A stretch of DNA of 64,000 nucleotides, taken from NCBI GenBank assembly GCA_015680685.1, contig MNCI01000217.1:66670-130669 (forward strand). The letters run 5' to 3'. The position numbers were made by a program, and so were the translations under genes. The DNA is from Gnetum montanum (taxonomy: Eukaryota > Plantae > Gnetophyta). The notes under the pieces were generated by a model. The model saw only the letters and a list, made by a program, of their open reading frames with translations. It did not search any database and was not told where the DNA came from. Shown piece by piece: positions 1 through 64,000 of the stretch (positions are counted from its first letter, which is position 1; each line of letters starts with the position of its first letter).

Positions 1-1212
1 TTTTTCTTAATTCACCCTCCTCTTTAGCAACCTACTCGATTAGTCTTTGGATCTAATAGGCACTTAATTCTAATAGTCACCCTTAGGCATAAACACCAAG
101 GGTTTTACTCATTTCTAATCAAAGCCTATTTATAATGTGGTAAAGTTGATTTGGTTGAGAATAACCATGGCCAAGACATTTGTGCATTAAGGAACAGTCT
201 TGACCGATGGCGACATCCAAGGGTTCATGTATTCCTTGTTTCCATTCTTGGATTTTCGTTTTTAAATTGGACACTCTAAAGTATGTTTGATATTTATCAT
301 TAAACAATTCAAGCATGGTATTCCATCGTCTAATAGATTTTGGCTCTAAGGACTAGTACCAGTTCTTTGCTTCTTTGATGAGTGNNNNNNNNNNNNNNNN
401 NNNNNNNNNNNNNNNNNNNNNNNNNNNNNNNNNNNNNNNNNNNNNNNNNNNNNNNNNNNNNNNNNNNNNNNNNNNNNNNNNNNNNNNNNNNNNNNNNNNN
501 NNNNNNNNNNNNNNNNNNNNNNNNNNNNNNNNNNNNNNNNNNNNNNNNNNNNNNNNNNNNNNNNNNNNNNNNNNNNNNNNNNNNNNNNNNNNNNNNNNNN
601 NNNNNNNNNNNNNNNNNNNNNNNNNNNNNNNNNNNNNNNNNNNNNNNNNNNNNNNNNNNNNNNNNNNNNNNNNNNNNNNNNNNNNNNNNNNNNNNNNNNN
701 NNNNNNNNNNNNNNNNNNNNNNNNNNNNNNNNNNNNNNNNNNNNNNNNNNNNNNNNNNNNNNNNNNNNNNNNNNNNNNNNNNNNNNNNNNNNNNNNNNNN
801 NNNNNNNNNNNNNNNNNNNNNNNNNNNNNNNNNNNNNNNNNNNNNNNNNNNNNNNNNNNNNNNNNNNNATTAAATCCTTTTTCCTTTGCAAATTCATGGT
901 GTTGTTCTAGCTGTTGATCCTGTAGACATTATGCCTCAGTGGGATGATAATCCTTGGCATTAGTATCTTGCACAACATACTTAGCATGTCATTCCTAGAG
1001 ATCCCATCATATAAGAATTTGTTGAAGCATTGTAGGAACCAATCGATCCAATGGTAACACAATGTTGTCCTCCATGTCACACCACCACAGCTGTTCATCT
1101 TGATGTAGGATGAAGGTGAAATTGGGTACATACTCATTAAGATGAGCATATACCACTTGATATTGCTGAGGCATTGGCTAATGAGCTCCATTAGACTTGG
1201 GCGGAGAAGCAC
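1..1212 (-). pseudogene. gag: degraded gag (element 1), interrupted by assembly gap
   Basis: ORF 119-316 aligns with 6984-7232; HTHLNEYVPNFTFILHQDEQ-type motif near 1050-1150. Confidence 0.8.
385..868. other. assembly gap (N run)
   Basis: 484 N. Confidence 1.
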
Positions 1213-1373
1213 TCCTATAAGAAGAAGACATTTTTAATTAGATGATAAAAATGCAATGTGCTTTTAAATTTTTGTTGTAGTAATTATAAAATATGATATG
1301 ACTTTAAGGTTTGTTCCAAAAATTTTGAATGATTTCCACTAAATCCTAGATAGTGCACAAAACAACCAAAAGG

Positions 1374-1391
1374 TCCTTGGTAATGGTGCCA
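1374..1391 (-). promoter_or_regulatory. primer-binding site (tRNA-Asp type), element 1
   Basis: minus strand TGGCACCATTACCAAGGA, 1 nt after LTR end TCATCA; decayed version of TGGCGCCGTTGCCGGGGA. Confidence 0.8.
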
Positions 1392-1392
1392 A

Positions 1393-2259
1393 TGATGAGT
1401 GGTAAGGTACCCCTACGCTCAACCATACAAATCACTAAGGTGTTCACACACGATCTAGTCGAATTTTGTGGACCTATAGTTCTCCAATGTACTAGTTTCT
1501 CTAGGAAGTAAAATAGGCATTGAGAACATTTGTTGTCTTCCCAACTACACTTATGAAGCTCAAGGGTATGGTTTAAGTGTAATTGAGGTACATGATTTTT
1601 CTCATTTTATGTTTTATAAGTTTAGTTGCCTACAATAAGAATGAAAGGTAGAGTAATTTAAGATCTAACTCATTCATTGCCTAGCTAACCTAACACAAGT
1701 ACCTGTTCCACTTTCCTAGACACATCCTGAACACATATAATGTTGCAAGGTTACCAAATGTTAAGCGTTGTTGGGTTACCAAGCACTATATGTATGCTCA
1801 AAGTGCTCATGCTTGTGTTCATTAACAACTGGAAATTAATTGCTTAATTTAAATGCATTAAAGTAAGTGCATGAAAGTAAGTACATTAAAAGAAACATTA
1901 ATCTATTCTCAGTGCTACAAGGACTATCAAAAGGGTTCATTTTTATTCCCGTCACACTACTACACTCAGGTACATCAGTGTTTGAAAAAAGATCTATACA
2001 TACTTAGACTCCTATTGCAGGCACTTAGAAAATATTCTAACTCTGGAGAAAACAAACTATAAGAGCTTCGCTAACTATGAAAAAAACTAAAAAGAAAACT
2101 ATCTCAAATCATGAGCCCAAGTGCTATATTTATAAGCTAGCGTATAGCCTGCGATATCAGATATCTGACATCGCATCTTGGGCTCTGACATCGGACACCC
2201 AATGTCAAGGCTCTAATATTGGGTACCCAATATCGGAGCAGTGAAAATGTGATTCATCA
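1393..2259 (-). repeat. 5' LTR of element 1
   Basis: TGATGA...TCATCA termini shared with element 4 LTR ends (GATTCATCA; GGTACCCCTAC.CTCAACCATAC); TATA box near 2127-2135. Confidence 0.8.
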
Positions 2260-2528
2260 CCCTTTTTTAGTATTCTTATTTCTATAAATGATCTTATTTT
2301 GTATTTCTACCCTCTCTATCATTTTTGGCATCATGTGTCATCCTCTTTCCTCTATGACATATTATGCATGATAGTTGACTTTAAAGTTGGACCATCATCT
2401 TAGTGGTAATGCAATAAACATTAGTATGGTTTCATTAACTAACATGATTTGCAAGAAGGCAATTGATATGAAGAATACAAGTAAAAACACTTCCTATATT
2501 ACAAGAATGCAACACCATAAAAATACAA

Positions 2529-2874
2529 GCAAGACCACAAAGAAGGGCATTAAAACTTGAAATTACTAAAACATAGATACACCCTAAGATATATAATCCA
2601 ACTGGAACTTTAGATAGCTTAGCATTATCCATTGGAATCAAATGCATGACATGGAGCTTCCAAATCAAGTGTCTTACCACTAAGCTAATGCCTCAATGTT
2701 GGCAAGACCACAAAGAGGGGATATTAAAACTTGAAATAAGTGAAACATAGGCACACCCTAAGATATATAGTCTAATTAGAACTTTATATAGCTTAGCATT
2801 ACCCACCAAAATCAAAGTCATAACCTGAAGCTTCCAAATCAAGTATCTTACCACTAAGCTAACACCTCATTGTT
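2529..2874 (-). mobile_element. tandem dimer (2 x 173 bp) of a tRNA-derived SINE
   Basis: GCAAGACCACAA recurs at 2529, 2702, 2875; each unit has a minus-strand A box (TAGCTTAGTGG) and a degenerate B box; same family at 18960-19155 and 20028-20094. Confidence 0.65.
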
Positions 2875-3224
2875 GCAAGACCACAAGAGATCCCCCACCA
2901 ACATATGACAAGATAAAAAAAAAGACCATGAAATAATTTTTTAAATACCATGAAATAGCTTTTTTAAAATATAATTCTTCTTTCATTATCCAATCTCATG
3001 ATCTTGATTACCTACCAAAATAAGGGACAAGAGCTAGTTTGAATATTGGAATTATGTAGTGAAGACCAGTCCAAAGAGATTGGGATTCAAACCAACACTT
3101 ATGGTTGTGCCTTGAAACCATCTTTGAGTCTCAATTCAATGAAAAAAATTTTGCAATTGTAAAATTCACAAGAAGATGAAGTTTCAAATTCATGATTCCC
3201 CAAAAATATTTCTAGTGCATATAC

Positions 3225-3955
3225 TCATCATCATCATCTTAGCCTTGTCCCAACAAAATGGGATTAGCAACATGAGTTCTTTTTGGCCATTCACTTCTAT
3301 GAAGAGTTAAATATTTGTTTACTTGTAGTTTCTTCAAATTATCTTCAATTTTTTTTCCATATCCTTCAAATTATCTTCAATTGTTTTTCTTCCATATCTT
3401 TTTTAGTCTTCTTTTAAGTGGCTTTCCTAGAACAATGATGTAGCAACCTTTGTTTATAGGCTTATTGTCTAATCTTCTTTGCACATGTACAAATTATCTA
3501 AGCCACCATTTTTGTAGCTTATTTGAAATAAATGTTAGTCTAATTCTTCCTATGATATCTTTCTATTTTGACCATACTACCTTAATTCTATTTTTCATAT
3601 CTTTATCAATTTCACCTTCTAATTGGAGGATTGATTCTAGATAGCGAAACTATTTGTAGTAAAGGACTTTTTGCTTGAATTGTCACTTATATTTCATCAT
3701 TATTTATGGTATTACTAAAATTTCATTCCATATATTTTGTCTTGCTTTTGCTAATTTTTAAGTCTTTTGATTCTAGAGCATGTCTCCACTTCTTCATTTT
3801 AGTGGTAATATTTTTTTGAGCTGTATCCACCAACATAATATCATCTAGAAATAGCATACACCAAGGGATTTCATCTTGTATTTTCTTTGTTAACTCATTC
3901 ATAATAATAGCAAATAAGTATGGGCTAAGTTTAAACCCTTAATGTAGACCTACAT
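3225..3955 (-). mobile_element. 5'-truncated RTE-clade LINE (RT C-terminal half and 3' end)
   Basis: minus translation VGLH*G..LSPYLFAIIMNELT...IPWCMLFLDDIMLVD; 3' end CCCATTTTGTTGGGACAAGGCTAA followed by (GAT)n tail. Confidence 0.9.
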
Positions 3956-4319
3956 TACATCTATTAAATAATTAAAGCACAACACTAGCTAAAGAATGAC
4001 CATCAAGTTTTCAGGGAAACTTTTGCAAGTAAACTCTACATGAAGATAAATTCAAACTTTCAATGGTAAATCTGCATGCACTATTCAATTAGCAATTAAT
4101 ATATCTCAAACATTTGCTTAAATTACACACACATTTAGTGACTATATGTATAGAATAGAAAATATGCATGTGGCTTTAAGTATACATTAGATCTAGTAAA
4201 ATAAATACAAGCCTTAATTGCAAGTTAGAGGTCTTAAAGCTACCAAAGATGATCCTAATAACTATACCCCAATATCCTTGATATTGGTTTCAATCCCTAT
4301 TTTTAGCAATACTCTATTT

Positions 4320-4670
4320 TTATCATTTTTTCATTTTTTGTAATTCATTTGGATTTTGATTTTTAGCCTTTAGCACCTTTTGCTAGTCTTTTAATACTTG
4401 TTTTTGGTAATGATCTTCTTTTCATCATTTTTGCAATATTTTTGAAATTTTTTTACAATTTTATTTTTAATCTTTAGTAACTTTTAAAAGTCTTTTGATT
4501 TTTCTTTTCAGTAACAATATCTTTTTATCATTTTTGCATTTTTTGTAGTTCATTTGGAATATGTTTTTAAGCCTTTAGTAGCTCTTTTGATTCATACTTT
4601 GGGTAACAATATCTTGTTTATCATTTTTCTGTAGTTCATTTGGGATTTGATTTTCAACTTTTAGCGGCTT
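4320..4670. repeat. degenerate ~100-bp T-rich tandem repeat (about 4 units)
   Basis: ATCATTTTT...GTAGTTCATTTGG motif recurring at ~4322, 4423, 4527, 4620. Confidence 0.5.
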
Positions 4671-4806
4671 AGAACCATCTTTAAGAGCTTAGATTCCTTT
4701 TAGTATTTTTTTTTTCTTTTTGCATTTTTCAATTAGCATTTAGAACGTGTGTTTTCATTTTTGGCACTTTTCACCAATTTAGAAATTCCTCTTTGTTAGT
4801 AGATTT

Positions 4807-5711
4807 TGATGAAGTTTCAAATGGTCGACGCGTTTACTAGGTCATGTATACGGGACCCCGTATATACGGCCGTGTCAACGTGGCCTTGTTGATGCATCCT
4901 TCCATGCGTCGACATGGCCCCGTTTATGCGGCACCTATTTCAGCCTATAAATAAGTGGGCTCCCGTCACACTTATTTACCTTTTTGTTAGTTGTAGCGAA
5001 GCTCTTGCAGTTTTTTCCATGAGAGTTAGAATATTTTCCAAGTGGCCACAGTAGGTGTAAGAAAGGTGTCCGGCTCTTTATTCGAGCGCTAATGTACCTA
5101 AGCCCATTGGCGTGAACAGCAATAAAGACAAGCTTTTCAAGCATTCCTTGTAGCAATTGGACTTAGCCATTTCTATGCATTTATAGTTTAATATTTATAT
5201 GCTTTAATCATTCATTGAATTATGTTATTATTATTTTAATCACTCTTGCTCTCTTATAGTTCATCGAAATCATCAGTATGACCATCTCAAACGTGAAACC
5301 CAACACTTGGCAACCCAGCGACGCTTAATGTCTGGTAGCCTAGTAGTGGTTAGGGGATGCTTAAGACGTGCACCGAAGATGGGATCGGATACTTATGCTA
5401 GGAAGAGTTAGGACATAGATTAGGATAATTATAGCTTACATAATATTGCATTCCTTACTTTCCATTCTAAGAATCAGATGTTAGAAGATAAAGTAAAAAG
5501 CCATAAAAACCAGTTGCCTCAATCTCACTTAACCATCGCAATCAGAACATCACAAGTGAGGTTGAGAGGACAACAAACGTTCTAACAAAGGGTTTTGCTA
5601 GTTAAAGGTCCGGTGTATGTTAAGTGCTCACTGTCTACAAAATTCGACCGAGTCACTTGTGAACACCCGTGATTTGCATGGTTGGGCATAGGGGTACCTA
5701 GCCGCTAATCA
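4807..5711 (+). repeat. 5' LTR of element 2
   Basis: TGATGAAG...GCCGCTAATCA; direct repeat of 17032-17916; TATAAATA near 4946. Confidence 0.97.
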
Positions 5712-5712
5712 T

Positions 5713-5730
5713 TGGTGCCATTACCAGGGA
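5713..5730 (+). promoter_or_regulatory. primer-binding site (tRNA-Asp type), element 2
   Basis: TGGTGCCATTACCAGGGA immediately after the LTR. Confidence 0.9.
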
Positions 5731-5875
5731 CTATTAGTCTTACATGCACCATTTAACCTTAGCAAAATTATCATTCACGTCATTGGAACGGACCTAGGAT
5801 AGAAAAATTTACGCACGTTAGGCAGACTTAGTAACAAGTAAGGTACACCGAATAGTGGATTATTTAACATCCAAC

Positions 5876-8417
5876 ATGTCTTCTTCTCACAAGCGAGATG
5901 AATCCAACTCACTAGTGTCCCAAGAATGTCAGGTGGTCTACATGCATCCTAATGAATATGTTCTTGACTTCACTTTCATCCTACATGAGGATGAACATCA
6001 ACGATGATGGGACATGGAAGGCAACATCATACTACCACCTGACTGATCGGCTCCTAGAATGCTGTTTCACAATCTTGCCAGAGTAGGCATCCAAGACCAT
6101 GGTGTGGAGTACATCAGGGAGGACCATGACTACTGGGACTATCGTCCCATTGAGGTCCAATAGGCATGAAACCAGCAGTAGGTAGAATGATATGAACACA
6201 TGAAGGGGAAATAGTTCAATAACCCCTTATTCTTACAAGGGCTGCAGGACGATGGGGAACCTATCTTTCATGATTCCCATTCGACTAAACTTCCTCTGGG
6301 GCATTAGATCATCCAGTCCATTATCTAGAACAAACCACCAAGTGACTGAGATCCCCAAGGGGATGGAGGATCACGTAGGAGAAGCCATGGCTCAAGCAAG
6401 GATGGGTAGGAAGATCGAGGCCGCCATCAGAGCAAAGGGGGAGATCAACACCAGTGTGGTGGCGACTCTTCTCCTTCTTCTCCATCCTCTCACTCCCCTC
6501 TACCTTCACCTAGTTTAGACTCTGATCATAACTGTGGTAGAAAGGGGTAAGGTGATGGTGGTCATAAGGATCGAAGGGACAAACATGAGGAAGTGCATGA
6601 CTAATCACACAAGGCTCACTGTCATGAAAGGAGGGGTAGCCGAAATCGTCACAGACATCATGGTCCTTAGCAGAACTATGACTTGAATGAGCCATTGCTG
6701 GCTACTCGAAGCATGCTCCATATCATCGAGGTAGTTCAGATACCCAGCAGGCACTTGAAAGATAGCTGGATCAAATGCATTGACATGAACAATATCCCCA
6801 GGTTTGAAGGAGGGTACAATTGTGATTCGCAAACTCACCTGTAGGCATTCCATGATGCTTGCACCCTACAGGAATATTGATAATGATTGGAAAAAGCTTA
6901 AGCTATTCCCTCGCACCCTCATTAAGAAAGCAGAAAGCTGGTACTAGTCTTTGGAACTGGAATCAATCAGAAGATGAAGTACGATGCTTGAGATTTTCAA
7001 TGATAAGTATCAAACCTACTCCAGGGTGGTGAATCTGAGACATCAAATCCAAAGCTGGAAGCAAGGGAATCATGAACCCTTGGATGCAACCATGAGTAGG
7101 TACCATTCATTGTTACATCGATGCCATGGTCATGGCTACTCTCAACGGGCACAACTTTGCCATATCATTAATGGGCTTTACTTTGAAACTCAAAAGACCC
7201 TTAGTGTGTACGCCCAGGGACAATTATCATAACTAAGGGCCCATCAACTATAGCGCCTGATTGAGCAAGTGGCCAAAGAAGAGGGGGAACTTAGAAAGAA
7301 GGAGAGCACAGAAGAGTTTAATCGAGATCCATGCATCAGAAAGATGGAGGTCCAATTTTGTGAAGAAGAGGAATCACCACTAGATGCAGCGGTGAACTAA
7401 AAAACCTTGCCCCTACAGAAATTTGCCTCTGAAATATTGAAAAAGGTTGACAAGATGTGGGACTCTCTGGATGAAAGATTTCAAAGTGTTCTAAAAATTA
7501 TAGAGGAGTCCAGGGAGCAAGGTAATGATCATGATCAGCGTAGGAAGAAGGAAGCTAAACGTGCCCATCATAAGGGTAAGGGCAAAGTTGCTGTAGTAGA
7601 ACAGGTTGCAAACTTTGATACAGAGGAAGACGATAAATGTGGCATATGCCAATATGAACATCCTAAGGGGTGTTGTCCTTTGGTGTCACATCTTCAAGAG
7701 TCTAACATGTATGCATTGAATCCTCTTTTGGCGAAGAGGCAAACACCCTGAAGGTTTCCTTAACCACAAGGCAACCTAATACAGTTCCACCAGCAGCAAG
7801 GATATTATCCAAGTGGAGCGCCACTGCAACCTTATGAACACTTCCAATAGTGGAAGCATCCACAAGTGTGGGGGATGCCACCTCCAAGGTAGCAATACCC
7901 TTACAGATAGCCAGATCCCTCTGGGTACTATGTTCAGCAACTAGTCTCTCCACGGGACTCTTCTAGTTACGCAACCTTTCAGAGTTACTACCACCCCCCG
8001 AAATATTTTCAACCACAATCTCCATCACCCAGGGGGGAAAGCCCACATCTCTACTATCCTCCATCACATTCTGCTGCTGTTCCTTCTCCACAACACCCGA
8101 CTCAGCTACCACTTGCTCCACCCATGGAGGGGGAAATCCCACCACAGCCACAACAACGTAACACTATGAGGGCTGTCAACCTACAACCAACTCCTCAGCT
8201 GAGTGGACTAAAAGAAAAGCCACAGAAATGTCCCTTCTTCCAACCTAATAACTTAAGCATACCCTCACACACACCTGTGGCTGGTTCCTCTGAACCTCAA
8301 ACCTCCTCCACCATTCCACCCTTCAAGCAGCCTTCGAACCAAATGCCCTCCAAGGTACAAATGGTCATGCTCACACACGCAATGATCGACTGGATAAAGG
8401 TAGGCCATCTTCCCTGA
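5876..8417 (+). pseudogene. gag: gag (stops and frameshifts)
   Basis: ATGTCTTCTTCT start; KLKLFPRTL..KAESWY..L...SI..W..MLEIFNDKY retrotrans_gag-like core; CGICQYEHPKGCCP Cys/His motif; P/Q-rich C-terminus. Confidence 0.88.
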
Positions 8418-11400
8418 AAATTGACTAATCTAGGGAGTCCCCTCATCTATCTTCAGGTGGAAGGAAATGAGCCATGTAAAGCTCTTCTGGATTTGGGATT
8501 AGGTGTTAATTTGATTTCACATGAAATGTACAAGAACTGGAACCTACCCCCGTTAAAAAAGAGCAACATTCAGCTTAAGTTGGTAGACCAATCCATCACT
8601 ATTCCCTTTGGATTGGTGGAAGACATTGTGACCATCATTTGCAGGTGGTCTTATCTTATTGATTTCGTTGTCACCCATATGGAGAATTGCAAGGGGAACT
8701 TACCAATCAAAATGGGAAGAGCTTGGCTGAGCATGGTGGATGCAAGACTAGGACTTCAAGATCTTTCCCTTGAAATCTCAAAGGAAAATCCTTTTGGAAA
8801 GATCAATAAGAAGTGCGTTCCATGCATCACGTATAGTGACTTCGGGTGCAATTGTGTGCAACAACTATGGTCCACCAAGCAGACATCTATTCAAACATGT
8901 AGTTGGTGTATCGAAGAATCACTAGTTCAACAGTGCCTGTATGCAGTAGCCAAAAATTAAGAAGGCACCTAGTGGCTAATCGCTAATCTTGCTAGTAGTA
9001 CCTTATGCATGGAACCATCCAAGGGGCTTGTACAAGCCTACATAGAAAGCATGGATAATTTGGAAGAGGTTCATCAACAAGTATCCACTGTTGATGACCA
9101 TGATGATTGGGGAAAGTTGCAAATCCCTGAAAGTTTCAAAAAGGAGCCCTTGGAAATCAAATCCTTATCAGGCCACTTAGAATATGCCCTTTTATAGAAT
9201 GGGAAACCAGTAATTAACAATGCTACCCTTACTCCTGAACAGAAGAAGATATTGCTAAAGGTGGTGAACAAATGGGAAGCTATTTTTGCATGGTTATATC
9301 TTGAGCTAACCAGAGTTGATCCCAGGGTCTTCCAACATCAGATTTATATTAACCCCCCCATGAAGCCACGACGTCAACCACAAAGATGGTTGAACCCCAA
9401 ACTGAAGCAAGTCATCAAAGATGAAATCAAGCAGTTGCTAAAAGCAAGGTTCATCTATTCTATTGCCGATAGCGAATGGGTCAACCCACTCGTTATTGTG
9501 CCGAAGAAGGATGGAAATGGAGGGTCTGTATAGATTTCCAATTGCTCAACATGGCTACCTTCAAAGATCACTTCCCACTCTCGTTTGTGGACCAGGTGTT
9601 GGACACCATTGTAGGGCATTGTTATTATAGCTTTTTGGATAGTTATCGTGGCTATAACCAAATCCAAATTGCACTAGAGGACCAAGCCAAGACAACTTTC
9701 ACAAGTCCCTAGGGGACTTTTGCATACAAAAAGATGCCTTTGGCCTGTGTAATGCACCTGCCACTTTCCAATGCCTTATCCTTAGCATCTTTTAGCAGCA
9801 AATTGGCAATGGGGTAGAAGTCTTCATGGATGACTTCTCTACCTATGGGGCCACGTTCAATCAAGCCTTGGACCGCCTTGAGCAAGTTTTGAAAAGATGT
9901 GTGGACACTAACTTATAGCTCAACTAGCAGAAAAGCCACTTAATGATCCAAGAGGGCATTGTGCTGGGGCATTGTATTTCATAGATAGGGATTAGAATGG
10001 ATCTTAAAAAAATCAGGGTCATCCAAGGAATCACCTAACAGCCAAGCACTGTTAAAGATGTTTGGTCATTCCTTGGCCACACTGGTTACTACCGGCGCTT
10101 CATCGAGAATTTCTCAAAAATCGCCAAGCCATTGATGGAACTCATGAAGAAGGATGCTCTATTCGTCTAGACTAAGGAATGTGAATCCACATTCCAAATG
10201 TTTAAATAGAAACCCATAAAGACTCCAGTTCTACAGGCACCTGATTGGTCTAAACATTACCACATCATGATGGATGCGTCCAACTATGCATTGGGAGTTG
10301 TGCTTACATAGTGTGATGATCAAAAACGTCCATACTATATTCATTGTGCAAGCTGTAGCATTGTGGGTACCTAGCTTAATTACACCACCACCGAAAAGGA
10401 GTTGATGTTGGTGGTGTTTTCCTTGGAAAAATTTTGACACTATGTGCTTGGGTACAAGGTGTTCGTGCATACTGACCACAGTGCCATTCGGTTCCTGATG
10501 AACAAACCAATGGTGAGCCCCTGTATCATACGGTGGTTGGTGATTCTTCAAGAATTTGACCTCACCATGGTAGATCAGAAGGGGACTGAGAATGTGGTTG
10601 TTGACCACTTGTCTCAGTTACGATGGGAGGACACAAAAGAAGAGGAGCCCCTCTCCGACCAATTCCTCGATGAACTTCTCTTCATGAGAGCAGTCAATCC
10701 ATAGGTGCCCAAGGAATCACCTTAGTTCAACCACATCATCACCTACCTCACCACTCAAGAATTGCCAAAGGAGTGGAACCATCGGTAGAAACAACAATTT
10801 CTCTATAAGGCCAAGCGCTTCATGAAAATCAATGGCCACCTTTATAAGGTATGCATAGATGACTTGGTTCGATGGTGTGTCCCTGATGATGATACAATGC
10901 ACGTCCTCCAAGATGCTCATGAGGACCCTTATGGAGGCCACTATGCTGGATGCCACACAACCATTAAGATCCTACTTGTAGGATATTATTGGCCCACAAT
11001 CTTCAAGGACACACAATGGTTCACCCACTCCTACAAACGATGCCAAAGAGATGGTGGGATGACTGCACAATTGGAGGGACCTCAACAGTGGATCCAACCA
11101 CTGGATACCTTCAACATCTGGGGCATCAACTTCATGGGAACCATCACACCCTTATCCAATGGAAAGTCATACATCATCGTAGTTGTGGACTACTGCACAA
11201 AGTGGGTGGAGGTAGCAGCCATCGTCGATTGTTTCTCAAACACCTCCACATGATTTATCCAATAGTAAATCATCAATAGGTTTGGAGTGCCACGTGAACT
11301 CATCTCGGACAGTGGGACTTATTTCACAGGTGTCACTTTTTTTAAACTCATGAAACACTTGGGGGTTACCCATAAATTCACAACACCTTATCACCCCCAA

Positions 11401-12072
11401 GCCAATGGGTGGGCCGAAGTCACCAATAGGGAGATCACCAAGATCCTCACCCGAACCATCAGCAAATATAGGAGGGATTGGAGCACCAAACTTAACGATG
11501 TTCTCTGGGCCTATTGCTCCACTTGGAAACTTCCTATAGGTTACTCTCCCTATGAGTTAGTGTACGGTAAGTGACCAAAACTTCCAATCTAGGCAGAACT
11601 CTGGATACTATCCACAGCCAGTGACTTAGGCCTTGACCTACCGCTAGCACAACATGAACAACTTATCAATTTAAGTGTGCTAGATGAGAATCGATTAGTG
11701 GCCCTGTCTTCAAATGAGATCCACAAGGCATATAATAAAAAATGACATGATCTTAGGATTCAGAAGGTCACATTCAAATGTGGAGACAAGGTGTTGTATT
11801 GGAAGCCCAAACATGTACGACAACCAACCAGGTTTCAAACACTGTGGGAGGAACCTTACATTGTCTCGGAAACCTTCCCATCCGAGGCCTTGCTTATCCA
11901 CAAACCTGAGGACCCCATAAGAACGAAGTTGGTTAACCAACAACAACTAAAACCTTTTCGTGAACTCCACCTGACCAGTGCTATTGCCTCATCATCACCG
12001 GGACAACCTCGTTCCATCTTTCGCATCTCCTCCTTTCTACCCAGTTGTGGGGGAGACCATCCTCTATGCTAA
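8418..12072 (+). pseudogene. pol: pol: aspartic protease, reverse transcriptase, RNase H, integrase (decayed)
   Basis: ALLDLGLGVNLI (PR); SEWVNPLVIVPKK, KDHFPLSFVDQVL, VEVFMDDFS (RT); MMDASNYALG, NYTTTEKEL (RH); HEDPYGGH..WPTIFKD..CQR, VVDYCTKWVE, ISDSG, YHPQANG (IN). Confidence 0.97.
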
Positions 12073-13933
12073 CCCATTCCACTATGCTCCTCACTGTTTT
12101 TGAAATTTTTGTTTTACACTTTTTTATTTTTCACCATCGTTTATATGTTTTCCAATTGTTGCTAACTTTTCCTTTCTTTAATTACTTTTTTCATTTCTTT
12201 GTCGATGATTTATGCATATGTGTGTTTAATTTTTAATTGGTTGCTAATAAGTCGTCTTATTGTCATCAGGTGTCTAGCACAGATGATTTTCATTATGATG
12301 GGTCATGTGCAATAGTCCACCTAGTTTATCTTGCTCCCGCCCTCGCATTATTGTCCTTGGACTTTACGTCTATTTTTATCTCATAAAATCGACAGTGAGT
12401 CGACATCATCCACCCATTCACCCACTCCATGGTTTTCCTTCCATTGGAAACATGCAACCCCTTCACTTAAAAAAATATTTTAATTAATGTGTGACTTGTG
12501 TAGTCCCCAAACTTGGGGATGAACCAATGGTTTGAATCGGGTGTGACTTCAAGGGGTATGAAACATTTGTCATCCTCTTTTGTCCCCCAAGTCACCGGTG
12601 TGTCCTTACGGATTTCCTACCACTCCACGTTCTTCTCTACTAGGAAGCTCCTAGGCAATTCGACCTTGCATGGTGAGGATTCAAAGCACACCCCTTGGTC
12701 GAATGCATGCAAACAAGCATGGGTCTTTGCATGGTGTGGTTCCCATGAAATAACAGAAAAATGAAAAAAAAATCCAATCATAACAATGTGGGAATTCAAA
12801 GCACACCCCTTAGACTGCCTCTCACAGGCCACCAAAAATGAGTTATGGGACTCACTCCGTCCCCTCTAACTTAGTCCAGTTTCACTTCCTTCTTCTCACA
12901 ATTTTTGGAGTGATGATTGTCTGTGGATGCTCTCTACTACTTGGAGGATGGCCGGGGCTTTGCCTGTTGCAGCGATGTCACTATACATGGATGGTTTTGG
13001 GTCTGAACTCAAGAATGGTCCTATTGGGTCACTTAACCACAACTTCACACAGGGTTTCATGTGATCGATGATAGAAATTCCCATTCTCTCATCTCTCTCT
13101 TCACCCATTTCTCTCCGTAACTCACCTCATTGCCTATCTTATGTTTTGAAAGTTCGTTGTGATTTCCATGGACTCTCATGCCTTGGTTGGTTCACTTGGA
13201 TGGGAGTCTTAACTTGCGATCACCATTTCTTAACCCTGAGGTCCACAGACTTCGGTGTTAAGGATATGCAAAGGCTACTACAGCTACCGCCTGCTATGGG
13301 GAGGACCCACTTGCGTATTCTTGGTCTTGTTCATTAAGCCCCCCCCCCCCCATCCTTTTGATTTCGTGGTTAATTGTTTTCATGTCCCATCGCTCAATTT
13401 CTTCCTCGCAGAGTTCTTTTTTCCCACATTCTCCTACATTTGACTCTTTTTCTAGCCCAGGTTACCCTCCTCGTGTCCTCAATTGCGTTCCCAGTCTCTT
13501 ACGCTCTTCAACCACCCCAATTTGGCATTTTAAATTCATCTTTTCAAGCTTTATTTGGGCTGGTCAACGCTGGTCAATGGGTGCGACCCCCTGCGTATAC
13601 ACGGCCATGTATACGTGGCCCCATCAACACAGTGCTCAATCTCTATATATATGCCCATTGTGCATACAATTTCAATCATTTTGCAAACAAATTAGGGGGA
13701 GATTTTGCCATTTTTTCTGCCTAACTTCTTCCCAAGCACCTACGTTCTATCGTGCATCCACATCAACTGATCCTTACCCTCTTAAGCACTAGAAGATATG
13801 CTCTTAGTCATNCTCCGGGGGATTTAATGGAATGCCTATGCTAGCATCATAACTTAGTCAGACTGAGAAGGTGTATAAGGAACATTTTGAGCTACTTGTG
13901 CACAGTCTAATGGGTGGTTATGTTTGATTGTAG

Positions 13934-16788
13934 ATGGAACCAAAACCAAGGCATCCAATGGACGAAGGACCATCACAACCTAGGGACAAGCATCCACGAA
14001 TAGGAAGGGGATGAGGCATGCAACAACCAGAGCACATGGAGGGCTCTCATGCAACTGACCCCCTCCGTGAAGAACCTAATGTGGAATTTGTCCATCAGAT
14101 TCCCAAAGAGGTGATTCCCAGTAGGCAATTGGAAGGGGATGAAACTCCTGGGATAGTGCCACGACTTGAGGTCACCCTGACTCAAGCATGTCTTGATGCT
14201 ATCAAGCTATGAGAAGTGCAACAAATGGTCCTACAAGAGTTAAAATTTGCACCATTTCTAGAAAATGCACTAGAAGACGTGAGGCTTTAGTTGCAAAATT
14301 CTCCTATGTGGCCAATCATCACAACCAGTGGTGAATCTTACTTAGGAGAGACCTATCTCTTCTGGACAAATCGGCAACCAAGGTCCAAAGTAAGAATTAA
14401 GGACATCTATGTCTCTTACTTTGTGGAAGAAATCACATAAGCTTTGGGGTTGCCAGAGATCGGACCAGATGTGACGGAGATTCCCAAACAAGCAGACCCT
14501 GAGGTGAAAGGGGAGTGGATTAGGCGGTGCTATGGGGTAGATCGCAAGGAGTTCAACACTCTAATCACCACGGAAAGGGTGTATTCAAAAATTGTATCTT
14601 ACCACTTAAACCCAACGGTGAGACCCAGCAAAATCATGGCCTTCTCTACTCGTGCATGTGCCGCCTTAAGTGGAAAATTTCTAATGAGTCTTCCATAATT
14701 GTTATTCTTGGAAATTGAAAATAGGTTCACCGAAAGCAAACGTGGAAGACGAGCTCTCCCCTTCCCCTACCTAATCATAAAGTTATGCAAATGGGCAGGG
14801 ATAGCACGATATACTAATGATACACTCCGGCATGCCCCGATTGCCTCATGGAGGGAAATGATGAAGGATAGGACTCTTACCACTACACACACCAAGGAGG
14901 AGCATAAACCACCTTCACCACCTACACAAACAATGAGGTCGGGTTTGCAAACTATTGCAGAACACATCCACGAAATTCGACAATTGCTCTTGAGCCAGCA
15001 AGAGCAATTTAGAAGGGCCAGTGGAGGAGAAGACCCTTCGATCTATCACCCTACAATGAGCCACATGGAGCAAGTGGCTTGATCAGTCAGTTTGCTAGAA
15101 AGAGCAAGGTCGATGTTCTCCGCTGCTCGAATGCAAGTACCAACAAGAACAGATCCTAGCATTCGAGAGGTAACGGTATCAACTCAACAGCTATTCCCTG
15201 TAATTTTAGGGAATGACACTACCTTCTTGGTATGCCTAGAAGATGGCAAAGGGGCGACAGTCCTAGTAATGCAGCACCAAGGATAGGAGATTGCAGCCGA
15301 AGTGGTTGCTGATACGATTGCTACAACTCTCAATGCACCAGTGGCACCTGTACCAGACGTACATGGACTTCTAGGTGTATAGACATCCACCAGAACTTCA
15401 CGTAGCAAGATTGATGCAGCACAACATGAAGAACTGTTGGACCAACTGGTGGGAACTGGGCAACTGCTTCTGGATGTCTTTGACCTTCCAGATAACATCA
15501 CTGCAACCCAGTCGGAGCTGCTCTCAACAAGGGGTAAGAGCCTTATCTTGGAAGGGCAACTTGAAGTTGCTCAAGCTAACTGTCAAAGCTTGGTGACAGA
15601 AGTTGCTCAATTAAGAGCCCAACTTGCCGATCCAGCTCTTCTCAACCATGAGCTCACCCAAGATGAAGCTTTTCAATAACTTCATATCAAACTACAGATA
15701 GTTGAGGATGAGTGAGAGTTGACGATCTTTGATAAGTCCTTGGCAGACACTCATGCACATCATTTAAACAAGGACTTGATAGAGGTTCGCTAGGAGAATG
15801 TCAGGTTGATTGCGAAGGTCCATCACCTGCGTAATGTTGGTGCTGAAAACGAGCACATGAAAAATTTTATTTACCAATAGCAGGAAGAGCTAGCCAGTGT
15901 GAATGCCGATGTGAGAAGGTTGGCCGTTGAGAATCAAAATTTGTCCATGGAGGAGGTTTGAACCTTGTGACAAAAATCTGCCATGGAAATCGTTGCTTGG
16001 AAGAATGAGGCCCTAAAATTTAAAAATGTCAACAATCATTACAGGGACCAAGTGGGATTGCAAAAGGAAGTGAATGAGAAATAGATTCAATTTGCAAAGG
16101 TGAAGATGAACCAAGCGCTCCAATAGCTCCAAGAAGTAGGTGAGGTATGGCAACCTATCTTTGATGGGTTGAATGCCTACAATCAAGCTGAAATCTGCCT
16201 CAAGGAACTACAAATTGAGGAAATGACAGAGTATATGGAGCTTGCCAACCTTCACTATGCAAACCTGGCTATGCTCATAGCCGGGAGATCGTGATTTGAA
16301 TTGGAAAAGCAAGTGGTTGCCTCGTATTCTTTATACGAGGGCGAGTTCTAGGCACACAAGGCAACAAAACAAAAATTGAAGATAGCAAATGTGGAACTTG
16401 AGGTTCTCTGTATGAGTTTTGAAGGACAACGCGTGGTCGTGGAGAATCTAGCCCATCGAATGAATGACTACCAGTAGCTGCAAACATCAATTTGAGCATT
16501 CGACATCGAATAGAAATAGTTCATAGCTTGGTTTGTCAACTTGAAAGAACTTTTCCCTATACTACCATGCCTTTGGGAGGTTCTCTCCTAGCACACATCG
16601 GTGAAGCCGCCTGGATAGTGAACGATCCCAGAAGTAAAGAGAAAAAGATGAGGGCCCTCTTGGAGGCTTTCCGGTTGCCTCCAGAAGTCGCAGCTGCTGC
16701 AGGGAAGCCATCATTTGTGCCACCACTGCCACATGGGCCGAAGGCTGGTGTAGGTTTGCCGAAACCACCGCCACCAGGGACGGTGTGA
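13934..16788 (+). pseudogene. Athila env-like/extra ORF (~950 aa ancestral): putative plant transposon (Transposase_32-like) domain, long coiled coil, Pro-rich tail
   Basis: ORF pieces 14018, 14444, 14699, 15092, 15437 share one frame with ATG 13934, separated only by TAG/TGA/TAA; motif ALPFPYLIIKLCKWAGI; heptad-rich 15440-16480; frameshift(s) before 16492-16788. Confidence 0.8.
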
Positions 16789-17000
16789 TCTTCTCCAACA
16801 ATTTTTGCATCTTTCTACATAGTAGAGAATCCAGGATCAATAAGGTGTTCAATTTTATCTTTGAACACCACCATTTTTGTAATTTGTCCTTCTTTGTGTA
16901 CTTGGGCACTTGGCCCATCATGTGTGTATGTGTGTCATATGCATCAAATCATGTGTGTTGTAAATAAAAGTCCATACCTTCCAAATTGTAAGAGGAACTC

Positions 17001-17031
17001 GAGGATGAGTTTTTACTCAGTCGTGGGGGTA
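17001..17031 (+). promoter_or_regulatory. PPT region of element 2
   Basis: GAGGATGAGTTTTTACTCAGTCGTGGGGGTA abutting the 3' LTR; same motif precedes the 3' LTRs of elements 3 and 4. Confidence 0.75.
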
Positions 17032-17916
17032 TGATGAAGTGTCAAATGGTCGACGCGTTTACTAGGCCACGTATACGGGACCTCATATATGCAGCCGCAT
17101 CGACACGGCCCTGTATACGTGGCCCCGTTTATGCAGCACCTATTTCGGCCTATAAATAAGTGGGCTCCTGCCACACTTATTTACCTTTTTGTCAGTTATA
17201 GCGAAGCTCTTGTAGTTGTTTCTGTGAGGGTTAGAATATTTTCCAAGTGCCCACAGTAGGTGTAAGAAAGGTGTCTGACTCTTTATTCGAGCGCTGATGT
17301 ACCTAAGCCCATTGGTGTGAATGACAATAAAGACGAGTTTTTCAAGCATTCCTTGTAGCAATTGGACTTAGCCACTTCTATGCATTTATAGTTTAATATT
17401 TATATGCTTTAATCATTCATTGAGTTATGTTATTATTATTTTAATTGCTCTTGCTCTCTTATAGTTCGTAGAAACCATAAGTATGACCATCTCGAACGTG
17501 AAACCCAACACTTGGCAACCTAGCGATGCTTAGCGTCTGGTAGCCCAGTAGTGGTTAGGGGATGCTTAGGACGTTCACGGAAGATGGGATTAGATACATA
17601 TGTTAGGAAGAGTTAGGACATAGATTAGGATAATTATAGCTTACATAATATTGCATTCCTTACTTTCCATTCCGAGAATTAGACGTTAGAAGATAAAGTA
17701 AAAAGCTATAAAAATCAGTTGCCTCAATCTCACTTAACCATCACAATCAGAACATCACAAGTGAGGTTGAGAGGACAACGACCGTTCTAACAAAGGGTTT
17801 TGCTGGTTAAAGGTCCGATGTATGTTAAGTGCTCACAGTCTGTAGAATTCGACCGAGTTGGGTGTGAATGCCCGTGATTTGCATGGTTGGGTGTAGGGGT
17901 ACCTAGCCGCTCATCA
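17032..17916 (+). repeat. 3' LTR of element 2
   Basis: TGATGAAG...GCCGCTCATCA; direct repeat of 4807-5711. Confidence 0.97.
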
Positions 17917-18959
17917 AATTTCTTTTTTCTTTATCATTCTTTTGGTTTTGGTTGCTATTTGGATACGTCTCCTCAACACTCATGAATCATTTGATATGTT
18001 ATATATATATTTTGGTACTTGGTAATTATTTGGCTTTGGATTTGAGTCAACAATACCTATGTGGGTCAGCTTTCTCAATGGGTGCTCTAACAATCTTTGT
18101 GGTACTTACATGGGTCACCTTTCTTGGTAAGGAGTTAAACACTTATACGGGTCTTCTTTCTTGGTAAGTGTCATATTTCTTTTGTAGAGCCAGCATGGGT
18201 TATCTTTCTTGTTAAGGGTTTGGATACTTATGCGGGTTGTTCTTTTTGGTAACTATCATTTTGTTCAATTTTGGTTTTGGTTTGGGTTTTGTGGATGGTG
18301 GTAGAACCTTTTCTATTATTTGCTTTTGGATACTTGGTTTGGTTATTGTTTATGATTTGATCTATGCATGTTTATATTTTTGGTGTTAACTCTATGCTTG
18401 CAACTACCCCTTGTGCATAATTGTCTAGCCACATAATGTCTGAAACCAAAACTCATAAGGAAGTATTTTGTAGCTTAATTTATCTACTCAATCTTAGGAT
18501 GGATTCCCCTTGTATTTTTATGCCTTCTAAGTGATTCACTTAGTTGTGAGGAGGACTTAGGTGAATAAGTTGATGCTTATAACTTTGATTTAAGTATTTT
18601 TAGTTTAGTCATTATGTTACCAATTATTGGTTGTTTCCCTTTTAAGATGTAATGTTCAACTAGGATTTTTGTATTAATGCATTTGGTTGCGAGGATTTGT
18701 ATTTATATTAAGCCTTTCATTGGTGAAGGTCTAACTTGGTCATGTATTTTTATTTTAGTAGTATTGGTTAATTTTAATTATTTTTATTTTGCAGTTTTTA
18801 TTACCAATAGAACCTAATGCCTTTGATGTTGGACTATTCATATTATGTCATAAAATTAACCACTTAATAAATCCATGAAAAAATTCTATAAATTGTTGTG
18901 CATAGACTGATCAATAGTCCATGAAGTATTGCCTCAAGTGTAAGTTCAATCTTAAATGA

Positions 18960-19155
18960 AATATAAGGTGTTGGAACCTGAAATAAGTGACACATAGGTA
19001 TACCCCAAGATATATTGTCCAATAGAAGTTTATATAACTTAGCATTGCCCATTAGAATCAAACCTATGAACTAGAGCTTTCGAATCAAACCTATGAACTA
19101 GAGCTTCCGAATCAAACCTATGAATCAAGAGTCTTATCAGTAGGCTAACACCTCA
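18960..19155 (-). mobile_element. tRNA-derived SINE copy with internally triplicated B-box segment
   Basis: homologous to the 2529-2874 units; 27-bp unit GAATCAAACCTATGAACTAGAGCTTYC starts at 19055, 19082 and (partial) 19109. Confidence 0.6.
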
Positions 19156-20736
19156 TTACCTTGCTTTTTTCTGCATTTTGTTCGATCTTTGCCAATTTTC
19201 TTTTGTTGCTTCACATGATCTGAATTTTTAACTTCTAAAATTTTTTAACTCATAGAAATATAAGTTGCATGATTGTAGTTTGAAATTATAAAAGAACAAA
19301 AATAATAGTAGAATCTCTATAAAAAAAAATCACATTACAATGGAATTTCTAAATATCATAAAAAGTAAAAGGATAAAGACAACTTCAAAAAAAGTTATAA
19401 GCACATAAAACTTTACAATAACTTACTATCCTAAATCCAAAAATATTGAATAACCTATTATCCCAAATCCAAAAATATTCAACAAGAGAACACTTGTAAA
19501 AGCAATAATGCAAGTAAACCTTTTAAGTTGAATGGAAATAAACCTTTTAAGCTGATAAGATGAGTCAAATGTATAGGCTAGCGTAATCAAAAAGGTTCCT
19601 TACACTCAAATATTATGATAAGTTTGTAAGGTAGAAAGTTTCTATGGGTAAAGTTACTTAAATACAACAGAAATAAAACGCAAAATAGCTCACGTAAAAC
19701 TTCCTAAGAAAAGAACCAGTGGAAAAATAAATAAACATATAATATTATTTCCAAATTTAATTGAAAAATCTCTTCTATAAATTTAGATTTTAAGTCTGAT
19801 TCCTCCTTTAACAGATAAGCTTGCAATCTCTGTCGACTCACTCAATCTGGTGGTCCCCTATATTTAAAAAGAATGGAGGTTGTCTTTACGATGAATTCTC
19901 TCATAGGACCAATCGTTTTGCTGACCGCAATCTCCACCATATTGATCAATTATTTACTATTAGAAATGATTCTCCTACCCTCTCTTGGACACATGCGAAA
20001 GTTAAATGGGGGTTTCAAAGACAAGANCCCATTAGAATCAAACCTATGAACTAGAGCTTCCAAATCAAATGTCTTACCAATAGGCTAATACCTCATTACT
20101 TTGTTTCAATTTTTTTTATTTTTTTTATTTTTTATTTTTTTGCATTTTGTTCAATCTCTGCCAATTTTCTTTAGCTGCTATACACTATCTGAATAAAATT
20201 TTTAACCTATAAAAATTTTTAACTCATAGAAATATAAGTTGGATGATTGTAGTTTGAAATTATAAAAGAACAAAATAATAGTAGAATCTCTAACAAAAAA
20301 ATCACATTACAATGGACTTTCTAAATATCATAAAAAGTAAAAGGATAAAGACAACTTTAAAAAAGTTATAAGCACATAAAACTTTATAGTAACTTACTAT
20401 CCTAAATCCAAAAATATAGAATAACCTACTATTCCAAATCCAAAAATATTCAACAAGAAGACACTTGCAAAGGCAATAATTCAAATAAACCTTTTAAGTT
20501 GATAAGATGAGTAAAATGTGTAGGCTAGCGTAATCAAAAAAGTTCCTTGATAAGTTTGTAAGGTAGAAAGTTTAAAGTTATTTAAATACAACAGAAATAA
20601 AACATAGAATAGCTCACGTAAAACTTTTTAAGAAAAGAACCAAAGTGGAAAAATAAATAAATTAAAAATATTATTGCCAAATTTGATTGAAAAATCTCTT
20701 CTATAAATTTAGATTTTAAGCCTAATTCCTCCTTTA
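19048..20736. repeat. local direct duplication (19048-19810 and 20028-20736)
   Basis: collinear blocks from CCCATTAGAATCAAACC to TTCCTCCTTTA with scattered substitutions and indels. Confidence 0.9.
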
Positions 20737-21057
20737 TGTTGTAGGGCACAAATTTACAAATGATTATTTATGAGAATTATGAGTTAAAACCTATTAAACA
20801 AATACGATGGACTGAATTTTATTAGAGATCGCCGAATATTAGTCCGAAAATATGTATTATGAGAGGCTTTGCTGAACATGGCATTTGGTCTTGTTGAAGC
20901 TTGTTTAGAGTTGCTTAATTCAATGGGGGAGAATCATAAACACGAGCTTTAACATTCAATCCCTGATTCATTGTACCGGTGAAATTCAAGTTTCGAGTCC
21001 ACTGATAACAGATTTTTTTTTTAATCCTTTACCATCTAAGTGTAACGATTTAGCTAG

Positions 21058-21283
21058 ATGCCACGTGTCTAAATTCACAGCTCTCCACGTGGCATGTACG
21101 TCGAGGCAGATGAGCATATCCGCACCAGTGGAGTCCCCAGCTCTGGATCTGCCTGAACGTATGGCCGCGTTGCTTCCAAATCACATCTTCTTCTTCAAAA
21201 CGCTTCTTAAGAATCCTCTGCACAGAACTCTGAATCTTTTCGATCGAGTTTGTTGTGGTTCTGCATGATTGTTTAGGTATGGC
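21058..21283 (+). promoter_or_regulatory. putative host promoter / first non-coding exon with paired G-box/ABRE elements
   Basis: GCCACGTGTC (21060-21069) and CCACGTGGC (21085-21093), CpG retained, TTCTTCTTC tract, candidate donor AG|GTATGG at ~21277. Confidence 0.45.
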
Positions 21284-21860
21284 ATGATTTCCGTTTGCAA
21301 ATTTCTTTCTCCGTATAAGCTTTTCTTGCAATAAAGCAATTAAAATTCAAGATTTCTTGCCATACAATTTAGGTGTGTTTTGGGGAATTTTCCTTGCTAA
21401 AGCAAGCGGATTCTGGTTCAGTTAGTCTGAAGAATGATGAAGGATTTTACAGTTGGTTTGAGTGAAGGGATTTAGATGTTGTAAAGTCTTAGAAGTGCGA
21501 AATTGAGAGAAGCCTGAGTTTGAAAGCACTGCTTAGTCATCGAAGTTGATTATGAAGGGAAATGGAACTTCTTCTGAATACTATATTCACGGCTGGCTAA
21601 TTCAAATGAGTTTATACCTAGCAAAATCTTCGCGAAACAACAAAGGCATGCTGCAGTTGCAAACAAAGTCGATACTAAGCATAGCTCTGAATTCAGATCA
21701 CTGCTCCTAATAAGCATAGGTTCTGTGTTAGGCATAGCACAAGCTACATTTCATATTCAGAGGCTGTCAACGAAGTCCAGAATTGAAATTCAAAAATGTT
21801 ATTTGGCTTAATCCAGCAAACTGCGATTTGATAATATGACATATTTAAATTTTTTAAGTT

Positions 21861-21900
21861 CTTCATCATCTTACCATTGTCCCAACAAAATGGGGTAGGT
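21861..21900 (-). mobile_element. RTE LINE/SINE 3'-end stub
   Basis: CATCATCTTACCATTGTCCCAACAAAATGGG matches the 3' end at 3225-3265. Confidence 0.6.
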
Positions 21901-24509
21901 TAATTAAAATCTTTTATATTGATTTGCTGAATCACTTACTTCTTTGATTATGCTCATCCTCCTAAGTATCTAGGAGGGTTCAGGAGGGTCAGAGGGTTCA
22001 GGAGGGTCAGTAGATGAGTGAAAGCCTAACCTCTTTGGGTGGCTGTATTCATGAATAACTTATTAGGAATAACTTACTTCCTTGATTCTTATTCTTGAAG
22101 ATATATTTTTTCAGAGGGAATGACAATTTTTAAAGCAATATTCCTAGAACAATGCCCTGAGGATTACATAGGGTGCTGGTATGAAGCTTTGAACCCAGTG
22201 CTTTGGGTGCAAAGTAGTATGAGCTAACCAACCCGACAGCATGTGCTCAATTCATAAGGAGTATTAAACATATGCCTCTTATAGTTTTCTTTAAATCACC
22301 TCATTGTCAAATGAGGCATAGCTTGATCTCTATCCATAGTTTCTATGCTATGTTTCAATGTTAGTCAATGGACTCATTTGTGGTTCCTGATCATATACAA
22401 ATGCAACATCTTGGAATTTTTCCTTTGGCAACCACTTTCATCCTTCTAAACTTTCTAATTGCTCTGGTTGATACTTCTTGAGTTAACAAGGTCCATATCA
22501 TATTTGATCCAACCAAGTTCAAGTTGTTAGGGTCATGGTTGGAATCATTTTTTCCTTTCCCTTGCTTCCTACCTGCCTATATCATTTATTTGGCATTGCA
22601 GTCTTATTCCAAGAGATGGTTTATGTGTAAGTTTGATGGTCATTACAGGTTTTTTAGAATCACCAAGAAGTTTCTGTGCATTTGCTTCAAAACCATGAAA
22701 CACCCATTGTTAGTTGACAAGATTGACCTGTTGAACATGTTCCATAACACTACTAATGATCATAAGATGGTTAAGTTACTAGACCATTGCCTTCAGATCT
22801 CACTAAAATATTAATACACCATTGAAGTTATTTGAAATTTTTGTTTCATATGTTCTTTGTGGTGAACTGTTTGGTTGAATAGATTTGTTAATGAACAATG
22901 TTAGATACATTTTATATGCATTAAATATTAGAAAAAGCTATCAAATCATTTGTTATCATTATTCATATGATTTGTTAACTTTTGCTGGCTCTAGTTGCTT
23001 TGATTCTTCCATTAGAGTATTGATAATATGATTTATGAATTGTTGTTCCAGATAATTCTTGTAGCTAGCTAGCTGTACATTTAAACAAGTTTGTTAATGT
23101 GCATTATCTAATTTCTGATTTTCGAACTTGCTAAGCCATGCATGTTGTATCATTGGTAATAAATGACACATATATTGTACTTAGGCTTTCTTGATATTGA
23201 TGTATTTTGCACAAGCTAATTTGTCTGATAGCTCTTTTGGGTCTATATTGACATAATAAAATTTCAGTTTGAGTTTTGTTTTCAATATTGTGAATAAATA
23301 TAAAGATGTTACCACAGCTGTTATAGTTTTCATTTAATTGCAATTTATTTGTTAGATTACTAAGATATTTTCTTATAGTTTGACTCCCCATATGACTGAT
23401 TAAGTTTACCTATGCATAATCTAAGATTGCTAAGGTGAATCGATTAAGTTAATTGGTTTGTTGCTGAGCTAGACTGCTTTGAATATGATTTAAAGTTTAA
23501 TTGTTTTGACAATTGTATTGCACCTTGGATGCATAAAGTGTGTTGAGAGATTTTACTCATCATATTGGCATTCTCTTCTTGCTAGATCTTTGGGCCATTC
23601 TTTTCATTTTATAATTCTCTATGTGATAGTTTGTTTTTAATGCTGAATTAATTATTGTCAATGCTGATCTGAATGAAAGTTGAATTTTTTATGATTAATT
23701 AAGTATTTGAAAAATATAAACCTATTTTCATCCTTGCAATTTCAGGCCTTTTTTTTGGGCTTTGGGTGTTAGCTTTTGCTCCCTAGGTTGAGGTGTTATA
23801 TTGTTATAACACTACTTATGGTTTCTGTTATTGCTCAGGCTATTATTTTGGTTGTACTAGTCAACTGTTTTTATTTCTATATAGAGTTAAGCTGTTTTTT
23901 TTTTGTCAAGTTACTTCTAATTTTGCATATGATCCTGTTTAAATGTTAGTGCATGTTGTTCCTAGCTTGATATATGTTGCTGTTTCACTAAGAATTATTG
24001 TTATAGTGAATATTTTTATTCTTCATATCCTAAGGAAATATTTGAGATGTTGAATTTTTGGAAGACTGCAAATGGGCTTCAAGTTAAATTTATATTCCAT
24101 CTAGGTGTGTTTTTGAACTTGTCCACAGCACAGCAACAAATTCATCATGAAGAAACAAATGATCCTTTTGAGTCACAATCCATTTTGTAGAATTTTCATG
24201 CTTTTTCTATTCTATGTTCTTTTTAGCTATCACCTTCCCTATTCTTTTATATGAGGAAAAGTATCTTAATTCTTTGGAAAGTCCCATTGAGATTACATTT
24301 ATGATCCTCTTGTTATAGATGCAAGGTATTCTAACAAAATTTTGAGGAAAGTAATAACCTATTATAATGGTACAATTTATGAGTAACTAGTACATAAGTC
24401 CTGTAGTTATAACTATTTTATCTGAAGGTTTTAAATGACTTGCTAACAGATATATTTTCTTCGTTAATGTCACCAAAGAATGTTGGAAGTTAGGCTGTTA
24501 AGATAGTTT

Positions 24510-24630
24510 TTTTTTTTAAAAGGAAAAGTTGGGGTTATATTTACAGGAAAAAATAGAGTTACAAATTGAAGTGAGCTGAAAGTTCAGCACAGGACAAAAA
24601 AAGGAAAAAGAAAAAAACAAAATATAGTTT
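24510..24630 (-). mobile_element. short 5'-truncated retroposed insertion with poly(A) tail and TSD
   Basis: poly-T at left end; 17-bp TSD GGCTGTTAWGATAGTTT at 24493-24509 and 24631-24647 (1 mismatch). Confidence 0.75.
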
Positions 24631-25739
24631 GGCTGTTATGATAGTTTATTTCTAGCAGGAAACCTTGTTCAGCAAGGAGGATTTTTATTCTCTTTTTGTG
24701 TTAAAAAAAAAACAATGAATGTTTATGATAGGTTTATGATTAAATTTTTTTTCTATAATATGGCTTATATTTTATGCAGAATGTTTTTTTATCATACAAG
24801 AATGCTTGTATTTATGCACAATGTTTTTTCGACCTAACTGTCAATCCATAATAAAAGGACACACTGACGTATTCATTATGTTTTTGAACGTTATTAACAA
24901 TGCTCTGATGTTAAAAGTCATGAATATAAGTGTACCTTTGATATTTGAATGTTTTACCCTCGATGTGTTAACAGCCGCTAGAAAAACACATATAGATGCA
25001 CACTTGTTTTTTTTTTCTTCTATTAAAATTGTGACCCATAATAAAATTTCATTTAACCAAAACCATGGATGGGATCCAGCCTCAAGAGGTTGTCAATATG
25101 ATGATTAACAACTCTTTAGCAAGAAAAAATCAAAGAACGGAAGCATCCATGACATGAATACATGACTAAAAAATGTTAGCATCTCAGATATAGCGTAAAT
25201 GTGAAATAAACATCAAAATAATGATTGTACTGGTTCATAATTAGAAATCCCAATTCTAGTCAAGAATATACAAAGATTAGTATTTTGAAATTAATAATGC
25301 TAATATACTTTGAGCTCTAGCTTAAGTCAATATAGGAAACATGCAAAATTGATTTGCTATAATACCAAGCTAAACAAACATTTAATCATTACTGTTATAC
25401 CAATTTGTCAAAAATCAAGATATAAAAAACAACTATGAAAGATGAGGCTATTTATACAGCATAATAGCCAATCCATTTCAGAAAAAAAGATATGAGAATT
25501 TACTTGGATCATATTCATTTAGTTTTCCAAGAATTAACAGCCAATAATTCAGCAAAATAAGATGATAAAAATCTGTAGCTAGAGGAAAACATTTTAAATT
25601 AGATTTTTGTTTATTAGCCCCTCTGCTCAATAATTAATAAAAAGATAACTAAAGTATAACTGAGAAGATCATAGTTGAGTAGGGTTATGAATTTCTTAAG
25701 TTGGTGAATCATAGAAAGAAATTTAAGATCAGCATCATG

Positions 25740-26729
25740 GAAAGAAAATCAAAGCTAAAGCTGAGGAATTACCAAAATGCTAATACTTAGAAATTTATTT
25801 CATGATTTCCAAAATTAAGATGGGCCCAAGATGCTCTTGCTTTCTGTCTACAGTACCAATTGTTATATCAAGGATCCTTGATCCTTGTTGATAAATCTTT
25901 ATGCCAAATTACTCCAAATCTTTATGAGTATTTACAATCCCATTTGGAAATAACTCAACTGTCATTTAGGCTTGAAAGTGCAAGGATGGGTGGAGAGATC
26001 CACCAAAACATGGATTCAACAATCCAAGATCTCAAGAAAAATATCAGATTAATGAAGCATTTAAAAATGGTGAAAGAGTTTTGGAAAGAAATCATATTTC
26101 AACCACAAATGAAACAAGGCTGCAACTATACATCTACCTTCTTCAATTTTCAAAGCCCTCTTAAATGATTCTTTTTCTTCTAGCCATTATGTTGGTTTTT
26201 TCCCCATTGTTGTATCCTTACAATCTTTTACATTCTCTCCTACTATTATTATTAGTAGTAGTTACCTCTATGCTTGTTGTAAATGTGCCTTTTGCTATTA
26301 TAGTTGCTCATTAGTAGTAATAGTCGTTGCAATCCTTCTTTCTCCTCTTCGTTTCTTTACACTTCCCTCCCAATTCATTCTTTCCATTTTTTTTAAATTT
26401 CGCCTACCTTTTTCATTTAGTCTATTTTTAGTTTCTTTAATTTAAGTAACTTTCTATTGTAGCTATGTTTTCTTTTTAGTAATGCAAGTAACTTTCTATG
26501 GTAGCTATGCTTTCTTTTTAGTTTTTCTAATGTAAGTAACTTTTTATGGCAGCTATGTTTTCTTTACTAATGAGTCATTGTTGTTGCTCATTAGTAGTAG
26601 TAGTAGTTGCAATCATTCTTTCTCCTGTTCATTTCTTTACTTTTCTCTCCCATTTCTTTCTCTCCATTATTTTTTTATTTTGCCTACCTTTTCATTTAGT
26701 CTATTTTTAGTTTCTTTAATGTAAGTAAC
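25740..26729 (-). repeat. dispersed repeat with decayed L1 post-RT sequence; split by LINE A, resumes at 32617-32880; second copy ~42800-43750
   Basis: collinear similarity with 42800-43750; internal short duplications 26240-26730. Confidence 0.7.
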
Positions 26730-26999
26730 ATTTTTTTGGAAAAACGATTGAGAGATTTTATTTCGAAAAAAAAGAAAGAAATGTACAATGTACACAAAGG
26801 TCATTGACCCAAGTCTGCAAAACCCAACCATGTGACATAGTGGTCACCTGCAACTTTTATTGTGAGCTCCCATGAGCCTACAGAGCGTAGCCTCCTCCCA
26901 CTACCCAAAAACCCTCAACCCAAGGTCCCAACCCATTATCAAAAGGGTAGGGGCGATTGAAAATAACAATGACACACCCTTGAAGGGCCAAGAGCCCCC

Positions 27000-29900
27000 T
27001 CCCCCCTCGATGAGGCTGTGCACTACTTGACCTCATTAGGCTGTAAAGCACTGCATCCCGTAGTCTCTGCTAAATGTGACCTGGACTCCAGACCCTCAAT
27101 CGCAATCGAGGTCTCTGATGCGTCTGTGCCATCCGCAGCCTATTGCATCATTGTCCCTAGCCGAAGTCCCAATTGCTAATTCTTTGCTCTAAGCTATGCC
27201 AGTCCCGTCTAGTGCTCTGTGATCATCACTTCCATCCACCTGAGGTCTTGCAAGCATGAGGCGTTCACTTCCCTTTAGGCCTCCTATCATCTCATGTCCT
27301 CCCACTAGAGCTGCCACTGTGCATGCTCCTCTAACTACGCCTACTTGGCAGCTAGTCGGCATTCGTCAAGCAATGTTGATCTCTAGCACTCCATTCTTGT
27401 GCTGGCTCCATGGCTGTGGACAGACCCAGAGCTTTGGTGTCTTCCAACCCAGGACCTCAGTGGTTATGTGCCTGCGCCCTGTGGTGCTGTTGCTGTTGGT
27501 ACACAAGAGTTGGCATCAAGCGAGCAATCAGCACTCCCCCACGCCAATGCTCAAGGATCACCCCTGGGTGTTGCCTTGGCTGTTGCCTCCGAAGGGATTC
27601 CTAGAAAAATTGGGGTAAGTTAATTGGGGAACCTTGTCAAATATGCTTGAGAAAGGTGAAATGCACCCCCATCAGTTTGTGGGGATACCTAGACTATACA
27701 ACGTACTGCTCCACCATGAGTGCCACATCCCTCCAAACCCTTTGCAATTCAGACTTCCAGATGTGTCCACTAGTAGTCCTGGGAAGAACTCTATTGTGTC
27801 TGTCTGAGCCCTTGCAACCAGTGCCATGATCTCCCTCGCTGCCTCCACTCCTAGCACAACAACTAGCACCTACACCATGACCTCTATTCTTTTGCCCTTG
27901 TACTACATAGCATCTCCCACCCAACTGTCGTAGAATTGCTATGCGAACAGGTTCGGTTCACCTTCCAAGCGTTTGAGCATCTCCACCCATCCCATCCTTT
28001 CAATGAACGACCATAACTCGGGTAGACAGGAAAATTCTATCCATGATAGCTCAAACAACAGTCATTGTTCCATTGTAGTGGTTGTAGGAGGTGGTTGTCC
28101 CTAAAAAATTAGAGAATTCCTTCGTTTCCACAAGACCCACAATGTGGCAAGTTGTACAGAGTCCCTATGGAACCCCACGGTGGGAGAGAGATTTGTAGCC
28201 TGCCACACTTCCTAAGAGAACTGACATCCATAAATAAGATGGTGCAACGTTTTAGGTGTTGCTTGGCAGCGTGGACAGCTATCGTCCAACCGTATCCCCC
28301 TCTCTCTCAACGTGGCCCTCACTAGTAGCACCTTGTGTTTAAGCAGCCAACCGAATGCCTTGAACTTCTCAGGAAGATGAGCTTTCCATATCTCTGCCCA
28401 CCCCTCTTCTTGCGGATATCGGACTTTAACCAACTCCATCGAGTGCTGCCCCAATAATCTGAGCTGCTCCACCACACGAGCATGGCAGCAAAAAATTTTC
28501 CATAGTTGGGAGCAATCCAACTGAACCTCCCATCTCTAGTATTTTTGTCGTAGAATTTGCACCCATAGTGCCACTCCTACAGTTTGCCCCATGTATCTGT
28601 TCAGTAGATAGTGTGTGCCCAAAGCCATCTCATGTCCAAACCCCAAAATGCCAATGCCCCCCGCTAGTTTGGGCTGCGTTGTTACCATCCACAACACTAA
28701 GTGCATCTTTCTGCCACCTTTGCCACTTGACCACACAAACTCCCGCATAATGCTATCAATGTGCACCATTGTGGCCAGCGGCGTTGCCATTGACACTGTG
28801 AATTGGGCAATTGCCATCAGAACCATCGTAGCCAACACCATCTTTCCTTTCTGGGACAGAAAACGACCTATCCAAAGCATGGTCCACTGCTGGACCCGCT
28901 CCACCAATCCTTGCCAAGTCTTCTGCCATTTCCAATAAAAAATAGGCATTCCCAAGTATGTGTCATGGGCTTGGCCCTGAAGTTGGCCCTGAAGAATGCC
29001 TAACATTTGTATAATTCTGGCCTGCACCATTCCCTTTGTGTGGGTAAAATAAATGGTGGACTTCCCTTTATTGACTTCAATGCCTACCTCACGCTGCATC
29101 CTCTCCATCGCCCATAATAGGGCCACAGTCTGCAGCACCGCAACCCTAGAGAAAACCATTGTATCATTCATGTAGTGGGCTGCTAGACTGTGCACCCTAG
29201 CAACATGAAGTCGCTAAACACCTTCAACAAGGCAATAGCCTTTAAACAAATCCATGATAATGATAAACAGGAGCGGTGATAATGGATCACGTTGTTGCAA
29301 TCCATGCCCTATTCCAACGAACTCACATAATCTCCCGTTGATGTCAAGAGAGTAGCAGCTAGCCACTTTGTTGCATTTGAATGTAGACATGGACGAACTT
29401 GGCATCAAACCCCTTCTCCATCAACACTACCCTGAGTGTTGCCCAAGTCACAGTATTGTAGGCCTTGGTAATGTCCAGTTTGATGCACATTCTTGGAAAC
29501 CTGGCCACCCTCACCGAGTGTAGAATCTCTTGCAAGAGCAACACTTGGTCCTAGAGATAACGTCCCTTAATGAACTCCACCTGATGCTCCCCAACCAGCT
29601 TCCCCATTAGCAGCACTAAGCACTTGACCAACATCTTGGAAAAAATTCACAATAGAGTGTTGTAGACCCTGATGGGTCGGAAATGTCCCGATGATGATGG
29701 GTTAGGGACCTTGGGCAACAACACCACCATTGAGTAGTTTATTTCCCTCCTTACCTACTGCCAACTACGCATACTGTTGTATGCATCCAGTAGGTTGGGC
29801 CCTAGGAAATCTTCATGCTCCCTAAAAAATTCTATCGACCATCCATTTGGTCTTGGAGCCTTGTTAGACTACATGGATTTCATTGCCCGCCACAACTCCT

Positions 29901-31179
29901 CCCGCTAGAAAGGACGCAATAAGTGTGAGTTATTAGCACTTGTAATGACCTTTGTGACTCGCAGAGAGATAGGTTCTGTAGCACGCCATCTCTAGATGTC
30001 TCCCTGAAACTTCTGCAAGGCATTTAGCGCCCTCCTGTGGCTTTGTGGGCCTCCCCCAGCAATGCCCTTGAGTAGATCCTAGATTTTATTCTATGGGCCC
30101 TATTGTGTTTGGCCATGGCAAAGAAGAAACATGCATGCTTGTCCCCTTCCTACAGCCAAGTCACCCTTGACCACTATCACTAGTAGCTCTCTTCCTCCTT
30201 GTCTAGCTCCTAGAGTTCTCTAAGTAGCTTCTATTCTTCAATGTCCTGGCCAGCCCCTGTTTCCTACAACCTTTGTATCTCCAACAATTCCTTCTGCACG
30301 TGCTGTCTGTACCCACGAAAGCTATACTTGTCATCCAATGTTTTGGCCTTAATGCCATTTTTAAGGCCCTCAAACTATCCCGCAAGAACTGTCAAGGCTC
30401 TTGCGCCCTAGTGTAAGTTTTCTAGATTTCAGCCACCATTGGTTTTTGCCAAGCCTTGTGCAACCAAGACTGCTCAAATCTTAAGGGTTGGGGCTCTTGA
30501 CTCTCCTCCAATTGAAATTGGCATAGTATGGTTTGATGATCTGATGTTTGTTGCTCCTTGTCCTTTGCCTTGATATCATACTCCAACATGAGGTGCTCAC
30601 TCACCCATACGCGATCGATCCAAGACTGGATGCAATTAGGGCCCCTTTGGTGATTGCTTCAGGTGAATTTACACCCTAGGATCTCCAAGTCAATGAGCTC
30701 ATACTGACAAAGAAACTCAATGCACGCCTCGGCCCTTGGAGGACCAGTGCAATCGTTGCTAGATTTCTCCTAGCAACAGAGCCTCTGGTTGAAATCTCCT
30801 AGCAACATCCATCTGCAGTATTGGGGATGACCCTAGCCACATGTTGAAGGTCTTGGACTTGGGCCTCCCAATTTTGTGCCCCATAAAAATTTGTGATCCA
30901 AAGATTTGCCGGCGACACACAGATAGTTTAACTTCAATCAGAATCATCCACGAAATTGATTGAGATTCTGGCCAGAATGGCTAGACCTCCTGCTTGGCCC
31001 TTGTTGGGCACAATGTGGGTTGTCCATCCCTCCCATATTAGCAACTTCCGTTCAGTCCTTTGCACCTTTGTTTCTTGTAAGCAGACCACATAGCAACCTG
31101 CCTCCCTAACCATCACTCGTAGGGTATTTCTTTTGTATGGGGTACCCTAGCCATGATAGTTCTAGGTGAGGATCTTCAT
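27000..31179 (-). pseudogene. LINE A ORF2: APE endonuclease, RT, zf-RVT, extra C-terminal domain and coiled coil
   Basis: MKILT*NYHG start, VVCLQETK, SDHQTI (APE); KLDITKAYNTVTW, GLQQRDPLSPLLF, YMNDT (RT); KFKAFGWLL..CPRC..TLHHLIYGC (zf-RVT); LWVLWKRRNSLIF; frame continues. 3' end approximate. Confidence 0.9.
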
Positions 31180-32400
31180 GGAGATGTAGACACCTGTCGG
31201 TGATACACCTCCCGCAGTGTCCACTGCACCCCCAAATCTAGATCCAGCTACATGAATTTCTTACACATTGTTGTTCTATCGGACCGCCCAATCTTGCTGT
31301 TTGGTCAGAGCACCACCACTCTAAGTTGACCTTTTGCCTACCTGGGTTGAATGTCCTTCATTTTTGGTTTAGCAGAGCCTCATCCCATAGTGATCCATTC
31401 CCCCAACGGGGGCAACTCCAATGCTGAGGTTGGCTGCTGCCCATGGAGCCAACAACGTGCAAGGTGAGCCAAGGACCTCCCCTAGCCCCCCACCCTTAGA
31501 CAACCCCTTTGATTTGCCATATGCTGGCAACGGGTCTTACGCACCCTCCCCACCCTAGGCATCTGGTCCTCCTGCATCTATTGCTGTCCATCTATCATTG
31601 TTTGTTAGTGTTTGTATTGTGGTCCCCCATCTCCCATCGAAGATGATCCCTACTTCCATATTTGGCCCTTCTTCCCCATGATAGTCCAGCCTTGAGCAGC
31701 CTTCGTTGGTCCTCGACAGCGTTCTAATTCTGGTTGCCTTTTCCTAGACCTTACATCCCTAGTGCTCCTTGCATCGTGTTGCCAGGTTTTCAAATTTTAC
31801 GTAGATCTTTTCTTCTCCGTCGGCGATGTCCAGCACAATCTCCTCAACTCTATCCTCTGACTGCAGCGACCTCCAAATGTAGAAACAGGCGTACCCCATC
31901 TAGTCCATGGATTTTGTAAATGCGTCAAACTTGATAAATTCTCTAAACAACCCTACCAAAGACTTCAGAAACCTCGGTTCCCAGTATTCCAATGGCAAAG
32001 CGAACAGCCAGATCTAGATCGATGCACAATCAAATAGGCATTTATCTCAATGTGCTTCAGGTCACCATGGAGCCAGGGCTAGCCCCCCGAGCTCCATAGA
32101 ACCACGGACCCCCGCCAGCAACACCTTGTCCCTTTCCTCCATCGTCGGAAAATTGAATAGTAGTCGATCATCCACCAAAGTCAGGACACAGACATCCTCC
32201 AACCCCCAAGTCATGTGAACCCATTTTCAGATGACATCCATATGTAGCCTTACTCCTTCAGAAACAAATTTCCTAGTAGACTCCACTCTAGTTCGTGCAT
32301 GGCCTCCTTGGGCAGACGCCCAACCCTAACACCCATGACCGCTTCGTCTTGTGAACAGGCATCAAACTTGGTGCCATTACCCACCTGTGAGGCAACTCAA
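31180..32400 (-). pseudogene. LINE A ORF1 (DUF4283-like)
   Basis: WVHMTWGLEDV..LVDDRLLFNF..ERDKVLL..IWLFALPLEYWEPRFLKSL; aligns with LINE B ORF1; boundaries approximate. Confidence 0.75.
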
Positions 32401-33239
32401 ACCCTAGTCTCTCACGCTACTCCCTCCTAGGCATTCACCTGGCTGTGCGCGGGCCCATCCACAGTCTTGCCAGTACCACCACCTGCTACAGCCATCCCTA
32501 TTGCTGCTCCTGCTGTGGCTCCCACTCCCATTGCCATCGCCACTCTTGCTTCCATCATCACCACCGCTCCCACTTCCATCGCCACTCCCATTCCCATCCT
32601 TCCTCAATGGCTTATCTAATGTAAGTAACTTTCTATGGCAACTATCTTTTCTTTTTATCTTACAAATGAATCCAAAATTAATTCTTTGGTTCACACATTC
32701 CAAAAGCCACAAAATAAAAGTTAACCCTTCCAGCTAAAAGGACTTTGCTTCAATTCCTCCAAAAGATGATTTCTGGTTATTTTTAAAGCAAGAAAACACA
32801 CTCCAGCCCTTATTCTAGCAAAATTATCTATTAAAATAAAACCATAGAAGATGATGAGGGTTTCATGAGCAAGATTTAAAGAAAACACAAAATCAAAGTA
32901 TCAAATTAAGGAAAAACCTTCTCCTTCAAACACTTTGTAGTACAACCAATGTTGCATCATGTTATGAGCATCGGAAGAACATTGTGTGACCTTTCTACAA
33001 CTATTGAGAGGGGATTCTGGTTTTGACTTAATAAGTTTTATTCCTCCAAAAGATCATTAAAGAAAGTGACGTAATTGTCCTTGATTCATAGGTGATGTTC
33101 TTCTTCTTTTTAATTTTATTTATACATACCACAAAATTGTAAAATGGTAATAGATAATACCTATTATCATATTTATTTTTTGTATGTGTAAAGCTAATTT
33201 CTTTCTGATTGAACTTGAGAAACTCAACTCATGCAAAAT

Positions 33240-33800
33240 GCATTGATGTGACCGTCTATTCATGTTACACTTACATGTTTTAGAAGCAAAATTGCTTCCT
33301 CTTAAAGTTGAAGCCCTTTGTCAATTTATTGCTTATACTTAGAAGTTAAGTCACATGGAGGTAGTTAATTATGCTAAGGAGATAATGAATCCTACACAAG
33401 AAAATGTATAGTTGCATGAAGGAAAATCATGGCTTTAGTCGTGAAATATTGTAATAGAGAATTTTCCTTTAAATAAAAGGCTCTTTCAAAAAATTATAAA
33501 AGAAAAAGTCTTGGTTAAAGTTTGGTTGAGCATGTTAGGGAAAAAACATTTTTATTTATATTTTGTAAGAGGAGGTTTATTATCTAGTACTCAAAAGTAT
33601 ATATTCTCAACTATTCCTATTCATTTAAAGAATCAAATTGCTATAGCAAGAATGATCTCTCATCATCTTCTTATTGAGATAGGTCGTTGGATCAATTTAC
33701 GAAGAGAAGCGTATTTGTAGATTGTGTAAATAAAACATAGAAGATGAAGAACATATATATATTTTTATTTTTCCCATCTTTGGCTGATATTTGATTGAAT
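33240..33800 (+). mobile_element. 3' end of an older RTEX/CR1-like LINE ORF2, apparently interrupted by LINE B
   Basis: IAIARMISHHLLIEIGRW...EDEEH C-terminal motif. Confidence 0.6.
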
Positions 33801-34105
33801 TATACTATATTTTTGAAGAGAAGGTCAGGCAAAATTTGTATTAAACAAGAAAAATAGAAAAAAGAAATGTACAAAGCAAAAAGAAGGCCATCCCATATGG
33901 CGGGAGCAAGATGCCTAGTTCGCCACCCATAAACATAAAATCCACCCCAAAGCCGAAACCCCTTGACAACAAAGGAAACACCTGCCAACAATAAAGAACC
34001 TATCTCCCCATATACCGGAAATGTTAAGGGAATAACAGAGGCACAACGCTAGCCAAACCCAAAATGGGGCATGGGCCAACAACAACCCTATTTCCCATCC
34101 AAACA

Positions 34106-37100
34106 TCATATCACTGTGCCCCCAACCAAAATGTTAGAGTCTCTTGGACAACCGCACACAATGGCATCAAGCTCGTTCTTGAGTGTGAATGTTATCGAGC
34201 ATCCTCCTATGCTGTTTAGTATCAACAAATGCTGTGGCATGGTGAAATTCTTTGGTAGCCTCTGTGGTCCCTTTCTCATCCGAATGTAGCTTGGTAGTAG
34301 TTCGTTGAATGTGCTGATAGAGCACCCCCCATGACATTTGACCATAGATATCCATAACAACATACGGGCATTTGTCCTCCCAGAGCCACAACCTAACCCT
34401 ACTTTTATGAGCATGATCAATTTGATGTTGATGCTCCACCACGTCCTCTCTGTCCGACTCATGCTCAGCCCACTTAGATTGCTCATGTTTAGTGTTTTGT
34501 TGCTCCACCTGCTGCATTTCTACTTTGATTTGTTCTCGTAGCAAATTTTCCAATGTAGCCCTTAACACTGACTCCTTAAGATCCCACTCACACCACATCT
34601 ATTTTTCCCTATTCACCATCGCATGCTTCACCGCATTGAGTTGTTGAGTAAACTTCGGCTCATGGGCTTCCCACTTGGCTTCTGAAGTGATCCGCTTGGC
34701 CCATTTGGCCTCCTCAATTGCCTCTTCAATCAGCTTTGGCTGCTGCCATATGCATGCTCTCCTTGGCTAGCTCAGTTTCCATCTCCCTAAGCATGCTTTG
34801 CGCTTCCAAGCATTGAATTTGCAATGGAGCAGCCTCCAGCTCCTCCCTAACAACCTGCACTTCCTTCGGCACTTGCCCACCATACCCCTTATGTGGCCCC
34901 TCATCCTCCATGGTAGACGAAACCCTCCTGTGAACCACAACTTCCCTCCCCCTACTATAGACAAACTTCAGCGTTGGCCATAGTTGCAATAATCAACCTT
35001 GATTTCCAAAGGGCAATAATCAGCCTTGAATGCCACTTGTGTTGTTGCCGCTGTAAGGTGTTCATAAAAAACCTAGGTAGGTTGACATGTTGGCGACATT
35101 TCAAACATTTCAGAAAACCAAAGTGGACCCCTTGTAACTTTGACACGTTTCTAGACTGGATGAAATAACAATCCACCAAATCCACCGCTTCTTGCCAAAA
35201 CCTCGGTAGCATTGATCTTGGGATTTGCCTGCTTGATGTTTTTGGGATGGCCCACATGAAAAAGACCTATGCATCATGAAATCCCCTGCCATGAGGAAGA
35301 ATGACTTCCCCTGATAATGGAACCCAGGCAATCAGCCAATGATGCCTTCTTGAGAATGATCTAGACTCTTTTGAAGTTTGTGGTGTCTCCTTGCCAATTC
35401 CTAAAAAAAGCGTCATTAGGCAGCTTTGGGTCCCCCCATAACAGTTGTAGCACCTCATACCAACCGACTTTACAAATGAGCTCTCGTAACTCGATGTTTT
35501 GCCAAAACTTTTTGTAATCAGGCTCAAAGGTAGGAGTTTGCCCCATCACAGTCATAGCCTCATGCCAGAGCCTATGCCCTTGAACCACCAACTGTACTAG
35601 ACCCTTGAACCGCCAACTGTACTAGAGCAGGCAACTGCTTGTCATAGAAAATCAACGCATTGTGAGCCCTCAAAGTCACCCAATAGATTGCAACACTCAT
35701 TAAACCACTAGTGAGATCCAGTAGAAACGAAGCAAGTGATTGCACTAATGCCTACCACACTTGAATTTGATGTGTGCATTCATAAATGAAATGTTGAAGT
35801 GTTTCTAGGGCCTGCATGCAACACGGACACGTGTCCACCATGTGCATTCTGCGACTTTGCAAAACTGCATGCATGGGTAGCGCATTATGATTCATCAACC
35901 AAAAAAAAGATCTTAATTTTTTTGGGTAAGTAGCCTTTCCACAGGTTCTGCCACCCACTCATTGTAGGGAATTTACATCTTAATGAGAGCCTGGGGTGAC
36001 GCTGCCATCATTCCAAGCGTAGTCACACTCCTAACATGCTCACAGACTGCTCTCCAAATGAGAGAGTCTCTATGGTTTGTTGTCCACTATGTATACTTGG
36101 ACGTGATGATTTGTATCCATTGAGCTTGATTGGTACCCCGATGGGTAATACGATTGGCTAGTATCTGATAACCCATCAAAACTAAATCTTGAAACTTCAT
36201 TACCCCCAATCCCCCTGCCTCTATGGGCTGAGCAATAGTGTCTCAATTGACTAGGTGCAACTTCGACCCCCCTTTCCCACCTGACTAGATGAAGTTTCGG
36301 ACAATTTGGTCAACTTTATTCACCACCGTTGTAGGGGGGGCGGGTGGGGCGGCCCGGGGATGCACAATCATCGACAAAATTGAATTAGCCAGCAACATTC
36401 AGCTTTTTTGTGTTAAGAATCTCGTTGTCCAATGCTCCACCCATTGTTGTAGCTGACGAATAAGGGTGCTCCAAGTATCTTTCCAATGCCACTAAAAAAC
36501 TTGAAGCCCCAAATAACTATCTTGATTAGTTCCTACCATCATGCCCAACACCTGCAGAATGCACCCCTTAATTGTATTGGACACATATGACATATATATA
36601 GTGCACTTAGCTTTATTGACCTCCAGCCCAATTTCATTTGCCATTTGCTCAATAGCCCTATTGAGAGCCTATGCTTGTAGCATAGTCGCATGTGAGAAGA
36701 TCATTGTGTCGTCGACATAATGTTCCATCACACAGTTAATCCCAACAATGTTAAGACCATGGACCCCTTCAACCTGGCAATATGCCGATAGCGTATCCAT
36801 AGCAAGAATGAATAGGTATAGGGAAAGAGGATCAGCTTGTCGCAATCCTCTCCCCTGGGAAGCAAACCCCCACAACCTATCCCCAATATCAAAGGAATAA
36901 GCTCTAGAAGCCTGAATTTGAATACATAGAGCAATGAAACCAATATCAAAACCCTTCTGTGCCATAATGTTAGCTAGGGCATCCTAGCTAATAGCATCAT
37001 ACACCTTCTCAATGTCCAACTATATGCACATTCCAAGATACCTAAATCTTTGTATTGAATGCATCACCTCCTGGAGTAGTAGGATTTGATCCTGAATGAA

Positions 37101-38648
37101 ACGTGCCCTAATGAAATCAGTCTGGTTCCTTCCAACTATCTATAGCATGAGTGGCACAAGCCTTCTCACAACATCTTTGTAAAAATCCGGATCAAAGTAT
37201 TGCACACCTTGATAGGAAAAAATTGTGATGGGTTAGATGGATTAGCCACCTTAGGCAGAAGCACAATTCTCAAGTAATTAATTTCATGTCAAACTTCTTG
37301 TCTGTGCAACATCTAGTTAAACGCCTCCAAAAGATTAGCCTTTAGCACATCAACAAATTCTTTGAAGAATTCCACCGAGGGCCTAGTTCGACCACATGGT
37401 CCCCAACGCCTCCTCCAATTCTTGCCAAGGGAAAGGCTCCAACAATATTTTGTTTTCCACCTCTCCCAACACTGACCTCATCGACATAGAATCCACCTAG
37501 TATTACTACATGATATGGGCCACATCCCGAGGAGCAATCAAGCACTTCCCATTATGCTAGAGCCTCAGCTCCTTCACTGCCCAATTGGCTTTTGCCATTG
37601 CAAAGAAGAACTTTGTGTTTTTATCCCCCTCACGCAACCAATGATCCTAAGCGCATTGTTTCCAATAAACCTTCGCTTTAGCATCAAGGTCCTAAAGCTC
37701 CTATAGTACACATTTCTCTTCCGTCGTAACCTCTTCACCTCACCTGCCTAACTTGCAACATAGTCAAATGAGACAACAGCTCCATTTGCCCCTTCCTAAA
37801 CAAGAACTTCTCCTCAGCCTTTAGAGACCGAATGGCCTACTTTAGACAAGAAATGCCCTTCTTCAAGAAGTCTCTAGGTTTGTATGTTCATCATAATCTA
37901 CCCAAGTTTGTTTCACCAGCGAGGGTTTAGTCAACCAAGATCACTCAAAATGAAAGGGGAAAGTTCTCAGGCTAGCTATGCTCCCCACCTGACAACATAG
38001 ATATTAGTGGTCAAATGCAAGTCTCTCTTTTCCTTCCAACCACACCCCTGACTCCATCAAAATGTGAGTGCTAGCCTAGATATGATCGATCTGAGAGAGG
38101 ACCAATGCCGTCCCCCCACATCGATTGCTCCAAGTGTACTAGCATCCTATAAGCTCTACATCAACCAAATCATGCTCTTGTAAGAATTCCAGACACTATG
38201 TGCTTCCTGGTGGGTTTGCCATATCACCACTGGTCTTCTCCCAAGCAAATAGGTGCTAGTTGAAATCACCAATCACAATCCGTTGGTTAATGTTGATGAG
38301 AGTGGCAATTCGCAGCAACTCCTGCAATCGTTCTTGCTAGAGCTAGGATCCATAAAAGTTAGTGAGCCATGTTCTTTCATCTAGAAGCAGAACCATAATA
38401 CTCCAGTTAGCCGAAACAAACTGCATGAACGGTCATTTTGCCAACATGGCCAAACCCCCTGCTTTTCCAGAATTGGGCACAAAATGAGTTTGCCATCCTA
38501 CCCACTACGATAGCTCAATCTCCGTAGCCTACAACTTTGTCTCTTGCACACAAACACTGTCACATCCCTCCCACCGCACTAGATCTTGTAGGGTATTATG
38601 TTTATAGGGGGTACCTTGCCCCTTGCAATTCCACGAAAGAATCTTCAT
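34106..38648 (-). pseudogene. LINE B ORF2: APE, RT, zf-RVT, extra C-terminal domain and coiled coil
   Basis: MKILSWNCKGQG; GLRQADPLSLYLFILAMD, YVDDT; KLRSFFWLM..CPCC..ETLQHFIYEC; YWVTLRAHNALIF; extension ORFs 35361-35591, 34955-35257, 34726-34989, 34167-34598. Confidence 0.9.
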
Positions 38649-38649
38649 G

Positions 38650-39770
38650 GCTTATTGGGTGCACATTTCTTGTACACCTCCTTCAAGGTAGGCTATACTC
38701 CCAAATCAATCTCTATTGGCATGATTTTTCCACGAGCCATGGGCGAAAGCGGGCATCCAATTTGGCTTAGCTCTTGAAAGACAGGAAAACCTCCTCTCAA
38801 CCCTATGCACTTCTAGGATTTCATCCATCCTAGGCAATGAGGATCCCCACACAACTCCCACCCGGTCTCCAAGCAGGGGCACTCTCACCTCCTTCACCTT
38901 TTGAGGCGAGGGGAGAACATCCTCTCTCCTAACCCCTTCTAGACTTCGAGCCTGCCTCTTTGACGTCAACCTCACACCTGACTCATTGGACTGCTTAGGC
39001 ACCGCACCATGCTCTTGCCTCTCAAAATGCGTAGGTTGAACAAGCACTCTCATTGCCGTAGAGTCCCAAAACCTTCAGCTAGAGGCCTCTGTTTCACAAG
39101 GCAGCCCCTCCTCCCCACTTCCATCCACTGTTAGGGCTACAAGGGGGGTGCTCTTTCATGCAACTCCTACAAGTCGCCTCCAAATGGTTCCCTTTGCCGC
39201 ACACCGTACACCCAGTGTCCGAAACCCCTTCATGCACCCCCTACGCATCCACCCCCCAGATTCTCATATTCCACTCTCAAGGTCTCCTTTCCTGCTGGCG
39301 TCTCCAGAACAATCTCCTACACCCGATCCTCCAACCCCAATGGTCTCCAAACACAGAAACAGGCATACCCCATATGTTCCATTGATTTCGTATACTTGTC
39401 AAATTTCACAAATTCTCTGAACATCCCTGCCAGCGACCTTAGAAACTTTGGTGTCCACCATTCCAAAGGCAAGTCTAGTACCCTAAACCAAATCTGGTGC
39501 TCGGGTGAAAATGTCTGCATCTCAGTGGGCCCCTGGCTGCCAAGGCCAGCCCTTGAGCACCATAAAACGATGGACCCACAAGTAGCACCTTTTCGTTATC
39601 TTCAATAGACTGAAAAATGAATAGGAGCCTGTCATCTACCAAATTGTGCACCTGCAACTTCTCCAACCTCCATGCAGCATCCACCCATCAACGGATAAGG
39701 TCCATCCTGGGGCGGGCCCCCTTAGAAACAAACTTGCCTAGAAGGCTAAGCTGCAATGTGCACAAACCTT
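38650..39770 (-). pseudogene. LINE B ORF1 (DUF4283-like)
   Basis: WVDAAWRLEKLQVHNLVDDRLLFIF..EKVLL; IWFRVLDLPLEWWTPKFLRSLAG..FDKYTKSM. Confidence 0.8.
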
Positions 39771-40110
39771 CTTTCTTTCGGATTGACCCTATCTACTTAG
39801 GACATTACATCAATGATGTTTTCAATTTTCTTCAAAAATATGTTGAGGCTTTTTAATTGTCCAACAAATCCTTTGTGATTTCCTGGACGTAATAAAAATC
39901 TCCAGTTTCTAGTTTCCACTTTCATCAATTATAAATTCGCAATACCAAAAAGAAATATTAAATAAGCAGCCCAAAAATAAAGCCTTTATTTAATAATTTT
40001 AGTTTACATCATAGTCAAAACCACATCCATGTTTAAAACATAGTTACAAAAAGAAAACAAGAAATGAAAACATTCAAAAACACATCACAAAATAGCCTAA
40101 CACAACCTGT

Positions 40111-41600
40111 TGTTACGTCTTCCTCCCCTTATGACATTCCTCCTGGAAATGTTAGAAACAATGATGATAATGTTTACAGACAACCTTCTCTAACTCTTAG
40201 GAGGTTGCAGAACTGTCACCACTTCAATTTAGACTAACCTAAGGGACCTAAGGGATGGTGTGGTGTCTGAGGCTAAGAATTCCCTTGTTTGAAATTCAAA
40301 GTTAAGAGGCTGGAACACTATAATCAGGATGATGCGGTGTGTGAGCCTAAGAATTTTCCTGTCTGAAATCTGAGGTGGCTGGGCTGACCTAAAGGTTTTC
40401 CCATTTCAAAACATTCTTAGAATAATAAGTATGTTTTCGCACCACAAAAACATGAAAAAGATTATGCATAAAAGACAAGCTAGGAGGTAAGGCTAATCTA
40501 TATGTAGCATCTCTAACAAGGATTTTGAAGAAACCTCTATATCATGGTCAGAGCTTATTTCTGCTTGAACTCTAAATGGTCTATTTTATGGGACTGATTC
40601 TTAGAAATACTGTCACCAACAAAAATATCAGATTTCTTCTTCTAGGATTTGCATGACTTTTTTGCCAATCTTGAGCTTGATTCAATCTCTCCTTAATCAG
40701 ATTTACTTTTTGTTGAAGATCTGATATCATTTCAGGCCCAAAAATCACCTTTGTAGCCTGATCCTAAGTAGGAATCAACATTTTCATCCATATAAAGCTT
40801 CATACGGCACCATCCCCATACAACTTGGAAAACTATTATTATTAGCAGATTTAGAAAGTGGCAATACCTTGTCCCATGATTTTTTGATGACCCAACACAC
40901 TAGCTCTTAAGACATCTTCAAAATTTGATTCGTTCTTTCTGTTTGCACATCAGTTTGAGGGTGATAGGCTGTATTGGAATTTAATTTAGTGGTAAGACCA
41001 TGTTAAATGGACTACGAAAAATGCGATGTAAACTTCAAATCATGATCTGAAATAATTTTCTTAGAAATCTCATGTAATCTGTAATCTCTCTATCTCTTGG
41101 ATGTATATTTTTGCAATTTTATGACCATCATAATTTGATTTCACATTAATTTCATACTGATAAAGTGCGCTGATTTTGTAGGTCTGTCTACTATCACCAT
41201 GATTGCATCATATCCATCAACACTGTTAGGAAAACTGATAATGAGATCAATACCAGTTTTTTCGATTTCCATTTTGGAATTTCATGAGGCTGTAGCAAGC
41301 CTGTTGGCACTTGATGTTCAGGCTTTATTTGCTGTCAAGTTAAACATCTCAACAAATTCTGCTACATCTTTCTTCATTCTAGGCCACCAAAATTGTTTCT
41401 TCAGCCCTTGCAACATCTTTTCTACTCCCAAACGACTTGAAAACATTGTTTCATGATGTTTTTAAACAATCAATTGCCTATGATGTGCATTAGTTGGGAT
41501 ATATAAATGATTCTTGTGAAGCAACAAGCCATCTTCTTTGATCTTGAAATCTTCCTCTTGCTGTCTTGATTCATTTTATTTGCATTTTTCTCAAAGAGCT
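40111..41600 (-). mobile_element. chromovirus-type (Tekay-like) Gypsy integrase remnant with PPT and start of 3' LTR
   Basis: KMLQGLKKQFWWPRMKKDVAEFV, YHPQTD.QTERTNQ, PYEALYG, KVNLIKERLNQAQDWQKSHAN; PPT GGGGAGGAAGA followed by CGTAACA. Confidence 0.8.
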
Positions 41601-41749
41601 TATCAACAACCAAAGCATGTTTTACTGAATTTTATAAATTATTTTGAACTATTTTTTTGAAAACAAGGAAATCTTGGTTCTATACTAGCTTGGTTGTAGG
41701 TCAAAGTACTCACTCCAAAAATCCAAATACATAAATATAACAAGATACC

Positions 41750-43200
41750 AAATATAACAATGGAGTAGTATTTTATAGACACAAAAGTCAATCAACTTTT
41801 GTTGTCATTGAAAATTCATCATCATAATTTCCAAATCTTGCAATAGATGTAGAACCTTGGGCCACATAGAAATAATTGAATTGTGTTTCTTGAAATATCA
41901 AGTCATTTCTTGAATTCTAGATACTTATTCCTATATAGGTAAGAGAGCTTTCTACATTGACTTTTCCAATGATTTACAACCACAATATTTCATTTTTGTG
42001 CCAAATCATTAAAAGATTCATGGAAAGGCTTCTTCTTTTTCATGTTTTTGCCCAAAGATTTGTACTACTTGAGCAAATAGACAACACCCTAAAACAAGAT
42101 TGGTATCCTTTAAAACCCCATGTCTAGGATGTTTATCATGGCCAATCATGTCATGAGCTCATAACTAAGTTAGGGTGGGTAATTCATTGGATATAGCCTT
42201 GTTCATAAACAACTTAAGTCTTGGTGTCAAGGTTGTACAATGTTATTCAGCATGGATAGACTCATGATTAATAGGATACCATTGTTGATAAATGAACTTT
42301 GTTGTGTAATGGCTTCATCAATGCTTACCCATTGATGTAACATGGTTTTATGTTTTCTATTCCTCTACAAAAAGGGATACATTAATGATCCTTGGGGCCA
42401 AATGAAATGACATCATTATGTAAATATTTTACCTTTACAATCTAAATCCAAAACTTATTTTCATTTTCAATTTGCCAAGCAAGCTTGCTCAAAAGGACTA
42501 GATTTAGACCTAATTGTTTTAGGCTTGCTATTTTATATTGTGTTGAATGTTAGGCTTTACAAAAAGTCATGAACAACAAATTAGTATCATGGAAATGTGT
42601 ATTCTTTGATAGATCTTGAATGTTACAAAAAGAGATAAATTGCATAATGTAGACATTAGAGGAAGGCATGGATTAGCTTCTATTTCAAATAAGCTACAGA
42701 AATGACATTTTAGATGGTTTGGTCATGTGCCAAAAAGATAAAAAAAGGTTGCCACATCATTGTCCTAGGCAAGCCACTAAAAGAAGACCAAAAAGACATG
42801 GGAAGAAAATCAAGGTCAAATATGAGAAATCACTAGAATGTTAATACCTAGAAATTTATTTTAAAATTTTCGAAATCAATATGGGCCTAGTATGCTTTTG
42901 CTTTCTGCTAGTGGTACTAATCCTCATATCAAGAATTCCTAGTCCTTGTTGACAAATCTTTATGGCAAATTGCCCAAATTGTTATGCGTGTCTCCAAGTC
43001 CATTTGGAAATAACTTTCATCCATATCATTTAGGCTTGATAGTGTGAGGATTGGCTGAAACAACCAGAAAATTGAGGATTTAACAATCCAAGATCTCAAA
43101 TAGAATATTAGATTTATGAAGCATTCAATTATGGTGAAAGAATTATGAAAAAACCATATATTGACCACAAATGAAACAAAGGTGGAACTATGCATACACC
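41750..43200 (-). mobile_element. highly decayed L1 ORF2 3' portion
   Basis: GLGILDM-like and PRLKLFM..CLFAQV..SRNDLIF zf-RVT-like remnants. Confidence 0.5.
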
Positions 43201-43749
43201 TTGTTTAGTCTTCAAAACCCCCTTGAATGGTGTCTTTTCCTCTAACCAACAAGTTCGACTTAAACCATTATTGTTTCCTTGTAGGCTTTTACATTTTCTT
43301 TTGCTATTGTTATTATTATTATTTTTTGTTTACCTTTGTGCTATTAAAGATGTGTTTCCTACCGTTTGTAGTTGCTCAGTAATTGTTGCTGCTATTATCC
43401 TTTCTTTTTTTCTTTTCTTTCCTCTCATTGCTCTATCCCTTTTATTTTCTTCATTTGCTTGCCCTTTATATCTAGCCTATTTTTGGTTTCTTTAATGTAA
43501 CTCACTTTCTAAGGCAGTTATATTTTCTTTTCCTCTTATAAAATTGATCCAAAATAAACTCTTAGGTTCAATTTTCCCTAAAAGTATTCCCCCTCCCATT
43601 TTTTAAAATTAAAAAAAAAAAATCTTACCCTTTCATCCAAGATGACTTTGGCTCAATTCCTCTCAAAGATGATAAAATATGTATTCCACTAGAATTCTAT
43701 TATAAAATAAGACAATAGAGTACCATGGATGAGGGTTTCATGAGCAAGA

Positions 43750-46700
43750 GGTAATACCTATCGTTTGTACTTATTTTTAAAAGCATATGAAGCCTTGAAA
43801 CGTCCTGCTATTCTTTCTTTGATGCACTTCCCCGACATGTAATAGTTCATATAAATGAGACCCAAATATTGAAAAGAATTTACTACTTGCGCATTGGCAC
43901 CTCCAAAATGGAAGTTATAATAGGTATTTCTTTTACCCCAAATCATCAATATGGTTTTATATACATTCACTTGAAGATCAAAGGAGCAACAATAATTTTA
44001 CTGCATACAAAGCCTTGAAACATCCTGCTATTCTTTCTTTGATGCACTTCTCCCACATGTAATAGTTCATATAAATAAGACTAAAATATTTAAAAGAATT
44101 TACTACTTGTGCATTAGCACCTCCAAAATGGAAGTTATAACAGGTATTTCTTGTACCCCAAATCATCAATATGGTTTTATATACATTCACTTAAAGACAA
44201 GATGAGCAACAATAATTTTACAAAATTTGCAATATATTTTTCATACCCTTTATAGTAGTGGAGCTTAAGGCAACATCATCTATATATAAAAGAAGATTAA
44301 TTGCTTCGGATCCAATTTTAGTAACATAACCATATTGCTTATTACACAATCATTCCTGCTTTTTATCAATAAAAATGCTAAAGAGAGTTGGATAAAGTGG
44401 AAAACATTGCTTAACTCTAATTTTTCTCTACAACTAAAATTCTTTCTTAGTGCTTTGATGAGGGTTTCATAAGAGGTTTGAAGGAAAGTAAAAGAAAACC
44501 AAGCCTAGCTCTGATACTTATTTTTAAAAGCATACAAAGCCTTGAAACATCTTGCTATTCTTTCTTTGATGCACTTCCCCCACATGTAATATTTCATATA
44601 AATGAGACCAAAATATTTAAAAGAATTTACTACTTGCACATTGGCACTTTCAAAATAGAAGTTATAACAAGTATTTCTTGTACCCCAAATCATCAATATG
44701 GTTTTATATACATTCACTTGAAGACAAGATGAGCAACAATAATTTTATAAAATTTGTAATATATTTTTCATACCTTTTATAGTAGTGGAGATTAAGGTAG
44801 CATCATTTGTATATAAAAGAAGATTCACTACTTCGAATCCAATTTTAACAACATAACTGTATTTCTTATTACACAATCATTCCTGCATTTTATCAATAAA
44901 AATGCTGAAGAGAGTTGGATAAAGTGGGCAACATTGCTTAACTCTAATTTTTCTCTAGAACTAAAATTTTTTCTCTAAATTGCTCTATAATTTCAATAAT
45001 CATTTCTTTGTATAATCTTTGAGTTATAATCATACCTAAAGGGAGGCCAAGTTTATGCAAGCACAACCATAGTTTTGTACAAAGCACTAAATTATATGCT
45101 TTTGCAAAATTAATAAAACAAATAAAAACCTTTTTATTAGGTATTGTTACAAACTCATCCAATCTCCCAGAATAACTAAGTGACTAATAGTGGAGTGATT
45201 TTGATTAAAATTTACTTCACACTTTTCCCTCACTTGGCTAACTTCAAGCCAAGAATTAATTCTCTTTTCTAGTAGACTACCTAACAAACTTAGCAAAAAG
45301 ATTACTCAAAATGATCTTTTCATAATTGCTCAAATTATTCTTATCTCCCTTTTTATACAACAAAATAGATTTACTGGTTTTTCAATGTTATCTAATCCTT
45401 GATCCATTACTAAATTTATTTGGTGCCAAATTTCTCTATGAATAGTAGGTCTTGCCCACTTTAATAATCCTGCATATAAACCATCTAAATCTATAGTTTT
45501 GCTAGATGTTAGCTAGCTTTTCAATACACTCTATAAATTCCTCATGAGTAATTTGGAGAGGTGCTTGTTATACAATTACAATAGAATTATTTTCTCCTAT
45601 AAATAATTTATTGTAAAATGAGCAATTATCTTGAAAATAAAAATTAAATGATGAAGAGGCTTTATGACAAAAACATTGTTAAAACTGTTTAGGTTTCTTT
45701 CTAATGATGTAAGCAAAGTATTTCTACTCCATAAATTTCTTTCTCTTGGTTTTAATCAAGCATTTATAGGTATTAACTAAACTTTGCCTATAACTCTTAT
45801 TTGCATTTTTAATATTCTGCTTAGCCTACATGCAATCTTCATCAAACCAAGTCTTCTAAGCATCATGTTATTGTGAATGCATAACTTTCTTGTGTGCTAT
45901 AAGAAAAATTTGTTCAAGCTCCTTATGCTATCTTTCAAAACTCCATTTATTATGTGCTACATCCATATATTTTTTTTTTGACTTCTAGGTTAACTTTGTA
46001 ATGAAATTTTTTTCAATTCTTATTTTTTGTTATTTGAGAAACAATTTGAATTTGCAATAAAAATTCTACATGATGATGGTAAGACTCCATTAAATCTTCG
46101 CCAACTTTCAACTCCTTAATAAATTTAATATCTGCCTAATAACATAACAACAAACTAATAAAAGAGTTACCTTAAAGTCCTATGAAAGTAAACAATAAAG
46201 ATTAAGAAAATTTAGCAATGCCATTGCAAATAAGATCAAAATTTTTTGTTTATTCTAATAGTTGTTAACTCATATTATTAATAGTGCGATCTTCAGAATG
46301 TCATGTCCAACTATGATATTCAACAATGTCTAAACTACAAGCATTATGTTGCCATTGAATCATTTTTGTTTTTTGTGAACCTGTCATTGCATTAAAATCT
46401 CTACAAATAAACACTAAATCTTTTGCTAAAAATTCTAGAACATTTTTGTCTAAAAACTAAAAAGAATGATCGTGAGACAACTTTATAAAATCATACAATG
46501 TAGCATCTTTAGGGGTAAAATAGCACATGACAAGGAAAGCACAACCATGTTGCCATAAGATTTTTAGCCAAACATATTTTTTAATGATCATCAATTTTTT
46601 CTATAAAGCACACAATTTTCAAAAAAAATTCTCACTAACACTACAATGCCATCATAAGGCCTACCTCTTCATTATACTCTTGTGTTTCTTGCAATACATT

Positions 46701-46790
46701 TAATAAAGTCAACAACTACAAAATATACAAAATCACCATCTATAGAAATTTGAAAGAAGACAACATCACCTTATTCAAATAAGACTTGTT
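43750..46790 (-). mobile_element. decayed RTEX/CR1-like LINE ORF2 (APE and RT) with tandemly reiterated RT C-terminus
   Basis: FICFINFAKAYNLV, VKQCCPLYPTLFSIFID, LLYTNDATL, VNVYKTILMIW..VVNSFKYFGL (last motif in three copies). Confidence 0.75.
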
Positions 46791-46877
46791 TCAAGATGGT
46801 GTGCAGAACTGAAATTTCTTTGTAAATTTAATTTGGGGTCAAATGAAAAGTTGCATTCAAAATATTGAAAAGAACAT

Positions 46878-47777
46878 TGATGGGCCACGATATCGCATGG
46901 GCCGCGATATTGCTTCCCTCGGGATATTGCGTACACGATATCGTGTCTTCCCCTGCGATATCGCGTACGCGATATCGCGGTGCGCTGTCATATCTATAAA
47001 TAAGAGGCGGCTCTCCCTTGTTTTCTCATCCTAGGCTAGAAGTAGGGAAACTTTGGCAGATTGATCACTTCAGAGATAGAATATTTTCCATGTGCCCGCA
47101 GTAGGAGTCCCAAAGTGAATGGATCTTTATTCGAGCAAACATTGTACCTAAACACAAGTTTTTGTCTGGCAATAAAGACGAGCTTCGTGGATAAACCTTG
47201 CAGTGCATGGAATAGGATTTTATTACATGCTATTTATTACCTTGCAATAACGAAAAATGAGTACGACTTGATTACGAGCATTTAAGGATGTGTATGGATG
47301 ATCAAGGAAAGGATGCTCATCGTGCTTAGGCTAGATTAGATTCTCTCAACCCTTTCCTCATAGTTAAGTGCCTCAATACAACCACTTTGAGCACATGTGT
47401 TACACGTGGGATCCCAGCAACGATTAGCGTTTGGTAACCACGGTTGCATCGGTTTAGGGTGTGTACGGTAAGTGGGAACGAATGCTGACGCTAGGTGATT
47501 TAGACTTAGTTCATTAGTTAGAGTTAGTAACTAGTTTCTCAACCCTTCACTCTCTTAGCATAGGAGACATAAAACATAAAAAGCATAAAAATCATATACC
47601 TCAAACTTGCTTAACCATACACTGTGACAACTACAAGTAAGTCTGGGAAGACAACGAATAATTAACCCTAAGTGTTCCATAGGGCGTGTAGGCATTTAGT
47701 CTGCAGAGTTCGACCAGATCATGTGTGCTACACTCGTATTCGTATGGTTGAGTGTAGGGGTATCTCGCCACTCATCA
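46878..47777 (+). repeat. 5' LTR of element 3
   Basis: TGATGG...CACTCATCA; U3 array of GCGATATCGC; TATAAATA. Confidence 0.95.
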
Positions 47778-47920
47778 TTGGCGTCGTTGCCAGGGACTAA
47801 GTATTTGTGCACCGAATAGAACATAAAGGATGTCACTCACATCGTTGGGAGCCTAAACGAACCTTCGGGTTAATTAATTAAAAGAAAAATTTTATAACAG
47901 TAATTAGCACACCGATAACA

Positions 47921-50900
47921 ATGTCTTCTTCTAACAAAAGCAACTCACCGCCTAGGTACAATACACGAAACAATCAGCAATCAAAAACACATAGCCAAAA
48001 TCAACCAAGTCCTAAACAATACCGAATAGTCTATACTCATTCCGATGAGTATATTCCAAACTTTACCTTTATCCTCCATCAAGACGAACAGCTGCGATGG
48101 AGAGATCTACAAGGTAACATCGTGTTACCCGCAGATCGATCAGTCCTTAACATGCTCTTCCGTGCTTTGGCACAGATTAGCATGACAGAATTATTTTCTG
48201 AATACGTTGTAGAAGACTTTGATATGAGGGATTATCATCCCACAGACGCACAACGTATTAGGGACTTGAGGCAGGAGAGCCAACATACACTGCTGAAGGG
48301 CAAAGCCCCGAATGTCCTTAGCGAAATAGGAGATGAGGAACCCATTATAACGGGTTCTCTAACAAATGATGTTCCCCCTCCTAATGATGGTGAGGAGGTA
48401 AGGCATCAGAACCTATGATCAATGATACATAACACTAGTTTTAATCCCCGTGAACGCCAACTATTCACGGAAGGAACAACAACTCATGCTAAGTATGGGC
48501 ACTTAGATCGTCATCACGATCGGGGTTGAAGCAGCCGAAGAGAAGGCAAGAAGCATCGTCATGGCGATGGTTCCCCTTCTTCTTCTCCTTCATCTCACCA
48601 CTCACCCTGTCCTTCCACATCTGGGCGCAGCCACCATGAACATAACAGTGAGGATAGGGGTAGACAAAATGAGAGAGGACAAGGGTAAGACTGAAGGGAA
48701 AGTAGGGAACAACAAAGACATCACAGGAGTCATGAAAGAGATGATCATGACAAGCCCCTACTTGCAACTCGAAGTATGCTCGACATAATGGAGGCAGTAA
48801 GAATTCCAACAAGGCACCAAAGGGACAGTCGGATCAAACGTTTAGACATGAAAAATATTCCATGCTTTGAAGGGGGATACAACTCAGATCCGCAACATCA
48901 TTTACAAGCATTCCACGATGCCTATGCCTTGTAGAACATAGAAAATGAGTGGCAAAAAGTTAAGTTGTTTCCCAGGACACTGACTAAAGAAGCAGAGAGT
49001 TGGTACTGGTCCTTAGAATCGGTAACCATTAGGAGGTGGAGTACGATGCTAGAACTTTTCAACGATAAGTATCAAACGTACTCCAGAGTGTCCAATTTGC
49101 GTAAGCAGATCCAAGGCTAGAAACAAGGTACTTATGGACCCTTGGATGCTGCCATGGCCCACTATTACACATTGTTACATCGTTGCCTGGGCCATGGATA
49201 CGCTCAGTGGGATCAACTTCGCCACATCGTGGATGGGCTAAGGCATGAAACTAGAAGAATCCTTGGGACTTATGCCCAAGGGAGACTATCACAACTTAGA
49301 GCCCATGAAGTACATCGCTTGTTGGAACAAGTAGCAAAAGAAGAAGGTGAGCTATGCAAAAGGGAAAGTGCAAAAGAATACAACCGTGATCCCTCCCTTC
49401 GAAAGAAAGGAGTGATATTTTGTGATGAGGATGATGAGTCACCACTCGAAGAGTTGGTGAATCAGAAAACCTTGTCGATTCAAAAGTTAATAACCGAGGT
49501 ATCGGCTAAGATGGACAAATTGTGGGATTCCTTAGACTCCAGACTTGAAAGTGTCTTGAAAATCGTAGAAGAGTCTAAGGAAGAACGAAGTAGTGACAAA
49601 GGTAAGACAAAGCAGAGAGATTCAGGCCCTGCACATAATAAGGGTAAGGGGAGAATTCCTATTTCCGATGAGGTTGTGGATTTTGAAACAGATGATGACA
49701 GTGGATGTGAGATCTGCCAATATGACCATTCTAAGGGATGTTATCCAATTATCTCACATCTACAGGAGTCTGGGGTGTATGCGCTTAATCCAAGACTCAA
49801 CCAACGACAAATACCCTGTAGGTTACCTTATCCACAAGGTAACCCAAAGCAGTTCCACCAACCAGTTTTACCAACGTACTATCCAAGTGGAACTCCTCCA
49901 CAATCCATCAGACAGCATCAGCAGTGGCAATACCCGCAGTCATGGGGGATGCCACCGCCAACACAATAGTACCCTTACTGGTAGCCGGACCCTTATGGTT
50001 ATTATGTGCAGCAGCTGATTTCTCCAAGTGACTCTATGGGTCACACAACTCCCCAACGTCACTACCAAGTTCGAGAGTACTTTAGGAGGACTCCTTCTCC
50101 TTTGGGAGACATCCCACATTCATCCCATCCTCCAACTCCATCTACACCTCTTCCACCTGTAGTTCCCATATCTCCTGCTCCAACAATGGAAGGGGAACTC
50201 CCTACTTAACTGCAGCAACGTAACGCTGCGAGAGCTATAAATATTCAACTTGCTGCTGGTTCTGAAAACTGTAAAAAGAGAAGACCCTTCTTCAGAACCA
50301 AAAGCCCAGACAAACTCTCACAACAACAAGCGGTTGAGCCCATGTACACTCCTCCACCATCTAACACTTCAGAGCACCCTTCAGTCCAACCAAGCTGTAT
50401 GCATACGATTATGTTAACACATACCATAACTGACTGGATTAAGGTAGGCCACCTTCCCAGGAAATTATCTAACCCTGGGAGCCCCTCAATCTATTTACAA
50501 ATCGCCGGGAACAAACCACATAAGGCTCTTCTTAACTTAGGTTCCAGAGTTAATTTAATATCACGAGAAATGTATCAAGCTTGGAACCTATCCCAACTTA
50601 AGAAGAGTAATATTCAACTGGAGCTGGCTAACCAATCCATCACCATTCCCTTGGAATTGGTGGAAGACATCATTACCATTGTGTGTGGTTGATCATACCC
50701 AGTCAATTTCCTGGTGATTGAAGTTAACAGTAACAACGGGGGCTTCCCAATTATAATGGGAAGGCCATGGCTAAGTACAGTAGATGCGTACCTAGGGATC
50801 CACAATCTTTCCTTGTAGATATCTAAGATAAACATATATGGAAAGATCGAGAAGAAGAAAGCTCCATGCATCACATACAGTGACTTAGAGGGTGATGACA

Positions 50901-51235
50901 TGGAAGAATGTTTAGCATTGCTTCCATGTGATCGATGTGCCCAGGAAATACAAATTCAACGGTGCTTGTATGTAGCAACCACACCAGTAGTAGACACCCC
51001 ATGGTTGATAACTACTAGGAAGAGCAAACTAATATGCACGGAACGAACTGAGGAAACTCATGCTAACAATGAAGGCATAGACACATTGAAGTATGAGCGT
51101 CGCCAACTTCCACCCCTCAACCTAAAAACATCAGTGGGGAGAAGTTGGGCACTTTTATGACATTCAAATAGACGTTCGTTATTTCAGATCTCTCCCTTAC
51201 AATTCAGTCATGGGGGAGATGACCACCTATGCTAA
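47921..51235 (+). pseudogene. gag: gag-protease polyprotein ending in the pol C-terminal peptide
   Basis: collinear with element 2 gag/PR (ALLNLGSRVNLI); ends RSLFQISPLQFSHGGDDHLC*. Confidence 0.88.
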
Positions 51236-51261
51236 CCATTGGAGGCCTTTGGTTCTTTTTA

Positions 51262-51546
51262 GTTTTTGTTTTACATGTTTTTGTTTTACATATTTTTGTT
51301 TTACAAGTTTTTGTTTTACACGTATTTGTTTTACAAGTTTTTACTTAATACATTTGTTTTACACGTTTTTGTTCTACATATTTTTGTTTTAAAAGTTTTT
51401 GTTTAACACATTTTTGTTTTACATGTTTTTGTTTTACACGTTTTTGTTTTACACATTTTTGTTTAACACATTTTTGTTTAACACATTTTTGTTTTACATA
51501 TTTTTGTCCTCCACATTTCTTTAACTTTTCTTGTTTTTGTTTTACA
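51262..51546 (+). repeat. 15-bp minisatellite (TTTTTGTTTTACACA-like), about 18-19 units
   Basis: directly visible. Confidence 0.92.
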
Positions 51547-51563
51547 ACATCGTTATACTTTTC

Positions 51564-51568
<5 letters not shown>

Positions 51569-51600
<32 letters not shown>
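51569..51600 (+). repeat. (TG)16 microsatellite
   Basis: directly visible. Confidence 0.95.
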
Positions 51601-51601
<1 letters not shown>

Positions 51602-52954
51602 TCCACTTTGTAAGTTTGTCACCCAATAAGTGTTCTTCACGATGGTATGAACTAATTTCTTATTGATGACTAATGTTTGGTTTTTACCTTTAAGTTACGA
51701 TGTTGACACTAGGTATGTTCTTTTGGTATGGCAGGCAATGAGTCCACTTCATCCATTCATTCACAAAGTCTATGATCTCTCTTGGCTTGGAAATGTATAG
51801 TTCCTTTCTAATAAGAACTTTAACAAATCGGTGACTGGGCATTTCTCAAACTAAGGAAGAGCTCAAGGTTTGAAAAGTGTGTGACTTCAAGGGAACTTGA
51901 TGCATTTGATATTTTCTTCTTGAGTTTTCTTGTTGTTCCGATGTTACCCAATCATCAAAAGCTGAGCCAATTAAAATAAGAAGTCTTTGCATGGTGTGGT
52001 TCTCATGAATAAAGACACGAAAAAAAAGAAAAAAAAAGAGAGAGAAAAAAAATAAAGAAAGTGAGAATTCAAAGCACACCCCTTAGACAAAATAATCCCT
52101 TTGGCTACAAGCACTGGTTATGGAACCAAAAACATTCCCTCTAACTAAGGCCCTTCTCGCTTCCCATTCTCTCCTTTGTTTCGTCGGAATGGTGGTGGGT
52201 CTTGGAGGAAGCATTCTTGTTATTCAAGTGGATGATTTGGCCAAGTGTGTTGATGCGAAGTCACTGATGTGGTTGGTTTGAGGTCGGAGTTGGAATGAGA
52301 TTTGCCAAGTCACATTAATCATGTTACACACAAGGGGCTGTACACCACCTTGTTCTTAGGATTCCATTCCATTCTCTTCTCTCCACCCTTCTCTCCATTG
52401 TTCACCTCATTGCCAGTTGTATCATTAGTGTATATTTTGGTAGATGCATTATTTTCTTTTTGGTAAATTCTTACGATTAATACTTTAACTCTTGTTCCAA
52501 CGGACATTCCCAGAGCTTACGGACTCTTTGAATGTGGGTTTGTTAGGGCATTAAGGGCATGAGCCTGCTTTGGGAAGGACCCACTGGCATTCCTATTTGG
52601 TGCACTAGTTAACTTCTTTCCCTTAACATTTTGTAATACATTTTGTTTTGTTCATTTCCATCTTGACATCCACTTTATCGATGTCTTAGTTGTCTCTTTT
52701 TATCCATTCTTCTTATTCCTTTTCTTTTTCCATTCTCTCGCTATTGGAGGTTCGCGATTAGTCATGGGGGTACGGGGCCCAATTTTTTCGATTTTCTCCT
52801 AACTCCTACACCTTTGGTAGTCATCATTATTACATCTCCAGAACCACAATTAGCCATACCACAACCCAGCCAATTGATTGTTCACCGAAGCAAGACATCA
52901 ACTACATGATAATTCAATTACCCTTGCTAATATAAGATTATGTTGTGTGTGTAG

Positions 52955-53158
52955 ATGGCAATCATGCAACAACGGATCGGATCTGGAAGGGAGCATTTGG
53001 AATGAAGCAATGCTGAAAACAGCTATGTAAGGAGCAAGATCGATGACGCGCTTATGGATGGACAACGAAAGACACAATCTTGGCGTTGGTAGCAGCAAGA
53101 CTTCTTCTCTCTTCTTCTCTCCTCTTCTCTCTTCTCTTTTCTCTCAGTTGCCAACTAA
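52955..53158 (+). pseudogene. short ORF at the env-like position of element 3
   Basis: CTAAT branch-like site, GTAG|ATG, 68 codons with two internal stops (TGA, TAG). Confidence 0.4.
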
Positions 53159-53339
53159 GGCCTGATGTCAATGTAATAAGGTGTTCACCCTTGTTGTTAT
53201 GAATACCAATTTGTTGTGTTTTGTAATGATGATCCGTTCACATGTCATCCCATTAGATCCATTTGAGTCAATAATCCCATAGCTTCCCGATATTATTGTA
53301 AGGAACTTGAGGACGAGTTTTTATTTAGTCATGAGGGTA

Positions 53340-54010
53340 TGATGGAATGCGATATCGCATGGGCTGCGAGTCACGATATCGCATCCCTCAGGATATCGTG
53401 TACGCGATATTGCGTCTTCCCCTACTATATCATGTACGCGATATCACGATGTGCTGTCATATCTATAAATAAGAGGCGGCTCTCCCTTGTTTCCTCATCC
53501 TATAGTAGAAGTAGGGAAACTTTGGCAGATTGATCACTCTAGAGATAGAATATTTTCCATGTGCCCGCAGTAGGAGTCCCATAGTGAACGGATCTTTATT
53601 CGAGAAAACATTGTACTTGAACACAAGTTTGTATTCGACAATAAAGACGAGCTTTGTGGATAAACCTTGCAGTGCATGGAATAGGATTTTATTACATGTT
53701 ATTTATTACCTGTTATTTATTAACGCGGAATGAGTATGACTTGATTACGAGCATTTAAGGATGTGTACGGATGATCAAGGAACGGATGCTCATCATGCTT
53801 AGGCTAGATTAGATTCTCTCAATCTTTTCCTCCTAGTTAAGTGCCTCAGTACGACCACTTCGAGCACATGTGTTACGCGTGGGATCCCAGCAACGATTAG
53901 CGTTTGGTAACCACGGTTGCATCGGTTTAGGGTGTGTATGGTAAGTGGGAACAAATGCTGACGCCAGGTAATTTACACTTAGTTCATTAGTTAGAGTTAG
54001 TAACTAGTTT
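53340..54010 (+). repeat. 3' LTR of element 3, lacking about 240 bp of U5
   Basis: matches the 5' LTR up to GTAACTAGTTT (47537) and then diverges. Confidence 0.95.
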
Positions 54011-54028
54011 AGGGTTTAGGGTTTAGGG
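54008..54028 (+). repeat. interstitial telomeric repeat (TTTAGGG)3
   Basis: three perfect copies. Confidence 0.9.
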
Positions 54029-54235
54029 TGATAACATGTAGCAAGCTATCCAAAACAAGAAAAAAATGACTTAAGGAATGGTAGAAAAGTGAAAACCAAG
54101 AAAATTGGTTGATGTACAAAATGGTAGAAAAAGAGGCAAACGTAGCAATAGCCAAAGCCAAACATAAGATCTTAAATACCTTATATGAGAAACTAGGAAC
54201 AGAGAAAGAAGAAAAATTTGGTTATCAAAATTGAA
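54029..54235 (+). mobile_element. RTE LINE ORF fragment (APE-RT linker)
   Basis: EANVAIAKAKHKILNTLYEKLGTEKEEKFGY resembles the plant RTE AKKAV..AK...LY..L.T..GE...Y motif. Confidence 0.65.
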
Positions 54236-54862
54236 ATTGAAATTTTATTACATTTTTAGATCCTCTAGATTTAATAAACATAAGAAAAATATAAATGCTA
54301 TGAGTTTGGAAAACATCATTAAGAAAATACCATGTGTTCTTAGTAACATTTGGAAACAATCAATTAATTTTGCAATTATAATATCCTACCTATGTCTAAT
54401 ATGCTTCAATCCATGACATGGTAGGAAAATGTGTGTTACAACATAAAAATTTGCAAAGGTTTAGTTATTTAATTTAATGCATGTGATCAATTCTTTAATG
54501 TTGTCAAATGTGTTTCACTAGATTAGCTCTAATTTAAAGGTTAAAGTATGTCAGTCATGTGAAGGTGGTTCGTAAGAAAAGTAAAGGAAATAAAAGTAAA
54601 CAAGTATATGCTATATATATAACATATATACATATTACATGATGCATATCTTTTTTTATTGCCTCACTTCTATTTTCTATTTCCTTGTCTATGCATTTGG
54701 GTTTTCTGTTTTTTGTTCCAAACAAAAACAAATTTTTACCCTATTTCTTCCATTTCTGAATAGGTACCAAGCCTAGATGTAACATTGCATATGATTCTTT
54801 CACTTATAAATAAATTGTGACCTTTGATACTTCTTGTTTCAAATCGTAAAGGGTTTCTAGCA

Positions 54863-55520
54863 TGATAGTTTAGTCCAGAGTGAGGTGTATGATGTGGTCC
54901 TAAACTAGTGCTACTCCTAGAGGCAATGGAAAATAACTTTAATTAAGCTAGGAGGAAAAGGGAGAGAGAATCTAAGCTAGCCTAAGTGCGATGAGCATTC
55001 GTTCCTTAATCATCCATACACATCTTGGACCTTGTGCATGACTACCACTAGGATTGCCAAGCGCATGGCCTAGGTACACTACTGGGATACCAAGCAGTCA
55101 CACTTGAATGCTTGTGATGAAGTTGTACTCATTTTGCATTTAAGGAGTTTAGGGTGAAGAGATATTAACTGCGAAAGTAATAAATAATGATAACAATTAA
55201 ATAATTAAATTAAGTGAATGTTGCAATGATGAAGTAATCTTGATCTTTATTTCCAGCGATGTGCGTGTCCAGGTACGTCACACTCGAATAAAGGATACTG
55301 TACAATTACAATCATCACACTGCGAGGGTTGAGAAAAGACTAAAAATGAAAACTAATTTCTAACTAAAAAAAAACCTCCTTTTATCGTGTGCCTAAGGTA
55401 TATTTATAGGCTTACACAGGAGCCATGATATTGCGTATATGATATCGCGAGCCAAGTCGTGATATTGCATATGCGATATCTTAGGTGCGATATTGTGACC
55501 TAATGAATCACGATTCATCA
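54863..55520 (-). repeat. 3' LTR of element 4 (U5 end missing)
   Basis: matches ~60015-60598. Confidence 0.9.
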
Positions 55521-55699
55521 TATCCCCACAACTGAATGAAAACTCATCCTGAGAATGAGTCCAATTGATTACACAGTGGATAGGTATGGGATTATTGACT
55601 AACTAGAAATTATTCATGCCGTAGTGGGGGATTGAACAAAACAAAATTGGGACACAGACATAGAATTACAAAACTTTGTTGGAACTCATGTGGTTCTAG

Positions 55700-56123
55700 A
55701 TGGCAGTGGTTCCTCCATGGGTGCTTTTCCTTTGTCCTACGTGCCAAGCTTCTAAGATTGATACCATTGAAGAAGCGCCTGATGTTTCTCCTCTTCTATC
55801 CAAGGATTATGAGTTGTCCATGCTAATGTTCCAATGTTTAATGGAGTTAGCACTTCCCATGGACACGGTAGCTGTGGGAACACTTGATTGGCCTTGACAT
55901 GCTATGCCGCAAATAGCTATTGTTCCTCTTCATAGGCTTGGGCCCTAACCTCTCCACCTTTTGCTTAGCTAGATCATGTAGTAACAAGAGTTTCCTGATG
56001 GATGCTGAATGATTGTGCCTCCTACTCCGCATGTTCTGCATGAGGTCCTTGGCTTTTGCCTCCCCCTAGGTGTTTCGGTGCACCTTGAGAAGGTCCTCCT
56101 TGTTGTCCTCTTTTAGGGGCCAT
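55700..56123 (-). pseudogene. short env-like ORF remnant of element 4
   Basis: TACTAAC...TATAG|ATG MAPKRGQQGGPSQGAPKH, similar to element 2 MEPKPRHPMDEGPSQPRDKH; 3' end uncertain. Confidence 0.55.
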
Positions 56124-57829
56124 CTATAATCACATAAAGATCAATTGTTAGTAAGGTTATTGAAAGAAGTTCAATTATTTCATACTTTACTTATTGCCTT
56201 TAGTAAATGTTGAATTCTTTTCTTAGTGTGATTTTAGAGTTAGAAGTTTTTTTTTTCAAGGAAGTTGCCCTAAAATTTTAATGTCGGACTTGGTTTGTTT
56301 AGGTGACACATCAAAGGACACATAATGGTTTTGAGGAACGTTTGATAAAATGAGGACAAAGAAAAGAATAGATTTGGCAATGAAGTGCTCGAAGGGTATA
56401 AAATGATGTGGTGGTGTGTAACAAGTATAAATTACAAAAGTCATGCAAGTGGGTCCTCCCCAAAGTAGGTTCCAACCTATAATGCCCTTGCGTAACCACA
56501 CCTTAAAATGTTCGTAGGCACTCGAAGGGTTAAATGTAATCTATATTGATGCAACAGAACACACACATGTTGATACTACTGTGATGAGGTAGGAATTCTA
56601 TGTGACACAAAACACGAGTCACCAATTCATAAACAACAAGATGAGGAAAATTGTAAAAGGGATTACAGAGATTGGGACGTGAGGTGACTAACTCAGGGCA
56701 CAATGAATCTTCAGTGTAGGGCATGATTAATGTGTCATTGACATATCGCTCAAAAATCAAGACCAGGTCCATTCCTCTAATCAGTGACATCACATTGTTT
56801 CATCCTGTGGTGGACATTCATAAGAGGATCATGACAACAAGGTGTACGATCACTTGGCGTTTCATTTAAGGGAGGAGTGATTGCTTTGCGGCACTTTGAT
56901 CTTGATCTTTTCTTTTCTTTTTATGTGGCTTCTTTGGCACACTCTGCTTGCTCTTTTTTTCTCTCTCTATTTTTTTTATGAATGCTTAAGCTAGAGAAGC
57001 TGCCTACCTTCAGGCATGGGTGCATGTCTTTCCAATGGAACCCCCTAGAATAGCATTAGGGTTCTTTGATTGAATTCCTTTTGATTACTCTTACTTCCAT
57101 TTTTTATTAGATCTACGAGGATCTTAGTACAACTAAGCGGCATGATAACTCCTACAAAAGTCACCAAAGAGAATCCACAAATCCCCTTGATGTCACACCC
57201 TAGTCATTCCTTCTTTGCTCTGGGTATAATGAACACAAGATTACTTTAAGTTTTAATGATTAGGAATATCATTGTACCCAAGGTAGAACCTCTTATTAAT
57301 GGAATGGGTAGGTGGATGTTGTGGGCTCATTGTTCAAGTAATTTGTTACCTGAGACTTGATAGCGGAGAACAACACCTCAACAATGAGTCACATGAGTGC
57401 TTTATTCATAGATGAGATTACTCACAAAAGGATAAAAAGACAGAAAGATAAAGCAATAAATTAAAAGGTGAAAAAATGGAAAACAAAAAGTTAAAAAATT
57501 AAAGAAACAAAAAAACATTTATTAATTTTGTGTTGTTAGAATGAAGGATACCCCTCATAGGTAAATGGTTGAGCATGGCTAGAATTAATAAATGGAAAGT
57601 TAGAATCCAAGCATGCTAGAAATATTGGGACCTGATCATACTTACCCCATTGGGGTTCACACACTTAATTAGAGTTGACATAGTGGGGCAAGTTATAAGA
57701 TGTGGTTAATTTATAAGGGCTTTACCCACTATGGTACTTGTGACCGTAAGATGATATGCAAGGATCAACATGTCTCCCTATGTGACTATATTCATTAGGC
57801 CCTAGGGTTGTTGGAGTATTGAGTGGTGG

Positions 57830-59830
57830 CTCTAATAAGGTAACATGAGGTGTTGGGTTCGAAGAGGAAGATGCATCATAGTGTTGGACTTGTGCTGAGT
57901 TGGAAAATGTAGTGGTTTCTGAACTATGGTGTTCCTTTCTACAGTCACGTTTAAAGAAGGTACGTTCCTGGTGTTTTGGAGGACCTCCACTATTGTTGGC
58001 AGTAGAAGTAGAAGTAATGCTTGTGGGTTGATGCTATGGTGCAAATACTTTGGGCATAATTGGTGGCGATGTAGAAGGAGGTGAAGGATGAGAATATTGT
58101 TGTTGAGAAAAAGTGTAAGGTACATGAGGTGGTGACCTTGGCAGAGAGGGTATGAATGGATAGTATTCTAGAGAATGATAACGATGAGGTGAAGTAGAGG
58201 GTGATGATCTGGTTAGAGAAACAAGGTGTTGAACATAGTAAGTAGTTGGAGTTGGGACATACAAAGGATATGGTTGGGTCAGTGATGGCCTCCCCCATGA
58301 CTGGGGCTTTTGCCACTATGCTTGAACTCGATATTTCTGTATAAAATCTAGATGTAACATTCCTCCCCAATGCTCATGTAAATGTGACAAAACTGGGCAT
58401 TGGCCTTTGGGGTGATCGTATAGATAGATGTTACATCGTTACATTGATATGTGAAGTTGGTAGCTGAGTTCTTATTCTTATTATCTTCTACCCTTTGTTC
58501 TTATTGTTGCATGGTGTCCTGTCCTATTTCTTGATCTGGCATAGTTGTGCCTCTACTATTGTTAGCATATTTTCCATCCACCCACTCCGTCATCTTATTA
58601 ATCTTTGCCTTGATTTCATCTAGTGATTATTGCATTGGCAAAGGTAGAAACAATTGCTCTTCCTCAAGGTGAGTTGATTTCTCCTCTTTATGGTTATGGA
58701 CCTTTGCTAATTCGAGATTTTGGTCATGTTGAGAGCTTTCAACATTCTCCCATTTAGCCATTTCTTCTTTTTCTTTTGCTACCCACTTAATAAGCTCTTG
58801 GAGTTGATGGGTTTGTAGCTCATATAGTTGACCTCGGGCATACATCCCTAGGGTTTCCCTTATTTCATTACAAAGCCCATCTATGATATGGTACATTAGC
58901 CTTTCCTCGGAAAACCCATGGCCTAGGCAATTATTTAACAATGCATAATATCTTTCTAAGGCCATTTCCAAGGGTTCATGTTGCTCTGGTTTCCATTCTT
59001 GGATTTGTCTCCTCAAGGCCGACACTTTGGCATAGGTTTGATATCATTTAGTAAAGAGTTCTACCATTGTTGGTCAACTACGGATTGATTTTGGTTTTAA
59101 CAATCGGTACCACATTTTTTCTTGGCCAACGAGTATCATAGGAAAGAGCTTAAGTTTTTGCCACCCATTATCAATATTATTCCATACACAGGCATCATAG
59201 AAGGCTTCTATATGTTGTTGTGGATCTGAATCATAGCCTCCTGCAAACTTGGGAAAGTTGTTTAAATCAAGCCTGGGTAGACAGCTTTCTTTGCAATGCC
59301 TGCAAGATATTTGAATGGCCTCTTGTATAGGAATTAGGCTCTTAGTAGCCAGCAAGGGCTCATCATCACTAAGTGGGTTGTGAGTTTGTGCGTTGGGACA
59401 ATGTTGTCATTGTTCATGTTGGTGTTCTCAATTTGTTTTATGAGCTCTATTTTTAGTTCTACGTTGATCCCTTGAAAGATAGCCATCCGTGTCACAATCT
59501 AACATTGAAGGAGTACAGAAAGAGAGGGAACTGTAAAACTCGTTATGACTTTTGTAAGTCTTCCAATCATTCCTAAATAAGTTCTTGTTAGTTATCAAGA
59601 AGGTCCTAGGCCTTTTGGGCCTCCTCGTTCTATGGGATGTCTCATCCTTACTAGAGGTGTCAGAGTTGGATGATGAAAGTCTTTGAGTATCGTTGGGGTG
59701 TTCATGAACATAGGGGACTCCTACATAAAGTTGAGTACTCCAAACTTTGTCTTCATCATATAATTCGTTGGTTCTCCAATGAATTGCCTCACTAGTTGTT
59801 GCGTTAGCATAGTCTTGTGAGAGAGACATT
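57830..59830 (-). pseudogene. gag: gag of element 4
   Basis: PKFAGGYDSDPQQHIEAFYDAC..KLKLFP..WY..L...SI; LERYYALLNNCLGHGFS; C..C...H..G.CP. Confidence 0.85.
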
Positions 59831-59852
59831 GTTGTNTCGGCACTGGTGCCAA

Positions 59853-60598
59853 TGATGAGTGGTGAGGTACCCCTACACTCAACCATACGAATATGAGTGT
59901 TTCACGCATGATTCGATCGAACTCCACAGACGGGCTAGTTGTGGTATCTAGATAGTTACTCGCTAATCACAGTTCACTGTCTTCCCACCTGGACTAGTAT
60001 TTGCTTTGTCACATATGGTTTAGTCTAGAGTGAGGTGTATGATGTGGTCCTAAACTAGTGCTACTCCTGAAGGCAATGGAAAATAACTTTAATAAGTGCG
60101 ATAAGCATCCATTACTTAATCATCTGTATACATTTTGGACCTCTTGCATGAATACCAGTGGGATTGCCAAATGCATGGCCTAGGTACGCTACTGGGATAC
60201 CAAGTAGTCACACTTGAATGCTCGTGATTAAGTTGTACTCATTCTGTGTTTAAGGAGTTTATGGTGAAGAGATATTAACTACGAAAGCAATAAATAATGA
60301 TTATAATTAAATAATTAAACTAAGTGAATGTTGTAATGATGAAGTAATCTTGATCTTTATTTTCGGTCATGTGTGTGTCCAAGTACGTTACACTCGAATA
60401 AAGGATGCCGTACAATTACAATCATCACACTGCAGACATGCACTGGGAGAAAGGGTTGAGAAAAGACTAAAAATGAAAACTAAGTTCTAACTAAAAAAAA
60501 CCTCCTTTTACCATGCGCCTAAGGTGTATTTATAATCTTGCATAGGAGCCACGATATCGCGTACATGATATCATGACCTAATGAATCACGATTCATCA
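59853..60598 (-). repeat. 5' LTR of element 4
   Basis: TGATGAATC...CACTCATCA on the minus strand, followed by PBS. Confidence 0.92.
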
Positions 60599-61699
60599 CC
60601 TATCTTTCTGATGATACATATGCCTTAGTTGTTAAGGATGTTAGTAGTGAGGCTATTGCTAAGACTCAACTATGAGTGACTCATTTAGAGTCATGAAGAT
60701 AATCTAATGATAGTTGTGAGATTATTTCAAGACTTGTTCATATATATCTTTGGAAGTGAAGATTAACCAAGAGCTAGCCTTTAGAGATGCCTAGATAAAA
60801 TATATATTCTTTGGAATTTTCAATTTTATTTGAATTATTTGAAAATTTTTGGTATTTCTAGACTTTGAAACATTTTTGAATATTTAATTAAAAACCTCTA
60901 CCTAGTCAATATCTTGAGACTTTTAGCATAGAACCTTTATTCTTCATGAGGAGGGAAATAAAATAACCTTTCTGATTTAAGTGGTTTTGACTCCATTTCA
61001 ATGTAGAGAGCCCAGAGTAACCATGAAAACACCCAAAGAGGGACATGGAACAAAAGGTGCATCAATTCTTTATAAGATGAACCCTCTAAACTTGAAAAAT
61101 AATTTTTGTATATTTTGTATTTATGTAAAATAAAAACCTTTTACATTTTTCGGATACTTCAGCCATGTACCTATTTTTGTGAATAAATAATAAAGTATGA
61201 TAAATATGAAATTGTCATCTTTACCATTTGAATTTGACATTGCAAGGATCATTTTTCATTTCAACATGTGCTATATGTCTAGGAAATTTTAATATTATTT
61301 ATCATATATTAATATTTTATTTAATTATTATTTTTAATCCTATTATTTAATTTGTTAAACTTCAAACATGAATATCTTTATTTCTAGACGTCCAATTGTG
61401 TTGAAACAAGTGTTGTTGAAATTGTTATTTTGGTACTATTTTATAATACAACTAATGAAATTTTTCAATATCTACATTTTTGTGGTTGTGTAAATCTCTA
61501 ATTTTCTTTAATAAATTTTATTTAATTATGTATGTGAGTAATATGAAATTTTTCTTTGTTGTATTACTCTAATGTATTTATGCCTCTAATTGATAATTTT
61601 TTCTCTATTTTATGGCTTCCTTTTGAATTATTAAATTGAGGTTAAATCTAGATTCTTAGGGTTTTGTAGCATTTCTATTAGTTATTTATAATATTTTAT

Positions 61700-63880
61700 A
61701 AATAATTAATAGGGGTGTTAAAGTTTGGTATTCTTACTATTTTTTTCAAAACTCATATCATATATATTTCTACTGTCCATTAGATCCAAAGAATCTACAA
61801 ACATAATAATATTTTAGTTTTAGCTATTTGTATAGGACAGTTAACATATTTATTCTTCATAAGGATTTCTGAGCCATCTACCTATTTCAACTATCAGATG
61901 ATTAGATTTCATTTGTGCTATGCTAATCGTGCATCATGAATAATAATGAATAGCAGTAAATAAATAGTTTTTCTTTGAATTAAGGCCTCCTTAATACTAT
62001 TCAAATAGAAATGTTTTTTTTCTTTATTTTCCCAAATTTTTTTAAATACTATTTATTTTACTAGTTTGCAAATTTGCCTAGGTCTAGAATAAAGAATATA
62101 CCATTGAATATTCTATTTATTGAGCCATAGAACTCCCTCATGATATCATTCTTTATTATGAATTTTCATCATCACTTTTTTGAACTATTTATCCAATGAA
62201 GATGCAAACAAATTATGACTGTAAGCTATAAGTTGACAAATAGCTTTAACCTCTAATGACATCATCTCTTCTTTAAGAAACATAATAGCAAACTATGTTT
62301 ATCTTTTCACTTTAAAGTCATCGAGCAAAAAAACCCTTTTAAATTTCTTCTTTGTATTTCAAATATTAATTTAATAGAGTAGGACCTCATACAAAGCACC
62401 CATAAAGGATAATAAGTTAAACAATGGTATGATAAAGTTGTTTTCAAACATCTCAAGCTAGAATAGATTCCTTCTTATATTTTCTTTTTAAAGTGAATGA
62501 GCCTTTCAAACCACTTACTTTTTACAAATTGTTACCCAAACTGTCATGCATAATTTTTGACTTTACAAGTGTTTCACTACCACCCATCAATCCAACCAAT
62601 ATTACCAATAGTTCTTTTTTTTTTTCTTTTGCATTCTACAAAGACTTTAAAATATTTTTCAAATTGGGTTTTATGAATATATTAGCATTCATTTAAATAA
62701 GCTCCTAGTTTTAAAAGGAGAAAAAATTAATCTTGAAGAGAAAATTACTAATAGGAAAATGGTCTAGAAAAGCAACATCTATATGCACTTCTACTTTACT
62801 TATAGGCTTCTAAAAAGAAATATTAGAGATGTAAAATATATCAATCCAACAATAAATTCTATCATTTCTTTGCTAATAATTACACTAAGTATAATTATTC
62901 TCATTTGAATGATATGTGAATAAACATCCAATCTCAAAAAGAAAATATTTTTCTTTAGAATTTCACCACTTTTCTTTTTCTTAAGAAGATATATTAGGAG
63001 AAAGATCATCAAGTTTATTTAAATGACATTCAACCATATTGAAATCATCTTTAATAATCCAAGGAACTTTAAGCAAAGATCGAAGATATTTCAAGACCTT
63101 TAATTGATCTTTTGAATTATTAGGCGCATAAATATTATAGAGTCCAAAGTCTCCTTTTTCACTATGATAAGTAATCCAAATAACTCTTTCAAGGTTGTTA
63201 GAGACAAGATTCAAAACTTTTCTAGTCTAATGTTTATTAACTAGAATAGCAAAACCTCCTTTGTTAACTTCATTAGCAGCAATAAATAAATAATGTAATT
63301 CTTTAAAATGCATAACCAACAAAACTAATATCATGCACTAAAATATTAATCTCTAACAAAAAAAAGAAAATTTGAAGATAAATGCTAATTTAAAAGATAC
63401 TCCCTAATAATATTTTCTCAAAAAATATTAGAAAGATCCCATATATTCCATGATAAAATTATGTGAAGAGGATTCCCGCATCCTTGATTTTTTAAGTTTA
63501 GCATTTGTCTCATAATCCATTACTAATACATGAAAAAAGTACTACCTAATGAGAAAGCATTTGGAACATTAATAGTAGTAGAAAGAGAAAGAAGTGTCTT
63601 AGGGATTTTTGAATTGAGATCAGTATCTATAGGCCTCTTTTTTTGTGTTACACTAAGTGAAATCTATTTGCATTAGCACTTTCATTGCTAGTCTATGCTA
63701 AATGTTTTTTCCTAAAGATGAATTCTCTTTAGATATAGAGAATTTACTAGTGCCTTCAAATTTAAAAGAACTAATAAAAGATTAAGAACTTATTGTAGAA
63801 GATTTCATTTGTGCCTATTGAAAATTTCCATTATTTTTCTTTTCTAAAAATTCTTGTTTCTTTTACTCACAAATAATTTT
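61700..63880 (-). mobile_element. AT-rich decayed L1 (ORF1 end, APE, RT remnants)
   Basis: IILSWNIWDL; GLYNIYAPN..PWIIKDDFNMV; boundaries approximate. Confidence 0.7.
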
Positions 63881-64000
63881 TTTATTGTTTTGGAGGAAAT
63901 TTAGGTAAATTAATCAAAAAAAAAATATGTACAGTAGTTAGACATCCCCAAAAAATGAGGAGAGAAGTCTCCCCTCACCCCCCAAAAGACCCCCTTTTAC

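Follow-up and report, generated by a model that had tools for sequence, protein, structure and literature searches.

Two decayed L1 retrotransposons in a 64,000-nucleotide stretch of the Gnetum montanum genome carry, behind the zf-RVT domain of ORF2, a segment of about 190 residues followed by a charged tail. The presence of this extension is confirmed, and it is conserved. Comparison of the two elements, hereafter LINE A and LINE B, shows that the segment lies inside the element, is common to two divergent families and was, on the evidence of its codon pattern, kept under protein-level selection. Such an L1 variant with an extra accessory domain is apparently undescribed. In what we take to be an old plant L1 lineage, we read segment and tail as the likely C-terminus of ORF2p and, by analogy, as a chromatin-binding module, probably of the Transposase_32/plant-mobile/VANC type, a reading to which we give slightly less than an even chance. 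Positions are those of the whole stretch analyzed (the window), which is plant-like repeat DNA with 38% GC.

LINE A is recognized as a full-length decayed plant L1 by its domain matches, its TSD, its A7 tail and its colinearity with LINE B (Table 1). About 1.35 kb separate its zf-RVT from the A7 tail. As claimed in the initial annotation, the extension is bounded by the TSD, here of 13 bp, and lies upstream of the poly(A); the TSD is located within a short local repeat, which makes it a slightly weaker boundary marker. The peptides quoted in that annotation are found at their claimed places on the minus strand, and its statement that the ORF2 frame runs on past zf-RVT holds for the first half of the domain, which is in the zf-RVT frame with one TAG in between. 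A single frameshift had been proposed; the three quoted pieces lie in three frames, so that at least two are required, and a frameshifted stretch near 27850-27800 separates the two domain halves. Nor are the stops restricted to TAG and TGA, as had been stated: a TAA occurs at 27277 in the tail, where stops take up 10 of the 90 codons. By themselves the LINE A frames prove little. They are no more open than the alternative frames, with 4 stops versus 5 and 3, 3 versus 4 and 4, and 10 versus 8 and 2. GC content by codon position in the extension (0.53/0.37/0.53 and 0.58/0.35/0.55) matches that of ORF2 (0.53/0.37/0.54), and helices are predicted at low confidence in the second half of the domain.

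Several further features of LINE A and its site were observed. The element sits in a dispersed repeat with short internal tandem units (25736-26738), a 73%-alike copy of which is found at 42797-43531, and one contig joins 26439 to 32620, which points either to a site not occupied by LINE A or to a paralogous unit. The element begins at its 5' end with a purine-rich stretch of short repeats with a Gly/Ser-rich reading (32440-32600, minus strand), nearly private to LINE A (depth 1-23). At the ORF1/ORF2 junction and endonuclease start (31071-31321), read depth is about 10 times that of the rest of LINE A; this is a short stretch common to LINE A and a much larger repeat family.

Table 1. Coordinates of the two L1 elements and of the Gypsy element (element 2) in the window
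Feature	Position	Strand	Remarks
LINE A	26731..32616	-	full-length decayed plant L1
LINE A TSD, 5' copy	32617..32629	-	13 bp; flanks LINE A
LINE A TSD, 3' copy	26717..26729	-	13 bp; behind A7 tail (26737-26731)
LINE A ORF1 DUF4283 domain	31888..32241	-	PF14111, E 1.7e-8
LINE A ORF2 endonuclease	30455..31180	-	frameshifted; PF03372, E 9e-6; tblastx blocks with LINE B
LINE A ORF2 RT	28995..29703	-	two frames; PF00078, E 3e-9 and 5e-4
LINE A zf-RVT	28203..28430	-	PF13966, E 1.4e-14
LINE A linker	28074..28103	-	10 codons, W-x-x-W-K-x-R-N-x-x-I-F motif to Met 28073; TAG at 28103
LINE A extra domain, first half	27834..28082	-	zf-RVT frame; 4 stops; gap-free to LINE B 35555-35307
LINE A extra domain, second half	27502..27798	-	3 stops; gap-free to LINE B 35260-34964
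LINE A charged tail	27100..27370	-	third frame; Pro/Gly-poor
3'-terminal motif common to both LINEs	A 26765..26797, B 33883-33851	-	
LINE B	33810..39800	-	second decayed L1 family, same layout; ends approximate
LINE B extra domain	34958..35555	-	35555-35307 and 35266-34958; 1 stop in 191 codons
LINE B linker tandem duplication	35579..35628	-	25 bp; sole break between zf-RVT and domain
LINE B charged helical tail	34150..34960	-	two frames; about 250 codons
Element 2, Ty3/Gypsy	4807-17916	+	LTRs of about 0.9 kb (4807-5711, 17032-17916), 89% alike; RT/RNase H/integrase
Element 2 weak Transposase_32 match	14375..14803	+	PF20167, E 3e-4, 21 bits (cut-off 45)

LINE B has the same orientation as LINE A and is about 1.2 kb away from it; a TSD was looked for around LINE B and not found. 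Pfam profiles identify an AP endonuclease, an RT and zf-RVT in that order in both elements. With the LINE A extension as a tblastn query against the window, matches are obtained at 35492-35322 (E 1e-6) and 35215-34964 (E 8e-18), directly behind the zf-RVT of LINE B. The two elements are colinear from ORF1 through the 3' motif, and the segment has the same position and the same order of parts in each. The domain of LINE B is the better preserved of the two, its second half being free of stops.

The two copies of the domain align without gaps, with 26 identical residues out of 83 in the first half (31%) and 36 out of 99 in the second (36%), against maxima of 13 and 17 identities in 10,000 shuffles. 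Control blocks from the undisputed part of ORF2 show comparable values: 24/62 (39%) in zf-RVT and 45% identity in one RT block. Nucleotide matches at the first, second and third codon positions amount to 43/40/28 of 83 and 47/63/33 of 99 in the two halves, and to 34/41/22 of 62 in zf-RVT; the blocks were picked by protein similarity, which biases them toward this pattern, equally so for the control blocks. Third positions of the domain are near random (0.33), as they are in zf-RVT. In the aligned blocks, all seven stops of LINE A correspond to sense codons in LINE B, and the single stop of LINE B to a sense codon in LINE A. DNA of the two elements is alignable in patches only, at 65-68% in ORF1 and endonuclease, and no DNA-level alignment was found in the extension. 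From the protein matches, the codon pattern and the position of stops on the partner's sense codons, we infer that the segment was coding and under selection for most of the time since the two families split.

The initial annotation held that the extension is fused in frame to ORF2. Inferred as it is from two broken copies, fusion stands as the better reading: the first half of the domain is in the zf-RVT frame in LINE A, and the frame is also kept in LINE B, where 25 stop-free codons lead from the motif to the aligned Met when one duplication unit is discounted. The linker of LINE A is 15 codons shorter (10 versus 25), a whole number of codons, and it is because both copies keep the frame despite this difference that we favor fusion over a separate ORF3, as probably about twice as likely. 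The active ancestor would then have had one continuous ORF2, from endonuclease through tail. Alternatively, domain and tail may form an ORF3 behind ORF2, starting at the shared Met by reinitiation or read-through, whose free product, on the model of VANC or the Athila accessory ORF, would have a trans-acting role, for instance in countering silencing. The similarity of the two copies does start at an aligned T-x-M-x-Q with the Met at the same place in both, the linkers differ in length, and in LINE A a TAG follows the motif immediately, 10 codons ahead of the Met; furthermore, the accessory ORFs of Gypsy elements are described as separate genes (PMC7264820, PMC11728184). However, decay in these copies has most often produced TAG (16 of the 21 stops in the extension frames), the stretch from zf-RVT to the Met is stop-free in LINE B once the duplication is disregarded, and the ORF2 frame is kept in both elements. 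We consider a separate ORF3 unlikely.

What kind of domain this is can be approached from its motif order: a helix with GW, an aromatic helix, a short hairpin and LG, then a W..Y..R helix and a helix with N-L-P-x-F-F. Compared by eye, this order would resemble that of the Transposase_32 type, and a similar one seems to recur in unannotated proteins from conifer and yew genome projects. We treat the resemblance as a lead and consider kinship with the Transposase_32/plant-mobile/VANC type a little more probable than the opposite. A likeness to an ORF of element 2 had been proposed from a motif pattern; it proved undetectable by pairwise, HMM or profile-profile comparison. With hhalign, the extension reached probabilities of 0.2% and 0.3% against element 2, for two decayed rows compared with one decayed sequence; a two-row HMM gave no match to element 2 (shuffle p 0.62 and 0.76), and shuffle p-values across tests ranged from 0.3 to 0.8. 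The anticipated Pfam families were not recovered either: four half-domains of 85-130 residues from LINE A and LINE B, the halves scored apart, gave no match to PF20167 (Transposase_32), PF03078 (ATHILA) or PF10536 (PMD). The near-complete domain of element 2 itself reaches only 21 of the 45 bits for PF20167. Resting on two decayed sequences cut in halves, these are weak negatives on the family link.

Other searches with the extension were equally negative. No match was found in NCBIfam, and PDB sequence searches returned a best E of 0.16 in one case and nothing in the other. Word-indexed protein searches, which are weak evidence in all three cases, gave nothing among 121 candidates for the first half, nothing among 134 for the second-half alignment and nothing among 4043 for a query running from RT to the extension, despite the RT that it contains. 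The two stop-free frames of LINE B had no usable match in the ESM Atlas, where recognition stayed below the tool's reliability mark, and three scans of viral contigs gave no match. Two Pfam candidates, DUF5504 (E 0.02) and Tubulin-bind_CPAP (E 0.027), were rejected as below cut-off. We also rejected a 39-residue pattern match in prokaryote genomes, a chance hit to a stop-rich cyanobacterial frame, and a 9.8-bit profile match near 23000 of the window, in AT-rich, stop-riddled DNA. AlphaFold models built on the two-row alignments are mainly helical (pLDDT 51 and 46). In fold searches with these models, the best Z values were 4.7 and 3.3 and no Foldseek match fell under E 0.7, in libraries that do not include predicted plant proteins; run on such low-confidence predictions, these searches indicate neither a new nor a different fold.

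The initial annotation had seen no RNase H, and indeed neither copy has an RVT_3 or RNase_H match at E up to 1 or 10; the same Pfam profile search recovers the Gypsy RNase H in the window at E 2e-23. The term 'env-like' was misleading, as the two copies have no conserved membrane helix in common, the one hydrophobic window in LINE A (2.02) scoring 0.97 in LINE B and the other windows remaining below 1.2. Among charged residues conserved between A and B, eight are basic and four acidic.

These results bear on a further reading, in which the segment is fused to ORF2p and unrelated to Athila or PMD, as a host-derived or so far unclassified helical domain that would likely bind nucleic acid or a host protein. 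It would account for the lack of a match in Pfam, NCBIfam, PDB sequences, the protein collection, the ESM Atlas and the fold libraries, and the excess of conserved basic residues agrees with it. However, those negatives come from two decayed half-domains and from models of pLDDT 46-51, the word-indexed route is a weak one here since even the RT-bearing query found nothing, and both the motif order and the domain-plus-tail layout parallel the element 2 ORF by eye. An unrelated domain is, in our estimate, an improbable outcome, about on a par with a separate ORF3. As to kinship with the Gypsy modules, the fullest version of it, in which a plant L1 lineage acquired from a Gypsy element a module of the plant-mobile/VANC/Transposase_32 type, coiled coil included, and joined it to ORF2p for chromatin targeting or anti-silencing, is tentative, and we place it clearly short of an even chance.

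The tail is charged and poor in Pro and Gly, with 90 codons in LINE A and about 250 in LINE B, and no alignment was found between the two tails. A coiled coil had been proposed for it. Using a home-made heptad score, we found one stretch of LINE B to be significant (its score was reached by 1 of 200 shuffles), in line with the proposal, which was not borne out for the LINE A tail (p 0.23) or for a second stretch of LINE B (p 0.28).

Element 2, the Gypsy element of the comparison, has a long 3' sense ORF (about 13900-16500) that combines a weak Transposase_32 domain with a charged tail of some length. A related LTR element occupies 46888-54010 on the plus strand, with LTRs at 46888-47537 and 53350-54010 that are 90% alike and a gag-protease region 67% alike to that of element 2 over 2.2 kb; no RT follows the protease region in translation, and the element may be internally deleted. 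Right after its second LTR, at 53995-54030, are three or four TTTAGGG units resembling plant telomere repeats. Other repeats in the window include tandem units of about 230 bp with 92% identity (43768-44974), a 730-bp duplication (19079-20736) and, within 54865-60572, a 580-bp direct repeat (54865-55446 and 60015-60572) whose copies may be the LTRs of a further element.

To look for the segment in other copies, we aligned four DNA runs to the window at 80% likeness and counted contigs per run. In all four runs, three positions of the domain (28004, 27702 and 27548) each have a different letter in 6 to 16 contigs per run. About a dozen other contigs per run cover the extension, which is therefore a trait of the family and not a one-off insertion. 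Over the domain, summed depth (306, 289 and 274 in X1) is close to that of the zf-RVT bin (265), depth being no measure of copy number, and it drops to about 50 in the stretch that separates domain from tail. A single contig jumps from 26993 to 28472, without zf-RVT and extension, and three joints omit parts of the tail. A second copy bridging zf-RVT to the domain was not among the 32 pieces listed of about 11,800. At five listed variant sites, the other copies carry the LINE B residue at two and do not match LINE B at three. In nine control loci with ordinary L1s, taken from metagenome contigs, the segment is absent from all nine, and the three control L1s that were translated end about 50 residues past the W-x-x-W-K-x-R-N motif.

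A nested insertion would be missing from other copies, and both LINE B and the other contigs have the segment. That the stretch is a nested insertion, a one-copy 3' transduction, a long 3' UTR or a decayed RNase H is highly improbable and largely refuted by LINE B: LINE A frames no more open than chance and a few contigs without parts of the extension could be cited in its favor, against which stand two families that align in protein and not in DNA, with third positions near random, the many other contigs covering the extension, the missing RNase H match and the mainly helical models.

In its DUF4283-bearing ORF1, endonuclease, RT, zf-RVT, TSD and A tail, LINE A resembles the plant L1 clade exemplified by poplar Celine, whose ORF2 is described with no such domain and with a 189-bp 3' UTR (PMC11288735). 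Ta11-type L1s are reported to have acquired an archaeal-like RNase H that occupies the same slot, following the CCHC motif and closing ORF2 (PMC5348765, PMC5203782), whereas the slot is filled here by a domain of about 190 residues that is no RNase H and by a charged tail of 90-250 residues. Acquisition of a foreign domain at the end of ORF2 is also described for insect R1/TRAS LINEs, where it is a viral SF1 helicase (PMC4686597, PMC5563155); clade, host kingdom and domain all differ from those of LINE A and LINE B. Like the Athila 3' accessory ORF, the extension combines a helical domain with a charged tail behind it, is located at the 3' end of its retroelement and runs in sense to pol. Athila/Transposase_32 domains (PF20167, related to PF03078) occur on LTR elements as a separate ORF, and the searches with the decayed extension yielded no sequence or profile match to them. 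The PMD (PF10536; MAIN/MAIL1)/VANC module has passed among Gypsy elements, host genes and MULEs (PMC5418596); the literature passages on these domains mention no LINE as a carrier. In the passages that treat them, plant ORF2 variants are described as RT with or without RNase H only (PMC5203782, PMC5348765, PMC11288735) and accessory ORFs are described on LTR elements (PMC7264820, PMC11963269, PMC9289625), with a precedent for ORFs shared across retroelement classes (PMC5408684). Searches of full-text papers brought up no description of a plant LINE built in this way.

In L1 retrotransposition, ORF2p associates with the RNA that encodes it, nicks DNA and carries out reverse transcription there. 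By analogy, an ORF2p with the extension would remain on its own RNA and enter the nucleus, where the added helical domain may tether endonuclease and RT to chromatin and in this way direct insertion or protect new copies against silencing; the charged tail may serve self-association. Since a C-terminal domain reaches the insertion site with the enzyme, a chromatin tether would be its simplest role. For a domain fused to an enzyme present in one or two copies, genome-wide anti-silencing would also seem a poorer fit than tethering where the element inserts; for a free ORF3 product, anti-silencing in trans would be the likelier role. We thus hypothesize, by analogy, a function in chromatin targeting or anti-silencing. 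Among the modules on which the analogy draws, VANC is described as an anti-silencing protein with structural homology to MAIN; coiled-coil pentamers and many host contacts are predicted for both VANC and the Athila domain (PMC13547354). PMD is reported on Gypsy elements and in fusion with MULE transposases (PMC5418596), and a sunflower Athila Transposase_32 ORF is predicted to be nuclear (PMC11728184). In the Celine study, no targeting domain was found (PMC11288735).

Plant L1 ORF2 is described as comprising an endonuclease, an RT, a zinc knuckle and sometimes an RNase H, and the extra domain adds to this layout. Its retention since the two families diverged to near-random third positions implies a function needed by these LINEs. 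The finding bears on how plant LINEs choose their insertion sites and on the function of accessory domains of the Athila/PMD type. Should the Gypsy origin be true, one and the same module would be shared by LTR and non-LTR elements, by DNA transposons and by host silencing genes; even if unrelated to Athila or PMD, the segment would represent an unclassified transposon domain.

Follow-up and report, generated by a model that had tools for sequence, protein, structure and literature searches.

A dead L1-type LINE of Gnetum montanum that probably encoded an ORF2 protein with a conserved C-terminal extension

Plant L1 LINEs in which an RNase H domain was added after the reverse transcriptase (RT) have been described (Smyshlyaev et al. 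2013, cited in PMC5203782), and plant ORF2 proteins are listed as containing RVT_1 or RVT_1 with RVT_3/RNH only (PMC5203782). RNase H is the one optional extra ORF2 module described for plant L1 elements. In insect R1 LINEs, an SF1 helicase domain is located at the C-terminus of ORF2 (PMC4686597), and the 3' aORFs of Athila elements carry Transposase_32 (PF20167) (PMC11728184). In the literature that was searched, neither a plant L1 ORF2 with an extension such as the one reported here nor a LINE with a J-domain is described.

The window analyzed here is a 64-kb stretch of Gnetum montanum DNA (64,000 nucleotides, GCA_015680685.1 MNCI01000217.1:66670-130669), with positions counted from its first letter. 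The stretch under study, 34106-35640, lies within the 3' part of a minus-strand LINE, designated LINE B, a plant L1-type element that is dead and 5'-shortened. A diverged sister element, LINE A, is located on the same strand. The sequence of LINE B beyond the usual ORF2 C-terminus is referred to below as the tail. The features are as follows:

33800-39771, minus strand: LINE B, dead L1-type non-LTR retrotransposon, ends approximate (tblastx, collinear with LINE A)
39245-39735, minus strand: LINE B ORF1 remnant with DUF4283 (Pfam, likeness to LINE A)
35755-38648, minus strand: LINE B canonical ORF2 with endonuclease (EN), RT and zf-RVT (Pfam, tblastx)
35627-35754, minus strand: usual plant L1 ORF2 C-terminus of LINE B (..YWVTLRAHNALIFYDKQLPALVQL..; translation in frame 0)
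35577-35626, minus strand: 25-bp tandem duplication of LINE B (TRF)
35322-35560, minus strand: N-terminal part of the LINE B extension domain, frame +1 (tblastx, three-way alignment)
34958-35321, minus strand: C-terminal part of the LINE B extension domain, frame +2 (tblastx, match to L002)
34400-34957, minus strand: variable, highly charged, helix-prone region of LINE B, with two further frame changes (composition)
34170-34399, minus strand: end of the LINE B tail, with a stop at 34167-34169
33800-34166, minus strand: LINE B 3' UTR, with a 14-mer at 33861-33874 followed by an A-rich end
26730-32616, minus strand: LINE A, diverged sister element (Pfam, tblastx)

The 5' limit of LINE B was placed where a high-copy repeat adjoins it, at 39771/39772 (loose contig ends), and its 3' limit was set by analogy with LINE A, which ends beyond the same 14-mer.

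The ORF1 remnant of LINE B matched DUF4283 in two pieces (Pfam; E 1e-7 for the piece 39320-39520, and 0.0019) and shares 56-61% amino acid identity with that of LINE A. ORF2 starts with MKILSWNCKG at 38648 and is interrupted downstream by many stops and frameshifts. Its EN is homologous by tblastx to the Exo_endo_phos piece of LINE A, RVT_1 was matched in pieces, and zf-RVT was assigned at 35958-35755 (E 7.4e-14; Pfam). The usual ORF2 C-terminus that follows (..RAHNALIFYDKQLPALVQL..) reads in frame 0 and aligns with its counterparts in LINE A and in a third, distant element (L002, described below). Nearly all ORF2 blocks of LINE B contain stops, with none inside the aligned blocks of the extension; the tail is broken by the 25-bp duplication, by frameshifts, and by stops outside these blocks. 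LINE B itself is a dead copy without function.

LINE A carries zf-RVT (E 5.8e-14) and Exo_endo_phos (E 4.6e-5; Pfam), and both LINEs are typical plant L1-type elements, both dead. In LINE A, stops are found in nearly every ORF2 block and also inside the aligned extension blocks. By tblastx, the two elements are collinear from ORF1 through to the element end, with the extension domain of LINE A at ~28085-27460 and its decayed tail reaching ~26900. The first-pass annotation had quoted two LINE B peptides from the tail and proposed that they align without gaps to LINE A. Both peptides are present, in the minus-strand ORFs 35361-35591 and 34955-35257, and the gap-free alignment was confirmed in two tblastx blocks. 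The first block pairs 35552-35370 of LINE B with 28079-27897 of LINE A (36% identity, 61 amino acids, ungapped), and the second pairs 35248-34979 with 27786-27517 (39%, 90 amino acids, 79 bits, ungapped). Against shuffled controls, the Smith-Waterman scores of the two blocks gave z = 14 and 33, and none of 3000 shuffles equalled them. No DNA similarity between the extension blocks of the two elements was found by blastn.

The third element was found on L002, a 13.9-kb metagenome contig of 34% GC that contains a plant-type LINE carrying both RVT_1 and zf-RVT (zf-RVT E 1.9e-10; Pfam); the sequence of contig L001 is identical. Its RT shares 29-40% amino acid identity with those of LINE A and LINE B. 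In L002, zf-RVT, the usual ORF2 C-terminus, and the whole extension domain (~5330-5941) share a single frame, which contains four stops but no frameshift. The second extension block of L002 is 40% identical to that of LINE B and 35% to that of LINE A, and this conservation equals the RT identity of the same pairs. The first block is 25% identical between L002 and LINE B over 63 amino acids (z 14). By sequence comparison, the domain is thus homologous in three deeply diverged elements, in which it occupies an equal position. The earlier proposal that it belongs to an old L1 subclade is borne out by L002, where the domain is at the same place and in the zf-RVT frame.

The three-way alignment of LINE A, LINE B, and L002 delimits a domain of ~200 amino acids. 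Its N-terminal part is marked by the motifs FEP.. and GW.E.L..L.G.P.L, followed by an I..e.iA..L..p..G stretch, and its C-terminal part by W...V.L.D.Y.IQ, KL.G..F.FL, NLP.FF, and HSG.I...W. Codon alignment of the LINE A and LINE B extension blocks gave identities at codon positions 1/2/3 of 0.59/0.54/0.36 and 0.49/0.67/0.34, and a like pattern was obtained for the RT, zf-RVT, and EN blocks (e.g., 0.47/0.66/0.34 and 0.56/0.66/0.34), all for blocks picked via protein similarity, a choice that biases toward the pattern of coding constraint. Identity at the third positions of the extension blocks is no higher than random, so that dS is saturated or undefined. Between LINE A and LINE B, dN was 0.53-0.63 in the extension and 0.32-0.79 in ORF2, and amino acid identity of the extension in the two other frames was 17-25%. 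The codon-position pattern and dN indicate that the tail diverged as coding sequence under constraint. Purifying selection on a real domain, as claimed at first pass, agrees with this match to the ORF2 blocks, within the bias of block selection, and the codon data support a constraint on the tail that resembled the one acting on less conserved ORF2 segments.

When the 100-amino-acid block of LINE B was searched by phmmer against 1.84 billion representatives, one true relative was recovered, P0002 (86 amino acids), which lies within L002; two further matches were of low complexity and were rejected. Since phmmer returned the L002 fragment only, the tail is not part of ordinary L1 ORF2 proteins. 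A word-indexed search reached P0002 only when queried with the domain profile. No Pfam family was assigned to any of the stop-free tail pieces of LINE B and L002, no meaningful match was obtained in a PDB profile search, and no Rfam match was found over 26-41 kb of the window. The AF2 model of a 105-amino-acid piece of L002 showed a weak four-helix arrangement (pLDDT 59.6). Comparison of this model by Foldseek against the PDB and by VIA-align wide returned generic helical bundles only (best Z 5.4), and these were discarded as relatives. The extension domain is probably alpha-helical and belongs to no Pfam family.

Downstream of the domain, the charged region spans ~560 nt in LINE A, 785 nt in LINE B, and 1900 nt in L002, and that of LINE B shows no similarity to those of LINE A or L002. 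In the tested stop-free pieces of LINE B (34440-34733), E, K, R, Q, and D account for 40-49% of the residues and Pro and Gly are almost nil. In the AF2 model of the 143-amino-acid ORF 34170-34598, residues 2-45 form a single long helix of moderate confidence (pLDDT 56-75). A coiled coil had been proposed at 34170-34900. The charged and helix-prone character was recovered, but the heptad signal was not: Fourier power at period 3.5 was not above that of shuffles in correctly framed LINE B segments (p 0.40-0.97, a range that leaves out the segment 34729-34892). The region after the domain is therefore described as charged and helical, and a coiled coil is not supported.

The J-domain is the part of Hsp40 proteins that activates Hsp70. 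A piece of the L002 tail (7651-7800) matched DnaJ (PF00226) with E 9.9e-5 and 22.8 bits, short of the gathering score (27.8; Pfam), and this match is limited to helices III-IV. In a search of the same piece against the PDB, 11 of the 13 matches were J-domains, led by DNAJC5 (E 7e-4). Where the HPD motif is expected, L002 reads LDK and then a stop, so the motif is destroyed. On these profile matches, the L002 tail probably ends in a J-domain. A word-indexed search with the L002 J piece gave no candidates. At 34380-34190 of LINE B, the sequence (..KLHSDEKG..EATKEF..) appears J-domain-like by eye. A J-domain in LINE B is nevertheless not supported, as the tail end had no Pfam DnaJ match, no PDB match, no similarity to the L002 J-domain beyond shuffles (Smith-Waterman, p = 0.34), and an AF2 pLDDT <50. 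In LINE A, a J-domain was not detectable.

An exact 14-mer, TTGTACATTTCTTT, occurs twice on the minus strand, at 33861-33874 and 26775-26788, and nowhere else in the 64 kb. It lies near the 3' end of each LINE, downstream of the tail, and at least two matches were found in none of 100 shuffles. LINE A has a short A run and a 13-bp direct repeat, GTTACTTACATTA, at 32617-32629 and 26717-26729; this repeat encloses the tail and lies within a local tandem array, and is a candidate target site duplication (TSD) only. At LINE B, the end is A-rich and a clear TSD was not detected. In three related species, ~2000 contigs per run aligned on LINE B at a likeness of at least 80%, the tail included. Over the three species, contig depth in the tail (37-244) was comparable to that in the RT (67-300), and the tail depth peaked in the bin 35094-35292, over the second conserved block. 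ORF2 and tail resemble each other in CpG observed/expected (0.34-0.37) and in GC content. In an oligo-dT RNA run (X17), depth over the tail was at most ~1.6, mostly from reads that were <90% alike. As these reads are sparse and diverged, they give no sign of transcription of the LINE B copy. Extra sequence past the element's own 3' end and derived from one source locus, which defines a 3' transduction, was not found. The tail had been claimed not to be a one-off 3' transduction, and the 3' motif downstream of it, its presence in three lineages, and its many copies uphold this claim. Taken with the composition and with L002, the 3' motif and the copies indicate that an old L1 subclade carried the tail ancestrally.

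The window also contains an Athila piece, which itself matched PF20167 weakly (E 0.019). PF20167 had no match to the LINE B and L002 pieces at E up to 10 (Pfam). In the ESM Atlas, 9 of the 30 matches of the L002 piece were in PF20167 clusters (score 0.90), and the LINE B piece had no match. An HMM of the extension, built from three sequences, scored -3.3 against the Athila aORF and ranked 763 of 1223 among shuffles. By hhalign, a collinear stretch between the extension and the Athila aORF, also seen by eye, had P 0.14 and a probability of 0.4%. A word-indexed search with the Athila piece gave no candidates, and tblastx of the tails against the remaining window, Athila aORF included, gave no match. 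Kinship of the extension domain with the Athila aORF/Transposase_32 is thus a lead only.

The reading that we consider probable is that LINE B is a dead plant L1 copy of an old subclade, whose ORF2 protein ran on for ~460 codons with a conserved domain. The frames bear on how this tail was joined to ORF2. In LINE B, the reading frame moves from 0 at the end of ORF2 to +1 at the first extension block. The first-pass annotation ascribed this break to a 25-bp duplication, which TRF found at 35577-35626 (period 25, 2.0 copies, 96%); the copies, 35602-35626 and 35577-35601, differ from each other by a single base and are absent elsewhere in the 64-kb window. The break is explained by the 25-bp insertion, as 25 mod 3 = 1. 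The repeat is not ancestral: it is missing from LINE A and L002 and is therefore specific to the lineage of LINE B, and the fusion withstands the refuting condition set at first pass. In a sister species, an orthologous contig spans 35286-35784 with seven differences and no gaps, so the duplication is common to LINE B and this ortholog. A second LINE B frameshift, not mentioned in the earlier note, lies near 35322, between the two extension blocks, and further frame changes occur inside the charged region. In LINE A, the first extension block keeps the frame of the ORF2 end. The tail could instead have been a separate ORF3, translated either from its own start or through reinitiation or readthrough, and never fused with the ORF2 protein. 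One Met is conserved in LINE B, LINE A, and L002, ~8 residues ahead of the first conserved motif, possibly as the start of an ORF that was captured in the past; the linker between the ORF2 end and the domain of LINE A contains two stops (IF*..MEQ*). Both observations would suit a separate ORF. However, L002, LINE A, and, with the duplication discounted, LINE B all have the domain in frame with ORF2, the linkers of LINE B and L002 have no stops, and the linker stops of LINE A are among many decay stops. For these reasons, the reading frames favour an extension fused to ORF2, and a separate ORF appears unlikely. All three copies are dead, and an intact ORF2-plus-tail frame is found in none of the three. 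Beyond the conserved domain, frame changes occur in both LINE B and L002, differing in direction; we infer that the reading frame continued into the charged region and the J-domain.

The tail could also be foreign to the LINE and not ancestral, acquired independently by 3' transduction or through a template switch to mRNA of the host or of an LTR retrotransposon. This view draws on the placement of the L002 piece near Transposase_32 in the ESM Atlas and on the collinear stretch with the Athila aORF, and the domain could conceivably stem from one capture long ago. Against independent acquisition stand the equal position and order of the tail in three lineages, a divergence that follows that of ORF2, the element's own conserved 3' motif downstream of the tail, and a base composition and CpG decay that match ORF2; the tests of Athila kinship by HMM and hhalign were not significant. 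We regard such an acquisition as highly improbable. That the similarity between the LINE A and LINE B tails reflects chance or low-complexity matching in junk DNA has the shortness of the blocks as its only point, and it is countered by z values of 14-33 unequalled in 3000 shuffles, by the dependence of the similarity on frame, and by the match to the third element. It can be dismissed with near certainty. An ancestral tail fused to ORF2 therefore remains the preferred reading.

Under this preferred reading, the extended ORF2 would comprise EN, RT, and zf-RVT, then the ~200-amino-acid domain, a charged helical stretch, and a short C-terminal module. The charged stretch would be fast-evolving and of variable length, and the C-terminal module would correspond to the putative J-domain of the distant relative L002. 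While the lineage was active, the tail would have been made as part of the ORF2 protein and probably served the assembly of the ribonucleoprotein or the recruitment of a chaperone; the conserved domain could be a module for interactions or for binding nucleic acids, and Hsp70 may have been the partner recruited by the J-domain. LINE B would have decayed neutrally once inserted; stops, frameshifts, and CpG depletion are alike in its ORF2 and tail.

A subclade with a conserved tail of ~460 amino acids would add a new domain architecture to the non-LTR retrotransposons, especially if it ended in a J-domain, and the tail would suggest, in testable form, a route by which LINE ribonucleoproteins recruit chaperones of the host. 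The near absence of the extension domain among the 1.84 billion representatives points to an unannotated protein family overlooked by genome annotation. A bolder reading, in which the ORF2 of this old plant L1 subclade joined a chaperone-recruiting J-domain to an orphan domain distantly related to the Athila/Transposase_32 protein, is doubtful. If it were true, plant LINEs and LTR retrotransposons would have exchanged an accessory module, and a LINE would hijack Hsp70 directly.

Among the known systems, the RNase H-bearing plant L1 elements resemble the subclade of LINE A and LINE B in their APE endonuclease, RT, zf-RVT, and DUF4283-type ORF1, and in that the subclade is marked by an extra module at the C-terminus of ORF2. 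The modules differ: RVT_3 (RNase H) had no match in any tail piece of LINE B and L002 at E up to 1-10 (Pfam), and the module here is an orphan helical domain with a charged region and, in L002, a probable J-domain. The insect R1 LINEs provide a precedent for the gain of a large foreign C-terminal domain by ORF2; unlike the present elements, they belong to another clade, and their domain is recognizable and has a viral source. The Athila aORF with PF20167 resembles the tail in layout, with a long charged or coiled region behind a conserved domain of ~180-200 amino acids. Unlike the tail, which lies in a LINE and was probably fused to ORF2, the Athila aORF is separate and located after pol, and it has no significant sequence or profile match to the tail domain. 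Polyomavirus T antigens contain virus-borne J-domain modules. They resemble L002 as products of a mobile or parasitic element with its own Hsp70-recruiting J-domain (in L002 a putative one, matched over helices III-IV only), and they differ in that the putative J-domain is seen in L002 alone, below the cutoff and with the HPD lost, and is not demonstrable in LINE A or LINE B.

At the ORF2 start of LINE B, the dead plant L1-type LINE on the minus strand (MKILSWNCKG..; window 38601-38650), read depth rose 10- to 30-fold, to 1480-2970, across 50 bases. This start is evidently conserved at the DNA level over many LINE families of the genomes from which the reads derive. At the 5' end of the element, many contigs part from the window sequence precisely at 39771/39772, where a repeat of very high copy number adjoins it (window 39772-39850; depth 2700-7800, and also present in RNA reads).

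LINE A, the diverged sister element, is surrounded by a local tandem array (window 26300-26730 and 32617-32660), in which units with CCATAGAAAGTTACTTACATTA occur alongside a longer, ~290-bp repeat. Both ends of LINE A carry a 13-bp direct repeat, GTTACTTACATTA, which may be the element's target-site duplication. At the 5' end of LINE A, before its homology to LINE B begins, lies a GGN-rich, microsatellite-like stretch (window 32404-32712), one strand of which codes for Gly/Ser/Asp-rich low complexity.

The 3' ORF domain of the Athila LTR retrotransposon (window 14102-15080) is broken up by in-frame stops, and only its last 26 residues matched Pfam Transposase_32 (E 0.019). No word-sharing relative of its 84-aa middle piece was found in an index of 5.8 billion proteins.

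A single Met, ~8 residues ahead of the tail's first conserved motif, is common to LINE B, LINE A, and the distant LINE of metagenome contig L002:

Window 35530-35545, minus strand: conserved Met of LINE B
Window 28070-28085, minus strand: conserved Met of LINE A
L002:5318-5330: conserved Met of the metagenome LINE

This shared Met may have served as an internal start, or it may be where translation of an ORF captured in the past began.

The end of the L002 tail (L002:7530-7870) is probably a J-domain. In its N-terminal half, the sequence CWYDVLGV...YYLDK runs into a stop at the expected HPD position, and its C-terminal half matched Pfam DnaJ (E 9.9e-5) and, in the PDB, DNAJC5 (E 7e-4).
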